The translations under genes were made by a program, and so were the position numbers. Shown here in pieces: positions 1 to 64,000 of a stretch of 64,000 nt of DNA. Numbering within the stretch: the first letter of the stretch is position 1; the number at the start of each line of letters is the position of its first letter. The notes beneath the pieces are model-generated. The model was given only the letters and a program-made list of their open reading frames with translations. It searched no databases and was not told where the DNA came from. This DNA is from Nitrososphaeria archaeon (GTDB lineage: Archaea; Thermoproteota; Nitrososphaeria; Nitrososphaerales; JAAOZN01): positions 32,001-96,000 of the forward strand of contig JARVJZ010000005.1 in assembly GCA_029775855.1 (NCBI GenBank). The letters are read 5' to 3'.

Positions 1-69
1 GAGAACAGCTGTAAAATAGTTTAAGCATATTGAAGTGAAAGTTGCATCAACAAACATCAAAACAACGCA

Positions 70-225
70 AAGTTTATGTTCCAACTCCAGGAGGACCATA
101 AACATAAAGGACTCTTTTCCTACCTTTAAAACACTCTCCAAGCTATTGCAACAGACTCGGTTCTCTTCTTGTACTATGGACGACGAGTTCCTTCTCCTGC
201 TCGAACAAGGCATGCTCAGAGTACG
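70..225 (-). pseudogene. Degenerate P-loop/AAA+ ATPase fragment (possibly Orc1/Cdc6-like)
   Basis: Manual minus-strand translation gives ...LLQ*LGECFKGRKRVLYVYGPPGVGT*TL: a hydrophobic strand plus broken Walker A (GPPGVG-K-T) with in-frame stops. Confidence 0.35.
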
Positions 226-316
226 GAGTCAATGGGGAGGTTAACGTAAGGTTGAAGCAGTGGTATGTGAGGAATCAAGTGGCAGAGTTCATCTGTAGAA
301 TTTCTGGCAAGACCTT

Positions 317-1130
317 TCAATGATAACGGCGATTGACATGCGTGTAGATGTTGTTTGCTGTGTTTGCCCATATTAGGTATGTTGGGTTTAGTCTTCTGTG
401 TTTGAGTGCTTCTGCCATCGCTTCTCTATCCCCTTTCTCAACCGCTTCTTGTAGTCTTTTGTCTTCGTGGAATTTTGGTGCGAAGATCTGTGTTAGTATG
501 ATTCTCTGTAGCTCTTTGAGCTGTTTTCCGCTCAGCGTGTTTATCGTCTTCAGGTTCTGCTGCTTTGATGCTAGTAGGTTTATGTTGAAGCCTAGTGCTT
601 CGAGCTTCATCAACGCTTTCCGATATTTCTTGTCTTCTTCATAGTCTATCTTCTTCATGCCTGCTTTTTCGAAGAATGGGTTGTACTTCGCCATGACCGC
701 TAGTGTTTCGACGTATTTTTTGCCTGTTAGTGGCATCGTCTCCTTCACGAGTTTTACGCTTAATCCCTATTCCTCTGTATTTTGGTGCTACGATGACTCT
801 TGCTATTCTTGTGAAGTCTCTGTTTAAGCGTTTTAGGTATTCGGTGTATGGTTTTGTAGGCTTGTATTCTGGTGCGGCTTTGCTTCTTCCTCTGCACGCG
901 AATATTGGTGGTGTGTATGCTATTGCCCCGGCTAATTCGCCGTTTATGTATGCTGCGTAGATCTTTGTGGTGTTTGCTGGTGTGTTGGCTTTGTAGTGTA
1001 GGTGCTCTAGCCTTTTGAGTTCTTCTCTCGACGCTTCTTTGATCTCTGCTTGCTTAAGTAGTGTGCATTCTCTTGCTTTGTATTGGTAGGTTTTAACATC
1101 AACTTCATCTCTAGGTTTGAATGTGTTCAC
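317..1130 (-). pseudogene. Frameshifted GNAT-fold acetyltransferase, like the C-terminal domain of COG2401 ABC-ATPase/acetyltransferase fusions; ATPase domain absent
   Basis: ORFs 639-1130 (HLHYK...RIARVIVAPKYRGIG) and 317-748 (KETMP..YVETLAVMAKYNPFFEKAGM) join into one GNAT domain if one base is removed from the CCC run at 765-767 (GIGLSVKLVKE). Confidence 0.75.
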
Positions 1131-1384
1131 GTATTCTCTGTTTGGGTCGTCGAATGTCGCTTCGAATGTTGAAGCCTTCTCAACGCTTAAGAATACGTCC
1201 GCTGAGACGAGCTCACTCGATATTGTGTAGATCCATGCCTCCGTGTTTGATTTTTAGCTGAGCTAGCAGCGAGGAGTAGCGTTAATAGAGCCTCAAACAG
1301 AAGCAAAACAGCAGAAGACCGATTTAAGAAGACCAGCTGACAGAATACTATACGAGAAGTGGGTCAGAGAGAAGGCTACATAAC

Positions 1385-1462
1385 ACAAGCCCCTCCTAAG
1401 AATGTTGTGTTTAGGTTCTGGATTGCTGATAGTATGTTTGCTGCCGATATATGAGGCGTCAT
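1385..1462 (-). pseudogene. Remnant of a paralogue of the 624-aa membrane protein at 5281-7155
   Basis: Translates to MTPHISAANILSAIQNLNTTFLGGAC vs IAPLVTPANITSVVQNLNATFTTFIGGAY in the intact gene; nucleotide similarity to ~5636-5700 is visible. Confidence 0.65.
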
Positions 1463-1679
1463 GGTTCGGGCTGTTTGAGATGTTGGGTTCCTTATGCGAA
1501 GACTGAAGCTGTCGCTGTTAAAGGTATACTTATGAAACAGCTCAGGTTCAGTATGTAGGTCAGTAGAGTTATTGAAGCAGTATGGCTATGGTCTTCACGT
1601 ACTCTATACAATTTAGTTTGAATCACATCTTTATAGGTGGAGAATATGGTTGCGAGTAGGGATGCGGTGAAGCCTGTTC

Positions 1680-2549
1680 TCAGCTGCTTGCTGATTTGAT
1701 GTGCCCCTTCTCAATTAAGTAATCACGAAGTGCGTGCTTCCAATCTCTAACTTTTATCCCGTATTCCTTGAGTTTTATGCTTTTTAACGCAGAAAATAGT
1801 GGGCGCTTAGCTTTAATTTGGAGCTGATCTGTTTTAATCGGTTTTAAATCCGCATTAATTCCTGTGAGTTTGAAGATCACATCGGCAAATTGGAACCATG
1901 TGCAGTAGCCCTTATTGGTTGCATGGTAGATTCCATATGGTAATTGTAGTTCCAGAACTTTCTTGATTATTAGCGCGGCATCTTTTGTGTAGGTGGGGCT
2001 TATCCACATGTCATCCACAACACTTATGGGCTCGTTTTTCTTGGCTTTAGCTATCATTGTTTCAACGAAGTTCCCGCCTTTCCCGCTGGCACCAACCACT
2101 CCGAAAAGGCTTGCCACCCTGAGAATGTAATGTTTTGGATTCTGTTTCGTGAAAAATTCTCCTGCTAATTTAGAGATTCCATAAGTGTTAAGAGGGTTTG
2201 GCGTGTCTTCTTCCGTATAGGGCTGACCCTTTAAACCGTTGAAAACATAGTCTGTGCTTATAAAAACGGTTGTGGCTCCGACTTCCATCGATGCTTCAGT
2301 TACATTTTTTGCTCCAATGGCATTTACAGCGAATGCCTTTTCAGGTTCTACTTCACATTGATCAACTTTTACATAAGCAGCCGTGTTTATGACTATGTGC
2401 GGATTGTGCATTTTTAGTACTTTGCAGCTATGCGGGCAGGTAACTTCTATTTCCTTATGAGTTAAGCCAACGACCTCATGATCTTGTCCTAAAACTCTCA
2501 TGAGGTCTGTACCAAGCTGCCCGGTTGAGCCTATAACGATTATTTTCAT
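1680..2549 (-). CDS. rmlD: dTDP-4-dehydrorhamnose reductase
   Basis: GSTGQLG, STDYVF, YGISK, SPTY, AKRP motifs; position in rml operon. Confidence 0.95.
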   Translation of the reverse strand: MKIIVIGSTGQLGTDLMRVLGQDHEVVGLTHKEIEVTCPHSCKVLKMHNPHIVINTAAYVKVDQCEVEPEKAFAVNAIGAKNVTEASMEVGATTVFISTDYVFNGLKGQPYTEEDTPNPLNTYGISKLAGEFFTKQNPKHYILRVASLFGVVGASGKGGNFVETMIAKAKKNEPISVVDDMWISPTYTKDAALIIKKVLELQLPYGIYHATNKGYCTWFQFADVIFKLTGINADLKPIKTDQLQIKAKRPLFSALKSIKLKEYGIKVRDWKHALRDYLIEKGHIKSASS

Positions 2550-2593
2550 AACTACAACCCTTAATTACAATGTAATGGAAACGATGAGCAATG

Positions 2594-3592
2594 TCATGTG
2601 AATTTGTGGTGGAAGTCGATTTCCTGTGCTTGGATTATCGTGGTCCACCACCATCTGTTTGTTTTATACCACTCAATTGTTTTTCTTATACCGTCTTCAA
2701 ATTTTGTTTTAGGCTTCCATCCAAGCTGTTTTATTTTTTGAATATCTAGAGAGTAGCGTATGTCGTGTCCAGGCCTGTCCTTGACAAATTGGATTAGGCT
2801 TTCAGGTTTGTCCATAATTCTTAGTATCGTTTGTACGACTTGGATGTTTGTGAATTCTTGTTTGCCAGCTATGTTGTAGACTTGTCCAGTTTCGCCTTTA
2901 TGCAGTATGAGGCTTAGGGCTTCGCAGGTATCCTCTACAAAGATCCAGTCTCTAACGTTTTCTCCCTGCGCATACACTGGAATTTCGCGGTTTAACAAAG
3001 CGTAGATAATGGTTTTTGGAACAAGTTTCTCAGGATGCTGGTAATAGCCATAATTGTTTGTGGACCTTGCAATAACTATAGGTAAATTGTAAGTTTCAAA
3101 AAAGGCTTTGCAAAGCAGGTCCGCTGAGGCTTTAGAAGCAGCATAAGGGTTTCTAGGGGAAAGCCTATCCTCTTCTTTAAAGCTGCCTTCCAAAATGTGG
3201 CCGTAAACCTCATCTGTACTTATATGCACAAACTTTTCCACATCATGTTTTCTACACGCTTCCAATAAGGTGTATGTTCCAAAAACGTTTGTCAAAACAA
3301 AGCTGCCCGCCTCAATCACACTTCTATCAACATGGGTTTCAGCTGCAAAATTCACCACAAAGCTGCATCCTTGAATGGCTTTATCCACATCCTCTCTACG
3401 GCAGATGTCGCCTTCAATTAAAGTTATTTCGGTTTCAACGTCCTGCAGGTTTTCTCTTCGCCCAGCATAAGTCAACTTATCAAGAACAACACACTCCATA
3501 GAATGTTCATTAACTAAGTGGCGGACAAAGTTGCTACCAATAAAGCCAGCTCCGCCTGTGACAAGCACTTTCAACGCTTTATCAACCCTCAC
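2594..3592 (-). CDS. rmlB: dTDP-glucose 4,6-dehydratase
   Basis: GGAGFIGSNF, DKLTYAG, FAAETHVDRS, HISTDEVYG, DRPGHDIRY. Confidence 0.97.
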   Translation of the reverse strand: MRVDKALKVLVTGGAGFIGSNFVRHLVNEHSMECVVLDKLTYAGRRENLQDVETEITLIEGDICRREDVDKAIQGCSFVVNFAAETHVDRSVIEAGSFVLTNVFGTYTLLEACRKHDVEKFVHISTDEVYGHILEGSFKEEDRLSPRNPYAASKASADLLCKAFFETYNLPIVIARSTNNYGYYQHPEKLVPKTIIYALLNREIPVYAQGENVRDWIFVEDTCEALSLILHKGETGQVYNIAGKQEFTNIQVVQTILRIMDKPESLIQFVKDRPGHDIRYSLDIQKIKQLGWKPKTKFEDGIRKTIEWYKTNRWWWTTIIQAQEIDFHHKFT

Positions 3593-4092
3593 TTATACGG
3601 CGGGTAAAACCAGTCCCATGGTTTGCCAACTCTTGGGTCGTCTTTCTTGCCATTGAGAGATTCGGGTATTATATTTTGGTCGTTCCATGGCCTACGTTCT
3701 TCATCAGGATCTTTGTAATCATATAATTTTGAGACGAAGTAGATGGTTAATGAAGGGTTGTTTCCGATCGTTTTAGTTCCATGCCAATAATGGCCTGGAA
3801 TCCTGACGATTTGTAATTTATGTTCGCTTGCTATGATCTCATCTAGTTCTTTTGTTTTCTCATCGTAGGCGCATATTTTCATGGCACCTTTAACTACTAT
3901 AAAGTAGTCTGTTTGGCCTCTGAGGTGTCTGTGCCAAGCTCTCACAATGTTAGGGTAGCTGTATGAAAGGTTTGCCTGGGCTATCCATTCATCACCTAAA
4001 ATTTCCTTCCAATCTTGGCGGAAAATTTCGCAGAAGAATCCTCTCTCATCAGAAATCTTCTTTAACTCAAATATTTTCACTCCATCTAACAT
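3589..4092 (-). CDS. rmlC: dTDP-4-dehydrorhamnose 3,5-epimerase (cupin)
   Basis: DERGFFCE, RAWHRH, WHG cupin motifs; lies between rmlA and rmlB. Confidence 0.9.
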   Translation of the reverse strand: MLDGVKIFELKKISDERGFFCEIFRQDWKEILGDEWIAQANLSYSYPNIVRAWHRHLRGQTDYFIVVKGAMKICAYDEKTKELDEIIASEHKLQIVRIPGHYWHGTKTIGNNPSLTIYFVSKLYDYKDPDEERRPWNDQNIIPESLNGKKDDPRVGKPWDWFYPPYK

Positions 4093-4127
4093 TATTCTCC
4101 CCTTTTCAACAAGTGGAATTTATTTCT

Positions 4128-5186
4128 TTATACTTCTACTTCTGAGTAGTCTCCCAAATGTAGCCTTATGGTGTTTTTTCTGTTGTTTTTTGTTACTTTT
4201 GCATATCTACCTATGAGGCTCTCTTCTATGCGGTCAACGTCTATTATTTGGGCGTTTTCCATGATTACACAGTATTCTATGTTAGAATTTTTTATCTTAG
4301 TGTTTTTTCCAACGCTCGTATATGGGCCGATAAAAGAATTTTCGATTTGGCAACTTCCACCTACTACAGCGGGGCCTCTTATGGTGCTGTTAACTATTTT
4401 TGCATCTTTTTCTATTTTAACCCTCCCCTCTACAGTGCTGTTGACTGTTTCACCTTCTATTTCACGTTTTATGTATTCGTCGAGGATTTTTGCGTTAGCC
4501 GCCAAAACGTCGTCCTTTTTACCCGTGTCAAGCCACCATGTTTTTAGGATTTCAGCCTTTACTTTATAGCCCAAGTTTATCATTTCTTGTATTGCATCAG
4601 TTATCTCAAGTTCACCACGCCAAGAAGGTTTGATGCGCTCTATTGCATCGTGAATTTTGTTTGAGAATAAATAAGTTCCGACTATAGCAAGGTTGCTGAT
4701 AGGTTCCTTGGGCTTTTCCACAAGTTTTATAATATTTCCTTTTTCATCTAGCATAGCCACACCGAACTTTGATGGATCATCCACCTCTTTCAGCAGTATT
4801 AGCGCATCCAAGCCTTCTTTTTCAAATTTTTCCACGAAGCTTACAATTCCTTGGCCCTGAAGGTTGTCTCCCAAACACATGACAAAATCTTCCTTACGCA
4901 AGAACTCGTTAGCGGTTTTAACAGCGTGCGCTAATCCTAAAGGCTCTTGTAAAATATACGTAACGTTAAACCCCCAATGTGCCCCATCTTTAACATACTC
5001 TTTAACATAGCCGCCAGTTTCTGGAGCAATTATGACACCGACGTCCTTGACCCCTGCTTCGGCCACTTGGTCTAGAACGTACCCTAAGATAGGTCTATTA
5101 GCTACTGGAATAAGCTGCTTAGCCAAAGTGAAGGTTAATGGACGGAGCCTGCTCCCTCTGCCGCCGCTTAATACAAGGGCCTTCAT
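4128..5186 (-). CDS. rmlA: Glucose-1-phosphate thymidylyltransferase (long form)
   Basis: GGRGSRLRPLT, KQLIPVAN, EKPK, RGELEITD, WLDTG; C-terminal hexapeptide repeats. Confidence 0.95.
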   Translation of the reverse strand: MKALVLSGGRGSRLRPLTFTLAKQLIPVANRPILGYVLDQVAEAGVKDVGVIIAPETGGYVKEYVKDGAHWGFNVTYILQEPLGLAHAVKTANEFLRKEDFVMCLGDNLQGQGIVSFVEKFEKEGLDALILLKEVDDPSKFGVAMLDEKGNIIKLVEKPKEPISNLAIVGTYLFSNKIHDAIERIKPSWRGELEITDAIQEMINLGYKVKAEILKTWWLDTGKKDDVLAANAKILDEYIKREIEGETVNSTVEGRVKIEKDAKIVNSTIRGPAVVGGSCQIENSFIGPYTSVGKNTKIKNSNIEYCVIMENAQIIDVDRIEESLIGRYAKVTKNNRKNTIRLHLGDYSEVEV

Positions 5187-5280
5187 GGCACTAATTTAGC
5201 GTGGTTTATTTTAAAAATTTAATTACTTTACCGTTTATTACGTGTGTATAATGGTGGATGGAAATGCTTATTGTAACCGC

Positions 5281-7155
5281 TTATCTATAGGCTGGGACGA
5301 ATATGACGCCAACTTCTCTTAACGTGTAGCTTATAAGTGATGTTATGATTGTTGTGTGTAATAGGGTTGCTGATACTTTGCTAAGCATCCCTGAACCAAT
5401 ATATGTTGTTAGTGTATTAACTATTATTTCTGTACCGAATGCTGCTAGTATGTGGAATGGTATGATGTATATAAATCTTGCTTGATACAGATTTGGTAGG
5501 GTCGAGTTTGTGAAGAGTGCGCTTGTTGTGCATACTATTGTTAGTGCTAGTAGGGTTGTGAAGAATCTATTATTGCTAGAAGCTATATAGAAGAGGCCTA
5601 TAATGGCTAATATGATGGCTAGTGGGTTTGAGTATGCTCCTCCTATGAATGTTGTGAATGTTGCGTTTAAATTTTGAACAACTGAAGTTATATTTGCTGG
5701 TGTGACAAGTGGTGCGATTTCCAGAATTGCTGCAGCTGTTGTCTTGTTTCCTAAGAATAGGCTCCTAACGGCCTCGCCAACTATGTTTATTCCGATTAGC
5801 GCTGCTGAAAACTTAACTTCCCTTAACAGTAGATTTCTTCTAAGAATGGTTATTATGGGAATGAGTGCAAATGCTACCATGAGAATGGTCCAGGTTGCAG
5901 GGTGTGTGTATAACACGGCAAGCGTTAAGGCTGATGCGCTAATCAAATGTTTCCTACAACCTTTTTCTAACCCCTTTATGTATTGTGTTAGGGCTAGATT
6001 CACTTCTACTAAAGCAAGGAGGTTTGTATAGAAGCCTGCGTTTACTCCAGCTATAGCTTGGAATGAGAGCGGCGTGTACATTGCTGCAAGCAACGCTAGT
6101 CGCTTACTGTGTATCGACACCAAGCAGTATGTTGATATGCTCAGCAGTGAGATCAGTATTGATGGCATTATCCTTATAGTGAGGTCTACATTGAGTAGTG
6201 AAGCAATTCCTTGTTGAAATAATATGTAGATGGGTCTATCCGTTCTTAGAGACTCTGAGATTAGTGATTGTGTATCCAGGCTGCTGTAGGTTTCCATATA
6301 ACTGTAGTATAAACGTGAGTCAACACCTACTAACATTGAAGTAGGGTTTAAAGTTGGTAAGTAAGGGTAGATACCAACATACACCGATAGCAGTACTGAG
6401 ACAAGCAAAAGTATCTTTTCTCTAAACCCCTTGATAGTCTCGTCATTAGAGTCAGCTACTAAAGTCCTCCTCCAAAAAGCTAATCTAACAACCCATATCA
6501 CAGCGAAGATTAGGAACAGCCTTGGGGTGAGGGGTCGGAGTGCATTTGATAGCTGGAAGTCTGTGAACGAGAAGATCCAGCTTATGTCTGAAAAGGGCGG
6601 TGAACCGTCTATACCATTCGCAAGCCATCTTAGGGCTGAAGGTAAGGTTATTGAAGCTGTGAATATGAGCCAAAGGGATGTAGCGATGCCTAGGATTCTC
6701 CTCCTCAAAGGCACATCTGATCTCGATATTGTACCATAAAGTAGTATGGCTGAAGCGACCATAACCCCAAGCAAAGCTACATTTGCTATGAGGTAGAGGG
6801 CTGCAGAGCATATTAGCAGGATAAGAGCTGCTTTATTTAGTAAACGCCGTGGGGTATCCAATCTATAAGAGAGTAGGGCTGTAGAAACAAGGCTTGCGAG
6901 CCAAACCGCTAAGTCGAATTCTGGAGTTATGAGGTGGATATCGATTAAGTAGCGGATTAACCCTACACCCCTAACCAGCGCATAGAAGCTTGAGCCATTG
7001 AAGAAGTGGATGGCACTGAGCCATATGAGGAACGATGCTGAAATCGTCTGTGCCAAAATCTTTGGCTCTACATAAAGTTTATCTCGAAGTAGGTTATGCA
7101 AGCTTTTTAATTCACTATTCTCTTTCACACTACTTTCTACGACTACAATCAGCAC
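5281..7155 (-). CDS. Polytopic membrane protein, putative GT-C fold glycosyltransferase
   Basis: Many hydrophobic segments; loop motif LVGVDSRLYY after a TM helix, plus YTHP and RF motifs seen in GT-C-like proteins; glycosylation context. Confidence 0.55.
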   Translation of the reverse strand: MLIVVVESSVKENSELKSLHNLLRDKLYVEPKILAQTISASFLIWLSAIHFFNGSSFYALVRGVGLIRYLIDIHLITPEFDLAVWLASLVSTALLSYRLDTPRRLLNKAALILLICSAALYLIANVALLGVMVASAILLYGTISRSDVPLRRRILGIATSLWLIFTASITLPSALRWLANGIDGSPPFSDISWIFSFTDFQLSNALRPLTPRLFLIFAVIWVVRLAFWRRTLVADSNDETIKGFREKILLLVSVLLSVYVGIYPYLPTLNPTSMLVGVDSRLYYSYMETYSSLDTQSLISESLRTDRPIYILFQQGIASLLNVDLTIRIMPSILISLLSISTYCLVSIHSKRLALLAAMYTPLSFQAIAGVNAGFYTNLLALVEVNLALTQYIKGLEKGCRKHLISASALTLAVLYTHPATWTILMVAFALIPIITILRRNLLLREVKFSAALIGINIVGEAVRSLFLGNKTTAAAILEIAPLVTPANITSVVQNLNATFTTFIGGAYSNPLAIILAIIGLFYIASSNNRFFTTLLALTIVCTTSALFTNSTLPNLYQARFIYIIPFHILAAFGTEIIVNTLTTYIGSGMLSKVSATLLHTTIITSLISYTLREVGVIFVPAYR

Positions 7156-7301
7156 GTTTAAAGCATTGCTGCGATGGGACTAACGAGACAATGAGTAATA
7201 GGTTTATTTGTTGTAGCAATCATTTGTTTAAGGGTCCTTAAAAGTTAAATTTGCATAGCTAGTTGCAACGCCATGAAGAAGAATGCCTTTTATAGAGACT
7301 T

Positions 7302-8201
7302 CTATTTTTTGCTAGAAGGGGCCATAACTGATTCTATGTACCTCTTTAAGCCTTCACTAAACTCTACTTTAGGCTCCCATCCAAATAACTTTTTAGCCTT
7401 ATCTATACTTACAACAACTCCTTTGAAGTCTCCAGGTCTCGGAGGTTCATAATTAACTTTTAGTTCTCCGAATGTCTTCTTTAATTCTTTAATTATTCTA
7501 TTTATTGTTATAAATTCTTTACCAGCCAGATTTACTATTTGATTTTTACCATTATTGTGCATTGCAGCAATGCAACCATCAGACAGATCAGATATATTTA
7601 TGAAGCATCTACCTTGCTCCCCATCACCATATATTGTTATACTTTCTCTGTTTATAGCTCTCTTAACGAAGATAGCGATAGCCATATTCGCTCTCATTCT
7701 CTCACCATATGGAATGTCAAACCTTAGTATCGTATAAGGTATCCCAAAATGCTTATTCCAGGCAATAAGTAGATTTTCTTGCCCTATCTTAGAAGCTGTA
7801 TATAGATGATCCGGAGGGGGTATAGGTGTCTCTTCCGTAACAATACCCTCAGCCCTGTTGTAGACCCAAGTCGTAGAAGCTAATATGACCCTAGTTACTT
7901 CAAATGAATGAGCTGCTCTTAATAGATTTAGTGTTCCAACTTCATTTACCTGCAAACATAGTTCAGGCCTTGTTAGCGCTATGTTTACATCAGCTATGGC
8001 AGCTAGATGATACACATATTCAACATCCTTAAAGGCTTTAAATAGATCATCCATATTCAGTAGGTCTCCTTTTACCCACTCAACATCTGACCGATGTGGC
8101 TCTGCCAAATCGAACACTCTTACTGTATATCCTTTCTCACATAACTTATCTACTATGTGGCTGCCTATAAAACCCGCGCCGCCAGTAACTAAGATGACCA
8201 T
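7302..8201 (-). CDS. NAD-dependent epimerase/dehydratase (extended SDR, atypical active site)
   Basis: TGGAGFIGSH, HLAA, YTASK (YxxxK), RPGD; unusual ASTTWVY and LRFDIPYG. Confidence 0.9.
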   Translation of the reverse strand: MVILVTGGAGFIGSHIVDKLCEKGYTVRVFDLAEPHRSDVEWVKGDLLNMDDLFKAFKDVEYVYHLAAIADVNIALTRPELCLQVNEVGTLNLLRAAHSFEVTRVILASTTWVYNRAEGIVTEETPIPPPDHLYTASKIGQENLLIAWNKHFGIPYTILRFDIPYGERMRANMAIAIFVKRAINRESITIYGDGEQGRCFINISDLSDGCIAAMHNNGKNQIVNLAGKEFITINRIIKELKKTFGELKVNYEPPRPGDFKGVVVSIDKAKKLFGWEPKVEFSEGLKRYIESVMAPSSKK

Positions 8202-8204
8202 TAT

Positions 8205-9359
8205 CTAAACCTCCGCTAACGCTTCCTTGAATTTTGCAACTACATATTCAGCGTCTTCGATGCTCATGTCCGGGTAGATCGGTGGGCATATCATTCTCCT
8301 ACATATGTCTTCTGCTATAGGGTAGTCTCCTTTTTTAGTGCTTAACAATCTTTGATAAAGTGGTTGCAGATGTAAGGGTGGCCAATACACTTCACCACCA
8401 CATCTTACACCTTTTTCCTTAAGCTTTTCTTTCAGTACATCTCTATCATAGCCGTCTTCTGCTACTAGTACGTACTTATAGTAGTTATTGCGAAGATTTA
8501 AGGGTGTAAATATGGGAGTTAAAGCTTTTAGTTTACTGAATTCTCTGTCATAAACTCTTGCAATCGCATTTCTTTTGTCAATTATTTCATTTAACCTTCT
8601 GAGTTGAATAATACCTATAGCCGCGTTTATCTCATTCATCCTCCAATTATAACCTAGCTCTATGATGATGTTACTTCCAAAATTTTCTTTGCCTTGATCT
8701 CTTAAAACTCTGGCTCTTGTGTTTATATCATCGTCGTCCGTAGTAATTATGCCCCCTTCTGCAGTCGTTATAACTTTGGTCGGATAAAAGCTAAATGCTC
8801 CTACATCTCCTAAAGAACCAGCTGGTTCACCATCAATTGTGGAGCCGTGCGCGTGAGCAGCATCCTCTATTAAGAAGAGCTTATGATCTTCGCATATTTC
8901 TCTTATTTTTTTAATGTCTGGGCATACCAACCCTCCTATGTGAACAGCTATAATGCCCTTCGTCTTACTTGTAATCTTATTTTGAACATTCTCAGCATCC
9001 AAACATAATGTCTTGGGGTTTATGTCTGTAAAAACAGGCCTTCCACCAGCAAATATTACTGCAGCCGCTGTTGCGGTAAACGTGTTTGTTGGAATTAAAA
9101 CTTCATCACCTTCTTGCAACTTAAGACATCTAAGAGCTATTTCAAGAGCGGCAGTCCCAGAGCTAACTGCGATCGCATATTTTACTTTGTGAATCTTTGC
9201 AAACTCGTTCTCAAACTTTCGTGTATATTCATGCAAAGTTAGCATTCCAGATAATAAAATCTCTTCGATACTATTTTTTATATCCTCAATATCTTCTTTT
9301 TGAAAGTATGGTTTTACGGGAGGAATGATTCTCATCTGCATTGACTGCGCTTCAAACAT
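8205..9359 (-). CDS. DegT/DnrJ/EryC1/StrS PLP-dependent nucleotide-sugar aminotransferase
   Basis: SSGTAAL, IEDAAHAHG, FSFYPTKVITTAEGG (catalytic Lys), GYNWRM. Confidence 0.95.
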   Translation of the reverse strand: MFEAQSMQMRIIPPVKPYFQKEDIEDIKNSIEEILLSGMLTLHEYTRKFENEFAKIHKVKYAIAVSSGTAALEIALRCLKLQEGDEVLIPTNTFTATAAAVIFAGGRPVFTDINPKTLCLDAENVQNKITSKTKGIIAVHIGGLVCPDIKKIREICEDHKLFLIEDAAHAHGSTIDGEPAGSLGDVGAFSFYPTKVITTAEGGIITTDDDDINTRARVLRDQGKENFGSNIIIELGYNWRMNEINAAIGIIQLRRLNEIIDKRNAIARVYDREFSKLKALTPIFTPLNLRNNYYKYVLVAEDGYDRDVLKEKLKEKGVRCGGEVYWPPLHLQPLYQRLLSTKKGDYPIAEDICRRMICPPIYPDMSIEDAEYVVAKFKEALAEV

Positions 9360-9823
9360 GTTATTTATAAACCTTGTGATAAATAAAAACCGCGAGAAGA
9401 TACTTAACTGACTAGGAGGTTTAAATTAACAATATGTTCGTTGATAAGATGCTCTACTCGAATGCTTACCTCAAACTTTAATATAGATGCAACATGAAGT
9501 ATTAGTTATCTCTTACCCGGATTACCCGTCTGTTAAAAGAGCGTGGGACTCTACACTAAATCTGTGGAAAGACTTCAGTAAAAACTTGGAGGACATATTA
9601 CAGAGTCATAATGGTAAAATCGTTGATTAAAAAACACATTTAAGAATAACGTAAGCCATTAACCGTAATGAATGTTAGACTTTAGCCAAACGATATAAAG
9701 AACGCCAGGAAACAGTATGGAATATAGAAAAGTCAAAAGCATGTCCGTAATAACGCGCTACAAGTTAATTTTGCGATAAAGCAGAGAATCTCTTTTCTAC
9801 ACGTGACTCATTTTGATATTTGC

Positions 9824-10756
9824 TCAAGGTTTGAGCAACTTCATTATCCTCCTCTCCATCCTTTTCAATAAGAGCAACATAGTGGCAGTTGAAAATCCTT
9901 GAAGACCAATAACTAAAAGAACTAAACCGAGCCATGCTAAGCCCAAAGACCAATATTTATCTCCAAAGATGTATCTAATGTAAAGTTGCCACAAGATGAT
10001 TACTAAACCTGGAATAGCTAAAACTGATGAGAAAGAGGATAGAAGAAATATGGGATTATATAACCACACCATTTTGAATATAGTTATCAAGATGCGAAAA
10101 CCGCTCTTTAAGCTAATCTTCTTCTTCCCAATTCTTCTCCTGTAAGTTATAGGAACTTCGGTTATTTTACCTAGGGAAATTAACTGAGCCACAATCTCAG
10201 CTTCGATATCAAAACTACTTGATGTTAACTCTAAAGTCTTAGCAGTTTCTACTTTAAGTAGATACATCCCACTACATGGGTCTCCAATCCTTTGGCCCAT
10301 AAGCAAGCTAAGAACTGTGCTGATTATGCGGTTCCCAATTCTGTGAAGAGCCGGAATGTTAGCCCTATTTTTCCTAAATCCTATCACTTCGTCATAATGT
10401 GGTATACGCTCTAACAATAAGGCTATGTCCTTTGGATCATATGTGTAGTCTGCATCCATAACTAACACATAAGGTGTTTTAACTAATTCTATAGCCATTC
10501 TTACCGCACTAGCTTTTCCAACACTGTTCTGTATAATCACGTTCACACCTTTTGATTTGGCAATTTCAACAGTCTTATCTGACGAGTGACCATCGATTAC
10601 TAGGATGTTGTTATAACCTTCGCCCTTAATTTCATCTATAACCTTACCTATTGCTTCTTCCTCGTTCAAAGTAGGTAAAACAATAGTAACAAAGTTCTTA
10701 AGCTCAGAACCTTTGGAGGAATCAAGGGCTGAATTATTCACAGATATACCGCTCAT
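9824..10756 (-). CDS. GT2 polyprenol/dolichol-phosphate glycosyltransferase (DPM1/ArnC/GtrB-like) with two C-terminal TM helices
   Basis: PTLNEE, IDGHSSD, MDADYTYDP, DPCSG, FDIEAE, EVPITYRRRIG; two hydrophobic C-terminal segments. Confidence 0.9.
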   Translation of the reverse strand: MSGISVNNSALDSSKGSELKNFVTIVLPTLNEEEAIGKVIDEIKGEGYNNILVIDGHSSDKTVEIAKSKGVNVIIQNSVGKASAVRMAIELVKTPYVLVMDADYTYDPKDIALLLERIPHYDEVIGFRKNRANIPALHRIGNRIISTVLSLLMGQRIGDPCSGMYLLKVETAKTLELTSSSFDIEAEIVAQLISLGKITEVPITYRRRIGKKKISLKSGFRILITIFKMVWLYNPIFLLSSFSSVLAIPGLVIILWQLYIRYIFGDKYWSLGLAWLGLVLLVIGLQGFSTATMLLLLKRMERRIMKLLKP

Positions 10757-10850
10757 GTACTAAAGTTCTATTTAGAGGTTCTTTTTTATTTGAACATTAA
10801 TCTCAGATAATAGGTAAGGTGTGAAAGGTTAGTTTGAAGATATTTACATA

Positions 10851-11510
10851 CTATCGTTTGTATTTGCTAACATAAAGAAGGAATCTTTCAGAAAGAAGAC
10901 GGAATCTGGCGCCATTGTAGATCTTGAAAGAAAGGTCAACAAAAGGTCGGAAGATTTGCTTCGGAGTGCGATAATATAGTGGATAAGTCGATTTACCTAA
11001 AACCGCAAATATCAAATATTTCAGAAAATGAAGTATCCAAAGTATAAGATTCTTAGGGTTAATGAGATTAATATGCTCTAATATTAGTATACCTCTAGAA
11101 ACTCTTATCATTTCAGAACAAACCCTAGTATAGTTAGGCACATACCAAAGGTTTCCTACATTTAAAACAGCATCAAATTGTCTCTCTTTAAACGGAAGAT
11201 ACTGCATATCAGCTAAAACGATTTGAATTTTTTCGATTAAATTATATAGTTTAACCCTTTCTTTTATCTTTTCCACCATTCTTTTATTCATATCTAAGGA
11301 AATAACCCTCACATTTTGGATATTTTTAGCTAATTGTAGTGAAAAGCGACCATTTCCTGCACCACAATCCAGAACAAAAGTTGGAGTGACTTGCGCTAAT
11401 AACTTGAAAGCTAAGCTCTCAAGAGGTGCAGATGGAGGCGGGTATCTAATCCACTTATCGATTTCCCTATCCAAGCTTGACAACTTATAAGACATAGACT
11501 TAATAATCAT
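10851..11510 (-). CDS. Class I SAM-dependent methyltransferase
   Basis: VLDCGAGNG motif I, ADMQYLPF..FDAV. Confidence 0.85.
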   Translation of the reverse strand: MIIKSMSYKLSSLDREIDKWIRYPPPSAPLESLAFKLLAQVTPTFVLDCGAGNGRFSLQLAKNIQNVRVISLDMNKRMVEKIKERVKLYNLIEKIQIVLADMQYLPFKERQFDAVLNVGNLWYVPNYTRVCSEMIRVSRGILILEHINLINPKNLILWILHFLKYLIFAVLGKSTYPLYYRTPKQIFRPFVDLSFKIYNGARFRLLSERFLLYVSKYKR

Positions 11511-11517
11511 CTTTTTT

Positions 11518-14500
11518 CTAATACTTTGATTTCCTATAAAAAGAGACTATAATAAAAATAAGTCCCACCACAGTTATGTAGTTAAGAAGAACAAATTCTC
11601 TACTATCTAATATAGATCTTGGTATCCACCATTCATTCCAACTACTCTTAGCCAAAGAAATTGCTTTATATTCTCCTTTAATCAATAGCTCAGAAAGAAC
11701 AACCATAGAGTCGTCTGCTCCATCAATTATAAAATTCACGGGACCGTCTATGTAGAAAGGAGTATCTACAGCATTAATGCCCAAAGTCCAGTCTACCTGA
11801 ACTCTTTCAAATTCAGAATGAGTAGTACTAGAAACATTCACACGCGTGGCAATTATTCTAAGGTCCTGCGAAGGCAAAAATTCAATTTTGATATCTCCTC
11901 TGCTAATGTTAAAATTCATAGTTTTTTCATCGTGTAATATGGTAAGTCTCGCATACCCTTTGTCAAATATTCGGATTACGAGTGTAAATCCTTCAGGAAA
12001 GGTGATCGTGGAATATCTTCCTGTGTTTTCCGAAACAATGTTTATTCTAGAAGAAGTAATGATAGGCGTTGCGTTTTCACTTAATTCAAGACTTAGTAAC
12101 TTAATGTTTCTGAGGATATCCTCAGACTGGTTATTCTCACTTAGTGGGAGTTCTAAGTTAACGGCAAACTTGCTCATTGAAGGAATAAAGAAAGACTTCG
12201 GCATTAGCGTAGCGTTTGTAATTGAATTTAACCCAAATAACAACACCCTATCTGTTCCTCGAAGTTCATCTCTATATGGTAATATGACCTCTGTCGGAAT
12301 AGCTGGTGATATTAATTCATAATATGTGTTTGAACTTCGCGTCTGAAGTAGGTAATTAAGATACGGATAAAGCTCAACAAAATAAATAGTTCCGTTATAA
12401 AATTTTCCAGCAAATATATGGGAAGAAACTGCATTCCCATCATTAGAATAATAACTTATCGTATTAGATCTATTATTTAGCGACAAGAATATCGGAAGTT
12501 TAAGAGTATGTAGTGGTATAATCTTACCGTTAACAATAATGCCGTTAGCTGTTGTAGTCTGGTTGATATGAATAGCAAGTTCTTTGGCGAAAAATTTATG
12601 ACCTGATGCACCTTCTCCGTTTAAAATAATTAATTTCCCACCTTCTTTAATCCATTCTAGGATATTATCCTGTATGTAAGGTGGCGGATAAGCTTCTGAA
12701 AAGTCGTAGGGGGTAAGTAGTACCTTAACTTTATTTGTCTTCAATTTACTTAGAAACTCAAAATCTTCAGAATAATATGTTGTATAATTTAGATTTTTGA
12801 GTGAAAGTGCTTTAATAATAAAGCTATATGTTCTCTCTCGCGCTATTAATGGTTCACTAGTTCTGCCAATTACTCTTCCGTTGATTATTTTGCCGTTATT
12901 ATTGTAGCCGCTCATGTCTAAGGCGTCTCCAGAGTTAAAGTTGATATCCAAAATTAAGTCGCTTCTGTCAACTTCATAACCAAGCGCTCTACTTTTAATC
13001 TCTTCTAATGATAAACTCCTCTTATAAATCCTTACATCATCAACTTGGCCATAGAATGGATAATTGTTTTTTCCGCGCATGCCAATTTGTAGACTACCTT
13101 CGCAAACTACTTTTCCTTTAAAAAAGGATTTAGCCACTTCTTGACCATTCACATAAAGTTTGCCAACTGTACCATTATAAGTCAGCGCTATATGAAGCCA
13201 TTCATATAGGGGAACCGGCGTTGTAGACCATAAAACATGCTCAACCCTGTCTTCTGTAATTAGATTAAAATATAATCGTCCGTCATTTTTTATGTAGAAA
13301 TGTGAACTTATAAGTGGGAAATTACCAAATTCAAGAATACATCTCCAATCATCTTCGTTTCCTTCTATCTTTATCCAAACTTCCCAAGTCATACTTGTTT
13401 TTGCTTCGTTCAAGATTTCAGAAGGTGGAATGGCTATGTAGCTATCTCTGCCATTGAGTGAGACCGCAAAATCTTCTGTTTCTAGTGTAGTGGAGTGTTG
13501 TGGCTTTAAAACCGCTAATATCGAATTCGCAGTAGGCGGAGAGCTTTGAGGTATCTCAAGCAGAATAATGCGTTTATTTTCTATTTTGATAGGTAGAATA
13601 TTCATAAGTTCTGATAGTAATCCAACATTGGCTGGTAACCCACCGTTTATTTGGTTCTTATCAAGTAACAAATATTTTACTTCTTTACCTAGACTTGAGT
13701 ATATATTACGTCTGATTGTATCGAAGAATAATTCAGGATTTATTGTCATAAAGGGTCTAGCTAAAGTAGGGAGATCAAAGCCCACAGACTCATGCTCTGC
13801 GAACTGATATATGAATGAGTTCCAAGGCCATGGGGCTAAGATAACTTCGGTATGTTTTGTAAGATTTCTTATCTGATCTATAATTTCCATGTCATTTCCA
13901 GAAAGTACTTGACCAAGTCTTACATCAGATCCGTACCTAACCGAATAATATTCAAAGTATGCGCGTGCAAAAAGTAAGGTTGAAGAGATGCCGCTAATAA
14001 ACATCATAATTATAAAGAGAAAAGCAATTACCCCATGCCTCATTGATTTGTTTTGCTTTAAAGCAAGTGTTCTAATCAATTTTAGCGGCAAGATAGGTGA
14101 TAATATTGCCAAACCAATATTAACATGCATAGTAATACGAGCATCAGGAATAGGGCTTTCCCAGATTGAGTATATAAAAAGAAGGTCGGAGACCACTGCT
14201 ATAATAATCGGAGAAATCGCTAAGATAACACCGATAATTAACGCATTATAAGATATAAATTTTCTCATAAATAAAACAGTAATTAAAGCAAGCAAGAATA
14301 TTGTCCCAAATCTGAGGGGATAAATATACCAGGGGGTCATATATGAGGCTGCGCTCAATGTAAATTTGTCAGCGACGTTATTCCAAACAATAAATGAAAG
14401 CATATACAGATAAATCGTTAGAACCGTAAGAGATAGACGTAGCACATTAGACCTAGAAAGAGAAGTAAAAGTTTTTAAATATTTACTAAAATTAAATTTA

Positions 14501-16020
14501 GTTCTGATAAATAATAATATACTGCAAAATCCTACTACAGCAGCTATCCCTATTAACATATGGAAGAACTTACCACCCGCATATATTTCAAAAAACAGCT
14601 TCGGAGATGGTAAAGTCGAATAGGACATAAGGAAGAAGACTAACACTAATAGTATAGCGACAACAAACGAAATAAGGATGTCCCACGGCTTAGATAAATA
14701 TTTATTATAGAAAATGTACACAAAGAGAACTATGACAAATAAAAGAACAATCTCACTAAAATGTATGTAGATGCCAAGAGTAACAAACGCTGCGATCATT
14801 AAGATTCTAAGCAATCTTGATTGAAAATCTCGAAGCACTAAATAAAATGTCAAAAGTAGAATAAAAAGACCGAACTGTTGCGGATGAAGCCAAAAAGACA
14901 ATCCATGTACACCAGTAAAAACATCACCTAAAGATTGTGTCTGGTAAGTTGCTTCGTAGATGGGTATTCCACGTGTGAGATTTAGATAAATTGCATATAA
15001 TCCTCCAAAACCTGAAAATAGAGAGAAAACTATAGTCGCAACTATAGACTCTTCATTCTTAAGTAATAGTTTACTTACTAGGTAAAAAGACAAGATCGGA
15101 AGAACTAGAAGAGGATATAAAGCCATATATGAATTAAGAGAAGGAAGTCCAGACGAAAACAAAAATAGACCTGTAAACATGTATAATGCAATATAATTCC
15201 ATACACGGGGGATTAAAATATGTGCATTAATAGTTCTTAGAGTTTCTCCATAATGCCGCCAATGGTCATATCCAGCAACGAACCTATCAGGAAAGTGCAT
15301 TAGGAAAAACACCACAATATAGAATAAAACCAACGCACACATTATAACTAATGTGATTAGATCAGTTAATCTGAAGTTAGAATGACTTAAGGTTTCACGT
15401 CTATGATTCTTTATAAATCGGCAAAATACAGCCACAAACAGAGATAAATTTAAAATCAAAAGGTAGTAATAACTGTTTGTAAAATTACCTTGCATTAGTC
15501 CGATAAATCCTAGAAGTGTAGCCAGAAAGAGACTTAAACCAACAGATAGAATACCTTTCTCAAGGCGCGATAACTTATCATTCCTAGATACAAGAGTTAA
15601 TATGCCATAACCCGGATAAACGAAAACTACAAGAAAAGCTCCACACGCTTTAACCCAATTAAGTATCGGTATATCAGCCCAATTAATGAATGACTGTGTA
15701 GATATCGATGGTACTATTAACAAGACAACCATAAATATTGGCCATGTTAGTAACGAGACGTAATATATTCTACTGGAAATTCTCAATTCTGTAGAATTTT
15801 CAAACATGACTAGATAAAATAGAAAGTAAACAATGATAAATATCAAAAAGAAAGTAAGGATAAAAGGCATACTAAAAATATAGTATGTAGGCAATCCTGT
15901 AGTAAGTAACCAAAATGACACAAAACTAACTATAACAGAAGCTAAGCTAACCAAGAAAATGTTGAATAGTTTCTTAAAATTAGATATTTCGTTGTCTTTG
16001 GTCATTTCTACCAAGAGCAA
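11518..16020 (-). CDS. 1500-aa membrane protein: polytopic GT-C-like N-terminal half + LamG/concanavalin-like domain + C-terminal TM anchor
   Basis: ~680 aa of TM segments with GYDHWRHYG loop; LamG signature (TWEVWIK..WLHIALTYNG..LYVNG..FYGQVDDVRIY) at ~12870-13470; terminal TM followed by basic tail. Confidence 0.75.
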   Translation of the reverse strand: MLLVEMTKDNEISNFKKLFNIFLVSLASVIVSFVSFWLLTTGLPTYYIFSMPFILTFFLIFIIVYFLFYLVMFENSTELRISSRIYYVSLLTWPIFMVVLLIVPSISTQSFINWADIPILNWVKACGAFLVVFVYPGYGILTLVSRNDKLSRLEKGILSVGLSLFLATLLGFIGLMQGNFTNSYYYLLILNLSLFVAVFCRFIKNHRRETLSHSNFRLTDLITLVIMCALVLFYIVVFFLMHFPDRFVAGYDHWRHYGETLRTINAHILIPRVWNYIALYMFTGLFLFSSGLPSLNSYMALYPLLVLPILSFYLVSKLLLKNEESIVATIVFSLFSGFGGLYAIYLNLTRGIPIYEATYQTQSLGDVFTGVHGLSFWLHPQQFGLFILLLTFYLVLRDFQSRLLRILMIAAFVTLGIYIHFSEIVLLFVIVLFVYIFYNKYLSKPWDILISFVVAILLVLVFFLMSYSTLPSPKLFFEIYAGGKFFHMLIGIAAVVGFCSILLFIRTKFNFSKYLKTFTSLSRSNVLRLSLTVLTIYLYMLSFIVWNNVADKFTLSAASYMTPWYIYPLRFGTIFLLALITVLFMRKFISYNALIIGVILAISPIIIAVVSDLLFIYSIWESPIPDARITMHVNIGLAILSPILPLKLIRTLALKQNKSMRHGVIAFLFIIMMFISGISSTLLFARAYFEYYSVRYGSDVRLGQVLSGNDMEIIDQIRNLTKHTEVILAPWPWNSFIYQFAEHESVGFDLPTLARPFMTINPELFFDTIRRNIYSSLGKEVKYLLLDKNQINGGLPANVGLLSELMNILPIKIENKRIILLEIPQSSPPTANSILAVLKPQHSTTLETEDFAVSLNGRDSYIAIPPSEILNEAKTSMTWEVWIKIEGNEDDWRCILEFGNFPLISSHFYIKNDGRLYFNLITEDRVEHVLWSTTPVPLYEWLHIALTYNGTVGKLYVNGQEVAKSFFKGKVVCEGSLQIGMRGKNNYPFYGQVDDVRIYKRSLSLEEIKSRALGYEVDRSDLILDINFNSGDALDMSGYNNNGKIINGRVIGRTSEPLIARERTYSFIIKALSLKNLNYTTYYSEDFEFLSKLKTNKVKVLLTPYDFSEAYPPPYIQDNILEWIKEGGKLIILNGEGASGHKFFAKELAIHINQTTTANGIIVNGKIIPLHTLKLPIFLSLNNRSNTISYYSNDGNAVSSHIFAGKFYNGTIYFVELYPYLNYLLQTRSSNTYYELISPAIPTEVILPYRDELRGTDRVLLFGLNSITNATLMPKSFFIPSMSKFAVNLELPLSENNQSEDILRNIKLLSLELSENATPIITSSRINIVSENTGRYSTITFPEGFTLVIRIFDKGYARLTILHDEKTMNFNISRGDIKIEFLPSQDLRIIATRVNVSSTTHSEFERVQVDWTLGINAVDTPFYIDGPVNFIIDGADDSMVVLSELLIKGEYKAISLAKSSWNEWWIPRSILDSREFVLLNYITVVGLIFIIVSFYRKSKY

Positions 16021-16048
16021 GATGGCCTAATTAGTAATCATTTAATTT

Positions 16049-16684
16049 CTATGAGATAGTTGCTTTCAATAATGTGACGTATCCAAAAAATGGTATGTGC
16101 AAAAGGTTTAGAGATTTGCTGGTAATATAGGTGGCAACATAAACATTTTTAAAATATTTTCTGAAAATACTATACCATTTGATAGGGCTGAATACGGATT
16201 GATGTGTAGGATCGCGGTCCCTTAAATTCAATGGACTCCAAGGGTTGTTTGTAGCAACGAGAACAACACCACACCTCTTCAAAGATTTTTTTACATTATT
16301 AATAACGGATTCCGGGTCTTTAAAGTGTTCAATTGTATTAATGAGGGTTACTAAATCGAAGAAATGCAGGGGGAGTGTTTCTTTCTCGACATTTAATACG
16401 AAACAACGAGACCAGTTATGAAGGGTATTAGCTGTCCTAACCGCGTATTCTGAGACATCGCAACCATAAGCATCATATCCTTGTTCCGCTAATATTTCAA
16501 CTCCATATCCGTATGCGCATCCAACATCAAGTGCCTTCTTATTCTTTCCGCCTTTTAATCTAAATTTTCTTAGAACACCTCTGTAGAAATGTCGAACTAT
16601 ATTGGCTCTAGTATAGTATCCTCCTTCATATACACCTAACTTTCCTTCAAAGTAACTCTGATCGAAAGACCCTCTTCCAGACAT
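16049..16684 (-). CDS. Class I SAM-dependent methyltransferase
   Basis: ALDVGCAYG, GCDVSEYA, IEHFKDP, DPTH. Confidence 0.9.
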   Translation of the reverse strand: MSGRGSFDQSYFEGKLGVYEGGYYTRANIVRHFYRGVLRKFRLKGGKNKKALDVGCAYGYGVEILAEQGYDAYGCDVSEYAVRTANTLHNWSRCFVLNVEKETLPLHFFDLVTLINTIEHFKDPESVINNVKKSLKRCGVVLVATNNPWSPLNLRDRDPTHQSVFSPIKWYSIFRKYFKNVYVATYITSKSLNLLHIPFFGYVTLLKATIS

Positions 16685-16696
16685 TATATCAAGTCC

Positions 16697-17383
16697 CTAC
16701 TTCTTTATAGAAAGAACACAGTAGCCAGTCGTGTAGTCCCTCTTAACGTCTAGTAAGTCGAAAAATCGAAAGAGTTTTGTGATTAAGATAAGGAGCACGT
16801 ATAAGATGAAAAGCAATGAATATTTGATCCAACGATTTCCTCTACCCCGTACTATGTAGTAAGGAGCATGCCTCATGGTTTCTCCTATCACACAGAAGAT
16901 TCCACCATTTTTCTCAAGTTCAAGTATTTCAAAACAATATTTCTCAAGATACAATCTTAAGCCTCTCTCAGTCCACCTATAGTAGTCGGCTTGAGCATGA
17001 ACACCAAACAAAAAAGGAACAGTCAAAATAAAGTAGCCTCCACCTCGTAAAACATGCCTAATTTCTGTCAGCGCTTTGCTTGTATCTGGTACGTGCTCTA
17101 ATGTTTCAATACATAAAACTGCGTCTGTGCTCTCACAGCGTATGGGTAAGTTGCATATATCCCCTATCAAGTCTGGCTTGCGCCGTTTATCAATATCAAT
17201 ACGTACAAAAGAGTTACATTGGAAAAGACTTCTATAAGGAGACTCCCCACTTCCAACATCTAATATCACCTTTCTAAAACCAATTACAGAACTAAAGTGT
17301 CTCAAGTGTTTCAACAAGTGTACATAATGTAAGCTTGATGCATTCATTACTTTTCTAAAAACTCCTTCTAACTTTGCATACAT
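16697..17383 (-). CDS. Class I SAM-dependent methyltransferase (polysaccharide-locus type)
   Basis: ILDVGSGESPY, LEHVPD, TVPF..H..DYYRWT. Confidence 0.9.
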   Translation of the reverse strand: MYAKLEGVFRKVMNASSLHYVHLLKHLRHFSSVIGFRKVILDVGSGESPYRSLFQCNSFVRIDIDKRRKPDLIGDICNLPIRCESTDAVLCIETLEHVPDTSKALTEIRHVLRGGGYFILTVPFLFGVHAQADYYRWTERGLRLYLEKYCFEILELEKNGGIFCVIGETMRHAPYYIVRGRGNRWIKYSLLFILYVLLILITKLFRFFDLLDVKRDYTTGYCVLSIKK

Positions 17384-18591
17384 TAACTCTTACATCTCCG
17401 TAGATCGTTAAACTTCATCTGTTGTTGCAGCATCTCACAATAAACACTTAATATTTTCTCCCCTAAGCTTTCAAAATCTAACTTTAACTCTTTTATTAGC
17501 TTTACGCACTCCTCTCTAACTACTTCTGCATTTACATTTAGCATATCTATAATAGCTTCAGCGAATTTTTTTTCGTCTTCTTCGACGATCCTCCCAACAT
17601 ACTTATTCCTAATTATCATTTTAACGTCGCCGACATCCGTGGAGACAACAGGAACCCCACACGCTAACGCTTCTCTTACTACTGTAGGTGAACCCTCGGT
17701 TAAAGAGCAAAGCGCCATAACATCAGCACAGTTAAGTATTTCGGGAATTTCGTCATATCTTCTTTCGCCAAGAAATATTATTTCTTCTCCTATGTTAAGA
17801 TTCTTTGCAAGCTTCTGCAAATGTTTAATGTAAGAAGGTGATCCTCTTCCCACAATTACCAACTTTGCATTTGGAAGTTTGCCCTTTACCAAAGCAAAAG
17901 ACCTTATCAAAAACTCCAAGTTTTTTATCTTCTCAACTCTGCCTACAAAGATTACCAATTTACTTTCCTGATTTATTCTATATTTTCTACGCAAGAGCAC
18001 TTTGTTCATAGGTTTAAACAATTCTGTGGGAACAGCTGATGTTGGCATAACTTCTGTCTTATACTTTATTTGAGGGTAAATAGCAGCATAATAATCTACA
18101 GTGCTCTTAGCTGCTAAAAACTTATTAATATGCCGAAGAACGAACTTCATGAACTCAACCAAAAATGGTCGTGCTACTCTAAATAACAAAGGGTGTTTTG
18201 TTTGAAAAGTTTTGAGCTGCGCGTCTAACGTCACTACCTTAAGGTTTCTTGGATAGTAGATAATAAACGGAATCAAGTATTCAAGACGGCAAGTGTGTAT
18301 TATAGTACTCTTAGGCAGCTTAAGAAAAGGTGCTCTCAGAAGTAGCCCCATAAAGTATACTTGCCAGGAACATGAACTAGCAAAACCATCAATCGGGACA
18401 AAAGTAAAAACGTACGGCTTCTTATGTTTACCGTAAGATGCGCCCACTAATGTTGTAGTGTAACCATGCTTCACCAAATAATTGAGTAAGTTCAAGGTAT
18501 ATCTTACTGCCCCACCTTGCACAGAAAAAGATGGATCGATAGGGTGTGCTAAACACACACTTATAGAAGCCGAAACTATTTCTTTAATCAA
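17383..18591 (-). CDS. Glycosyltransferase family 4 (GT-B)
   Basis: FVGRVEKIKN, EGSPTVVREALACGVPVVSTDVG. Confidence 0.92.
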   Translation of the reverse strand: MIKEIVSASISVCLAHPIDPSFSVQGGAVRYTLNLLNYLVKHGYTTTLVGASYGKHKKPYVFTFVPIDGFASSCSWQVYFMGLLLRAPFLKLPKSTIIHTCRLEYLIPFIIYYPRNLKVVTLDAQLKTFQTKHPLLFRVARPFLVEFMKFVLRHINKFLAAKSTVDYYAAIYPQIKYKTEVMPTSAVPTELFKPMNKVLLRRKYRINQESKLVIFVGRVEKIKNLEFLIRSFALVKGKLPNAKLVIVGRGSPSYIKHLQKLAKNLNIGEEIIFLGERRYDEIPEILNCADVMALCSLTEGSPTVVREALACGVPVVSTDVGDVKMIIRNKYVGRIVEEDEKKFAEAIIDMLNVNAEVVREECVKLIKELKLDFESLGEKILSVYCEMLQQQMKFNDLRRCKS

Positions 18592-18592
18592 A

Positions 18593-19231
18593 TCAAGAAT
18601 TGTTAAGCTTAAGCGCTCTTCGATAAATGATTATGGGGCGCTCATCTAACTTTTCTATACATTGAAAATCATCACAAGTATAAATATCGAGAGGAATTCT
18701 CCTTAGTAGGGCTCTAACTCTCTCAAGGAAGGCAAAAGTACACGCTCTAACACCGTTAACAAAACCTTTAAGCCTAATTATTCGAATATCAAGATCCGAC
18801 CGTTCTGTCAATACGCCACGTGACAAGCTGCCCAAAACTAAAATGGCATCTATACTATTCTCGTTTTTAGCTCTTCTACTAAGGTCTTCTAAATACTCTA
18901 CAAAACAACTTAAACTAGTCCTAGAGAAACCCAAGTTCTTTAGTAATACATACAGGTGTCCATTAAAGAGCCAGTGTAAAGTATGCGATATTGCTAATGT
19001 ACAAAAGACAGCCGAAACTGGATTCATTAAGAGCGATAGCAGAAAGAAAAAGGGCAAAAAGAAAATAAGGTCCAGAAACAAAAAAATTATTTTCTCACTT
19101 CTTTCCATGTATAAAAAACCGTGAAAACACCAATTAGTAAAGATTATTATAGTAAATTTCACTAAACGGGGCAACTTCTTACTGTAGAGTATCTTTCTGT
19201 GGAAACTATTTGGTTTCATTAAACATTGCAC
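18593..19231 (-). CDS. Membrane-anchored Pol-beta-type nucleotidyltransferase-domain protein
   Basis: N-terminal hydrophobic helices then GSLSRG...SDLDIR (GS-x10-DxD) and a third Asp in PLDIY. Confidence 0.8.
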   Translation of the reverse strand: MQCLMKPNSFHRKILYSKKLPRLVKFTIIIFTNWCFHGFLYMERSEKIIFLFLDLIFFLPFFFLLSLLMNPVSAVFCTLAISHTLHWLFNGHLYVLLKNLGFSRTSLSCFVEYLEDLSRRAKNENSIDAILVLGSLSRGVLTERSDLDIRIIRLKGFVNGVRACTFAFLERVRALLRRIPLDIYTCDDFQCIEKLDERPIIIYRRALKLNNS

Positions 19232-21057
19232 AAGATTCCCACAATAGTAGAATGCACGCTAACAACATCTCCTTCGGCATTTACCACATTTGGTCTAAGA
19301 ATTTTCGAAAGTTCGTCATAAAATCTTACTTTAAGTTCTAAATCCTTATCGTAGTAAACATCAATCCGCCTAGTTTTCAAAACCTGAGGTCTGGCAGTTA
19401 ACATAACAATTGCAGCTTTGTTCGCCACTCTTAACAGAAGCTTGCCAACGAATGAATGTAATAAATTTGGGTTTCTTGTTGACACCATAAGGTCAACTAA
19501 AGTGTCATATGGCGACCTATCGCATATAACGTATTTACCACGCCACAACCTCAGATAGATTTTAGTGAAAACAGAAAATAAAGTATCAAATACTACTGTA
19601 TAGCTGTATATCAAAGCTACTGGCTTGATTCTGTTAAAGTAGTGATATGCCAATCTTTTTCTATTACCTAGTCGCTCAATTCTAGTTAGAAATAAAAGTC
19701 TAGCTAAAGCTAGAATCATAAGTGACAATTTGTGGTTCCAGCGCATCCAAACATACTCAGCTGGGATACCATTATTTCTCAAAACCTTAACAAGTATCTT
19801 TGCTTGGGTAGTTTTGCCCACCCCATCTGGACCTATTATAAATATTAGTGATGGAATGTTATTTCTCAGTCTATTAATGGTCATCTGCACTAGTCCCACA
19901 AAAGCATCACAGATTTTGTTCCATCGAGGATAGTATTGGCTCATGTAATTCCTTGCACTATAACCGAGTTTCTTTGCCAATTCAGTGTTGGTAAGTAGTG
20001 CTATCAGAGAATTTCGTAATGCAATATAGTCATTGCTTTTAACGATTAACCCACGAGCATCAAGTAATTCCGGAATACCATTTAGATCCGTAGATATAAT
20101 GGGCTTTCCTAACAACATAGCCTCAAGTATCGTTATCGGAACATCAGAGATAACAAGTTTAAAAGGAAGACAAACGACATCTGCAGCCCTAACATATTTC
20201 CGTATTTCATTTGACGCAAGAAAATGCGTTATTATTCTTACCCGGTCATTTGCTTCAGTCTTGCTTATGATGTTTTTAAGATAAGCTATCTCTTTCGCTG
20301 ATGCTTTGTCTTCAACTCTCGCTAAAAGAATTAACTTAGAAAAAAAATTCTTACTCACATCTACAAAAGCTTTAATCAGTATGTCTGTACCCCGTAAAGT
20401 TAAAGGTGGCCCAAAATACAAGATTACAGATGCATCCTCAGGACTAATATCCTTTCTGATCTTATTAACCTCATTATCTTCTGGTAATTGTAAATCAGAC
20501 TCGCTAATTCCCTGCGGTATAACTTTTATTCTTGCAGAATGAACACCATAGTCAACTAACTTTCTTTTATTGGCTTCGCTTAAGACTACTATGTGGTCAA
20601 AAGAGTTTAATCTTCTCCTGATCAAAGAAGGCGGAATGATTGCACCTATGAAATGTATAAATAAATATCTAAAATGCCTTATCATCTCAATTAAGCCGGG
20701 TTTGAATACATCCTTCAGATCATAAATAGGGCTTGTAAGAACGCAGATAGCTGGCAAGCCTAATTTGAGTTTTGGCTTCAATAGACTGGCTACCCCCAAC
20801 ACAACAATAGCAACATCTGGTTTAATCGTCTTTAACTTTTCTAGGGCTTCTTTTGACCAACCGAACCATGAGCTTAACCTCTTTACTGAGTATACTGTTA
20901 AACCTTCAAATGTATTGGTTTCAAACTTGCTATTTGAAAGTATTATTAGCTCAAGACCTCTTTGGGCAATACCTTTACCAAGTTCGTAGATGAATCGCCA
21001 AGGTTGTTTGTTAATATTCTCCTTTTTGAAATCAAAACAGATTATACAGATCTTCAA
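19219..21057 (-). CDS. GT4 glycosyltransferase fused to C-terminal thymidylate-kinase-like P-loop domain
   Basis: GT4 (PITILEAMLLGKPIISTDLNG) in frame with IIGPDGVGKTTQ (Walker A, 19807-19833) and ICDRSPYD (TMK-type DR motif). Confidence 0.85.
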   Translation of the reverse strand: MKICIICFDFKKENINKQPWRFIYELGKGIAQRGLELIILSNSKFETNTFEGLTVYSVKRLSSWFGWSKEALEKLKTIKPDVAIVVLGVASLLKPKLKLGLPAICVLTSPIYDLKDVFKPGLIEMIRHFRYLFIHFIGAIIPPSLIRRRLNSFDHIVVLSEANKRKLVDYGVHSARIKVIPQGISESDLQLPEDNEVNKIRKDISPEDASVILYFGPPLTLRGTDILIKAFVDVSKNFFSKLILLARVEDKASAKEIAYLKNIISKTEANDRVRIITHFLASNEIRKYVRAADVVCLPFKLVISDVPITILEAMLLGKPIISTDLNGIPELLDARGLIVKSNDYIALRNSLIALLTNTELAKKLGYSARNYMSQYYPRWNKICDAFVGLVQMTINRLRNNIPSLIFIIGPDGVGKTTQAKILVKVLRNNGIPAEYVWMRWNHKLSLMILALARLLFLTRIERLGNRKRLAYHYFNRIKPVALIYSYTVVFDTLFSVFTKIYLRLWRGKYVICDRSPYDTLVDLMVSTRNPNLLHSFVGKLLLRVANKAAIVMLTARPQVLKTRRIDVYYDKDLELKVRFYDELSKILRPNVVNAEGDVVSVHSTIVGILCNV

Positions 21058-22173
21058 TTAACACAAATTTCTGTATATCGCTTCTATACGGTCTGTTATC
21101 TTACCCCAAGTATATTTTTCTTCAATCGTTTTTCTAGCATTGTCTCCAAGCATCTTCATTAGTTTCCTATCATCAAGTAGCATAGTGATAGCCCTAAACA
21201 TCTTTTCTGGAGATCTTGGAGGAACTATGAGCCCATTATACCCATCTCTAATAACATCTAAGCATCCTCCAATAGCGGTAGCAACTACTGGTAATCCGCA
21301 GCTCATAGCCTCCAGAAGGACGGTAGGCAAACCTTCATAATGCGATGGCAAAAGAAATATTGTAGCATTTTGATATATCTCAATTAACTTTTTGTAATTA
21401 ACGTGACCTATAAGCATAATTTTGTTTTCTAATCTGTGCTTTATTATCTTGCTTTTTATTGTTTTTTCTAATTCTCCTTTTCCTACGATGACAAATTTAA
21501 CATCTTGGCCTCTAACAATTTGCTTCGCGCATTCTAATAGATCAAATAGACCTTTCCTATAGCTCAAGCGACCTACATATAGAACGTAATTTCCTTCTTT
21601 CTTTTTTTGGATAGGGGTAAACTCCTTCTCATTAACACCATTCCCTACAACGACAGAGTTGCATAATCCGTAATATTTTTTTAATTCTTGAGCAACGGAA
21701 TTAGATACTGTAGTAACGACCTTCGAGTGTTCCATAAGATCCTTGACTATCGGATAGCAAACAACACGAGTTAGAACTTTTATTCCTAGCGATTTTAGAT
21801 CTACTATTTCTATGTACCGAGCGTCTTCGAGCAAAGAAGTATGTATTGTACTCACCACGGGGAGGTTTGTCTTAACACGTGGGGACAAAGGAGAGTGTAT
21901 ATGGACTACATCTAACTTAGCTTCTACTAACTTAAAGAGATCGTTAAGGAAGTAGCTAAATATGTTAATGTGGAAGGGATAGAGAGGAATAAAAGGCACC
22001 TTAAATACTTCAATACTCTCTATAGTCTCCTTTCTATTTTCGTTTAACCGGCCAGGGACGATAATGATAATATTATGTCCTCGTCTCATAAGCTCTTTTG
22101 ACAAATTATAAACGTGATATCCAATTCCTTCTTGAGGGGGGAAAGGGGTAGTCATGATCATACATATGTTCAT
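21058..22173 (-). CDS. Glycosyltransferase family 4 (GT-B)
   Basis: YVGRLSYRKG, EGLPTVLLEAMSCG. Confidence 0.93.
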   Translation of the reverse strand: MNICMIMTTPFPPQEGIGYHVYNLSKELMRRGHNIIIIVPGRLNENRKETIESIEVFKVPFIPLYPFHINIFSYFLNDLFKLVEAKLDVVHIHSPLSPRVKTNLPVVSTIHTSLLEDARYIEIVDLKSLGIKVLTRVVCYPIVKDLMEHSKVVTTVSNSVAQELKKYYGLCNSVVVGNGVNEKEFTPIQKKKEGNYVLYVGRLSYRKGLFDLLECAKQIVRGQDVKFVIVGKGELEKTIKSKIIKHRLENKIMLIGHVNYKKLIEIYQNATIFLLPSHYEGLPTVLLEAMSCGLPVVATAIGGCLDVIRDGYNGLIVPPRSPEKMFRAITMLLDDRKLMKMLGDNARKTIEEKYTWGKITDRIEAIYRNLC

Positions 22174-22194
22174 GATTAATCACAACTTGGAACT

Positions 22195-23133
22195 CTATTG
22201 TAATATAGATTTCATAACTTTATTCGCAGAATAAAGTAGAAAGAAAAGAGAATAAATGATAATTCTTATAAGAGCTAGAAAAGGAAAAACTAACCAAGAT
22301 TTGTCTTTCAGGAAATTCTTAAACATTGCGTTTAAACCTAACATTATGTGTTCTGCGAACGCATATTTTATATAATCAATCATACGCAACTTACCTTTAC
22401 TTGCAGTCCATGTCAAGCAAGCATACAAAAGATTAAGTTCGGTAGCATTTCTTTTTTGGGCTTCAAATATAGTCTTAGCTCCTAAAAATTGTTTTCTTGC
22501 AAATTCCTTCATTGAACGCATCGTATTATGAATAATTGGCTCTTTATGTATGACCACTTTGTATCCTAAGCGGAGGATACGATACATAAGGTCAAAATCC
22601 TCACCATAATGTAAGGTCGAATTAAATCCTCCTGCTTCGGTAAAAGCCCGTCTGAGAACTAAACTGTTTCCCCCAGGAAGAATAGCTTTATTCTCTATCT
22701 GCCGTTTATTAAAAAATGTAGCCCATAAGTTAAAATAACATTTTGAGACGCAGCTGGCAGTATTTGGGGCTTTATTAATGGGCCAAACGATGCCAACTTT
22801 CGAATCATTCACGAATGGCTTGATTGCTTTGCTTAACCAATCTCTGGATGGTAATATTATATCTGAATCAAAAATTCCTAAGATTTCACCCTTTGAGTTA
22901 GCAGCGCCTACTTGACGGGCTTTCCCAATCCCTCCTTTTACAATTAGAATTTGAGATGTATATTTGAGTGCTATAGAGATTGTTGAGTCTTTAGAACCTC
23001 CATCTACAATTATGACCTCTTTGAAAGGGTAACTTTGGTTTACTATACTTTGTAAACATTCACCCAAAGTTCTTTCACTGTTAAGTGTAGGAATTATAAA
23101 TGAAACTTTAAGAAGTTCTTTTGCTAATTTCAT
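22195..23133 (-). CDS. Glycosyltransferase family 2
   Basis: IIPTLNS, VDGGSKD, FDSD, GEDFDL. Confidence 0.9.
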   Translation of the reverse strand: MKLAKELLKVSFIIPTLNSERTLGECLQSIVNQSYPFKEVIIVDGGSKDSTISIALKYTSQILIVKGGIGKARQVGAANSKGEILGIFDSDIILPSRDWLSKAIKPFVNDSKVGIVWPINKAPNTASCVSKCYFNLWATFFNKRQIENKAILPGGNSLVLRRAFTEAGGFNSTLHYGEDFDLMYRILRLGYKVVIHKEPIIHNTMRSMKEFARKQFLGAKTIFEAQKRNATELNLLYACLTWTASKGKLRMIDYIKYAFAEHIMLGLNAMFKNFLKDKSWLVFPFLALIRIIIYSLFFLLYSANKVMKSILQ

Positions 23134-24166
23134 AAATAAAAAGAACTCTTGAAAATAACTTGAAAAGTAGATTGAGTATCTTTAGAAGTTTTGTTGATTC
23201 GGCTAGAAATGGATGGTTGAATTTGTAAGTAAACTTGCTAATTATATATCTATCATTTACCCTTCTATTTGCTTGTATGTATTTTCTTCGCTTTAAGATA
23301 TAATGGGTAGAGCGTATAATATCTGCATAAGTCCTCACTTTTATTTTTAATGACTTATGAATAAGACAATAGAAAAGCGTAGACAATTCAGCTAATATCA
23401 AGATAGGTAAAAATAGGATTAGAGTGCGTGTCTCATAGTTGGTTAACAACAAGATTATTCTATTTCTCTCAACATAGTAAAGCTTATCTTGTCGTAAGTA
23501 GATTGAACCCCAAGATTGACCCCACTTATGATAAACCTTCGCTGAGGGAACATACCTAGGTCTCCAACCTTTTAGCAAAGCTCTCCACCCTATGTCTGTA
23601 TCTTCGTTAAATGCGACAAAAAATTCATCAAATAAACCAGTATCCTCAAGTGCCTCCTTTGATGCTAAAAAACATGCGCCGTGGACACTTGGTATTTCAG
23701 TTAAATTATCATATTGCCCCAGATCTACTTCTCCACCGCCTCTTAGTATTCCAAATCCCGCTAAGTGGATATCAAGACCTGTTGAATTTAGTATATTTGG
23801 TTTATCTAACAATAAGATTTTAGGTTGAAAAAAACCACTGTTCTTCGACCTTAGAGCTTCTTTCATGAGCTCGCTAATAGCCTCACGATCCAAGATTATG
23901 TCATGGTTAAGAAACATAATATACTTGCCTTTTGCTCTACGCACTCCAATGTTACTTCCTCTACAGAAATAGAGGTTTGTCTTGTTTTTAATTAACGTAA
24001 CGTCGTACTTCTTAGCAACCTCCAGATCACTGCCATCATTAGAACAATTATCAACAAGTATTACCTCCAAGGGATAGTATGATGAAGAAAAGATAGAAGA
24101 AACACATTTATCTAAAACTTCTTTTCCGTTATAATTTACTATTATGATGCTTACGTGTGGATTCAA
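23108..24166 (-). CDS. Glycosyltransferase family 2 (rhamnosyltransferase-like GT2 subgroup)
   Basis: IIVNYNG, VDNCSND, FLNHD, GACFL, EDTDIGWR, VYHK. Confidence 0.9.
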   Translation of the reverse strand: MNPHVSIIIVNYNGKEVLDKCVSSIFSSSYYPLEVILVDNCSNDGSDLEVAKKYDVTLIKNKTNLYFCRGSNIGVRRAKGKYIMFLNHDIILDREAISELMKEALRSKNSGFFQPKILLLDKPNILNSTGLDIHLAGFGILRGGGEVDLGQYDNLTEIPSVHGACFLASKEALEDTGLFDEFFVAFNEDTDIGWRALLKGWRPRYVPSAKVYHKWGQSWGSIYLRQDKLYYVERNRIILLLTNYETRTLILFLPILILAELSTLFYCLIHKSLKIKVRTYADIIRSTHYILKRRKYIQANRRVNDRYIISKFTYKFNHPFLAESTKLLKILNLLFKLFSRVLFIYEISKRTS

Positions 24167-24237
24167 AGATTCAAAATTATTAAGTTTATCTTAGAAACTT
24201 GTGGGAGAACATATGTCAATATAACTGTTCGGTTGTT

Positions 24238-25146
24238 CTAGCTATAGCTGCGTAAAAGTTCGGTCAAGCCATCTACAATGCTCTTTTTAGGTTTAAAGTT
24301 GAGTTTTTTCTCAACTCTACTCGTGTCTGCGCAGCTTGCAAATATTTCAAATCTCTTGGCAGGCTTTCTTATTGGGCTAAGGTTAACATTACCAATTAGT
24401 TTAAGAACATGCTCAGCCAGCTCATTCACCTTAACAGCTTTTCCAGAACCTAGGTTCAATAATTCGAAACCGCTCTGTTCAGATTCAAGCGCCCTAATAA
24501 GACAATCCACAACATCACCCACGTATATGAAGTCTCTACTCTGCTCACCTGAACCATATATCACCGGAGGCTTACCGCCTTTAACCCTCTTAACAAACTC
24601 ACTTATCACACCAGCGTAATGATCACTCTGCCTAGGACCATACACGTTAAAGAGTCTAAACACAGTTACATTTACATCATAGCAGCTGGCATAAGATCGG
24701 CAAAACGCCTCAGCGCAAAGCTTGCTTGCGGCGTAAGGTGAAAGAGGCTTCAAAGGATGCTCCTCGTCAATAGGAAGCTTAACAGGCTCACCATAAACAG
24801 CACAAGAAGACGTATATATGAGATTCTTCACACCAACCCTTCTACAGCACTCCAGCACATTTAAGGTGCCATCACTATTTACCTTATGGTAAAGGAGAGG
24901 CTTTCTGACAGATTCCCTAACATCTGTCAACGCAGCAAGATGATAAACCGCATCAACACCGTTCAACGCATTCTCCAAAGCAGGCTTGAACCTCACATCA
25001 CCTTTAATCAACGTAGCACCATCTACCCCTAAACAAGATGCGTGAGAGAAGTTGTCGAAAATAATAACATTATAGCCGCGCTCAATAAGACTCCTAACAA
25101 GATGGCTACCAATAAATCCACAGCCACCTGTAACCAAAACTTTCAC
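24238..25146 (-). CDS. NAD-dependent epimerase/dehydratase (UDP-glucose 4-epimerase-like)
   Basis: TGGCGFIGSH, SSCAVYG, SPYAASK, FNVYGPRQ, GEQSRDF. Confidence 0.92.
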   Translation of the reverse strand: MKVLVTGGCGFIGSHLVRSLIERGYNVIIFDNFSHASCLGVDGATLIKGDVRFKPALENALNGVDAVYHLAALTDVRESVRKPLLYHKVNSDGTLNVLECCRRVGVKNLIYTSSCAVYGEPVKLPIDEEHPLKPLSPYAASKLCAEAFCRSYASCYDVNVTVFRLFNVYGPRQSDHYAGVISEFVKRVKGGKPPVIYGSGEQSRDFIYVGDVVDCLIRALESEQSGFELLNLGSGKAVKVNELAEHVLKLIGNVNLSPIRKPAKRFEIFASCADTSRVEKKLNFKPKKSIVDGLTELLRSYS

Positions 25147-25208
25147 AGATCCTCGCCTTAGTTCACAATATCTACTGTAAGCCGATGAGGCCTAGAGGAG
25201 CTGCCTTC

Positions 25209-26162
25209 CTACACAGTTTGCGTAGAACGTAAAAACTCTCTGACCGCAAGTTTAACAGCTTCAACGCTTCTACTTCGAGGTCTCCAACCCATCTTTTTAA
25301 TTTTCGAAACGTCAAGTAACATCTCTTTAACATCACCCACCCATCCACGTCCCTCTAAACCACCGGCGCATCGAAAAGCAACATCCTTAAGACCCATCTC
25401 ATCTACCACAATCTTAGCGATCGAGAGCACATCGACCTGATCCTCAGAACCCACATTATACACTTGCAAGCGGTCTTGCTGAAGGTTTCTTGATGCTAAG
25501 AGAAAGGCGTCAACAACATCATCCACATAGAGGTAAGATTTACGTTGAGTCCCATCGCCAAGCACTTCAAGCACATTTGGATTAGAACGCAGCTTCATCA
25601 CAAAATCGTATATTACACCGTGAGCACACCTAGGACCAACAACGTTGGCCAACCTAAGTATAACGCTATTTAAGCCAAACATATGCGCATACCCAGATAT
25701 CAAAGCCTCGCACGCCAACTTAGAAGCGCCGTAAAGCGAAATAGGCTTTAAAGGACCATAATTCTCTGGTGTAGGAATAACATCAGCCTCGCCATAAACA
25801 GTCGAAGTTGATGCGAAAACAACACCAACCCCAAATTCTCTCACAGCCTCAAGGAGATTATAGGTCGCCAACACATTCTGCTCGTAATCTACTCTTGTAT
25901 CCAATGCACCGAGGCGAACTTCGGGATTCGCTGCAAGATGAAAAACAACCTCGCAGCCATCCATAGCCAGCCGAATATCACTGGGGTGAAGGAGATCACC
26001 CCTCATAAACTTAAAACGCTCATGCCCAAACCACTTAGCAACATTCTCAACCCTTCCTCTACTCAGATTATCCAAAACAGCAACCTCCTCTCCACGCTCC
26101 ATCAACGCATCAACCAAATGACTCCCGATAAAGCCGGCTCCACCAGTAACCAGAACCCTCAT
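25209..26162 (-). CDS. NAD-dependent epimerase/dehydratase (archaeal GalE-like)
   Basis: TGGAGFIGSH, HLAANPEVR, STSTVYG, SLYGASK, GDGTQRKSY, RGWVGDV. Confidence 0.93.
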   Translation of the reverse strand: MRVLVTGGAGFIGSHLVDALMERGEEVAVLDNLSRGRVENVAKWFGHERFKFMRGDLLHPSDIRLAMDGCEVVFHLAANPEVRLGALDTRVDYEQNVLATYNLLEAVREFGVGVVFASTSTVYGEADVIPTPENYGPLKPISLYGASKLACEALISGYAHMFGLNSVILRLANVVGPRCAHGVIYDFVMKLRSNPNVLEVLGDGTQRKSYLYVDDVVDAFLLASRNLQQDRLQVYNVGSEDQVDVLSIAKIVVDEMGLKDVAFRCAGGLEGRGWVGDVKEMLLDVSKIKKMGWRPRSRSVEAVKLAVREFLRSTQTV

Positions 26163-26310
26163 ACCGCCTCAGACACGCTCAGCAGTAAACCTACGCTTAA
26201 TGTTAGCGACGAGCATGCTTCTCTTTGATCTCATCTATAAGCATTGTAGCTAGATGCCAGATGTAAACCGCTAACGCCTACAGCGCTATCTAACAGTCGA
26301 TAGCCTACCT

Positions 26311-26772
26311 CTACCGCACACCAGTAAGGAAGCTAGGTATACTTCTCTTCAGCAACGCTAGGTAGGCTGCGAACCCTTTATCAAGCAGCCACTTAACAGC
26401 ATCAGGGTTACCCCAGGATGCAGCAACCCTACACACGTCAAGAAGAATGGGTTCACCTAAGTCAGCGAGTAAATCGGTGAACCTCTTAGCGAACGAGCAG
26501 GCCTTCATAAGAATAGAGCCGAGAACATTCAATAGGGCTCTGCTGATAACCTTAACCAACCCCTTCTCCGCCAAATCTATTGTAAGATTCAGTATACGCC
26601 TATCAACCAAGCCAAGTACCCTACGGTAGCACCTACTCCTCATAAGCCTACTCTGAAACCATTTTAGAAACTCAACCCTAGCCGCAGATTCACTAGCAGA
26701 AGACTGCTTAAGGCGCATATACGAGTTGAAGCACTCATTAAAGAATGCTACACCATCAGCAGGATGCATCAA
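26311..26772 (-). CDS. Hypothetical protein
   Basis: 153-aa ORF co-oriented with the glycosylation locus; contains A.SWGN..A..W..D.GF..YL, a pattern I associate with a TACK hypothetical family (recall, not verified). Confidence 0.6.
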   Translation of the reverse strand: MMHPADGVAFFNECFNSYMRLKQSSASESAARVEFLKWFQSRLMRSRCYRRVLGLVDRRILNLTIDLAEKGLVKVISRALLNVLGSILMKACSFAKRFTDLLADLGEPILLDVCRVAASWGNPDAVKWLLDKGFAAYLALLKRSIPSFLTGVR

Positions 26773-26876
26773 ACCTTATCTGAACCCCTGAAGATGTGCG
26801 TAGGAAAGATGACTTTACAACACACTTCATCAACAGACAGAGTATACCAGTAGCTGAATACGTTGTGTACCACAAG

Positions 26877-26893
26877 GCTCAACTAGGTTGAGC
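26877..26893. repeat. Inverted repeat GCTCAAC-tag-GTTGAGC, possible operator
   Basis: Perfect 7-bp inverted repeat in the divergent intergenic gap. Confidence 0.3.
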
Positions 26894-27005
26894 TTAAACT
26901 TGATTAATAAATGTTGCGCAGACCTATAAGAGAAGAGGTGAGCAAACCTTAACGTTAAACACAATAGAAGGTTGAGAGTCAGACGCTTAAGCGAAGATGT
27001 TTCAA

Positions 27006-27325
27006 CCTATCTTGGGCATCTTCCTTCATTGAAGCTTCATACAAAGCTCGTCATTTAGAGATTTAGACGTCGCTTTGTGGGTGAAAGATAGCGGAAACGC
27101 GCTTCACTACACGGTTAACCTCTCAGCGGAGGTAAGCAGTGAACTAGGCACACCTGCGGACATCCAAGTCTTAAATGAAGCCCCATTTCTCTTCAAATTC
27201 CACGCCTTCACAGAGGGTAGGCTGTTATTCTCCAATGAAGAGGGTTAAGATTAAGGTTGCTGGATGAGGTTGTCAGACAGTATCTGGACGCAAGGTTCCT
27301 CTCAAACATACATCAGAAAGGCTAA
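27006..27325 (+). pseudogene. Minimal nucleotidyltransferase (MNT/MntA antitoxin-like) pseudogene
   Basis: PILGIFLH*SFIQSSSFRDLDVALWV...DIQVLNEAP..FK...EGRLLFS..(frameshift ~27243)..LRLRLLDEVVRQYLD; TGA at 27030-27032 replaces the Gly of the GS motif. Confidence 0.8.
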
Positions 27326-27369
27326 GACAGGATATAATGCGAAGTATCCAAAGCTAAATCTGAATAAGC

Positions 27370-27750
27370 ATGTTTGCCTGCGAAGAATTTATTAGCGTAC
27401 GCTCCGGCTAAAAAAAGCCACATAATGAGCTTTTCCACTTTCTTGCCTTTTTATTAGATTTCAAAGTTGTTTATCTTGAGCGCCACCAGATTCCTTTATG
27501 CGCTTGACTTCAATAATTAAACATGTTCTTTGAGTTTAAGAACTAAATCCGGATACGTCAAAAGCATTCATGTAAGCCGTAAATTCTGAATAGTGGATGG
27601 CGTTTTGCTCTAATAAACTAATTAATCGGTAAACGTATCCTCGGTTTCTGGGACTCGCATATATATACCTTGTAGCAATCCTAATATCCTTGATTACTTT
27701 CATTTGCTGGTCTATTATTTCTACATCGACAAGATAACTTTCGTCTATTT
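27370..27750 (-). pseudogene. Decayed type II PD-(D/E)xK restriction endonuclease
   Basis: Fragments in shifting frames: IDESYLVDVEII...; YPDLVLKLKEHV / IIEVKRIKESGGAQDKQL* / HYVAF-LAGAYANKFF; directly downstream of the MTase. Confidence 0.7.
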
Positions 27751-29201
27751 AGAGGCTTAGGGGTTTGTAGAGAGGTATCCCAATAACGTAGGTTGTTTTT
27801 AACATCCTTTACTTTTATTTCCTTTTTCGCTAAATAGTTTTCTATCCAAGGTTCTAATGAATGTATGTGTTTTACTTCTTCAACGTTGACATCACTTAAT
27901 GGGCATGTTTCTATTATTGCTCTTGCTTGTTTAAGTCCAAGATACTTTCTAGTATAGTATCTCGTTGACTCTCTATAAGTCGTCATGAAGTCGCTGTCAT
28001 ATTCTTTCCTAAGTTTGTTTAAGATGTAGTTAAACCAATCTTTAACAAAGACTTGTTCATCATAACTTAATCGGCTCTTGAAGAATATTTGAATGGGGTG
28101 TGTTCTGTATGTGTAATCTTTGGATACCATTATCCCATCAACGCCGAAGACTTTCTTACATTCGTATAACCCCGCTCTACCCTCAAACCTTCCAGTATCC
28201 AATGTCTTGAGGAAGAGTACATTACTTTTAATTCTGTCATGTAATTCTTTATTAACCTTCGCTACAACTTTACTGTAATTATTTACGTCAAGTAAAGTGA
28301 CCTCATATTCGCCTTTATTGGCTTCAACATCCTTTTTCAAGAGATAATACTCAAAATGTAGGGGGTTATCTGCTTTAAACTGTTCAATGAATTCATAGAA
28401 CTCAGAGCCAGCCCTCCACTTAAACTTCTTTGATAGTTTATAAGCCCTCTTCTTTTCACCGTCTTTTGAAATTTTGGTTGCGTATACTATTTGGTCTGCT
28501 TCAGATGGTATAGCCTTCTTTTCGAAGAAGCATACACAGGTATTGGTTCCAGTGTCTGAGAAGACTTTTTTCTCAAAGATAAATAAATCCACAAGGTTGT
28601 AATATTTGAAGATTAGTTGCCTTATGTGGTTAGCATTTGCATCCCCGAAGAGGAAGTTAGTTGGTATTATGTATATCATCTTGTCTAACCCTTTCATCAA
28701 ATCGTTAAATAATGCAACCTGGTACAGATCTTGAAGCGGCTCCCTCTTTCCTTTAAAGTATTGGAGTAGGTCTCTTGTCTTTTCTGTCTTAGGCATATAA
28801 CCCTTGTAGAGATAAGGCGGATTAGTTATATGGTATAGTGGGTAAGAGTATTCAAAACTCGGAAATTCTTTAAGGGTATCAAGCTGTATTAGATTCTTCT
28901 TTATTAACTCATCTTTTACGCCTATTTGTCTTAATCTATCTGCGAAGAGCGAAAGAGCATGTTCATCTATATCAAAGCATCTTATGTGCTCAGAGAAGAA
29001 TTTATTCCTATTATTCTCTTCAATAGCTTTGACTATTGGTATAATTAAATCGCCTTTACCGCAGTATAGGTCAATCCAAGTATAATCCCATAAACTATCC
29101 TTAAGTTTTGGCAAGACACACTTACGGAAGACTTCAGATGGAGTATAGAATAACCCCCTTTTCTTTTTAAGAATTTTTGCCCTCAAGTCTATTTTCAACA
29201 C
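27681..29201 (-). CDS. N6-adenine DNA methyltransferase (gamma class, motif I before NPPY)
   Basis: GLFYTP, WIDLYCGKGDL (motif I), ITNPPY (motif IV), DLYQ, IIPTNFL, VFSDT; last ~45 aa probably read-through into the endonuclease remnant. Confidence 0.9.
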   Translation of the reverse strand: MLKIDLRAKILKKKRGLFYTPSEVFRKCVLPKLKDSLWDYTWIDLYCGKGDLIIPIVKAIEENNRNKFFSEHIRCFDIDEHALSLFADRLRQIGVKDELIKKNLIQLDTLKEFPSFEYSYPLYHITNPPYLYKGYMPKTEKTRDLLQYFKGKREPLQDLYQVALFNDLMKGLDKMIYIIPTNFLFGDANANHIRQLIFKYYNLVDLFIFEKKVFSDTGTNTCVCFFEKKAIPSEADQIVYATKISKDGEKKRAYKLSKKFKWRAGSEFYEFIEQFKADNPLHFEYYLLKKDVEANKGEYEVTLLDVNNYSKVVAKVNKELHDRIKSNVLFLKTLDTGRFEGRAGLYECKKVFGVDGIMVSKDYTYRTHPIQIFFKSRLSYDEQVFVKDWFNYILNKLRKEYDSDFMTTYRESTRYYTRKYLGLKQARAIIETCPLSDVNVEEVKHIHSLEPWIENYLAKKEIKVKDVKNNLRYWDTSLQTPKPLNRRKLSCRCRNNRPANESNQGY

Positions 29202-29504
29202 ACCACCTTTCTACTTTATCTTCTTTGGAGCTTCTCTATGTCCTCAGCCGTTATTTCATGGTCTTTAAGCATTATAGTTTTACCAAAAGGATGCACCCCT
29301 AATAATAGAAGCCGCACTAATATCTGTAGCACGAGCAAACAGTCTTCCACTAAATGGGACGAATTGGGGTAGTTTTTCCACACCAATATCCCAAACTTCT
29401 AGTTATGCAACAGTCGATTATCTACTTACCCCATCGCACCGCATCGGCTCATCCTTTTTGGCTCATGTTTATAATGCAATAAAGGGCACTCTTAGAAACC
29501 TTAG

Positions 29505-29578
29505 AGCCTCGGGGGGGATTTGAACCCCCGGCGGCTTGCTTACAAGGCAAGTGCTCTGCCGGGCTGAGCTACCGAGGC
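29505..29578 (-). tRNA. tRNA-Thr(UGU), CCA not encoded
   Basis: Acceptor GCCTCGG/CCGAGGC, D arm GCTC/GAGC, anticodon arm CTTGC-CT TGT AA-GCAAG, T arm GGGGG-TTCAAAT-CCCCC. Confidence 0.95.
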
Positions 29579-29604
29579 GCGTATTTTGGTTGTTTTGTTT
29601 TGCT

Positions 29605-29928
29605 CTATATCTTTTTCTTTTTTGCTGTGAGGTCTTTTATTATGGCTACTAGTATTTGTTGGTATTCTTCGTCGTTTAGGGTTGTTTCGGTGTATCTGTT
29701 TGTCTGCTTCGCGAGTCTAGCTGCTTCAATGTGATAGCATGTTCGGTTTGAGCTTCTTATCATGTGATAGTAGAAGTCTTTGCAGCTGCAGTATGGCTGC
29801 TCTAAGTCTATGTAGTGGTCGATTCTGCTTCCAACTACAGTCCAGAGCTCTCTACCACTGGGCTTGAATATATGCCTCTTGACCCTACCCGATGCAACCA
29901 CTTCATCAACTTTACTATGCTGAGCCAA
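29605..29928 (-). CDS. SWIM zinc-finger protein
   Basis: YCSCKDFYY..x..CYH SWIM motif; start moved to TTG 29928 to avoid overlap with the divergent gene. Confidence 0.8.
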   Translation of the reverse strand: MAQHSKVDEVVASGRVKRHIFKPSGRELWTVVGSRIDHYIDLEQPYCSCKDFYYHMIRSSNRTCYHIEAARLAKQTNRYTETTLNDEEYQQILVAIIKDLTAKKKKI

Positions 29929-29953
29929 CGAGCCTTTAATATAACGAATATAC

Positions 29954-30724
29954 ATGCTTTTAATGTTGGCGAAGAGTAAGATTACGCTTCTTCACCCACA
30001 CCCCGCACTCCTCATAGAAGAAGATGACATACACCACCTTATCATCGCTGACCTACACATAGGGTTTGAAGAGCGGTTCAAGGCTGCTGGGGTTAAACTA
30101 CGCCTCTCAACACAAGCCATGCTTAACGAAATCACAGAAATCTGCACACAGCAGAGAATCGATGAAATAATTATACTAGGCGATGTAAAGTTTACAGTAG
30201 GAAGGGTTAGCGCATTAGAGCGCAGAGAGGTTCCTATCTTCTTAGAGCAGGTATCGAGATTAGCTAAAACAACAATTGTATTGGGAAACCACGACGGCAC
30301 TCTTTCAACCCTTATACCTCGTGGAGTTTCTCTCCACACAGAGCCTCATATGATTATACGGGATATTTGCCTCCTTCACGGGCATACTAAGCTTCCAGAA
30401 CTGCTTACAGATGTAAGTAGGGTTGTGATGGGGCATATACACCCAACCTATCTGAGAGAAGGTAGTGTGTTATCTGGTAAACATGTCTGGCTGGTGCTCA
30501 AAGTTAGAAGAGAAGCCCTATGGAGCAAGCAGAGTGGAGTTATAGAGATCTATGTGTTGCCGCCTCTCAACAGGGAACTTTCATATGTGGGCTTCGCGGG
30601 GAGAACGGGCAAGATCATATCACCAATCATAAGGAGAGCTTTGAAGGGTATATGTGATGCCTTGGTCTTAACGGTTGAAGGTGAAATAGTTGGTTATGTT
30701 GACGCATTACCTTATGTCATCTAA
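29954..30724 (+). CDS. Calcineurin-like metallophosphoesterase (COG1407-like)
   Basis: ADLHIG, LGDVK, GNHDG, HGH, GHIHP motifs. Confidence 0.9.
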   Translation: MLLMLAKSKITLLHPHPALLIEEDDIHHLIIADLHIGFEERFKAAGVKLRLSTQAMLNEITEICTQQRIDEIIILGDVKFTVGRVSALERREVPIFLEQVSRLAKTTIVLGNHDGTLSTLIPRGVSLHTEPHMIIRDICLLHGHTKLPELLTDVSRVVMGHIHPTYLREGSVLSGKHVWLVLKVRREALWSKQSGVIEIYVLPPLNRELSYVGFAGRTGKIISPIIRRALKGICDALVLTVEGEIVGYVDALPYVI

Positions 30725-31461
30725 CCTCGCTCAAAATATACTTTAACACTAGCTTTAAGCACATCATCAGCCCTACCCCTACTCTTAGAGAGAGAACTAC
30801 AGCTGTCAATCTTAACTCCAGCGACTATATCAGCGCCTCTCTTAAAGAAGGGCTCAGGTGTCATACTTGAAGTAGGCCCAAGCACTATAACCTTCTCCGC
30901 ACCTTTAGCCAGCTTCAAGTAGCGCTCTAACCCACCGTAAACTAGACAGGAGCCTGTAATCAAAACGATGTCTGCTCCACTCAACACTTCTTCAGCCTTC
31001 TCAGGCGGGTAAACACCCTTCATTTTCTTCCTTTCAACGATCTTCAGACTTTTAGCTGACTTAAAGCGCCAGAATATAGGCTTAAAGTAGCCTACAACAC
31101 CAACACGCTTACCTTTAAAATCAAGCGAGTCAAGCGGGTCGCCAACCTTAAACGGAGGCGTCGGCTTAAGCGCCCAAGTAAGTGCATTTAACGCTGCTAC
31201 ACCTACAGCCCTTCTTCCAGCGACCCTACTCATACATAGTTTAGCAGCATCCAACGGATCTCTCAGCGCCAATTTAGGTGCGGTCGGTGTTAAATCATAA
31301 GGATAATATGCAACCCCGCAGACTCCTGTTGAGAGTTCAAGCAGAAGGTATCTCTTAAGCACCAGCCAACCTTTAACTTCAACCCCCTCGATGCAGCGCC
31401 CCGCGATTATCTTAAATGCTTCATCAAGTATCAATGTAAAGTAAGGTCCTTCAGATATCAA
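30721..31461 (-). CDS. DUF364 / Rossmann-like domain protein
   Basis: GVAALNAL, VGVVGYF, ADIVLITGS, LGPTSS. Confidence 0.8.
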   Translation of the reverse strand: MISEGPYFTLILDEAFKIIAGRCIEGVEVKGWLVLKRYLLLELSTGVCGVAYYPYDLTPTAPKLALRDPLDAAKLCMSRVAGRRAVGVAALNALTWALKPTPPFKVGDPLDSLDFKGKRVGVVGYFKPIFWRFKSAKSLKIVERKKMKGVYPPEKAEEVLSGADIVLITGSCLVYGGLERYLKLAKGAEKVIVLGPTSSMTPEPFFKRGADIVAGVKIDSCSSLSKSRGRADDVLKASVKVYFERG

Positions 31462-31504
31462 CTTAAATTTTTACTTAAACCGCTAATATTACGAATGCTC
31501 TGTC

Positions 31505-31520
31505 AAAAACTATTTAAAGT
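31505..31520 (+). promoter_or_regulatory. Putative BRE/TATA box for the ABC transporter operon (leaderless)
   Basis: AAAAAC-TA-TTTAAA about 25 nt upstream of the GTG at 31541. Confidence 0.45.
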
Positions 31521-31540
31521 ATACTGGATAACAGTTAGAT

Positions 31541-32842
31541 GTGAATCTTATGCTGAGTAGAAAACATAGAGGTCTATCAAACACTATAGCAGGCGCAGCT
31601 ATGATTATACTTCTTTTCATAGGTGTAGGCATAGGCTACGTTATACCAAGAGAAGCCCCAGTAGCCCAAACCATCACAGTAACAAATGTAGTGACACAGA
31701 CCGTAACTCAGACAAGAGTTGAAACAACAACCGCAACAGTGACTGCAACACAGCCCGCTACACCTATCAAGATAGGCTTTTCAGCCCCGTTAACAGGTGC
31801 AGGCGCTTTCTATGGGCAGCAGGCGCTATGGGGTGCACAGATGGCGGTCGATGAAATCAACGCCAGAGGTGGTGTGCTTAATAGGCAGCTTACATTAATA
31901 GCTGAAGATCATCGTGGTGTGCCTGCTGAGGCTGTGTCTACTGTCGAAAAGCTGATAAACGTAGATCAAGTCAGCGTGATAATAGGGACGTTCTTCAGTT
32001 CACCAACCTTGGCTGTTATGCCTATCGTGGCTAAGGCTGGTGTTCCGCTATTCTCACCCGTATCTTCAAGTCCTCTAATATATAATCAGACTGGTGTTCA
32101 GGGGAATAAATGGGTCTTCAAGACAAACCCTAGTGACACTCTGATGGTTAGAGCTTTGGCCAAGTTTATGTTCGATGTTAAAGGCTATAAGAGTGTCAGC
32201 TTAGTTGCAGAAGATACAGACTTCGGTAGGGGTATAGTAAACACGCTCGAAGCAGAAGCTGGTAAATACGGTGTGAAGGTGCTCTCCAAAGACTTTGTGG
32301 AGCAAGGAGCCAAAGACTTTACAGCAGTGCTCACCAAGATTAGGGGTTTGAAGCCTGATGTCATAGGGCTTGGCATCACGGGCACGGCGCAGATCGAACT
32401 TATTGTGAAGCAGAGCAAGGAATTAGGGGTAAAGATACCGTTGAGTGGTAGATATGACATCTTCGCACCTGAGCTAAAACCATACATAGAGGCTGGAGAA
32501 GCAGAGGGCTTCAACACTGTTACACCATACTCGCCACTATTTGAGGGAGGCAGAAACCCAGAGTTCGTTAAATCGTTTAAGGCTAGAACTGGGCAAGACC
32601 CGCACTGGAATGCTTTCTTAGCATACGAATGCGTCTATGTTGTAGCTAAAGCTATTCAGAAAGCTGGCTCATCTGATAGAGCTGCGATAAGGAATGCTGC
32701 TGAAGGCTTGGAATACGATTCAGTGACAGGGTTAAAACTCAAATTCGACGAAAACAACCATATGTTCCCATACTGCTACATCATCGAGGTCAAAGACAAG
32801 AAGTTCAACCTTCAAGTGATTGAAACCGCTGCTCTAAAGTAG
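31541..32842 (+). CDS. livK: Branched-chain amino acid-type ABC transporter substrate-binding protein
   Basis: IKIGFSAPLTG, AVDEINARGG, EDTDFG; N-terminal TM and Thr/Val-rich linker. Confidence 0.9.
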   Translation: MNLMLSRKHRGLSNTIAGAAMIILLFIGVGIGYVIPREAPVAQTITVTNVVTQTVTQTRVETTTATVTATQPATPIKIGFSAPLTGAGAFYGQQALWGAQMAVDEINARGGVLNRQLTLIAEDHRGVPAEAVSTVEKLINVDQVSVIIGTFFSSPTLAVMPIVAKAGVPLFSPVSSSPLIYNQTGVQGNKWVFKTNPSDTLMVRALAKFMFDVKGYKSVSLVAEDTDFGRGIVNTLEAEAGKYGVKVLSKDFVEQGAKDFTAVLTKIRGLKPDVIGLGITGTAQIELIVKQSKELGVKIPLSGRYDIFAPELKPYIEAGEAEGFNTVTPYSPLFEGGRNPEFVKSFKARTGQDPHWNAFLAYECVYVVAKAIQKAGSSDRAAIRNAAEGLEYDSVTGLKLKFDENNHMFPYCYIIEVKDKKFNLQVIETAALK

Positions 32843-32845
32843 CAG

Positions 32846-32863
32846 CTCCCCCTTTTTTTATTT
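32846..32863 (+). terminator. Oligo-T intra-operon terminator after the SBP gene
   Basis: CCCCC-TTTTTTT-ATTT directly after the stop codon. Confidence 0.45.
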
Positions 32864-32864
32864 A

Positions 32865-33752
32865 GTGAGAAACTTGTCTGCTGAAATAATATTCACTCAA
32901 CATCTTGTAAACGGTCTACTCTTAAGCGGCATATACGGTTTAGTAGCCGTAGGACTTACTTTAATCTATGGTGTGCTAGAGATAGTCAACTTTGCACACG
33001 GCGAGTTCTACATGCTCGGCGCATACCTCACATTTATAGCCTCTGCTTGGCTCGGACTACCGTATTATGCGAGCGTCATCTTAGCAGTCCTGTCTTCAGC
33101 TTTTATCGCTCTAATAGTTGAGAGAGGTGCGATAAGACCGATTGTAGAAAGGTCTTTTGAAAGTAAGGTGCTCAGCACCTTCGCAATCTCAATGATCTTA
33201 GCGAATGCGGTGCTCCTACTTTTTACAGCAACACCACGAACTGTAAGAACCGGCATAGCTGGCACCATCGAGTTTGCTGGCGTATTTTTTAGCGTTGAGC
33301 GTGTCGTGGCTCTGCTTACAGGCTACTTAGCTTTCTTGGCTTTACATATGTTTCTTCAGAGAACGAGGTTGGGTAAGGCTATTCGGGCGGTTGCTCAGAA
33401 TAGGGATGCGTGTTATGTTGTTGGTATAGATCTTCATAAGATGGCTCGCTTAACGTTTGCGTTAGGTATAGGTTTGGCTGGGTTGGCGGGTGCTCTTATC
33501 GCACCTATCTTCTCTATTGAGCCGAGCATGGGTCAAGCTGTTGTTTTGAAGGCTTTTGCCATAGTTATTGTTGGCGGCTTTGGTAGTGTGAAAGGTGCAG
33601 CTTTAGCTGCTCTAATAGTGGGTTTAGGTGAGAGCTTGGTTGGAGGTTATGTTTCAGCTACGCTGAAGGATGGTTTAGCCTTCCTCATAATCATACTCGT
33701 ATTAATCATTAGGCCCCAAGGTATCTTTGGTAGAGCGACTAGGGTGCTTTAG
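32865..33752 (+). CDS. livH: ABC permease LivH
   Basis: GLTLIYGVLEIVNFAHGEF, GKAIRAVAQN, IVGGFGS, RPQGIFG. Confidence 0.92.
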   Translation: MRNLSAEIIFTQHLVNGLLLSGIYGLVAVGLTLIYGVLEIVNFAHGEFYMLGAYLTFIASAWLGLPYYASVILAVLSSAFIALIVERGAIRPIVERSFESKVLSTFAISMILANAVLLLFTATPRTVRTGIAGTIEFAGVFFSVERVVALLTGYLAFLALHMFLQRTRLGKAIRAVAQNRDACYVVGIDLHKMARLTFALGIGLAGLAGALIAPIFSIEPSMGQAVVLKAFAIVIVGGFGSVKGAALAALIVGLGESLVGGYVSATLKDGLAFLIIILVLIIRPQGIFGRATRVL

Positions 33753-33753
33753 T

Positions 33754-34746
33754 ATGGCTTTCCGCTTAGACGCAAAGAAGGTAGGAAGGCTGACGCTCTA
33801 TTGTGCTGTAGTTGTGGCGGTTCTCATAGTGCCATTCTTTATCCAATCACCTTACATCTTACACATCCTAATTTTAGCCGGAATCTACCTTATATTGGCT
33901 CAGAGCCTTAACCTTATGCTTGGTTATGTGGGTTTTCTCTCTCTGGCTCAAACAGCCTTCTTCGGAATAGGGGCATATACATCAACCATCTTAACCGTAT
34001 CTTATAAGCAGCCGTTCTGGATTGGGCTTCTACTAGCCATAATCTTTCCCTCAATTATCGCTGCGGTTGTAGGCATACCCTTCCTAAGGCTCTCTAGGCA
34101 CTCATTCGTTATATCGACTTTAGGGTTCTTGCTTATCTGTTGGCTCATTGCTAGAAATTGGGTTGAAGTGACTAGAGGACCCTTAGGTATACCCGGCATA
34201 CCTTCTCCAACTCTCAACCTATTTGGTGTTTTGGAGCTCGACTTTTCAAGCAGACCAGCTTACTACATGCTTGTGATGCTCTTAGTTTTAATCATAATCT
34301 TATTCCTAATTAAACTGGTAAATTCACGTATAGGTAGAGCGTTTATCGCCATAAGGGAGGATGAGGCTTTGGCGCAGTCTGTAGGGATAAATACCTTAAA
34401 GTATAAGTTGGTTGCCTTCTCAATATCAGCTGCTATAGCTGGTGTAGCTGGAAGCCTCTTCGCCCACTACATAACTTTTCTTGATCCAACAGTATTCGAG
34501 TTTTATAACCTTGAGAATATTCTAGTGATAACTTTAGTGGGAGGCTCAGGCACTGTAGGTGGACCTATATTGGGCTCAATAATATTTACAATCCTACCTG
34601 AGGCTTTAAGGGTTGCTAAGGAGTTTAGGCTGATTGTTTATGGCGTCATACTGCTCTTTACAGTCCTTTTGATGCCTGAGGGCATAGGTGGTCGATTCAA
34701 AGCATATATGCACAAAAGAAGGTTAAAGGGGGTTTACGCATCTTGA
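33754..34746 (+). CDS. livM: ABC permease LivM
   Basis: SLAQTAFFGIGAY, GRAFIAIREDE, GGSGT..GP, PEGIG; ATG at 33754 chosen. Confidence 0.92.
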   Translation: MAFRLDAKKVGRLTLYCAVVVAVLIVPFFIQSPYILHILILAGIYLILAQSLNLMLGYVGFLSLAQTAFFGIGAYTSTILTVSYKQPFWIGLLLAIIFPSIIAAVVGIPFLRLSRHSFVISTLGFLLICWLIARNWVEVTRGPLGIPGIPSPTLNLFGVLELDFSSRPAYYMLVMLLVLIIILFLIKLVNSRIGRAFIAIREDEALAQSVGINTLKYKLVAFSISAAIAGVAGSLFAHYITFLDPTVFEFYNLENILVITLVGGSGTVGGPILGSIIFTILPEALRVAKEFRLIVYGVILLFTVLLMPEGIGGRFKAYMHKRRLKGVYAS

Positions 34747-35498
34747 GCCTATTAAAGACCGAAGGCGTAGTGAAGAAGTTCTACGGTTTGGTTGCGGTAG
34801 ACCAAGTAGATCTAGAAATTAATGAAGGGGAAATAGTTGGACTCATAGGCCCGAATGGCTCAGGCAAAACTACATTATTTGACTGCATAACAGGTTTCCT
34901 TAAAGTGGATGCTGGGCGTGTATTATTCAAAGACAAGGACATAACCAACAAGATGCCTTATGAAATATCCCTGCTGGGCATTTCAAGAACCTTTCAGAAT
35001 GCTCGCCTCTTCCTCAAGCTGACAGTTGAACAAAACATGATGATAGCCATCCAACAACATCAACGTATATCGTCTTTAAGCGCCCTAGCATCAAGGAGGA
35101 AGGTTAAGGAACTAGAGAGGGAGGCTTCTGAGCGCGCTGATGCTCTGCTTAAACTTGTGGGGTTAGATAGGTTAAGCCAAGAGTATGCTGGCAACTTATC
35201 TTATGGGCAAAGGAAGCTCTTGAGCTTCGCTATGGCTCTCATACCATATCCTAAACTAGTTTTGCTTGATGAGCCTGCTGCTGCGGTTAACCCTACTATG
35301 ATAGAGAAGACGAAGGTTCTCATAAAGGAGCTTAACCGCAAGGGTCTAACCTTCTTCATAATAGAGCATAATATGGAGGTTATAATGAACATATGCGATA
35401 GAGTCATCGTGCTCAACCACGGGGTAAAGATTGCTGACGGAGCCCCAGACGAAGTTAGAGCCAACCCTAAAGTTATAGAAGCGTATCTGGGTGAATGA
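34743..35498 (+). CDS. livG: ABC ATPase LivG
   Basis: GPNGSGKTT, SRTFQ, LSYGQ, LLDEP, IEHNM, VIEAYLG. Confidence 0.95.
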   Translation: MSLLKTEGVVKKFYGLVAVDQVDLEINEGEIVGLIGPNGSGKTTLFDCITGFLKVDAGRVLFKDKDITNKMPYEISLLGISRTFQNARLFLKLTVEQNMMIAIQQHQRISSLSALASRRKVKELEREASERADALLKLVGLDRLSQEYAGNLSYGQRKLLSFAMALIPYPKLVLLDEPAAAVNPTMIEKTKVLIKELNRKGLTFFIIEHNMEVIMNICDRVIVLNHGVKIADGAPDEVRANPKVIEAYLGE

Positions 35499-36213
35499 TA
35501 TGCGTAAAACACTTCTGAAGATCGAAGGGTTATCCTCTGGCTACGGTGGCATTGACATACTGAAGGATGTCTCCTTTGAAGTAAAGGAATTTGAAGTAGC
35601 TTGTATAATAGGGCCTAACGGCGCAGGCAAATCTACCTTAATAAAGACTGTATATGGACTACTGAAGCCGTCATCAGGAAAGATCACCTTTAAAGACGAA
35701 GACATAACAGGCTTGAGCCCCTTAAACATATTAAAGAAAGGAATCTCATATCTTCCTCAAGGCAGAGCAATCTTCCCACTTATGACTGTTCAAGAGAATC
35801 TGGAGATGGGCGTATTTAGCAGAAGAGACACAAAAATAAAAGAGGACATAGCAAAGATCTATGACAAGTTCCCTATTTTAAAAGAGCGGCGAAACCAGTT
35901 GGCTGGAAACTTGAGCGGCGGAGAGCAGCAGATACTCGCCATCGCTATGGCGCTTTTACTATCTCCCACGCTTATGATGCTGGATGAGCCTTCGCTTGGG
36001 CTTTCACCACAGAGTATGAGTATAATCTTTGAGACTATAAAGGCACTTAATAAAGATGGAATAACGCTGCTTATGGTTGAGCAGAATGCGAAGAAGGCTC
36101 TTCAGCTGGCAGACCACGCAATAGTGCTTGAGCTTGGAAGAAAGAGGTTTGAAGGTAGTGGGCAGGAGGTTCTATCTAATCCTGAGCTTAAGAAGCTTTA
36201 TCTAGGTGGTTAG
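35491..36213 (+). CDS. livF: ABC ATPase LivF
   Basis: GPNGAGKST, LSGGEQQ, LDEPSLGL, VEQNA, YLGG. Confidence 0.95.
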   Translation: MNDMRKTLLKIEGLSSGYGGIDILKDVSFEVKEFEVACIIGPNGAGKSTLIKTVYGLLKPSSGKITFKDEDITGLSPLNILKKGISYLPQGRAIFPLMTVQENLEMGVFSRRDTKIKEDIAKIYDKFPILKERRNQLAGNLSGGEQQILAIAMALLLSPTLMMLDEPSLGLSPQSMSIIFETIKALNKDGITLLMVEQNAKKALQLADHAIVLELGRKRFEGSGQEVLSNPELKKLYLGG

Positions 36214-37226
36214 AGTCTGTTAAGATCCTTGCTTTTTATATTCTTACTTATAAGTTCTTTATAGCTGAGCGCCGCTAAAGAAGCCCCGCATATCGTTAAC
36301 GGTAGATGATATGTTACGATTCTCCAAGCGATTACCTTAGCCCAGCTGCTCAAGCCTAATATATTTGCTGCAAAGTATTTCATCGTTAACTCTGATATAC
36401 CTGAGCCCCCCAGCGTGATAGGCATGTTTCCTACTACAAGTGAAATGTAGAATCCACTTATGGAGAGCAGCAGCCCATTTAGGTTAGGTGCGCCGCCCAC
36501 AATAAAATAGGTTACAGCACCGCTTAGCAAGATCATTAGTAATGTGCAAGCTGCTGCTCCTAAAGCTCGTTTAACCGTGAAGACACTTCTGAGGCTGCTT
36601 GCTGAGTTATGGTATGAGAGTAAGGTCTGCTCTAAAGATCTTACTATCCTTGCACCCCGCTCTACACCTAAAAGACGGCTGATTGAATTAAGAAGCCAAG
36701 TAGGTAGGCAAATAACTTTCTTCCTCGAGTAGATAAAGATGAAAGTAAAAAAGGCAGTAGTCCCGGTTGAGATTAAAGCGGACAATAAGGCTAGCAAGTA
36801 TTCACCAATCATAACCAAGTAGTAAGTTGAAATATAGATCACCAAAGCTGTTGAAGCTACATCAAAATAGATCTCTAAGAAGACAAGCCAAGCAGCTTTA
36901 CCGAGCTCCACATTCTTAGCCTTCAACCAAGCGATTCGAACCGCTTCTCCACCAACAAAGGTTGGTGTGGTTAAACTCACGAACTCAGATGAAATCCTCG
37001 CTAACACGCTGCTTAAAACGCTTCTATGGGTTAAGCCGCTTGTCAATATGTGAAAGCGAATCCCCTGCGTGATCAGCCTTAAAACCACCAAGCTGCCGGA
37101 CGCTAATAATGTTGCCACCTCTAAAGAGGCTACATCTTCAAACCTAACGCCGAAGAGCAGAGAATAGAGAATGATGAAGCCTATGCTTAAAGCGATAGCT
37201 GCTGGCGTAGCCTTCGCAAGCTTCAA
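36210..37226 (-). CDS. UPF0104 / lysylphosphatidylglycerol-synthase-TM (flippase-like) membrane protein
   Basis: TTPTFVGGEAVR, PITLGGSGISE, WRIVTY motifs; polytopic. Confidence 0.8.
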   Translation of the reverse strand: MKLAKATPAAIALSIGFIILYSLLFGVRFEDVASLEVATLLASGSLVVLRLITQGIRFHILTSGLTHRSVLSSVLARISSEFVSLTTPTFVGGEAVRIAWLKAKNVELGKAAWLVFLEIYFDVASTALVIYISTYYLVMIGEYLLALLSALISTGTTAFFTFIFIYSRKKVICLPTWLLNSISRLLGVERGARIVRSLEQTLLSYHNSASSLRSVFTVKRALGAAACTLLMILLSGAVTYFIVGGAPNLNGLLLSISGFYISLVVGNMPITLGGSGISELTMKYFAANILGLSSWAKVIAWRIVTYHLPLTICGASLAALSYKELISKNIKSKDLNRL

Positions 37227-37239
37227 ATCTAAGACTACT

Positions 37240-37893
37240 CTAACCGCTCTGACTAGTCTTCTTAGGAGAAGGTTTCGCAGGTATAACCCAAGGGCGTGCA
37301 GTTTTCATCTTAGCTTCATACTCAGCGATCTTAGACTCGTGTTTGAGCGTCAGTCCTATATCGTCTAAACCCTCCAGCAGCCTATCTTTGATGAACTTTG
37401 GTATCTCAAATCTATATTCTAAGCCAGAAGGTTCTGAAACCTTCTGCGCCTCCAAGTCTACAGTCAAATAAAGGGTGCCTTCTGTTGCTCTCTTCATGAT
37501 GGTATCAATCTCGTCTGGCTTCAAGGTTATCAGCAGAAGACCGTTCTTGTAGGCGTTGCTGTAGAAGATGTCTGCAAAGCTCTCAGCTATTACCGTTTTT
37601 ATTCCATAGTCAAGAAGCGCCCATACAGCGTGCTCCCTTGAGCTTCCGCATCCGAAGTTTGATCTGGTGACAAGTATGGATGCCTTCTTATATTGAGACT
37701 GGTTTAATACGAAGTCCGCTTTAGGTTCACCGCGTTCATCAAAGCGCCAGTTGAAGAAGAGGTAGTTGCCGAAACCTTTACGCTCTATCAGCTTAAGAAA
37801 CTGCTTCGGTATAATCTGGTCTGTGTCTACATCACGCCTATCAAGAGGCGCGACCAATCCAGTAAAGGTCTTAAAAGGATGCATATTCAACAC
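37240..37893 (-). CDS. leuD: 3-isopropylmalate dehydratase small subunit (bacterial type)
   Basis: VDTDQIIPKQFL, NFGCGSSREHA, SFADIF, GLDDIGLTL. Confidence 0.97.
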   Translation of the reverse strand: MLNMHPFKTFTGLVAPLDRRDVDTDQIIPKQFLKLIERKGFGNYLFFNWRFDERGEPKADFVLNQSQYKKASILVTRSNFGCGSSREHAVWALLDYGIKTVIAESFADIFYSNAYKNGLLLITLKPDEIDTIMKRATEGTLYLTVDLEAQKVSEPSGLEYRFEIPKFIKDRLLEGLDDIGLTLKHESKIAEYEAKMKTARPWVIPAKPSPKKTSQSG

Positions 37894-37896
37894 TCC

Positions 37897-39303
37897 TTAT
37901 TCAAAACTCCACTCCCTTACATCAACGAACCTACCAGCTATCGCAGCGGCTGCAGCCATCATTGGGCTGACTAGATGTGTCCTACCGCCCGCACCCTGTC
38001 TTCCTTCGAAGTTTCTGTTAGATGTGCTAGCGCACCGCTCACCAGGAGCCAAGATGTCTTGATTCATACCTAAGCACATGCTGCACCCAGATTCACGCCA
38101 CTCAAATCCAGCTTCTCGAAAGATCTTAGCCAAACCACGCTCTTCGGCTTCACGCTTTACCGTCTGCGAGCCAGGAACCACCATGGCTCTAACCCCAGAT
38201 GCTACTCTCCTACCTTTGACAACCTTCGCCGCAGCCTCTAAATCACTCAGCCTAGCGTTTGTGCACGAGCCTATAAACACCCTATCAACCTTAATCTCTG
38301 TAATAGGTGTTCCAGGTTTAAGCCCCATGTATTCTAGTGCCCGCTCAACAGCCTTCCTCTCAACCGGATCTTCGAAGCTATCTGGATGTGGCACAACATC
38401 AGTCACATCTACCGCCATCGCCGGTGTGGTCCCCCAAGTAACTTGGGGGGCTACTATGTGTGCATCTATTTTGACGGTTTTATCGAAGGATGCGCCTTGG
38501 TCGGTTTTAAGGCTTCTCCAGTATTCTGCTGCTTCTTCAAATGCGTTATTCTTAGGCGCATACCTTCTCCCTCTAAGATATGTGATGGTCTTCTCGTCTG
38601 GTGCCACAAGCCCGCATCTTGCCCCTGCTTCTATGCTCATGTTGCAGAGCGTCATTCTTTCATCCATGTTGAAGCCTTCTACTGTATCCCCTCTGTATTC
38701 GATTGCGTAGCCACTACCACCACTTACACCAATCTTCCTAATCATATACAACGCTAGATCTTTAGCTGACACACCCCTACTTAGAGAACCAGAAATGTTA
38801 ACCTCCATAACCTTAGGTTTCTCAACCCAGACACACTGCGTAGCAAGCACATGCTCCACCTCACTCGTGCCTATGCCAAACGCCAAAGCACCAAAAGCGC
38901 CATGTGTAGATGTATGGCTGTCTCCACAAACTATAGTCAAACCTGGAAGCGTCAAACCTAGCTCCGGCCCTATCACGTGAACTATTCCGTTGTAGGGGCT
39001 TGATAAATCGAATAGTGTGATTCCAAACTCTGCGCAGTTCTTTTCTAAGGTTGCGATTTGTACCGCAGCAAGCTGATCTGAGACTGGCAGTAAGCGGCTT
39101 GTTGTTGGTATGTTATGGTCCATAGTTGCGAACGTTAGTTCTGGTCTTCTCACCTTGCGTTTAGCTAACCTCAGACCCTCGAATGCTTGGGGTGATGTGA
39201 CTTCATGTATGTAGTGTCTATCTACATAGAGTAAAGCCGGCTTCCCCTCTTCTTGATAGATAACGTGTTCATCCCAGATCTTTTCAAAAAGTGTTTTTGC
39301 CAT
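37897..39303 (-). CDS. leuC: 3-isopropylmalate dehydratase large subunit (bacterial type)
   Basis: [47 protein letters not shown]. Confidence 0.98.
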
Positions 39304-39402
39304 CCTATTGCCAACCTCTGCCTAAAGGTTAATGATAGATAACCTTTTTCCTCGGTTTAGCAGAAACCTATTTAGCCACATTTTTGTTTGGAGAAGGTGG
39401 TA

Positions 39403-39500
39403 GCCGGGGTAGCTCAGCCTGGTTAGAGCGCCAGCCTCCACATAATAGGGCGTCACTCATAATCTGGAGGTCGCGGGTTCAAAACCCGTCCCCGGCACCA
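39403..39500 (+). tRNA. tRNA-Met(CAU), elongator type, with 20-nt intron (39435-39454) at position 30/31; CCA encoded
   Basis: GCCGGGG/CCCCGGC-A-CCA acceptor; removing CCTCCACATAATAGGGCGTC restores CCAGA-CT CAT AA-TCTGG; BHB motif at the junctions. Confidence 0.92.
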
Positions 39501-39563
39501 CGTATGAGTAGGTTTGAGTCTTTGATTACTATAGGTTTAATTGGCTGTTTCTGCTAGTGTCCT

Positions 39564-40307
39564 ATGGTGGAGATGGAGATAGAGGTTCGCAGGTATAAGG
39601 ATATTAATCTTAGGGACGGTGTTGTGCTCGACGGCTTCCCTTCAGCTGGGCTTGTAAGCAGCATCTCAGCGAGCTACCTTATAGCAGCCCTAAATTTAGA
39701 CCAGATAGCGGTACTTGACTCACCGCACTTCCCACCCATATCCTTGATCTTTGACGGTAAGCCGAAGTTTCCCGCTAGGATACATGCTTCTGAGAAGCCG
39801 AAGCTCGCTGTATTTTCAGCTGAGTTTACACCATCCCCTCTTTTGGATAGGGCTCTGGGTAAACGGATACTCGCTTGGTCTAAGGATCATTACTGTAGGA
39901 TGATAGTTACGATAGTCGGAAGACCAGTAGAGGAGACTACCTTTACTACAAGCACACACGACGTTATGGCTGTAGGAAGCACTGAGAGGGCTAGGAGGCT
40001 TATAGAGGGTGCGGGGCTAGAGCAGATGAGGCTGGGCATGGTTACGGGCATACCTGGAACACTGCTTAACGAAGGTAGATGGGAGAATTACGATGTGGTT
40101 GCACTTGTGGTTAAAGCTAGGGAGCATATCGCTGATGCAACAGCGGCGGTTAAGGCTCTTTCAGCATTTTGTAAGCTTGTGCCAGATATATCTATAGACC
40201 TCACACCCTTGGCTCAAGAAGCGGAGAAGATAGAGGCTAGGTTGAGGGTTATGAGGAAAGAGGTCGCTGCCGTTCAGCAACCCCTTGGAAGTGACATCTA
40301 CAGGTGA
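39564..40307 (+). CDS. PAC2-family proteasome assembly chaperone
   Basis: DGFPSAGLVSSI, PKFPARIH, G.VTGIPG.LL, C-terminal HbYX-like IYR. Confidence 0.85.
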   Translation: MVEMEIEVRRYKDINLRDGVVLDGFPSAGLVSSISASYLIAALNLDQIAVLDSPHFPPISLIFDGKPKFPARIHASEKPKLAVFSAEFTPSPLLDRALGKRILAWSKDHYCRMIVTIVGRPVEETTFTTSTHDVMAVGSTERARRLIEGAGLEQMRLGMVTGIPGTLLNEGRWENYDVVALVVKAREHIADATAAVKALSAFCKLVPDISIDLTPLAQEAEKIEARLRVMRKEVAAVQQPLGSDIYR

Positions 40308-40660
40308 ATATGATGGCGGTTTTCCCAAAGTGGGCTGCTGAGGAGATATCTAAAGCTAATTTTACATATGTCGAGACGGTAAAGTACAGTGGTTATCCTC
40401 TTGACATAGATTCTGAGAAGAAGAGGGTAGATGTTCAGTTTTATGATAGGCTTCCTGATGGTAGGTATATCGCGACCTTGGATGTGCCTGACGCTAAGTT
40501 GTTGGATGGTGTGGAGAAGGCAGAAGTCTATATATTCAGCGTCAAAGTCTATGAAGCTAGCCTCAGCGATAGATTGAAGAAGCTTCTAAGTGAGGAATAT
40601 GGGGTATCTATTGATAAGATGTATAAATTTGAACTCGAGTCTATAGAAAGGATGGATTAA
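40304..40660 (+). CDS. Hypothetical protein (beta-rich, possibly OB-like)
   Basis: 118-aa ORF translationally coupled to both neighbours. Confidence 0.7.
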   Translation: MNMMAVFPKWAAEEISKANFTYVETVKYSGYPLDIDSEKKRVDVQFYDRLPDGRYIATLDVPDAKLLDGVEKAEVYIFSVKVYEASLSDRLKKLLSEEYGVSIDKMYKFELESIERMD

Positions 40661-40661
40661 G

Positions 40662-40946
40662 TTGGTTTCAACCCCATATACTAGGGGTAGGAGCAGAGAA
40701 TACGCTGCACTTAAGATACTTAGAGAGGAGGGTTGGCTGTGTAGCAGAAGTGCAAAGTCTCACAGTCCAGTCGACATCTTTGCTGGTAAAGATGGTAGGT
40801 TGATTTTGATTCAGGTGAAGAGCGGCTCAGCTAAGGTTAGTAAGGGTGAATTATTAGAGTTGAGGGCTTGGGCTGAAGCTTTTGGTGGCGAAGCGGAGGT
40901 GTGGTTCTTTAAGAAGGGTGGTGAAGTAGTTAGAAAAAGGGCTTAG
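40662..40946 (+). CDS. Holliday junction resolvase Hjc-like PD-(D/E)xK nuclease
   Basis: RGRSRE..L...GW...RSA.S..PVDIFA......IQVK. Confidence 0.75.
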   Translation: MVSTPYTRGRSREYAALKILREEGWLCSRSAKSHSPVDIFAGKDGRLILIQVKSGSAKVSKGELLELRAWAEAFGGEAEVWFFKKGGEVVRKRA

Positions 40947-41754
40947 TTAAGGCGCTGTAGAATTTCGGTCTCCTATCCTTGAAGATGTCGTTTAACTCAG
41001 TCAACTTTTTATTTCTTGCTAGCTCAAGGTTTATTTGCGCAGCTTTACATTCTACTTGGTCGTCTGAGGCTGATGCAAGAACCTCCATCTTAGGGCTTAC
41101 GATCTGGCTTCTTCCGATGTATTTAAGATGATAGTTTCCTCGCTTCTCCTCTCCTACTCTATTCGCTGTTACAGTGTATATGTGGTTTTCAAATGAGCGG
41201 GCTAACATAGCTCTTTGGCAGTAGTAGGGTAGCACAAGATTCGAGGGATGAGCTATGATATCAGCACCCTTAAGAGCTAAAACCCTCCATATTTCTGGAA
41301 AGAGCCAATCAAAGCAGATCAGCACACCTAACTTCACACCTTCAACATCATAAACCTTAGGCATTAAGTCCCCTCTGTTGAACAAAATCTTTTCTCTGTT
41401 AAAGAGGTGTATCTTACGATATGAACCCACAAGCCTACCTTTGGAAACAATGACTGCACTGTTATAAACCGCATCTCCAGCCTTTTCAGCCAACCCTGCT
41501 ACGATTGTCTTCTTCTGTCTACCAGATTCTTCTATAAGAGCTCTGCAAGTCTCCCCGTGAGGCACTTCTTCAGCAAAGCGTTTAACCTCTTCTCTATCGA
41601 TAAAGGCGTAGCCTGTGTTGAAGAGTTCTGGAAACACAATTATATCTGCATCAGTGCTTCGAATTAGCGTTAAAGCGTCTTCCACATTAGATTCCACTTC
41701 GCCGAATGTAGGATTCGTCTGGGCATATGCTAACTTTATGACTCTCTCAACCAA
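40930..41754 (-). CDS. Nitrilase/carbon-nitrogen hydrolase family protein
   Basis: FPELFNTGY, YRKIHLF, ICFDW catalytic E-K-C triad. Confidence 0.93.
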   Translation of the reverse strand: MVERVIKLAYAQTNPTFGEVESNVEDALTLIRSTDADIIVFPELFNTGYAFIDREEVKRFAEEVPHGETCRALIEESGRQKKTIVAGLAEKAGDAVYNSAVIVSKGRLVGSYRKIHLFNREKILFNRGDLMPKVYDVEGVKLGVLICFDWLFPEIWRVLALKGADIIAHPSNLVLPYYCQRAMLARSFENHIYTVTANRVGEEKRGNYHLKYIGRSQIVSPKMEVLASASDDQVECKAAQINLELARNKKLTELNDIFKDRRPKFYSALTKPFF

Positions 41755-41760
41755 AGTAGT

Positions 41761-42138
41761 TCAGCCTTTTTCTATCAGCTCAATCCAGATTCCATTAGGG
41801 TCTTTTATGAAGGCTAGGCGCTTACTTCCGCCTTTTAGCATATAGGGTTCTTTTGCTACTTCAACCCCTTCATTCTTCATCTTCTTGATTGTTGTGTCTA
41901 AGTCTTCTACTTCGAAGGCGAGATGGTCAAGTTGGTCACCTTCTTCATAGCTCTTCTTATCCCGCCAATATGTCAACTCAAGCTCTGTGCTATGTGCCTC
42001 ATCTGTTAGAAAGGCTACTTCAGCATTATTTTCCGGAATCTCTCTGCGCCTAAGCAGTTTAAGCCCAAGACGCTTTGTGTAGAAGGTGATAGTTGCATCC
42101 ATATTCTTGACAGTTATTGAAGTGTGCAGGAACTTCAT
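41761..42138 (-). CDS. VOC/glyoxalase (lactoylglutathione lyase-like)
   Basis: HTSITV, LELTY, HLAFEV, FIKDPNGIWIELIE. Confidence 0.9.
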   Translation of the reverse strand: MKFLHTSITVKNMDATITFYTKRLGLKLLRRREIPENNAEVAFLTDEAHSTELELTYWRDKKSYEEGDQLDHLAFEVEDLDTTIKKMKNEGVEVAKEPYMLKGGSKRLAFIKDPNGIWIELIEKG

Positions 42139-42330
42139 CTTAAATTAAGATAGGAAATTCTCTACACATAAACTTTATCCTCAACCTTCGATTATCTTTG
42201 CATTTACTAGATTTTTATTTGCCTAGTCGTAAAATACCTATAGAAGTCTTGAGTTCAGATTAGATATACAACATTGTTCAAATGCAAGAATCTAATTTTC
42301 AAAATCATATCTCTAGTATTAGTTAAAGAA

Positions 42331-42345
42331 GTTAAACTTTAAGTA
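42331..42345 (+). promoter_or_regulatory. Putative BRE/TATA box of the oxidoreductase operon
   Basis: GTTAAAC-TTTAAGTA about 35 nt upstream of ATG 42379 in an AT-rich divergent gap. Confidence 0.35.
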
Positions 42346-42378
42346 TGGTTTCTGCACATAATTAACTAGGCGGCTTCG

Positions 42379-42669
42379 ATGGCGGGTCAAAAGACCAAGA
42401 TATTTGATTATACCGCTTACTCTCTTCCAACCGAAGGTTCTGCAGGGTTTACCGGAAGCTGGAGGTCTAAAAGACCTGTTATAGTCGATGCTAAGTGCAC
42501 GAAGTGCAATTTATGCTGGCTCTACTGCCCAGAAGGCACGATAATCAGAGTTAAAGGTAAAATCCCAATAATAGATCTAACTTACTGCAAGGGTTGCGGC
42601 GTCTGTGCAAACGAGTGCCCCAGCAAAGCCATAAATATGGAGGATGAATCCAAGTGGCTGAGCAAATAG
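42379..42669 (+). CDS. porD: 2-oxoacid:ferredoxin oxidoreductase delta subunit (2x[4Fe-4S])
   Basis: TGSWR..RP, CTKCNLCWLYCP, YCKGCGVCANECP. Confidence 0.92.
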   Translation: MAGQKTKIFDYTAYSLPTEGSAGFTGSWRSKRPVIVDAKCTKCNLCWLYCPEGTIIRVKGKIPIIDLTYCKGCGVCANECPSKAINMEDESKWLSK

Positions 42670-43820
42670 AGGTCTTAACAGGAAACGCAGCAGCAGCATA
42701 CGCCGTAAAACTCGCCAAGGCTCAAGTCATTGCAGCATACCCAATTACACCACAAACCACATTAGTAGAAAGAATAGCAGACTTCATAACAAAAGGTGAG
42801 TTAAAAGCAGAATATATCAAAGTAGAATCTGAACACTCAGCATTAGCAGCGTGCATAGGCGCATCTCTCGGTGGAGCTAGAGCATTCACAGCGACATCTG
42901 CTCAAGGGCTTCTACTCATGCAGGAGATGCTCTTTTGGGCTGCATATGGTAGGACGCCTATGGTTATGGCTGTAGTCACTAGGGCTATTGCGCCTCCTTG
43001 GAATATGTGGTCTGAGCATACCGATGCTTTGTCTCAGAGGGATAGTGGTTGGATACAGATCTTCTGTCATAACAATCAAGAGGTGCTTGATACAGTTATT
43101 CAAGCGTATAAGATATCTGAGGATAAGCGTGTTATGCTTCCGGTGATGGTGTGTTTTGACGGCTTTGAGATTTCACATACTTCTGAGAATGTTAAGGTTC
43201 CTGAGCAGCGGGATGTAGATGACTTTCTGCCTTCTTATGACAACGACCTAATAGATCCTGAGAAACCTAAGCTTCTGTGGAATGGTGTGTATCCTGATGA
43301 TGCGTTCAAATTTAAGATGCTCTTCTCTGAGGCTGCGCAGAAAAGTAAAGATGTAATAGATGAAGTGCATAAGGAGTTCGACTTAAGATTTGGAAGAAGA
43401 TATAGTGCAATAGAGGTTTACGGTAATCCAGACTCCGAAATAATCTTGATCGCTATGGGCTCAGTAGCTTCTTCAGCAAAAGCGGCTGTAGATGTCTTGA
43501 ATAAAGAAGGTCTACCTATAGGCTTGATAAGAATAAGGCTCTTCAGACCCTTCCCCACGAACGAACTCCAAAAGGCAGTGGAGAGAGCAGAAGCCATCGT
43601 CGTGCTCGACCGAAGCCTATCTTTCACACGCGGAATCTTAAGCACAGAGGTCGCAGCGGCGCTTTACAACGCTAAGCGGAGACCAACGCTCTTCGAATAT
43701 ATAACTGGGTTAGGTGGTGCAGTAGTAAGCCATAGATCGATAGTTGAAGCGGTAAAACACTTACTTCCCAAGATCCGCGAACAGCCTAAAGGTGTGTTAT
43801 GGATGAAAGCGGGAGGCTGA
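42654..43820 (+). CDS. porA: 2-oxoacid:ferredoxin oxidoreductase alpha subunit
   Basis: AAYPITPQT, VESEHSA, TATSAQG, RLFRPFP. Confidence 0.93.
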   Translation: MAEQIEVLTGNAAAAYAVKLAKAQVIAAYPITPQTTLVERIADFITKGELKAEYIKVESEHSALAACIGASLGGARAFTATSAQGLLLMQEMLFWAAYGRTPMVMAVVTRAIAPPWNMWSEHTDALSQRDSGWIQIFCHNNQEVLDTVIQAYKISEDKRVMLPVMVCFDGFEISHTSENVKVPEQRDVDDFLPSYDNDLIDPEKPKLLWNGVYPDDAFKFKMLFSEAAQKSKDVIDEVHKEFDLRFGRRYSAIEVYGNPDSEIILIAMGSVASSAKAAVDVLNKEGLPIGLIRIRLFRPFPTNELQKAVERAEAIVVLDRSLSFTRGILSTEVAAALYNAKRRPTLFEYITGLGGAVVSHRSIVEAVKHLLPKIREQPKGVLWMKAGG

Positions 43821-43827
43821 AATCAAA

Positions 43828-44721
43828 ATGGTCACTATAAACGAGCTTACAGACGACGAGTTCCTGTTAAAGGGGAACTCTTCATGCGCAGGCTGCGGCG
43901 CTACAATGGCTATAAGGTGGGTGCTGAAGATCTTAGGTAAGAACACAGTTCTCGTAATGCCAGCTGGATGTGTCAGCGTCTTCCAAGGCATGTTTCCAGC
44001 AAGCGCCTTTGGGGTTCCTGTAATAGATTCAAGTTTCGGTGCTCAGTCATCGATATCAGCGGGTTTAGCTGCTGCGTATAAGGTCAAAGGTAAGAAGATT
44101 AACATAGTTACGCTAGCTGGCGACGGAGGCACAGGAGACATAGGTTTACACGCAGTGTCGGCAGCTGCGGAAAGAGGTGATGATGTGCTATACATATGTT
44201 ATGATAATGAAGCGTATATGAACACAGGAGTTCAAAGAAGCAGCCTTACACCTTACGGCGCGAAGACTGGCACAAACCCAGAAGGTAAGATGGAGTGGAA
44301 GAAGAACCTACCTCTCATAATGGCTGCACACAACATAACTTATGTTGCAACAGCATCAGTAGGTTTCCCATTCGACTTGATGCGTAAAGTAAAGAAGGCA
44401 GCATCACTATCAGGATTCAGATACATACATATCCTAACACCTTGCCCACCCGGCTGGGGAACTGCTGAAAACCTTGCTGCTGAGTTGGGTAGGCTTGCTG
44501 TGAGATGCGGCATCTTCCCTCTGTTTGAAGTGGAGAAAGGTAAGCTAACCCTACATAAGGTGAGCTCAAGACTCCCAGTATCAAAATATTTTGAGGTTCA
44601 AAGGAGGTTCGAAGGGCTTACAGAAGAGCAGCTAAAATATATTCAGAGCAGAGTTGACGAAGAGTTAGCATATTTAGAGCAGCTGGAGAAGATTACATCA
44701 AAGGTGAGTAAAGCTGAATAA
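43828..44721 (+). CDS. porB: 2-oxoacid:ferredoxin oxidoreductase beta subunit (TPP-binding)
   Basis: CAGCG, GDGG...DNEAYMNTG.QRS, PCPPGW. Confidence 0.93.
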   Translation: MVTINELTDDEFLLKGNSSCAGCGATMAIRWVLKILGKNTVLVMPAGCVSVFQGMFPASAFGVPVIDSSFGAQSSISAGLAAAYKVKGKKINIVTLAGDGGTGDIGLHAVSAAAERGDDVLYICYDNEAYMNTGVQRSSLTPYGAKTGTNPEGKMEWKKNLPLIMAAHNITYVATASVGFPFDLMRKVKKAASLSGFRYIHILTPCPPGWGTAENLAAELGRLAVRCGIFPLFEVEKGKLTLHKVSSRLPVSKYFEVQRRFEGLTEEQLKYIQSRVDEELAYLEQLEKITSKVSKAE

Positions 44722-44722
44722 G

Positions 44723-45280
44723 TTGATTGAACTCAGATTCCACGGCAGAGGGGGGCAAGGAGTAGCTACAGCCGCTGAACTCTTCGTCAGAGCTGCGGCA
44801 TACGAAAATTGGTTCGTTCAATCAACACCATTCTTCGGTGCTGAAAGACGGGGTGCACTGGTTGTAGCCTATGCTAGGGCATCAGATAGCCCCATATGGC
44901 TGCGCGAACCCGTGTATAATCCAGATATTCTAGTCGTATTTGATCAAAGAGCGCTTTCTGAAGCAGGGGTGCTTGATGGTTTGAAGGCGAGGGGTAAGAT
45001 ATTAGTTAACTCCACTCAGAGGCCAGAAGATGTTAAGCCTAATATCGATGGTGATTTTCAAGTGTTTACAGTGGATGCAACTGGTATATCGATGAAGCAT
45101 CTAAAGAGACCTACAGTAAACACAACTCTTTTAGGAGCGCTCGCCTCTATTACAGACTTGATATCTCTGGAAGCCCTTAGGCGTGCGATTCTATACCGCT
45201 TCCCCAAGATCGACATAGAGGCTACTATGAAAGCGGTGGATGAAGCCGCCACTACTGTAGTAGGCACATATTTATCCTAA
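44723..45280 (+). CDS. porC: 2-oxoacid:ferredoxin oxidoreductase gamma subunit
   Basis: RFHGRGGQG, FFGAERRG, NTTLLGA. Confidence 0.92.
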   Translation: MIELRFHGRGGQGVATAAELFVRAAAYENWFVQSTPFFGAERRGALVVAYARASDSPIWLREPVYNPDILVVFDQRALSEAGVLDGLKARGKILVNSTQRPEDVKPNIDGDFQVFTVDATGISMKHLKRPTVNTTLLGALASITDLISLEALRRAILYRFPKIDIEATMKAVDEAATTVVGTYLS

Positions 45281-45299
45281 TTCAATTTAGGGTTATAGT

Positions 45300-46481
45300 G
45301 TGGAGACTTTGGATGTTGATAGAGTAGCGGCTAGAGTTAGGGGCGTCGAACTCTCTGGTATAAGGGTTATATTTGATATGGCGGCAAAGATGCCTGATGT
45401 TATTCGACTTGAAGCCGGAGAGCCAGACTTCAAGACCCCACAGCACATATGTGAAGCAGCACAAAAGGCTATGAAAGAAGGAAGAACACGCTACACGACG
45501 AGCCGAGGCATACCAGAGTTAAGGGCAGCTATAGCGTCAAAAGCTAAAAAAGAGAATAATATAGATGCCGACCCAGATGAAGAAATCGTAGTCACAGCAG
45601 GAGGCTCTTGCGCAGTCTACCTAGCCATAAACACAGTCGTAGAGGAAGGAGATGAAGTGTTAATTCCAGACCCAACTTGGCCGCACTACGAAGCCTGTGT
45701 GAAACTCGCTGGAGGAAGACCTTTAACCTACCCTCTGAAAGAGGAACTTGGCTTCAGCTTTGACATAGATGAGATAAAGAAGATGATAACAGATAGAACA
45801 AAGATGATAGTTGTGGCTACGCCAAGTAACCCCACTGGCGGCGTTATCCCTCTGAAGGATCTAAAGGCATTAGCTGATGTAGCCATAAACCACGACATCT
45901 TGATACTCTCAGATGAAGTTTATGAGAAGATAGTTTACGATGGAGAAAAGCACTACAGCATCGCGTCACTATCTGGAATGAAAGATAGGTGCATAACTGT
46001 AAACTCGTTTTCAAAGACATATGCTATGACAGGGTGGAGGCTAGGCTACGCTATAGCCCCAAAAGATATAGCTACAAATATGGCTAAGCTTAACCTGTTT
46101 GTCAACTCTTGCCCAAGCTCAGTCTCACAAGAGGCTGGGTTAGCGGCGCTAACGGGTCCTCAAGATGATGTGGTAATGATGCTTAACGAATACTCGAAGA
46201 GAAGGCGTGTAATCGTGGATGGATTAAGTAGAATAGAGGGCTTCACAATTAACCCTCCAAAAGGAGCTTTTTACGCTTTCCCAAAAATCTCCAAGTTGAA
46301 TTATTCTTCTTGGGACCTTTGTATGCTCTTATTGAAAGAAGGGAGGGTTGCAACAGTTCCCGGTTCCGCCTTCGGCGCTTGTGGTGAAGGATATATCAGA
46401 ATCTCGTATGCTAACTCGGTTGAGAAGATCAAAGAGGCAATCTCTAGAATTGAAGAAACGCTTTCTAAGATCCGTCGATAG
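45300..46481 (+). CDS. Class I/II PLP aminotransferase (aspartate/aromatic type)
   Basis: GEPDF, PSNPTG, SDEVY, SFSKTYAMTGWRLG. Confidence 0.93.
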   Translation: METLDVDRVAARVRGVELSGIRVIFDMAAKMPDVIRLEAGEPDFKTPQHICEAAQKAMKEGRTRYTTSRGIPELRAAIASKAKKENNIDADPDEEIVVTAGGSCAVYLAINTVVEEGDEVLIPDPTWPHYEACVKLAGGRPLTYPLKEELGFSFDIDEIKKMITDRTKMIVVATPSNPTGGVIPLKDLKALADVAINHDILILSDEVYEKIVYDGEKHYSIASLSGMKDRCITVNSFSKTYAMTGWRLGYAIAPKDIATNMAKLNLFVNSCPSSVSQEAGLAALTGPQDDVVMMLNEYSKRRRVIVDGLSRIEGFTINPPKGAFYAFPKISKLNYSSWDLCMLLLKEGRVATVPGSAFGACGEGYIRISYANSVEKIKEAISRIEETLSKIRR

Positions 46482-47667
46482 TTCTGCCTTTTTTGTTTAA
46501 CAGCCCTTCAATTTGTTTAAAGAGCGCCTTAACTTCATTTGACGCTATGATGGAAAAGAGCTTTACTATACCCTCCACGCCTAAGAGCTGTCTTATCGAC
46601 TTTGAGTGCCTATCGAAGTCGCCTTCCTCAAATATGCTGTTAAGCACCTCTTTCTTCCTAAGCAGGTTGAAGATCTTCTCTAAGCTTTTGTTATCCAACT
46701 TTTCGAATAATCTCCGCGCGTATAATGTGGTTCTGATATCATCCTCAAGTAGGCTGAGCCACCTTTGACTATACCTTTGAAGCGCTTCCTCTTCGCCATC
46801 TAAAATGTAGGCTGCGGCAGCTTGGCCAGACAACACTCCGCCTAAGCCGCCCAAGTATATGCCACCTCCCGTAGATGGCTTTGTCTGACCAGCACTATCT
46901 CCAACAAGCATAATTCTACCATTAACGAACTTCTCCACCGGGCCGCCGACATAAATCGGCGCTGAAACCTTTTTTGTGGGATAACCACCTCTACGCTTTA
47001 AGAATTCATCTAAGGTGGAGAAGCAGTTTATAGAGCGCCCAGCAACCCCAAGTTTTGCTGTATCTCTACTTGTTGGTATGACCCATAGGAAGAAGCCGGG
47101 ATATCTTAGGTTATCTAAATATATTTCTACCGTGTCTTGGTTTATCCATTCTGCTTCTATGTCATATCTTGCGGCTGGGAGGAGTGAATTCTGCTTCTCT
47201 GGTGGTAGGGCTGTTGTGCCTCTTGCATCTATATAGACCTTCGAATTAAAGGTTTGTTTAGCCTTTACCTCAACATAGCCTTCCTTTTCAACCGCTTGAT
47301 AGACTCTTTCTCCAAGATACAGTTCAGCTCCCCTTGACAGAGCTGTTTTGGCGAGCTCTTTGTCGAATATGCTCCTATGTAAGACGATGATGTTCTGCTT
47401 GGATATATCTGCTTCGAGCGGCTTTCCATTTGGAGGATATATTAGAACTCTTTTTACGGTGTTCTGCACAGCTCTGCTCGATGGGATAACACCGAGTTCC
47501 ATGAGCGCTTTCATACTTACAAGCCCATCGCATCTCTCTGGAACACCTATTTCTAGATCTTCTTCAAGCACAGCGACGCACAACCCTTTTGAAGCCGCTT
47601 CTCTGGCAGATAATAGCCCAGCCAAACCTCCGCCAGCTATAATCACATCATAGTCCAGTGTCTCCAT
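46465..47667 (-). CDS. Geranylgeranyl reductase-family FAD oxidoreductase
   Basis: GGGLAG, YPGFFLWVIP, VGDSAGQTKPSTGGGI. Confidence 0.88.
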   Translation of the reverse strand: METLDYDVIIAGGGLAGLLSAREAASKGLCVAVLEEDLEIGVPERCDGLVSMKALMELGVIPSSRAVQNTVKRVLIYPPNGKPLEADISKQNIIVLHRSIFDKELAKTALSRGAELYLGERVYQAVEKEGYVEVKAKQTFNSKVYIDARGTTALPPEKQNSLLPAARYDIEAEWINQDTVEIYLDNLRYPGFFLWVIPTSRDTAKLGVAGRSINCFSTLDEFLKRRGGYPTKKVSAPIYVGGPVEKFVNGRIMLVGDSAGQTKPSTGGGIYLGGLGGVLSGQAAAAYILDGEEEALQRYSQRWLSLLEDDIRTTLYARRLFEKLDNKSLEKIFNLLRKKEVLNSIFEEGDFDRHSKSIRQLLGVEGIVKLFSIIASNEVKALFKQIEGLLNKKGRTIDGS

Positions 47668-47712
47668 TGTTTAACCAAAGGCTTATTCGATAGAGCGCAT
47701 AAATACTCTCCT

Positions 47713-48078
47713 ATGGCAAGCCGTTGGGACTATAAGCAAGCGATAGTAGTTAGGACAGATCTTAAGATGGGTAAGGGTAAGATTGCTGTTCAAGCCGCGC
47801 ACGCATCTATCTTGGCTGCCGAGGAAGCAAGGCTACAGAAGCCCCAATGGCATCGAGCTTGGCTAGATAGTGGGATGGCGAAGATAGCCTTAAAGATCCC
47901 TTCACTAACCGAGCTTAAGATGCTGGAGAAAGAGGCTAAGGAAAACGACTTACCCGTAGCGACTGTAGAAGACAGAGGCCTAACACAAATACCACCAGGC
48001 ACTATAACCTGCTTAGCCATAGGTCCAGCGCCGGCACAGAAAGTTGATTCTATTACTGGTAGGTTAAAGCTACTATAA
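47713..48078 (+). CDS. pth2: Peptidyl-tRNA hydrolase 2
   Basis: KQAIVVRTDLKMGKGKIAVQAAHA, DRGLTQ, AIGPAP, ITGRLKLL. Confidence 0.96.
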   Translation: MASRWDYKQAIVVRTDLKMGKGKIAVQAAHASILAAEEARLQKPQWHRAWLDSGMAKIALKIPSLTELKMLEKEAKENDLPVATVEDRGLTQIPPGTITCLAIGPAPAQKVDSITGRLKLL

Positions 48079-48080
48079 CC

Positions 48081-49355
48081 TTGCAGCCTCCCCCTCTTGA
48101 CAGAAGCATAGGAATGATGGTGTATGCAACGCCACATGAAGGAGTAGGGGGTAGGCTGCGTGTTGAGTTAGAAGATTTTTTCGTTGAAGAGATCTTAGAT
48201 GGCGTTGTATTTAGACATCTTTCTAACGATCCTCAGAAGCAGAATTCGTTTACGCTCTACACATTAACTAAGGAGGGATTAGATACTCTACACGCTTCGG
48301 AGGTTATCAAAAGAAAGTTTGGCGTTAGAGTTAAGTATCTTGGCATCAAGGATGCGAGAGCAGTCACAACTCAATATATCACTATACCTTCGTCAGCAGG
48401 ATGTCTTAGAGAAAAGGTTTCGGATAAAATCACGGTTAGAAAACTAGGCTACCTAACTTACCCTCTAAACCGCAACCACCTCCTTGGAAATCGGTTCAAG
48501 ATCAATGTTAGAGATGTGATTAAGGCTGAAAATCTTGATAAAATCCTTGACGCATTGGGGGAGCACGGTGTGCCTAATTTTTTCGGTTATCAGCGTTTCG
48601 GCTCAAGAAGACCCGTTTCGCATCTTATAGGAAGAGCCTTGGTTAAAAGAAGATTCGAAGAAGCGGTCGAACTGCTTCTATCATACACTACGGGTGAAGA
48701 GGATCTAGAGGTGCAGCGGCTAAGAAGACTGCTAAGCGAAGAACCTAGCGTAGTGGATATCGAATCTCTTCCACCTCTGATGGATATAGAGAAGACCGTT
48801 TTAAGAGAGTTGAAGAAGAGCCCTACGGATTATGTTAAGGCTGTTAAAGCGCTACCCCTTCGTATAACTAGACTTTTTGTAAATGCTTACCAATCCTACA
48901 TCTTTAATAAGACTCTAAGCGCAGCTATCGAAGATGGTGTGAATTTATCTTCAATACAACCCTCAGACCTTTACGCAGAGTTTGCTGGGTTGAAGATGGG
49001 TGAAGTTAAGAAGGCTGACTGTAAAATTTCGTTAGATAATTCAAAGAAGCCTCTGCTACTATGCCCAATTGTAGGCTATCGCTACAGAGAAGAAAGATCT
49101 GGCAGATTCAGAAGATATGTTTCTGAAATTCTTTCAGACGAAGGCTTGTCTCCTCGAAGCTTCTACATAGATGAAATACCTGAGTTGAGTGTAGAAGGCG
49201 ACCTACGACCAGCAACTATTCCCATAGAATCATTCGGCGCTAAATTCGATGGGGGTATGCTGTCCATCGAGGCTACGCTAAGTAAGGGATGCTACATAAC
49301 ATCGCTCTTAAGAGAAATCATCAAGCCAGCAGACCCTGTTAACGCAGGCTTTTAG
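48081..49355 (+). CDS. truD: tRNA pseudouridine(13) synthase
   Basis: [40 protein letters not shown]. Confidence 0.95.
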
Positions 49356-49801
49356 CCGCTAACTACCTTACCTATGTTAACATCACTCTTCACAGCTGGA
49401 TGTGTTGGGTCAACCATTATAACCTCATACCATCGATACTTCCCATCCTCGTATAGCAGATAAGAGCCGAGCACCTTAAGGTTTGGGTAACGCCGCACAG
49501 CCCTATTTTCAGCTATCCTTTGGCTGTTTATCGCGCGCTTAATCTTAACTACACCAAGATGCTTCGGTCTTCTACCCGCTCTTGGGCGTATACGCACTCT
49601 TCCCCCACGACCCACTCTAACCCTAACAACAACGAAACCTTGCTTCGCTTTATAACCTAGACTTCTAGCTCTATGCAGCTTAGTAGGCTTCTCCAACCTA
49701 ACTATAGCCCGCTCCTTCCTCCACTCTATAGCACGCTGCCTTAGAGTTTCCGGCTTCTCCTTGTAGATCTTCTGCCAAGTTTCCGCTAAATGTCTATACA
49801 T
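49352..49801 (-). CDS. rpl15e: 50S ribosomal protein L15e
   Basis: [24 protein letters not shown]. Confidence 0.96.
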
Positions 49802-49840
49802 CAGCGCTCATACGACTGGCTCAAACATACACACTTAAAC

Positions 49841-50755
49841 TTATCTTACACCCAACGCCTTGACGACCTTCTCAGCAAGAAGTTCACCAGCAGCGTCTTG
49901 CGCCTCAACCGTCTGCGCACCTATGTGTGGTGTGCAAACGACATTAGGCAACTTAACGGCTTCGGTGGTTGGGGGTTCGTGTTCAAATACATCTAGCGCT
50001 GCGCCGGCCAGCCACCCCTCTTTAAGCGCCATGTATAGGGCTTCTTCGTCGACTACCTCACCCCTTGAAGCATTTATCAGATAGGCGCCTTTCTTCATCT
50101 TCGCAAATCTCTCTCTATTCATCATATGCCTAGTTTCCGGGGTCAGCGGGACATGTAATGTAACGAAGTCTGAATTGGAGAGCAAAGTATCTAGGTCTAC
50201 TACCTGCGCATCAAGAGACTTCACAAGCTGCTCTGGGAGTTGAATTACATCATATACAAGTATCTTCATGCCGAAGGCCTTTGCCAACGCTCCAACTCTG
50301 CTCCCTATTCTGCCTAAGCCGACTATGCCTAGTGTTTTACCCTTCAGCTCAATTCCCATCATCTCACCTTTTAGCCATCGTCCTTCTTTCAAACCCCTGT
50401 CTCCAATCGGGATCTTTCTGGCGAGGCTCAGCATGAAACCAAGCACCAACTCAGCTACCGCTTCTGTTGAGGATTCTGGCGTGTTGAGCACGACTATACC
50501 CCTCTTGGCAGCAGCCTCTGTATCTATATTATCTAACCCAACGCCAGCTCGACCTATTACACGCAGCTTCTTACCAGCATCTATCACCGACGAAGTAATC
50601 TTTGTCCTACTTCTAACCACGACAGCATCAAACTCAGATATCTGCTTGATCAACTCATCAGCAGAGATCTTCGGCTGATAGGACACCTCAAGACCAGCAG
50701 ACTTCAGAATATCTATACACTTACTTGATACCGGGTCGCAAACCAGTACCTTCAA
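49841..50755 (-). CDS. serA: D-3-phosphoglycerate dehydrogenase (short form; D-2-hydroxyacid dehydrogenase)
   Basis: VRSRTK, GRAGVGLDNID, GLGRIG, NASRG, TPHIGAQT.EAQ. Confidence 0.88.
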   Translation of the reverse strand: MKVLVCDPVSSKCIDILKSAGLEVSYQPKISADELIKQISEFDAVVVRSRTKITSSVIDAGKKLRVIGRAGVGLDNIDTEAAAKRGIVVLNTPESSTEAVAELVLGFMLSLARKIPIGDRGLKEGRWLKGEMMGIELKGKTLGIVGLGRIGSRVGALAKAFGMKILVYDVIQLPEQLVKSLDAQVVDLDTLLSNSDFVTLHVPLTPETRHMMNRERFAKMKKGAYLINASRGEVVDEEALYMALKEGWLAGAALDVFEHEPPTTEAVKLPNVVCTPHIGAQTVEAQDAAGELLAEKVVKALGVR

Positions 50756-50817
50756 CCCGCATCAGAAAGAGCTTATCAGCATAACATGCTTTTATATCCT
50801 ACGCTTCCTCAGAATCC

Positions 50818-52026
50818 TTGATGCTAGTAGGTATAGTCGGCAAACCTAACACCGGCAAATCAACCTTCTTCAACGCAGCAACTCTGATGAATGTACCAAT
50901 GGCTAGCTACCCTTTCACAACGATACAGCCAAACTATGGTGTAGCCTATCTTAGAAAAGATTGTGTCTGCAAAAGGCTCAATGTAAAAGATAACCCAGTA
51001 AACTCGGTCTGCGTGAATGGTGTTAGATTAATACCAGTCAAACTCGTGGATGTAGCGGGTCTAGTTCCAGGAGCGTCCCAGGGTCGAGGTTTAGGGAATA
51101 AGTTCCTTGATGATCTTAGGCAAGCCGATGCGTTAATACATGTTGTGGATGCTTCAGGCTCTACAGATGAAGAAGGTAGGGTCTGTGAGGCGGGCAGCCA
51201 TGACCCTTTGAAAGATGTAGAGTTTGTTGAAAGAGAATTTAACCTTTGGCTCAAGCAGATAATTTCAAAGGATTGGCAGAGAGTGGCAAGAACTGTTGAG
51301 GCAGGTGCAGGTAAGCTCGCACCTATGTTGGGTCAAAGGCTAAGCGGTTTATCGATAGGCGAGCAGATGATACAAGAAGCTATTGGAAAACTTGGATTAA
51401 AAGCTGAAAAACCAACCTTATGGTCTGAAGAGCAGATAGACCGCTTTATAGACTATTTGAGGAGAAGGTCTAAGCCAAGCCTCATAGCCGCAAATAAATG
51501 CGATTTACCAACAGCAGAAAAGAATATAATAAAACTTAAAGAGAGCGGCAGACTCGTCATACCCACCGCTTCCGAAGCCGAGCTCGTCTTAAGGAGAGCA
51601 GCAGAAAAAGGGCTCATAGATTATATCCCAGGAGATAGAGAATTTAAGATCAAAGATTCTACGAAACTTACAGCAGAGCAGAAGAAGGCGTTAGACTTCA
51701 TAGAGAACAGAGTATTGGCTAAATGGGGTTCAACAGGAGTCCAGCAGACGATTAACGCAGCATACTTTGAACTCTTAAACAGTATAGTTGTATATCCGGT
51801 GGAAGATGAATCTAAGCTTTCGGATAAAAAAGGGAACGTTTTGCCAGACGCTAAGGTGGTTAGACGAGGCACCACAGCAAGAGACCTTGCCTACATCATA
51901 CATACAGAGCTCGGTGAAACCTTCCTATATGCGGTCGATGCTCTTACTGGTGTGAGATTGGGTGCTGATCATGTGCTGGAAGATGGGCAGGTAGTTAAGA
52001 TTGTGGCTGCTGGTAAGCGTGGTTAG
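50818..52026 (+). CDS. ychF: Obg-family translation-associated ATPase/GTPase (archaeal YchF)
   Basis: GKPNTGKST, YPFTT, DVAGLVPGA..GRGLGN.FL, ANK.D, TGS domain. Confidence 0.93.
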   Translation: MMLVGIVGKPNTGKSTFFNAATLMNVPMASYPFTTIQPNYGVAYLRKDCVCKRLNVKDNPVNSVCVNGVRLIPVKLVDVAGLVPGASQGRGLGNKFLDDLRQADALIHVVDASGSTDEEGRVCEAGSHDPLKDVEFVEREFNLWLKQIISKDWQRVARTVEAGAGKLAPMLGQRLSGLSIGEQMIQEAIGKLGLKAEKPTLWSEEQIDRFIDYLRRRSKPSLIAANKCDLPTAEKNIIKLKESGRLVIPTASEAELVLRRAAEKGLIDYIPGDREFKIKDSTKLTAEQKKALDFIENRVLAKWGSTGVQQTINAAYFELLNSIVVYPVEDESKLSDKKGNVLPDAKVVRRGTTARDLAYIIHTELGETFLYAVDALTGVRLGADHVLEDGQVVKIVAAGKRG

Positions 52027-52712
52027 TTTTGTGAAGACTCTTCTTCTAATTCATCTTCCTCTTCTTCTACTTCTTCTCCAGTAGCGGTTGCTTCTACTAT
52101 ACTCGTAGCTGAAGCCATTATGGGTATTCCTTTAACGATTTTGAATTTACTTATCCCCACGTGTCTTAATGCTGCAACCTTTCTAGCCTCATTATATATA
52201 TCTGAGCCGATTTTACTTAAAACAGCTTCTTGCACAAATTGGTCATAAGTTAAAGATGAAGTCTTCTCTGTGAGCACCTTATCAGCTACTAATCTTACAG
52301 AATGCTTTTTTGATGAGTTTACTCTCTTTTGAGTAAACGCTATGACGTACACTCTTACAGTTATCCCATCTTTGGTTATGTAATCTTTTATAAAGTTAAT
52401 CATCGATGAGCCTCTTCGCACAAGGCTTCTCAAATACTCTCTAGAATACTCATATGCTTTAAGGATGGATTTTGCTACGCCGTCTTGAATTTCTGTTATT
52501 TGGAAGTATAGTTTGTATACATACTGCTGTGGGTCTTGCTTGACGATGTCGTAAAGTGTTGTCTCTACAACTCGCCCTACAGCTTTATCTGGGTCTGTAG
52601 CTGGTATATAGCCTACTTGTGTGCTGCCAAAGGATGGTGGAGCCTCAACTATCAACCAAGTCTTATCCCGCCATTTATCCTTGATCTTTCCGGACTTCTG
52701 ACGCTTCGGCAT
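52023..52712 (-). CDS. rps3ae: 30S ribosomal protein S3Ae
   Basis: KDKWRDK.W, GRVVETTL, YLRSLVRRGSS; ATG 52712; acidic tail. Confidence 0.95.
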   Translation of the reverse strand: MPKRQKSGKIKDKWRDKTWLIVEAPPSFGSTQVGYIPATDPDKAVGRVVETTLYDIVKQDPQQYVYKLYFQITEIQDGVAKSILKAYEYSREYLRSLVRRGSSMINFIKDYITKDGITVRVYVIAFTQKRVNSSKKHSVRLVADKVLTEKTSSLTYDQFVQEAVLSKIGSDIYNEARKVAALRHVGISKFKIVKGIPIMASATSIVEATATGEEVEEEEDELEEESSQN

Positions 52713-52734
52713 ACTAAACAGCCAAGCCCACAAC

Positions 52735-54030
52735 CTACTTAGATTTAAGCCCTACTCTACCAGACAAGACTAGCCTCTCATCCCCAAAGTATGGTATAAG
52801 AACCTTCGGGATGTTTATCGAATTATCTTCGTTCTGATTATTCTCCAAGATAGCTATCAGCGTTCTTTCGGTTGCGACCAGCGTGCTGTTAAGGGTGTGA
52901 ACAAACTTTGACTCTTCATTGGGCTTATCTCTATATTTTATTCTTAATCCACGAGCTTGGTAGTCTAAGCAATTACTGCAGGAGACAACCTCCCTATATG
53001 TGTTCTGGGCTGGAAACCAAGCTTCCAAATCGTAGGTCTTTGCAGCCGTCTTACCCAAATCTCCTGTGCATAGTAGGACAACTCTATATGGAATCTCTAA
53101 CGATTGGAAAAACTCTTCAGCGTTGCGTAAAAGTAGTTCGTGCTCTCTCCATGAATCTTCTGGTTTAGAGAAGATAAACTGCTCAACCTTTTCAAACTGA
53201 TGAACCCTAAAGATCCCTTTCGTATCACGCCCATGCGCCCCCGCTTCTTTTCTGAAGCAAGGACTTACACCTCCATATCTTAGGGGTAGTAGAAAACCAT
53301 CTAATATTTCATCCATATGCATAGCAGCTATCGCGTGTTCAGAGGTTCCAATAAGGTAGAGGTCTTCACCTTCTATTTTATAGATTACATCCTCAAAATC
53401 CGAAAGTATTACAGCGCCCTCTATTGCCTCCCTTTTTAGCATGTAAGGTGGCTGCAGAAGTAGGAAGCCTCTCTGCTTTAAGAAATCAAGCGCATAGGAT
53501 ATTAAAGCATAGTTTAATCTGACTAGATTATCTTTTAGATAGTAGAATCTTGAGCCAGCCACTTTTGCTGCTCTATCTGTATCGATGATGTCTAACCATA
53601 TGCCTAAAGTTATGTGGTCTCTTGGTGGAATTTGGAGCGGTTTAGGTTCACCCCACCTTCTAATGACGACGTTATCTGACTCATCTTTCCCTACTGGTAC
53701 TGATTCGTGTATAAGGTTAGGGAGGGACTTTAACATGTTGTTTACTTCTTGGTCAAGTGCCTTTGCTTCCGAGTCTAATTGCTCTATTCTATCTGATATC
53801 TCTTTGACGGTATGGAGTTTTTCGAGGGTGTCTCTGCCTTCTTTTTTCGCTTGCGCTATCTGTAAAGAGATCAAGTTTCTTTGATGCTTAAGCCTCTGAA
53901 CTTCTGTGAGTAGCTGCCTCCTTTTAGCATCCTTTTTTAAAAGTTCTTCGAGTGGAAAGGAGATGTTCCTTTTTTCAAGCATATCCTTTATTATCTCTGG
54001 GTGTTCTCTTACCAGTCTAAGGTCAAGCAT
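52735..54030 (-). CDS. serS: Serine--tRNA ligase
   Basis: MLDLRLVRE, LIGTSEH, FRKEAG.HGRDTKGIFRVHQFEKVE, EVVSCSNC.DYQAR, HTLN. Confidence 0.97.
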   Translation of the reverse strand: MLDLRLVREHPEIIKDMLEKRNISFPLEELLKKDAKRRQLLTEVQRLKHQRNLISLQIAQAKKEGRDTLEKLHTVKEISDRIEQLDSEAKALDQEVNNMLKSLPNLIHESVPVGKDESDNVVIRRWGEPKPLQIPPRDHITLGIWLDIIDTDRAAKVAGSRFYYLKDNLVRLNYALISYALDFLKQRGFLLLQPPYMLKREAIEGAVILSDFEDVIYKIEGEDLYLIGTSEHAIAAMHMDEILDGFLLPLRYGGVSPCFRKEAGAHGRDTKGIFRVHQFEKVEQFIFSKPEDSWREHELLLRNAEEFFQSLEIPYRVVLLCTGDLGKTAAKTYDLEAWFPAQNTYREVVSCSNCLDYQARGLRIKYRDKPNEESKFVHTLNSTLVATERTLIAILENNQNEDNSINIPKVLIPYFGDERLVLSGRVGLKSK

Positions 54031-54278
54031 CAGGTCTTCACCACATTTATCGAGTCCAAGGCTGAGTTTATATCCTCAAGCATTTCTTCTATGGTGGATA
54101 TTAAGGTTTCAAACTTGGATTCAGATTTAACTTCTATGGTCATTTTGCACCCTATCAAATCCATTCTAATGTGGAGCCCCTTTGGTAGGTTAGTGTTATC
54201 TGGATATAGGGCGTTGTAGAGTGCTTTAAGCAGATTCTGGTCGAGACTTGTTATCTCTAAGTTTATTTTAGAGATCAA
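54030..54278 (-). CDS. pcc1: KEOPS subunit Pcc1
   Basis: 82 aa with ALYPDN motif; conserved position downstream of the DHH gene. Confidence 0.8.
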   Translation of the reverse strand: MISKINLEITSLDQNLLKALYNALYPDNTNLPKGLHIRMDLIGCKMTIEVKSESKFETLISTIEEMLEDINSALDSINVVKT

Positions 54279-55665
54279 CGTTTAGACCTTCTTGGAGTAC
54301 CTCCACTAACTTACTTGGCTCCATGTAGATTAGAGTTGCTCCTCCGGCTGCTTTATGCCCCCCTCCTTGACCATTAACCTTTTCAGCCACTTTTCTTAAT
54401 GTAAGCCCGATGTTCACTTGCCCCTTGAATGCTGCACCTATTCTTGCAGAAACTCTTAGATTTCCTTCTTTTGTTTTAGTGGTTAAAAATAGTGGTTTCT
54501 CTGAAAATTTGGGTACACTTGAGAGTATGGATGAAAGTGAGCCAAGCATCTCAGCGTTAACTAAACCTTCGGCTACAATTAGGTTAAAGAGTTGATGCTT
54601 TATGATTCTAGTTTCATCTTCGGTAAGCACCTTGACCAACCTACTTATAGTCTGCCGGTATTCTGCAAGAACCTTTTCAGCTTCGCTCAGAGAATAACCT
54701 CGATCACCTAAGCATAGACCTATTGCAAGCCCAGCTTTACCCATCCTACCACAAGCATTAAGAAGTGTGCCAAACTCTCTAGCATCCCTTAGCGGTGAGA
54801 ATTCATCCTCCTTAACCAAAGTGTATATGTAGCCTACGAGCTCGTCAACACCTCTCCCACCTATGTATGGAAGAAGCACTTCAACGATCTTCTGCTTCTC
54901 CTCTATCGTAAGCTCAGCTAATGTGCGCCAGCGATCATCCTCTCTTAATTTGATGCCTCCTGCATTCAACGCATTTAGGCAGGCTTCTCGATTGCCGCTT
55001 AACCCGTGTATGTAAGGTGTTGTTGTAGCAGCTAATGCTTCGTGCACAGCTCTGGTCTCACGCCCGTAGAAGAGTAGATCTACACTATCATTTATTAAAC
55101 CAGCTTCTTTAGATACTTCAAGAACTACTTTGTTAGCACCTGTTAACGCTCTCCTCTCTCCTTGATCCTGCTTATCAGCTAAAGCAGCTACTACTGGAAG
55201 CCAGCTGAAGTTTTTGATGCTATGGTCTATGTTGGCTGCGACATAGTAGGATAGGGTTGCTGCACAAGCATCTACGCCACCGTCAAAACCGTATGCCCAA
55301 GCGTTCAAGATGGAAGGGTGCTCAAGCTCCTCTTGCGGAACTTGGTGGTGGTCTATAAGAACCCACTTTGAGCCTAGATTTGTTTCTATATCTTTAAGCA
55401 TCCCTCCACCCATTTCACAGAGTATATAGAGGTCGTATTCGCTTTCCTTTAATGCTTGGAGTGCTTGTATGCTTAGGTCGTTGTATATCCGTATTGTGTA
55501 AGGTGCTTCTAGACATCTTAAGGAGTTTGCGATTAGGCTTGCTGAAGATATGCCGTCAGCATCGATATGGCCTATGATGATTATACGCTGCCTACGCTCT
55601 GCTACTTCTACTATCCTCTCAGCTATGTGCGCGGCTTTTGTCTTTAGGGATTCGAAGTTACCCAA
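54268..55665 (-). CDS. DHH-family RecJ/Cdc45-like protein (GAN, GINS-associated nuclease orthologue by synteny)
   Basis: HIDADG, IDHH, DAREFGTLLNACGR, GGGHKAAGGA; located between rps15 and pcc1. Confidence 0.85.
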   Translation of the reverse strand: MGNFESLKTKAAHIAERIVEVAERRQRIIIIGHIDADGISSASLIANSLRCLEAPYTIRIYNDLSIQALQALKESEYDLYILCEMGGGMLKDIETNLGSKWVLIDHHQVPQEELEHPSILNAWAYGFDGGVDACAATLSYYVAANIDHSIKNFSWLPVVAALADKQDQGERRALTGANKVVLEVSKEAGLINDSVDLLFYGRETRAVHEALAATTTPYIHGLSGNREACLNALNAGGIKLREDDRWRTLAELTIEEKQKIVEVLLPYIGGRGVDELVGYIYTLVKEDEFSPLRDAREFGTLLNACGRMGKAGLAIGLCLGDRGYSLSEAEKVLAEYRQTISRLVKVLTEDETRIIKHQLFNLIVAEGLVNAEMLGSLSSILSSVPKFSEKPLFLTTKTKEGNLRVSARIGAAFKGQVNIGLTLRKVAEKVNGQGGGHKAAGGATLIYMEPSKLVEVLQEGLNVDL

Positions 55666-55678
55666 CTCTAACTATCGT

Positions 55679-56128
55679 TTATGCTAGCTGTGCTATAACG
55701 GCGGAATACTTCCAATCTGGGCTGATGCGTCCTATTCTCTTATAATATTTTGAGAGCCTGTGTATCTTTGCCTCCAGTAGTTCCAGTGAACGAACATTCT
55801 TTCTATCGTTTTTGTGAACTCTAAGGTGTTCTTGAAGACGCGTCGCTCGATTGATCAACCTCTCCAAATCTTCTGGGTGATCGCTTAACAGATTATTCTC
55901 CTTAAGCACCTCTGTTATTGATTTGCCTAAGATGGGTTTAACAAGAGGTATATTATATTCGTCTCTAAGTCTAACACCAATCTCAGAAGGCTTTAATCCA
56001 CTTTTAGCCAGCTTCACAATTAGCGCTTCAACTTCTTCTGGGCTATGGGTAACCCAGCTAGGAACCCTCTTTGAAGTCGGTCTAATTGAATGCGACTTCC
56101 CCTTTCTGTGAGAGTGTATCCTCGCCAA
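55679..56128 (-). CDS. rps15: 30S ribosomal protein S15 (uS15)
   Basis: ARIHSHRKGKSHS.RP, IG..LRD, PEDL, HRLSKYYK; TTG start at 56128 chosen. Confidence 0.96.
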   Translation of the reverse strand: MARIHSHRKGKSHSIRPTSKRVPSWVTHSPEEVEALIVKLAKSGLKPSEIGVRLRDEYNIPLVKPILGKSITEVLKENNLLSDHPEDLERLINRATRLQEHLRVHKNDRKNVRSLELLEAKIHRLSKYYKRIGRISPDWKYSAVIAQLA

Positions 56129-56178
56129 AGTCTCTGTTACAGCGCCTACATTACCCACAACATAAACCTTACGGATAA

Positions 56179-56757
56179 CTATTTGTATTCTTCAAGTAGC
56201 ATAGACGCTAAAAGGCGAGCCGCCTTAGCTCGATGCGAAAACATATTTTTCTCTACAACGCTCATCTCTGCGAAGGTCTTTGAGCATCCTTTCGGTATAA
56301 ATATTGGGTCGAAGCCGAACCCACCACATCCTCGCGCCTCCTCTGCTATCGTTCCTTCACACGAGCCTCTGCATAGTTTTAATGAGCCTTCTTCGTTGAT
56401 GTATGCTATCTGTGAGATAAATTCTGCTTCTCTATTACTTTGACCAAACATAAGCTTTAGAACACCATCTACACCTATCGTCTTATAGACGAATGATGAA
56501 TAAGGGCCTGGGAAGCCATTTAATATCTTCACAAAGAGCCCCGCATCCTCTACAAAGAGTGGTTTCTTTAAAGTTTGGTAAGCATATAATGCGCTTTCTC
56601 TTGCTATTTCCCCTATATCTTCGCTCTGTATTTCGCGCTTCTTTATTTGTGATACGACTATTGAGATATCGTAGGTGGAAAGCACATTCTCAATCTCCTT
56701 TGCTTTATTGATGTTGCTGGTCACGAAGATTATGCTTAGCTTAAACGACTCTGGCAT
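56179..56757 (-). CDS. rdgB: Non-canonical purine NTP pyrophosphatase (RdgB/HAM1)
   Basis: VTSNINK, EDAGL, GFPGPYS, FGFDPIF, SHRAKA. Confidence 0.95.
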   Translation of the reverse strand: MPESFKLSIIFVTSNINKAKEIENVLSTYDISIVVSQIKKREIQSEDIGEIARESALYAYQTLKKPLFVEDAGLFVKILNGFPGPYSSFVYKTIGVDGVLKLMFGQSNREAEFISQIAYINEEGSLKLCRGSCEGTIAEEARGCGGFGFDPIFIPKGCSKTFAEMSVVEKNMFSHRAKAARLLASMLLEEYK

Positions 56758-57376
56758 ATCTTCCTCTACGCTCTATCTCACGAATTTTCACTTTAAGAAT
56801 GTTAACGACTTCAGCGCCAAGTATTGAGCTGTAGCCGTTTAACACTGAGTTGAAGAAGGCATCTGCTTTATCGGTGTATGTGCTGAGCAACACGCTCTTA
56901 AGTAGGTGTAGATCGACAGCCCTATCTTCTATCTTCTTGGAGGTAAAAGATAACCCAAAGTCGATAACTACAAGCCCTTTTTTTGATAAAATAAAGTTAG
57001 AAGGTGTTAGATCGCTATGCATGATATCACCTTGATGTAGAAGCGCTATAACCTTCCCCATCTGCTCACAGAGCTTTAAGCATTCATCATACGCTCTACT
57101 TAAAAGCAGTTCTTTAAGCCGTATCCCTTCAATAAACTGCATAATCAGCTCAGCACCCTTAGGGTCCACATAATAGACTACAGGAGTTAAGACGCCGCAT
57201 TCACGCGCCTTCTTCAAGAATAGGGCTTCGTGCGATGTTCTGTAGGTTCTGAGGGCCTGATCAAGTTTAGGTTGAAGATAAGATTTTGAGACCCTAACTT
57301 TCTTAACAGCTGGTAACCCAACCCAATCTATCAGATATAGGTCTGCTTCAGCACCTTTCTTCATCAGCTTCTCCAA
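56741..57376 (-). CDS. bud32: KEOPS kinase Bud32
   Basis: KGAEA, K.Y..P.LD, HSDLTPSN, IDFGL, AVDL, RGRY. Confidence 0.95.
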   Translation of the reverse strand: MEKLMKKGAEADLYLIDWVGLPAVKKVRVSKSYLQPKLDQALRTYRTSHEALFLKKARECGVLTPVVYYVDPKGAELIMQFIEGIRLKELLLSRAYDECLKLCEQMGKVIALLHQGDIMHSDLTPSNFILSKKGLVVIDFGLSFTSKKIEDRAVDLHLLKSVLLSTYTDKADAFFNSVLNGYSSILGAEVVNILKVKIREIERRGRYARVV

Positions 57377-58374
57377 GGTGTATCTACCGAATCAAGCCTC
57401 CAAGACTGCCTTATCACACTCTTCTCCAAAGGTATAAAGACACCTGTACTGAATGCCAAAAGTCCAGCCCAAGCGATTTGAGCACCACAGTCCCCAGCGA
57501 ATCTACTCGACACAGCACAGAACTTGGCATTATGCCTTAAAGCGACAGCATTAAGCATCTCACAAAGCCTTCTGTTCGCAGCCACACCACCAGCTACCAG
57601 AAGTTCACTCTTTTCAGTAAAAGCCAGCGCCCTCTCTGTTACTTCGCAGAGCATAGCAAAGCCAGTTTCTTGAAGCGAATATGCTAGATCTTCCAAAGAT
57701 TCACCTGATGCCAGCATATTCTTCGCAGCTGTTAAGATGCCTGAAAAGGAGACATCGTTGCCTTTCACAGTATAAGGTAGGCTTATATATCTTTCAGCAG
57801 CTTTTGCGAGCTCTTCAAGTTTTCTGCCGGCTGGTGAAGCGAAGCCTGCTGCTCTGCCGAATTGATCTAGAAGCTGACCAATGGTTATGTCAAGAGTTTC
57901 ACCGAAGATCCTCCACCTTCCATACGAGTGCGCTGATATAAGTGTGTGGCCACCTGAAACTAACAGAACAAGCGGGTCTGAAAAGCCGGCTTCAAGAGCC
58001 GCTATTTCTATATGACCAACCGCGTGATTAACTGGTATAAGAGGTAAATTAAAGTAAGATGCTATCGCTCTAGCTACAGTAGCACCAACTCTCAGACAAG
58101 GGCCTAAGCCTGGTCCTGCAGAGTATGCTATGAACGACAGATCTCTAGCTTTTATTCCCGCGCCTCGTAAAGCTTCATCTATTACATTAGCAGCCTTTTC
58201 TGAATGGTGTCTTGACGCCTCTCTGGGGTGTATGCCTGAGCCTTGCGGTGGTATATAAACTGATTTAGCGTCTGTCAAGATTCTACCCGTTGAGTCAACT
58301 ACCGAAGCTCCAAAGGTGTGTGCTGTAGATTCTATACCTAATCCGTAAACTATCTTCTTCCCGGTTTTATTCAT
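57364..58374 (-). CDS. kae1: t6A synthesis protein Kae1
   Basis: GIESTAHT, GIHPRE, GPGLGPCL, HAVGHIE, SGGHT, GETLD, GGVAAN; start at ATG 58374 (GTG 58380 also possible). Confidence 0.96.
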   Translation of the reverse strand: MNKTGKKIVYGLGIESTAHTFGASVVDSTGRILTDAKSVYIPPQGSGIHPREASRHHSEKAANVIDEALRGAGIKARDLSFIAYSAGPGLGPCLRVGATVARAIASYFNLPLIPVNHAVGHIEIAALEAGFSDPLVLLVSGGHTLISAHSYGRWRIFGETLDITIGQLLDQFGRAAGFASPAGRKLEELAKAAERYISLPYTVKGNDVSFSGILTAAKNMLASGESLEDLAYSLQETGFAMLCEVTERALAFTEKSELLVAGGVAANRRLCEMLNAVALRHNAKFCAVSSRFAGDCGAQIAWAGLLAFSTGVFIPLEKSVIRQSWRLDSVDTPWRS

Positions 58375-58399
58375 CTCCACACCAAGAGGATATATTTGG

Positions 58400-58966
58400 T
58401 TAGGTTGGTTTATGCGCTCTATAAAGATCACCTAGCAGCTCGATGTAAGGCTTTACTTCTATTAGAAAGTCATCAAACTTAGCTTTTTCGTAGTAGAATT
58501 CAACCCCACCACCTTTAACCACACACTTTGCTATAAGCACTATACCTTTGCTTCGCTCCGGCTTCTTTGGATCAAGCTCTGGAAAGTAGATTAGAGCGCC
58601 GTAGCCGACCTTTTGGTCCTTCAGTTTGAAGATTAGATTATAGTACATGCTCATCGTCTTTGTGAATTCTCTCATCTGCTTCTTTCTGCTTTCTGAGCGT
58701 TTAACTTCTTCGAAGTCTCCGCTGGTAAGTGTGTTGACCATTTCTTTAAGAAACTTTAGTTCTGGTATTCTTTTTGTGTACCCCCCGTATTCTATCGGTA
58801 TCTCATATACTGAGTGCATAACCGTATCCCAATCATCTATGTATCTGAATTTTTTCCCCGATTCTAGAAACATTTCTCGTCTAAGTTGCTCTTCTAGCAG
58901 ATCTTCTATCCTTAGGTCTCCGGTCGTCTTCTTTTTTTGACTCAAATCTATATCCCTTCTCCACAT
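58400..58966 (-). CDS. Hypothetical protein at the head of the KEOPS superoperon
   Basis: 188-aa ORF with normal composition; no recognisable motif. Confidence 0.7.
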   Translation of the reverse strand: MWRRDIDLSQKKKTTGDLRIEDLLEEQLRREMFLESGKKFRYIDDWDTVMHSVYEIPIEYGGYTKRIPELKFLKEMVNTLTSGDFEEVKRSESRKKQMREFTKTMSMYYNLIFKLKDQKVGYGALIYFPELDPKKPERSKGIVLIAKCVVKGGGVEFYYEKAKFDDFLIEVKPYIELLGDLYRAHKPT

Positions 58967-59027
58967 ACTTACCAGTAACCGATATGAATAAAGATATAGG
59001 TGGCATGTCTGATAAGCGGTTAGACGC

Positions 59028-59474
59028 TTGACTAAGATTGTATTTATGTCTGCGGAGGTTTCATTTCATCTACATGCTACAGAGGATGAAGAGAGGTGTT
59101 TATCAACATTCGCAGAGACATTAGGTATAGAGCCGCAGCAATTCGCTAAGAGCGTTCTTACTGGGCATTATGGTAATGAAGTTAAAAGGTATGTAGCACA
59201 CTTAACAGGTCAAAAGGCTGACGATTGGGGTAGGCTCCTCATATCCAAATTAGATGAGGAAGATAGAAAACATATTGCGCGTGAAGTAGAAAGGCATGTT
59301 GACGAGCATGGTAAGCTCTATCTACGATTAGATAAACAGAGTTTAGTAGATGGTTCAGTTAGGTTAGGTTCTAGTGATGTTGTAAGGGTGAAGTTAAAGC
59401 CTAGGTTTAGGTGGAATACGCTTAAGATGTATGATGAATTTGCGCGCCTTTTTCTTGAGGCGCGTAAAGGTTAG
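59028..59474 (+). CDS. RNA-binding protein (COG1325/DUF54 family)
   Basis: HATEDE, GHYGN, LYLRLDKQ. Confidence 0.9.
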   Translation: MTKIVFMSAEVSFHLHATEDEERCLSTFAETLGIEPQQFAKSVLTGHYGNEVKRYVAHLTGQKADDWGRLLISKLDEEDRKHIAREVERHVDEHGKLYLRLDKQSLVDGSVRLGSSDVVRVKLKPRFRWNTLKMYDEFARLFLEARKG

Positions 59475-60883
59475 CGTTTACCAAGCAGCCCAGCCAATCT
59501 AGGCATCATTGTTTCCAGCTGCTCCCTCATAAGTAGCTGATAGTAGTTAATTATGATACCTACCATAAGAAGAATACCTATCCCAGAACCAAACACACCC
59601 AAGACCTGTGAAGCTCCAGCGATAAGACCGATGAGGATACCACCTATTATCGTGAGTGTTGGAATATACTTTTCTAAGATGTGTTCAACAGACACACCAG
59701 CCCTCCTAAAACCTGGAACTTGGACATTAGCATCAAGCAGACTCTTAGCCGCAGCTTTGGGAGATAAGCCTCCAATTTCAACCCAAATCTTAGAGAAGAG
59801 CACAGCAAAGCCTATCAAGATCAAAATCGAGGTGACGGTGCGTATAGGCTCAGATAATGCAACATCAAGTGAAGTAGGTATTGACATGTAGTAGAGAAGC
59901 CCTCCTGTAGGTCCGGCGCCGGGGTTGGTTTGGTTGAATGTGACTATGGTGTTTAATATCGGGTTATCGTTATTTGGGTTAAGGTTGCTCCACAAGATTT
60001 GAGAAAAGAAGGTTATGTTAGCCATTAAGGCTGATGTTAAAATTACAGGGATGTTTGAGACATATAGTAGCTTGATTGGATATACCCCTGAGAAGCCTCG
60101 GTATCTAGTAGATGTTATCGGTATCTCGATTCTAACCCCCTCTATGTATATGATGGCAAGTATGACTAAGATTGTGATGAAAAGAGTCGATATGCTAGGC
60201 AGCGCGCCGTGCCTAAACCAAGCTTCGTGAGGCACTCCGGCAAGCGTCGCGTTGATTGCGTGTGGAATAGCGCCAAAATAACCAGCACCAGTAGGCAGTA
60301 TGCTGAACATATCCCATACTATACGCTGAGCTACACCCGCCATGATAAAGAGGGATATCCCGCTTCCAATACCCCAACCCTTCTGAACTAACTCATCTAA
60401 GAGCATAACCACAACGCCCGCAAAGAGAAGTTGAGCTAGAAGAATTATGATAGTTGTTGAAGTGAGATTTCTGCCGAACGCTCCTCCAGCAATATAGGCT
60501 GAGGCTTCAACGATTATCACTATAAAAGTGAGTAGCTTAGTAGCGGATGTGAAGAGCGCCCTATCTTCAGGCTTCTTAAAATCGACTCTAAATATGTCAG
60601 CACCTTTAAGGAGCTGAAGAATAAGACCCGCGGTAACGATAGGGCCAATACCAAGCTCCATAAGAGTCCCTTGCGATGAAGCGAAGATAATTCTCGTAAA
60701 AGCGAGCTGATCTTGACCGCCTACAGCAACACCATAAAGCGGCACTTGAGCCATAACAAGGTAGATTACCAAAGCAATAGCCGTCCAAATAAAACGCTCA
60801 GTAAGGCTAGGCTTCTTAGGGGGCTTCGGAACCTCGGGTAAAATAGTTGACGCAGATGATATGAAGTTCCGAAGCGCGCTCAT
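59471..60883 (-). CDS. secY: Preprotein translocase SecY
   Basis: GTLMELGIGPIVTAG, LDEL..KGWGIGSGISLFI, YPIKLLYVSNIPVIL, VPGFRR, GSGIGILL. Confidence 0.98.
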   Translation of the reverse strand: MSALRNFISSASTILPEVPKPPKKPSLTERFIWTAIALVIYLVMAQVPLYGVAVGGQDQLAFTRIIFASSQGTLMELGIGPIVTAGLILQLLKGADIFRVDFKKPEDRALFTSATKLLTFIVIIVEASAYIAGGAFGRNLTSTTIIILLAQLLFAGVVVMLLDELVQKGWGIGSGISLFIMAGVAQRIVWDMFSILPTGAGYFGAIPHAINATLAGVPHEAWFRHGALPSISTLFITILVILAIIYIEGVRIEIPITSTRYRGFSGVYPIKLLYVSNIPVILTSALMANITFFSQILWSNLNPNNDNPILNTIVTFNQTNPGAGPTGGLLYYMSIPTSLDVALSEPIRTVTSILILIGFAVLFSKIWVEIGGLSPKAAAKSLLDANVQVPGFRRAGVSVEHILEKYIPTLTIIGGILIGLIAGASQVLGVFGSGIGILLMVGIIINYYQLLMREQLETMMPRLAGLLGKR

Positions 60884-60889
60884 GATCGA

Positions 60890-61294
60890 TTAGCCCTCTA
60901 TCAACTGACCCCCAACTGCTTCTATCTTTGATTTAGCTTGTTTAGTGTATGCTCTTACTGTCACCTTTATCGGTGTTTTGATCTCTCCTGAGCCTAGTAG
61001 TTTGTCGTAGCCTAGGTTTGTTAGGTTTATCTCATTTGTTTTTTGCTTCTGTGCTATCTCTTCTAGTTTGCTTAAGTTGATCCATCTGCGTGGTCTTGAT
61101 TCTTTTTTCGGTTTTAATGAGTCTCTGCTGAAGTGCTCTGGGGCATATTTTACCACCCAACTCCATTTGTGTTTATGCAGACCAGCCTTGCCTCTGCCGC
61201 CTTTTCTTCCACTCTTTCTATGCTGCCCTATTTGGCCCCATCCGTGAGTTCTTGAGCCGCGAAGTTTTCTTACTTTGCGTAGTCTAGTCGGCAT
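60890..61294 (-). CDS. rpl15: 50S ribosomal protein L15 (uL15)
   Basis: RGSRTHGWG..GQHR, GGRG.AG..KHK, KLLGSG. Confidence 0.96.
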   Translation of the reverse strand: MPTRLRKVRKLRGSRTHGWGQIGQHRKSGRKGGRGKAGLHKHKWSWVVKYAPEHFSRDSLKPKKESRPRRWINLSKLEEIAQKQKTNEINLTNLGYDKLLGSGEIKTPIKVTVRAYTKQAKSKIEAVGGQLIEG

Positions 61295-61369
61295 ATCATT
61301 TACCCTCTTTTAAGCACAACTAGAGTATTTAGCCCCTAAGATAAACTTGTTTATTGAAGTCATCTTAAG

Positions 61370-61831
61370 TCACAGCATACTCGCTATAAGCTTTGGTAGC
61401 TCGGGATTTTCACCAAGAATGCCATCTTTGTAAAGCCTTCTGCTTGAGGCGGGGAATCCACCTCTTGGTGGATGAAGGGCGAAGAATGGTTTTATCGGCT
61501 TGAGCTTGCTTAAAGATATCTTACACTGAGCCAGAGATGCTGCTAGAGAAGAGAAGTCGTCAAACCCTAGCTCCTTAACTACATCAAGGCTAAGTCGCTT
61601 ATTTCCTGAAACTTTGCCACGCTTCTCCAGAAGTGCTTTTACCAACTCGGCGTCAGCAACACACCAAGCCACATAATCTTTAACCTTCTTGAGCATACCT
61701 ATAACAGAAGGCGAGTCTGCAACTAAAGTTGCTCTGAACCGCTTATCTAGATTAAGTAAGCGTAGGGTCGTCTTAGCCCAATATGGGACATTTACCGTCC
61801 CTCTTAACCTTACAACTACTAGGCAAGCCAT
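61370..61831 (-). CDS. rpl30: 50S ribosomal protein L30 (uL30)
   Basis: VVRLRG, GML.KVKDYV, F.LHPPRGGF. Confidence 0.95.
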   Translation of the reverse strand: MACLVVVRLRGTVNVPYWAKTTLRLLNLDKRFRATLVADSPSVIGMLKKVKDYVAWCVADAELVKALLEKRGKVSGNKRLSLDVVKELGFDDFSSLAASLAQCKISLSKLKPIKPFFALHPPRGGFPASSRRLYKDGILGENPELPKLIASML

Positions 61832-61840
61832 ATTATCCCA

Positions 61841-62461
61841 CTACCTAGATACAATATTCAACTTATGCATGTTCTTAAACGCCATACTTACAGCATTAGT
61901 TATGGAAGACGGTGTGTTAGTCGAGCCAAAGGTTCGTGTCCAAGCATCCACAACACCAGCCAAGCTGAGAAGTTTCCTTACCGTCTCACCAGCCACCAAC
62001 CCTAAGCCCCTTGGTCCGGGTATGATCTCAACAGTAACACTTCCAGCCTTCCCCACTATCTTATAGGGGACGCTGTGTGGTCTCGCGCATCTACATTCCC
62101 AGCTCCCACACCCAAGTTTAACGGGTAAAATATTTAGCAGCGCGGCGTTTGTAGCTTTATCGATGGCGCTTCGCATTTGCATAGCTTTACCTCTCCCCAC
62201 ACCAAACCAGCCAGTAGTGCCAACTGCGACTATAGCAACAAACCTTGTGACTTCTCCTGCGTCTGTCTGCTTCTGAACTATGCCGGCGCTTATCACCTCT
62301 GTTTTGATGTCTGGAAGTAATGTTTTGACGATCTCCGGCTCTCTTATTCGATAACCCATTTCGAAGACGTTGCTGAGTGAGGTTATCTTACCGCTTTGCA
62401 CCATCAGACCTAGCTTGGTTCGAGGGTTCCAGATCTGCTTATCCTTCGATTCTAAACTCAC
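61841..62461 (-). CDS. rps5: 30S ribosomal protein S5 (uS5)
   Basis: W.PRTKLG, QKQTDAGE, GCGSWEC.C..PHS, PRGLGLVAG. Confidence 0.97.
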   Translation of the reverse strand: MSLESKDKQIWNPRTKLGLMVQSGKITSLSNVFEMGYRIREPEIVKTLLPDIKTEVISAGIVQKQTDAGEVTRFVAIVAVGTTGWFGVGRGKAMQMRSAIDKATNAALLNILPVKLGCGSWECRCARPHSVPYKIVGKAGSVTVEIIPGPRGLGLVAGETVRKLLSLAGVVDAWTRTFGSTNTPSSITNAVSMAFKNMHKLNIVSR

Positions 62462-63060
62462 TTTGCTTTCACCTTTAACTCCTTAAACAACTTCGATTTA
62501 ACCAACGCTGTGTGCTTAGCATATTCTTCAGGTTTAAATCGACGAGAAAGTAAAAAGGAGAACCTTCGCTTATACTCCTCTGGTGAGGAAGAGAGCAGCA
62601 TATTAGCGTACTCAGATATATGCTTTCCAGATAAATACTCCTCTTTTGGCAGTAGCTCAGGATCTACTGGAACATCGACGCCAGCATCGATTATCCCCTT
62701 GACTAAAGCTGTGACTCTAGAACCCTTGACAAATCGCCTAGGACCCAAGTAGAGGACTGCTGACTTTACACCTTTTTCTAAGGCTCTTAAGCCTACTAAT
62801 AGTCCAGTAAGGTATGCTGAGGGTATGTTCTTCCTTGAACCCTTCCACCCATATTTTGTTAGTTCTTTTGAGTTAGCAGAAGCTATAACTATGTCTCCTT
62901 TTAGTTCCGGTTTGTGAATCTGGCAGTATATGGTGTAGTTACTTTTGTGGAATGTTATGAATGGTTTCTTACCATATAGTAGAAGCCTTCTCTTCTTATA
63001 GTCGGTCTTTCCCTCTCTTCTCCTTCTGAATATTGGGATGTAGCTCTTCTGGATATTCAA
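62458..63060 (-). CDS. rpl18: 50S ribosomal protein L18 (uL18)
   Basis: FRRRREGKTDY, N.PSAYLTG, DAG. Confidence 0.96.
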   Translation of the reverse strand: MNIQKSYIPIFRRRREGKTDYKKRRLLLYGKKPFITFHKSNYTIYCQIHKPELKGDIVIASANSKELTKYGWKGSRKNIPSAYLTGLLVGLRALEKGVKSAVLYLGPRRFVKGSRVTALVKGIIDAGVDVPVDPELLPKEEYLSGKHISEYANMLLSSSPEEYKRRFSFLLSRRFKPEEYAKHTALVKSKLFKELKVKAK

Positions 63061-63491
63061 GATTTACTTACCTCTTTTACGAGTTCGTTTAGATGGCGTA
63101 GGCTTCTTACTTGCCCACCCTTTATCTGCAGATAAAGCTCGTCGAAGACTTTACCAGTTATTACCCCCCTATCTCTGAGCAGCTTTAACCTTCTCCTTAA
63201 TGCCCTTACGCGGGTTACCCAATGTTCCTTCTTTCCCATTCTTGCGCCTTTAGCGCCTTTTTTGCTTCCTGCACCACGCTTACTTTTCCTATCTTTAGTT
63301 AATCTATGCCTACCTCTTGATACACCTTTAGCCGGCTCAGCCCATATAACGCCTCTTTTTATTAAGTTCCTTATGGATGCACGAGTTATAGCGTCAGCTA
63401 TCGCATCAGCCTCATTTGGGTCTAGCCTAACTCTGCTAACTCCGACCTTCAATATATCTGCAGCCAGCCTCTTCTTTGCACTAAGATCCAT
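63057..63491 (-). CDS. rpl19e: 50S ribosomal protein L19e
   Basis: KRLAA.IL.VG..RV, KGVSRGR, G.GS.KG.KGAR, RALR. Confidence 0.97.
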   Translation of the reverse strand: MDLSAKKRLAADILKVGVSRVRLDPNEADAIADAITRASIRNLIKRGVIWAEPAKGVSRGRHRLTKDRKSKRGAGSKKGAKGARMGKKEHWVTRVRALRRRLKLLRDRGVITGKVFDELYLQIKGGQVRSLRHLNELVKEVSKS

Positions 63492-63494
63492 AGT

Positions 63495-63899
63495 CTACTT
63501 CACCCGCTTAGGAACAGTCGGATTAAGAACCTTTATGCCCATTTCCTTTGCTTTAGCCATAATTTCCAGCCTCTTCTTAGCGCCCACAGTAGACGCTATT
63601 CTAGCCGCATCAGTCTCAGGATTGAGGCTTTCAAGATCCGAGGGGTTATAGATGAGTATATCCCTGTAGCCGCTTGGATGTAAACCTCTGACAGCAGCGG
63701 GGCCTCTGTATCCTATCTTTACAATCTTTGGCCATCCCTTGACTTGCAGCCGCATTTTGCTGTCTATACCTTTTGGTTTACGCCAAGATGGCTTTAACCT
63801 ATTATATCTCCAGCTCTCTTGCCTAACAAATTTAGGTCTCTTTGATGATAACTGTTTTCTAAGCGTTAACATCTGTTTAATGTCTGACCTACTGCTCAA
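63495..63899 (-). CDS. rpl32e: 50S ribosomal protein L32e
   Basis: [22 protein letters not shown]...RGLHPSG. Confidence 0.97.
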
Positions 63900-64000
63900 G
63901 GGTTAACCACCTTTTCGTAGATATATATGCCGTCCAAAAAGACTCTTTGATCCTTTCTTTTAATCCTCGTAGCTTGCTCTATGTTGGCAGCTGTCGCACC
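63896..64000 (-). CDS. rpl6: 50S ribosomal protein L6 (uL6), C-terminal part (runs off window)
   Basis: Manual translation [34 protein letters not shown]. Confidence 0.93.

Follow-up and report, generated by a model that had tools for sequence, protein, structure and literature searches.

What might a thymidylate-kinase-like domain be doing at the end of a glycosyltransferase, immediately beside a membrane-anchored nucleotidyltransferase (NTase), in an archaeal glycan locus? The window, a stretch of 64,000 nucleotides from a Nitrososphaeria archaeon (contig JARVJZ010000005.1, positions 32,001 to 96,000), contains a glycan locus of about 25 kb (1680-26162) enclosing six tightly packed minus-strand genes, which follow one another in the list of open reading frames (ORFs) in the order GT4a, GT4b::KIN, TM-NTase, GT4c, MT2 and MT1. 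These genes, the domains of the fused gene and the adjoining genes are as follows:

23108-24166, minus strand: GT2b, Glycos_transf_2 (81.7 bits)
22195-23133, minus strand: GT2a, Glycos_transf_2 (81.8 bits)
21058-22173, minus strand: GT4a, canonical GT4 of 371 aa (Glycos_transf_1, 174.7 bits; Glyco_transf_4, 85.1 bits)
19219-21057, minus strand: GT4b::KIN fusion gene, 612 aa, GT4 plus P-loop kinase
19873-21057, minus strand: GT4b domain, residues 1-395 (Glycos_transf_1, 68.7 bits; Glyco_transf_4, 46.6 bits)
19219-19872, minus strand: KIN domain, residues 396-612 and stop codon, P-loop kinase derived from thymidylate kinase (Tmk)
18593-19231 (listed ORF), minus strand: membrane-anchored Pol-beta-type NTase (PF01909, 25.4 bits; cut-off 21)
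17383-18591, minus strand: GT4c, 402 aa (Glycos_transf_1, 126.5 bits)
16697-17383, minus strand: MT2, SAM methyltransferase (Methyltransf_11, 48.6 bits)
16049-16684, minus strand: MT1, SAM methyltransferase (Methyltransf_23, 57.2 bits; Methyltransf_11, 56.6 bits)
11518-16020, minus strand: polytopic membrane protein of 1500 aa (Laminin_G_3, 97.8 bits), adjoining MT1 downstream

ORF coordinates and spacing bear out the initial description of six genes that overlap or lie no more than 12 nt apart: MT1 and MT2 are separated by 12 nt, MT2 overlaps GT4c by 1 nt, GT4c and the NTase gene lie 1 nt apart, and GT4a adjoins GT4b::KIN with a gap of 0 nt. The overlap described between the NTase gene and GT4b::KIN exists, but its length is probably 1 nt (TAATG) rather than 13 nt, since translation of the NTase probably begins with residue 5 of the listed ORF, an ATG at 19219 that is also the start of its database copy. 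The packed operon runs past the six genes, to GT2a and GT2b upstream and to the 1500-aa membrane/LamG protein downstream, the membrane part of which matched no family in the domain scan. RmlA, RmlB, RmlC and RmlD are encoded in the same locus, and hydropathy analysis places a hydrophobic stretch in the C-terminal part of MT2, centred on residues 192-204.

The ORF, its domains and its motifs confirm that a single frame joins a GT4 to a Tmk-like domain with Walker A (GPDGVGKTT, 19807-19833) and DR motifs, the latter contained in ICDRSPYDTLVD (19492-19527); the lid RR lies within 19342-19380. GT4b belongs to a divergent GT4 subfamily, in which the motif LPFKLVxSDxPIxILEAM takes the place of the first Glu that is usual in the EX7E motif of GT4s. 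Although KIN shares full-length homology with Tmk, the best matches of its profile in the PDB being Tmk chains (E 1.1e-8, two stretches spanning the fold), it differs by an insertion of about 21 residues and by replacement of the motifs T.EP, ALLFAADR and SSxAYQ, which are conserved in 31 Tmks. The Thymidylate_kin match in the 612-aa protein is confined to the P-loop (residues 409-432; 21.4 bits against a cut-off of 27), and against TIGR00041 (cut-off 83.25) KIN scores 21.8 bits, whereas a genuine Tmk encoded elsewhere in the genome scores 109.2. In a tree of 31 Tmks and 63 KIN-type rows, KIN forms a clade apart from the Tmk clade (SH-aLRT 99), so that the domain is, as the first-pass annotation held, distinct from the housekeeping dTMP kinase. 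The same annotation ascribed hydrophobic inserts to the kinase: the insertion is present, but no 19-residue window of KIN reaches a Kyte-Doolittle mean of 1.6 and hence no transmembrane helix is predicted. KIN also has 31 stand-alone homologues, between 190 and 265 aa long. Walker A hardly varies across the KIN family, in which D124, R125, D129, D133 and R174 are invariant.

The Pol-beta triad of the NTase is likewise intact, its motifs being located at 18815-18835 (LGSLSRG), 18782-18799 (SDLDIR) and 18671-18697 (IPLDIYTCD) and its PF01909 match lying above the cut-off; an HTLHW..GH motif occupies 18947-18985. The family comprises 495 clusters at E<=1e-3 and 421 at E<=1e-10; among its 150 best representatives, and with residue numbers shifted by +4 to match the listed ORF, D146 and D148 are each kept in 150, G134 in 149 and D182 in 141. 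Judged by these conserved catalytic motifs, both KIN and the NTase look active. N-terminal transmembrane helices had been reported for the NTase; we find one strongly hydrophobic stretch (residues ~45-82, 18986-19099, Kyte-Doolittle maximum 2.63) of a length that allows a two-helix hairpin. The flanking residues E46 and H83 are each kept in 148 of the 150 best representatives, a hint that the substrate may be met at the membrane interface. By sequence, the nearest solved relatives are minimal MNT-type NTases (E 0.18). The domain scan found no HEPN domain in the locus and a PADLOC scan returned no defence system, its weak matches being mad2 on MT1 (53 bits) and MT2 (17.7 bits) and, at the P-loop of the kinase, PDC-M37B (16.5 bits), which agrees with the view that this NTase stands outside MNT-HEPN pairs and known defence.

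Co-occurrence of kinase and NTase in glycan loci proved strongly positive, by adjacency, fusions and context alike. In 11 of 15 related loci, or 11 of the 13 informative ones, the gene immediately upstream of the NTase is KIN, either overlapping it or within about 50 nt; two of the remaining four lack upstream DNA, and the other two (L004 and L005) are the same sequence, with GT4b and KIN 3.5 kb from the NTase in L005. Several of the 15 loci are near-duplicates, so that they represent roughly 8 independent lineages. In a further genome (G677), the two genes share one cluster, 10 kb apart. Moreover, KIN::TM-NTase fusions with KIN at the N-terminus account for 19 of the 150 best representatives of the NTase family, 15 of them with a full-length KIN (158-227 bits) and 4 with a partial one, and the Atlas holds a fused KIN::NTase cluster of 437 aa with 67 members. 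The NTase is also fused to GT4c-like GT4 halves in P0050 (Methanosarcina siciliae; 38% identity to GT4c over 346 aa) and P0118 (31% identity), forms the C-terminal part of a fusion with a GT4 in P0181, and is joined to a methyltransferase (P0045), to Alg14 (P0131), to KIN and a polysaccharide deacetylase (KIN::NTase::deacetylase, P0185) and, by a weak match, to a Wzx-like domain. The chain of fusions GT4b::KIN, KIN::NTase and NTase::GT4 ties all four genes together, and kinase and NTase form the conserved core of the module. The pair recurs in many archaea and bacteria alike, frequently as a single fused protein; the family is not confined to archaea.

KIN is not strictly dependent on the TM-NTase: at E<=1e-15, KIN-like genes occur in 26 of 401 same-phylum genomes and the TM-NTase in 2 of the same 401. 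A GT4 or GT2 adjoins the KIN-like gene in 10 of 18 loci, and in 9 of the 18 the neighbouring gene encodes a PF14907-like NTase (at 23-34 bits, with 2 of the 9 above the cut-off of 31.2), a family not close to the TM-NTase (hhalign probability 0.7%). The kinase-plus-NTase logic recurs, accordingly, in more distant relatives of the kinase, which pair with a second NTase family, here too beside glycosyltransferases; within the 1.5-kb flanks examined, no NTase was seen in the other 9 loci.

The surroundings of the module are always glycan-related, comprising GT2, GT4, Alg13/14, a Wzx-like protein, deacetylases and sugar-nucleotide enzymes. GT2a and GT2b form part of a conserved block with GT4a: L003 and L007 repeat the order GT2b-GT2a-GT4a-GT4b-KIN-NTase, L002 and L011 the order GT2a-GT4a-GT4b-KIN-NTase. 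L001-L003, L006, L007, L011 and L015 each have a GT4a orthologue immediately upstream of GT4b, and GT4c directly follows the NTase in L012. The G677 cluster encodes GT4s 47% identical to GT4a and 41% identical to GT4c, as well as a homologue of the 1500-aa protein (28% over 817 aa and 25% over 427 aa) that adjoins the NTase, as do Alg14 and Alg13. The methyltransferases, proposed as part of the module, are not steady partners: across L001-L015, tblastn gave a single weak match to MT1, in L001, and none to MT2, while G677 carries relatives of MT2 (40% identity) and of a third methyltransferase, and one NTase::methyltransferase fusion is known from the family (above).

The sequences show how the module is built, that its catalytic motifs are intact, that KIN and the NTase are partners in a glycan setting and that KIN is separate from Tmk; from this we infer a membrane topology, substrate, order of steps and product. 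Tentatively, we favour a membrane-tethered kinase/NTase step at the cytoplasmic face, by which a lipid-linked glycan would acquire a phosphate-linked modification. The operon would serve surface-glycan biosynthesis, its special part being the four-gene unit of GT4b, KIN, TM-NTase and GT4c. KIN would be an active P-loop kinase of Tmk descent with a rebuilt acceptor pocket, and the NTase an active minimal Pol-beta enzyme held at the cytoplasmic membrane face by its N-terminal hydrophobic hairpin; the two would act as a pair beside the GT4s, most likely on a lipid-linked glycan intermediate. KIN would phosphorylate a sugar hydroxyl freshly presented by GT4b, and the NTase would then use that phosphate as acceptor or donor of a nucleotidyl or phospho-linked group, yielding a phosphate-linked (phosphodiester-type) decoration or linkage that the neighbouring methyltransferases may modify further in this organism. 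Several points count against this proposal: enzymes of the Tmk family usually phosphorylate nucleotide phosphates rather than sugar hydroxyls; methyltransferase linkage is inconsistent; and half of the KIN-like loci show no NTase in their flanks. Small Pol-beta NTases usually transfer NMP onto hydroxyls, so that a kinase-first order is not the sole possibility.

Alternatively, KIN could phosphorylate a free sugar or polyol, from which the NTase and an NTP would make an NDP-donor for GT4b and/or GT4c at the membrane, a scheme resembling the kinase, pyrophosphorylase and transferase logic of salvage pathways but with unusual folds. We regard this supply route as rather unlikely. GT4 enzymes do require nucleotide-activated donors, GT4b is divergent, and the GT4-KIN-NTase(-GT4) order is conserved with fusions between each neighbouring pair; furthermore, the module is constant amid varying sugar-nucleotide genes (Rml here, GHMP kinase/SIS/NTP_transferase in L013, UDP-GlcNAc 2-epimerase in L007 and G677) and could therefore supply a special donor of its own. 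However, a soluble pathway requires neither a membrane hairpin nor near-invariant interface residues, the fusions to Alg14, to a deacetylase and, by a weak match, to a Wzx-like domain point to an enzyme working on a membrane-bound intermediate, and we are aware of neither a sugar-phosphate nucleotidylyltransferase with the Pol-beta fold nor a sugar kinase with the Tmk fold. It is more doubtful still that the glycan is left unchanged, with the TM-NTase anchoring the GT4s and KIN, much as Alg14 anchors Alg13, or nucleotidylating a protein with KIN as a regulatory ATPase. That the NTase occurs fused to Alg14 and to a range of soluble enzymes, lies beside Alg14 and Alg13 in G677 and has its closest solved relatives among minimal MNT-type NTases, some of which AMPylate proteins, would fit such a role, yet the near-universal catalytic triad speaks for catalysis, and a pure anchor has no need of conserved kinase motifs, a lid Arg and an invariant Asp cluster in the acceptor region.

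Highly improbable, in our estimation, is a dedicated nucleotide kinase, with KIN recycling dTMP or another NMP for the dTDP-sugar pathway and the NTase unrelated to it. The homology to Tmk, genuine Tmks scoring 16-59 bits against the KIN profile, and the four Rml genes of the locus are in its favour; the separate genuine Tmk, the split in the tree, the replaced Tmk motifs, the KIN::NTase fusions and the occurrence of the module in loci without Rml genes argue against it. We give equally little credence to an artefact, in which the GT4::kinase gene results from an assembly frameshift, or to an NTase that serves as antitoxin in a degenerate MNT-HEPN or defence system. We found the fusion in this genome only, and it is not the conserved state: in 10 of 10 relatives carrying both genes, GT4b and KIN are two ORFs, the GT4b gene always ending in an overlap with a KIN gene in the -1 frame, and no second GT4::KIN fusion emerged when longer homologues were sought by a word-based search. 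Against a frameshift, a Logan contig assembled independently from run X1 at word depth 28 is identical over 19300-20500, although X1 may be the source sample, and X3, a contig that comes from a different study, has 3 substitutions and no indel over 19867-20218, which spans the junction (19843-19905) only in part. An antitoxin would accord with the weak MntA match (15.9 bits; cut-off 60), set against a locus without HEPN and with only weak PADLOC matches. The core conclusions hold with or without the fusion.

The assertion that no characterised system is built from these folds agrees with our searches, the literature yielding no relevant paper on the pair and the Pfam and NCBIfam scans no specific model for its families, although such absence is not proof. 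A precedent for the favoured reading comes from the pseudomycoidin cluster, in which, according to PMC6993621, the uncharacterised NTase-fold protein PsmN adds a hexose only to substrate that the cluster's kinase has already phosphorylated.

The pair formed by KIN, the Tmk-derived P-loop kinase domain in the C-terminal part of the 612-aa GT4::kinase protein, and the adjacent membrane-anchored Pol-beta nucleotidyltransferase (NTase, or TM-NTase) is the conserved core of the module. In the window, the two are encoded within six minus-strand ORFs with gaps or overlaps of 0 to 13 nt. The layout is the one reported in the first-pass annotation, all motifs quoted there were located in the sequence, and Pfam identifies two class-I methyltransferases and three GT4s:

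16049-16684, minus strand: MT1, class-I methyltransferase (Pfam)
16697-17383, minus strand: MT2, class-I methyltransferase (Pfam)
17383-18591, minus strand: GT4c, GT4 glycosyltransferase (Pfam)
18593-19231, minus strand: NTase (PF01909)
19219-21057, minus strand: GT4::kinase fusion of 612 aa, GT4 (Pfam; hereafter GT4b) joined to the P-loop kinase
21058-22173, minus strand: GT4a, GT4 glycosyltransferase (Pfam)

These genes lie at the centre of a ~25-kb co-directional glycan locus (1680-26162), which also encodes RmlD, RmlB, RmlC and RmlA, an epimerase, a DegT aminotransferase, a GT2 and a third methyltransferase, along with GT2a, GT2b and two additional epimerases. G+C is 0.33-0.375 over 8001-24000 vs 0.42-0.48 in most of the remaining window; the low G+C of the central glycan genes would be consistent with horizontal exchange of a glycan island and agrees with the patchy distribution of the module. 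One contig of the RNA-labelled library X5 covers 19965-20205 only, too short to claim transcription. Several other proteins of the region deserve mention in their own right. At 11518-16020 (minus strand), a 1500-aa protein combines a long polytopic N-terminal part, which has no Pfam family, with Laminin_G_3 at residues 856-1009, and may act as a GT-C-like polymerase or transferase in the glycan system; in G677, a genome of the same phylum with both KIN and the NTase, its homologue (28% over 817 aa) directly adjoins the TM-NTase. A 624-aa protein inside the locus (5281-7155, minus strand), without a Pfam or NCBIfam match, is 28% identical over 357 aa to a 621-aa protein of the G677 cluster. Just outside the locus, a 506-aa protein (27681-29201, minus strand) matches N6_Mtase (DNA methylase).

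KIN is homologous to thymidylate kinase but distinct from it. The C-terminal third of the 612-aa protein matches Thymidylate_kin at the P-loop only (21.4 bits, cut-off 27), the KIN domain alone reaches 24.8 bits against PF02223 (cut-off 27) and 21.8 bits against TIGR00041 (cut-off 83.25), and a genuine Tmk, encoded by a 200-aa gene, lies elsewhere on the same contig (TIGR00041, 109.2 bits). The homology is real, given that Tmk structures come first in a search of the PDB with the KIN profile (E 1.1e-8, over the P-loop and the part from the DR motif to the C-terminus) and that genuine Tmks match this profile over their full length, at 16-59 bits; single-sequence PDB searches yielded P-loop or chance matches only. 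KIN belongs to the fold family of Tmk (PF02223, TIGR00041; e.g., PDB 5xbh, 2pbr and 2wwf), and the GxDGxGKTT P-loop and DR motif of Tmk are present in it as GPDGVGKTT and CDRS, both conserved in the KIN family. By contrast, in group consensuses of 31 Tmks and 63 KIN-type rows, KIN has y.W.R..h, an insertion and DtlVdl where Tmks have the motifs T.EP, ALLFAADR and SSxAYQ, which we take to have a role in dTMP binding. The hydrophobic inserts initially ascribed to the kinase can be traced to an insertion of ~21 residues relative to Tmk, but are not predicted TM helices. In a tree of 94 rows (quick IQ-TREE, LG+G4, SH-aLRT only, no bootstraps; 3 of the 32 rows of the KIN alignment A2, shorter than 200 aa, and 4 partial fusions left out), a branch with SH-aLRT 99 divides the 31 Tmks from all 63 KIN-type rows, that of the window among them. 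KIN differs from Tmk also in its setting, always among glycan genes and often fused to an NTase. The residues W48, R50, D124, R125, D129, D133, R174, D181 and Y191 are invariant in the KIN family, and the acceptor region, which has a Trp and several Asp, would be suited to a sugar. Thus, with scores below curated cut-offs, a separate clade and replaced Tmk motifs, KIN is not a housekeeping Tmk, in line with the initial view drawn from the sequence.

The NTase matches PF01909 (NTP_transf_2) at 25.4 bits, above the cut-off of 21, and contains the hG[GS]...DxD...D pattern. The ATG at 19219 is the most likely translation start, in agreement with the database copy; this ATG shares one base with the upstream TAA (TAATG), and the KIN domain ends 1 nt into it. 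Hence, the NTase and kinase genes do overlap, but by 1 nt from the likely ATG, not by the 13 nt reported previously. A single hydrophobic stretch of ~38 residues (45-82) is long enough for a hairpin. In the best 150 of 495 family representatives, conservation reaches 150/150 for the catalytic residues D146 and D148, 141/150 for D182, 149/150 for G134 and 143/150 for S135, and E46 and H83, on either side of the hydrophobic hairpin, show 148/150 each (numbering of the listed ORF; alignment positions, +4). Judging by these features, the NTase looks active and membrane-directed, with both hairpin ends and the catalytic domain probably on the cytoplasmic side, beside the soluble GT4s and KIN, and with interface residues that may contact a membrane-bound substrate. 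The best PDB match of the NTase profile is a minimal NTase, at E 0.18. The NTase scores below the cut-off of MntA (NF047752; 15.9 bits, cut-off 60), no HEPN family match was found among the scanned neighbours of the NTase in the locus, and PADLOC returned neither a defence system nor a match on the NTase, its sole matches being the mad2 model on MT1 and MT2 and a 16.5-bit P-loop match. These results bear out the initial view that the NTase is not part of a toxin-antitoxin system.

The association of KIN with the NTase extends well beyond the window. A first NTase search retrieved 10 proteins among 243 candidates, and 15 loci with NTase relatives, 1 in genome_contigs and 14 in metagenome_contigs, were examined by tblastn and frame analysis. 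In 11 of the 13 informative loci (L001-3, L006-8, L010-13 and L015), KIN immediately precedes the NTase, L009 and L014 having no upstream DNA and hence not being informative for adjacency. In L004 and L005, which have the same sequence, a 43-residue remnant of GT4b precedes the NTase, and intact GT4b and KIN are found 3.5 kb upstream on L005. With an exhaustive profile search, the number of cluster representatives in the NTase family rose to 495 at E<=1e-3, with 421 of them left at E<=1e-10 and 228 at E<=1e-30, and in 19 of the best 150 of these 495, a KIN domain, complete in 15 cases (158-227 bits) and partial in 4, is located N-terminal to the TM-NTase in the same protein. The anticipated co-occurrence of kinase and NTase in glycan loci is therefore upheld by both adjacency and fusion. 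Further architectures among these 150 representatives are the following:

NTase::GT4: P0050 (Methanosarcina siciliae, annotated 'Glycosyltransferase'), P0080, P0118 and P0135
GT4::NTase: P0181
NTase::methyltransferase: P0045
NTase::Alg14: P0131
NTase, then a weak Polysacc_synt match: P0076
KIN::NTase::polysaccharide deacetylase: P0185

In P0050 (38% over 346 aa) and P0118 (31% over 385 aa), the GT4 half resembles GT4c, the gene directly after the NTase in the window. With GT4::KIN, KIN::NTase and NTase::GT4 (GT4c-like) fusions at hand, each junction in the series GT4b-KIN-NTase-GT4c exists as a fusion somewhere, and this chain of natural fusions connects the four proteins.

Residues 1-395 of the GT4::KIN fusion pass both GT-B half-domain models (Glycos_transf_1, 68.7 bits, cut-off 26.4; Glyco_transf_4, 46.6 bits, cut-off 28.5). 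The EX7E motif typical of GT4 is canonical in GT4a and GT4c; in GT4b, the second Glu is invariant (E312), and the KIN-coupled subfamily has S-D at the first position. Alignment A5 of this subfamily features LPFKLVxSDxPIxILEAM in place of the usual ..E......EAM of GT4a and GT4c, as well as a conserved N-terminal RQPW motif, and its members may use an unusual donor or acceptor. The fusion is not the typical state of the module: GT4b and KIN are two separate ORFs in all 10 related loci with both (L001, L002, L003, L005, L006, L007, L008, L010, L011 and L015, several of which are near-duplicates). In each of these 10 relatives, KIN is in the -1 frame vs GT4b and overlaps the end of the latter by 4-40 nt; its start codons are TTG or GTG only, a few residues ahead of the P-loop strand, and the TTG starts overlap or sit near the TGA stop of GT4b, which suggests termination-reinitiation coupling; programmed -1 frameshifting would be another candidate explanation of the overlap. 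A word-based search of longer homologues (1906 candidates) recovered three proteins, namely, the 612-aa GT4::KIN of the window and two KIN::NTase, and no second GT4::KIN fusion, which is weak evidence of absence. A second assembly from run X1, possibly the source sample, is identical over 19300-20500 (word depth 28), and a contig of X3, from another study, covers 19867-20218 without an indel and thus only part of the junction (19843-19905), the X2 and X3 contigs each covering parts of the stretch only. The GT4::KIN fusion is probably real and lineage-specific, and we consider it a useful Rosetta stone rather than the defining feature of the module.

The genome containing the window (1.51 Mb, 6 contigs, 98% complete) is the only one among 401 genomes of its class with a true NTase orthologue (324 bits). 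NTase matches in 8 other genomes of the class, at 25-31 bits and confined to the catalytic core, were taken as generic NTases, not orthologues. At E<=1e-15, the NTase is found in 2 of 401 same-phylum genomes (G000 and G677), and KIN-like genes are commoner (26 of 401). The G677 cluster is partly syntenic with the window, with homologues of the 1500-aa and 624-aa proteins, GT4a, GT4c, MT2 and the third methyltransferase; Alg14 and Alg13 adjoin the NTase there, and KIN, behind an overlapping GT4, lies 10 kb from it. In the Atlas, related clusters occur in Archaea and Bacteria, with taxon shares derived from few members. In the related locus L013 (218-2519), the module has an NTP_transferase, a GHMP kinase and a SIS-domain gene as neighbours, a set resembling a heptose-nucleotide pathway, where the window has Rml genes instead; thus, the sugar supply varies and the KIN-NTase pair is constant.

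KIN-like genes have yet another partner. A scan of neighbours within 1.5 kb covered 18 KIN-like loci in further genomes of the phylum: a GT4 or GT2 adjoins KIN in 10 of these, and a PF14907-like (NTP_transf_5) NTase in 9 (L038, L040, L042, L044, L045, L046, L047, L049 and L050), with the gene order GT, KIN, NTase in 9 of the 18, as in the window. The PF14907-like proteins are about 230-330 aa long, score 23-34 bits (2 of 9 above the cut-off of 31.2) and have an invariant DxD and third Asp. Their KINs form one clade (SH-aLRT 99) inside the KIN side of the tree and belong to the same family as the KIN of the window, and a 630-aa Atlas cluster carries PF14907 and Thymidylate_kin fused. By contrast, the PF14907-like NTases constitute a separate family lacking the N-terminal hairpin motifs of the TM-NTase: hhalign of the TM-NTase alignment A3 against A4 matched just 15 columns, with a probability of 0.7% and E 0.08, and a Pfam scan of the NTase of the window showed no PF14907 match. 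A pair consisting of a Tmk-like kinase and a PF14907-type NTase, beside PEP mutase, is mentioned as uncharacterised in one study (PMC8942020). Together with their KIN-like neighbours, the PF14907-like NTases make up a second form of the kinase-NTase pair, no better characterised than the first.

What could such a pair do? Tentatively, we favour sequential action of KIN and the NTase on a lipid-linked glycan at the cytoplasmic face, yielding a phosphate-linked modification or linkage, with GT4b acting immediately before and GT4c immediately after these steps, were this the case. Sequential action of this kind has a precedent: in the pseudomycoidin cluster, PsmN modifies only the product of the pseudomycoidin kinase (PMC6993621). 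It is quite unlikely, albeit conceivable, that GT4b, KIN, TM-NTase and GT4c make up one membrane-bound assembly line that follows an undescribed route to install a phosphodiester-type linkage in a lipid-linked glycan. KIN would then phosphorylate a sugar hydroxyl, the NTase would activate the phosphate as a glycan-diphospho-nucleoside or use it as an acceptor, and GT4c or, in this genome, a methyltransferase would complete the linkage, and the same logic would apply with the PF14907-like NTase in many other archaea and bacteria. If true, KIN-NTase would be an enzyme system of general use for phosphate-bridged surface glycans that has been overlooked.

Other explanations put the same genes to different use. 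KIN, the NTase and a GT4 could form a triad for donor supply, which we deem unlikely but the most credible of these alternatives, and an anchor or regulator role appears very unlikely. We would give hardly any credence to KIN being a dedicated nucleotide kinase, despite its kinship with Tmk, and just as little to an artefact or a toxin-antitoxin system; neither a HEPN domain nor a PADLOC system was found.

Phosphate-linked decorations of surface glycans, such as phosphocholine, ribitol phosphate, methyl phosphate and phosphoramidate, affect immune recognition, phage adsorption and envelope properties, and, to our knowledge, the known routes to them were each discovered one enzyme at a time. 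Here, a Tmk-derived kinase and a membrane NTase are paired in a large family from glycan loci of archaea and bacteria that has no curated model: neither Pfam nor NCBIfam includes a specific model for KIN or the NTase, and a literature search, supplements aside, found no description of a KIN-NTase module. Members are currently annotated as 'thymidylate kinase', 'nucleotidyltransferase', 'predicted nucleotidyltransferase' or 'glycosyltransferase', which hides the genes of the module and inflates Tmk counts. Given that Methanosarcina siciliae, a cultured organism, carries an NTase::GT4 fusion, the question is open to experiment.

Several known systems invite comparison. WbdD of E. coli O9a, in which a protein-kinase-like kinase domain (not P-loop) is fused to a methyltransferase, caps the polymannose O-antigen with methyl phosphate. 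The analogy with WbdD, drawn at the outset, holds for the mix of genes, that is, a kinase, methyltransferases and GT4 mannosyltransferase-like genes together in the polysaccharide locus of the window, but breaks down at the level of the enzymes: the kinase fold is different, with P-loop families only, and no Pkinase or APH family, found in the 612-aa fusion by the Pfam scan; no NTase is involved in the WbdD system; and the methyltransferases of the window are separate genes whose conservation does not follow that of the module. Phosphodiester or methyl-phospho decorations of surface glycans are also made, through NTase-fold enzymes or nucleotide activation, by LicD/fukutin-type phosphotransferases and in the Campylobacter MeOPN pathway (a kinase, a cytidylyltransferase, a P-loop kinase and methyltransferases). 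These systems are useful models for the possible product of KIN-NTase but differ from the window in enzyme folds and gene sets; the Pfam scan detected no LicD family match for the NTase at E<=0.01 (only PF01909 and PF18765), and the window shows no sign of a choline, ribitol or phosphoramidate precursor pathway.

The minimal Pol-beta NTases (MNT/MntA and the aminoglycoside and lincosamide O-nucleotidyltransferases) have the GS...DxD...D core and small domain in common with the NTase of the window, and the ANT and Lnu enzymes, which nucleotidylate sugar hydroxyls, provide a chemical precedent. The NTase of the window differs from all these in the N-terminal hairpin, the conserved E46 and H83, and HTxHW..GH, and, unlike MNT-HEPN, has a kinase and GTs as partners instead of HEPN. 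In the lasso-peptide cluster of pseudomycoidin, PsmN, an uncharacterised NTase-fold enzyme that acts after the kinase PsmK, adds a hexose to the phosphorylated substrate only and needs two Asp (PMC6993621). There, too, a kinase and then an NTase-fold enzyme act in sequence, as proposed for KIN-NTase, although the substrate is a peptide and the kinase is HPr-kinase-like, not Tmk-like. In sum, we view the module as a putative system of the glycan phospho-decoration kind assembled from different folds, to which the window adds a probably lineage-specific GT4::KIN fusion.
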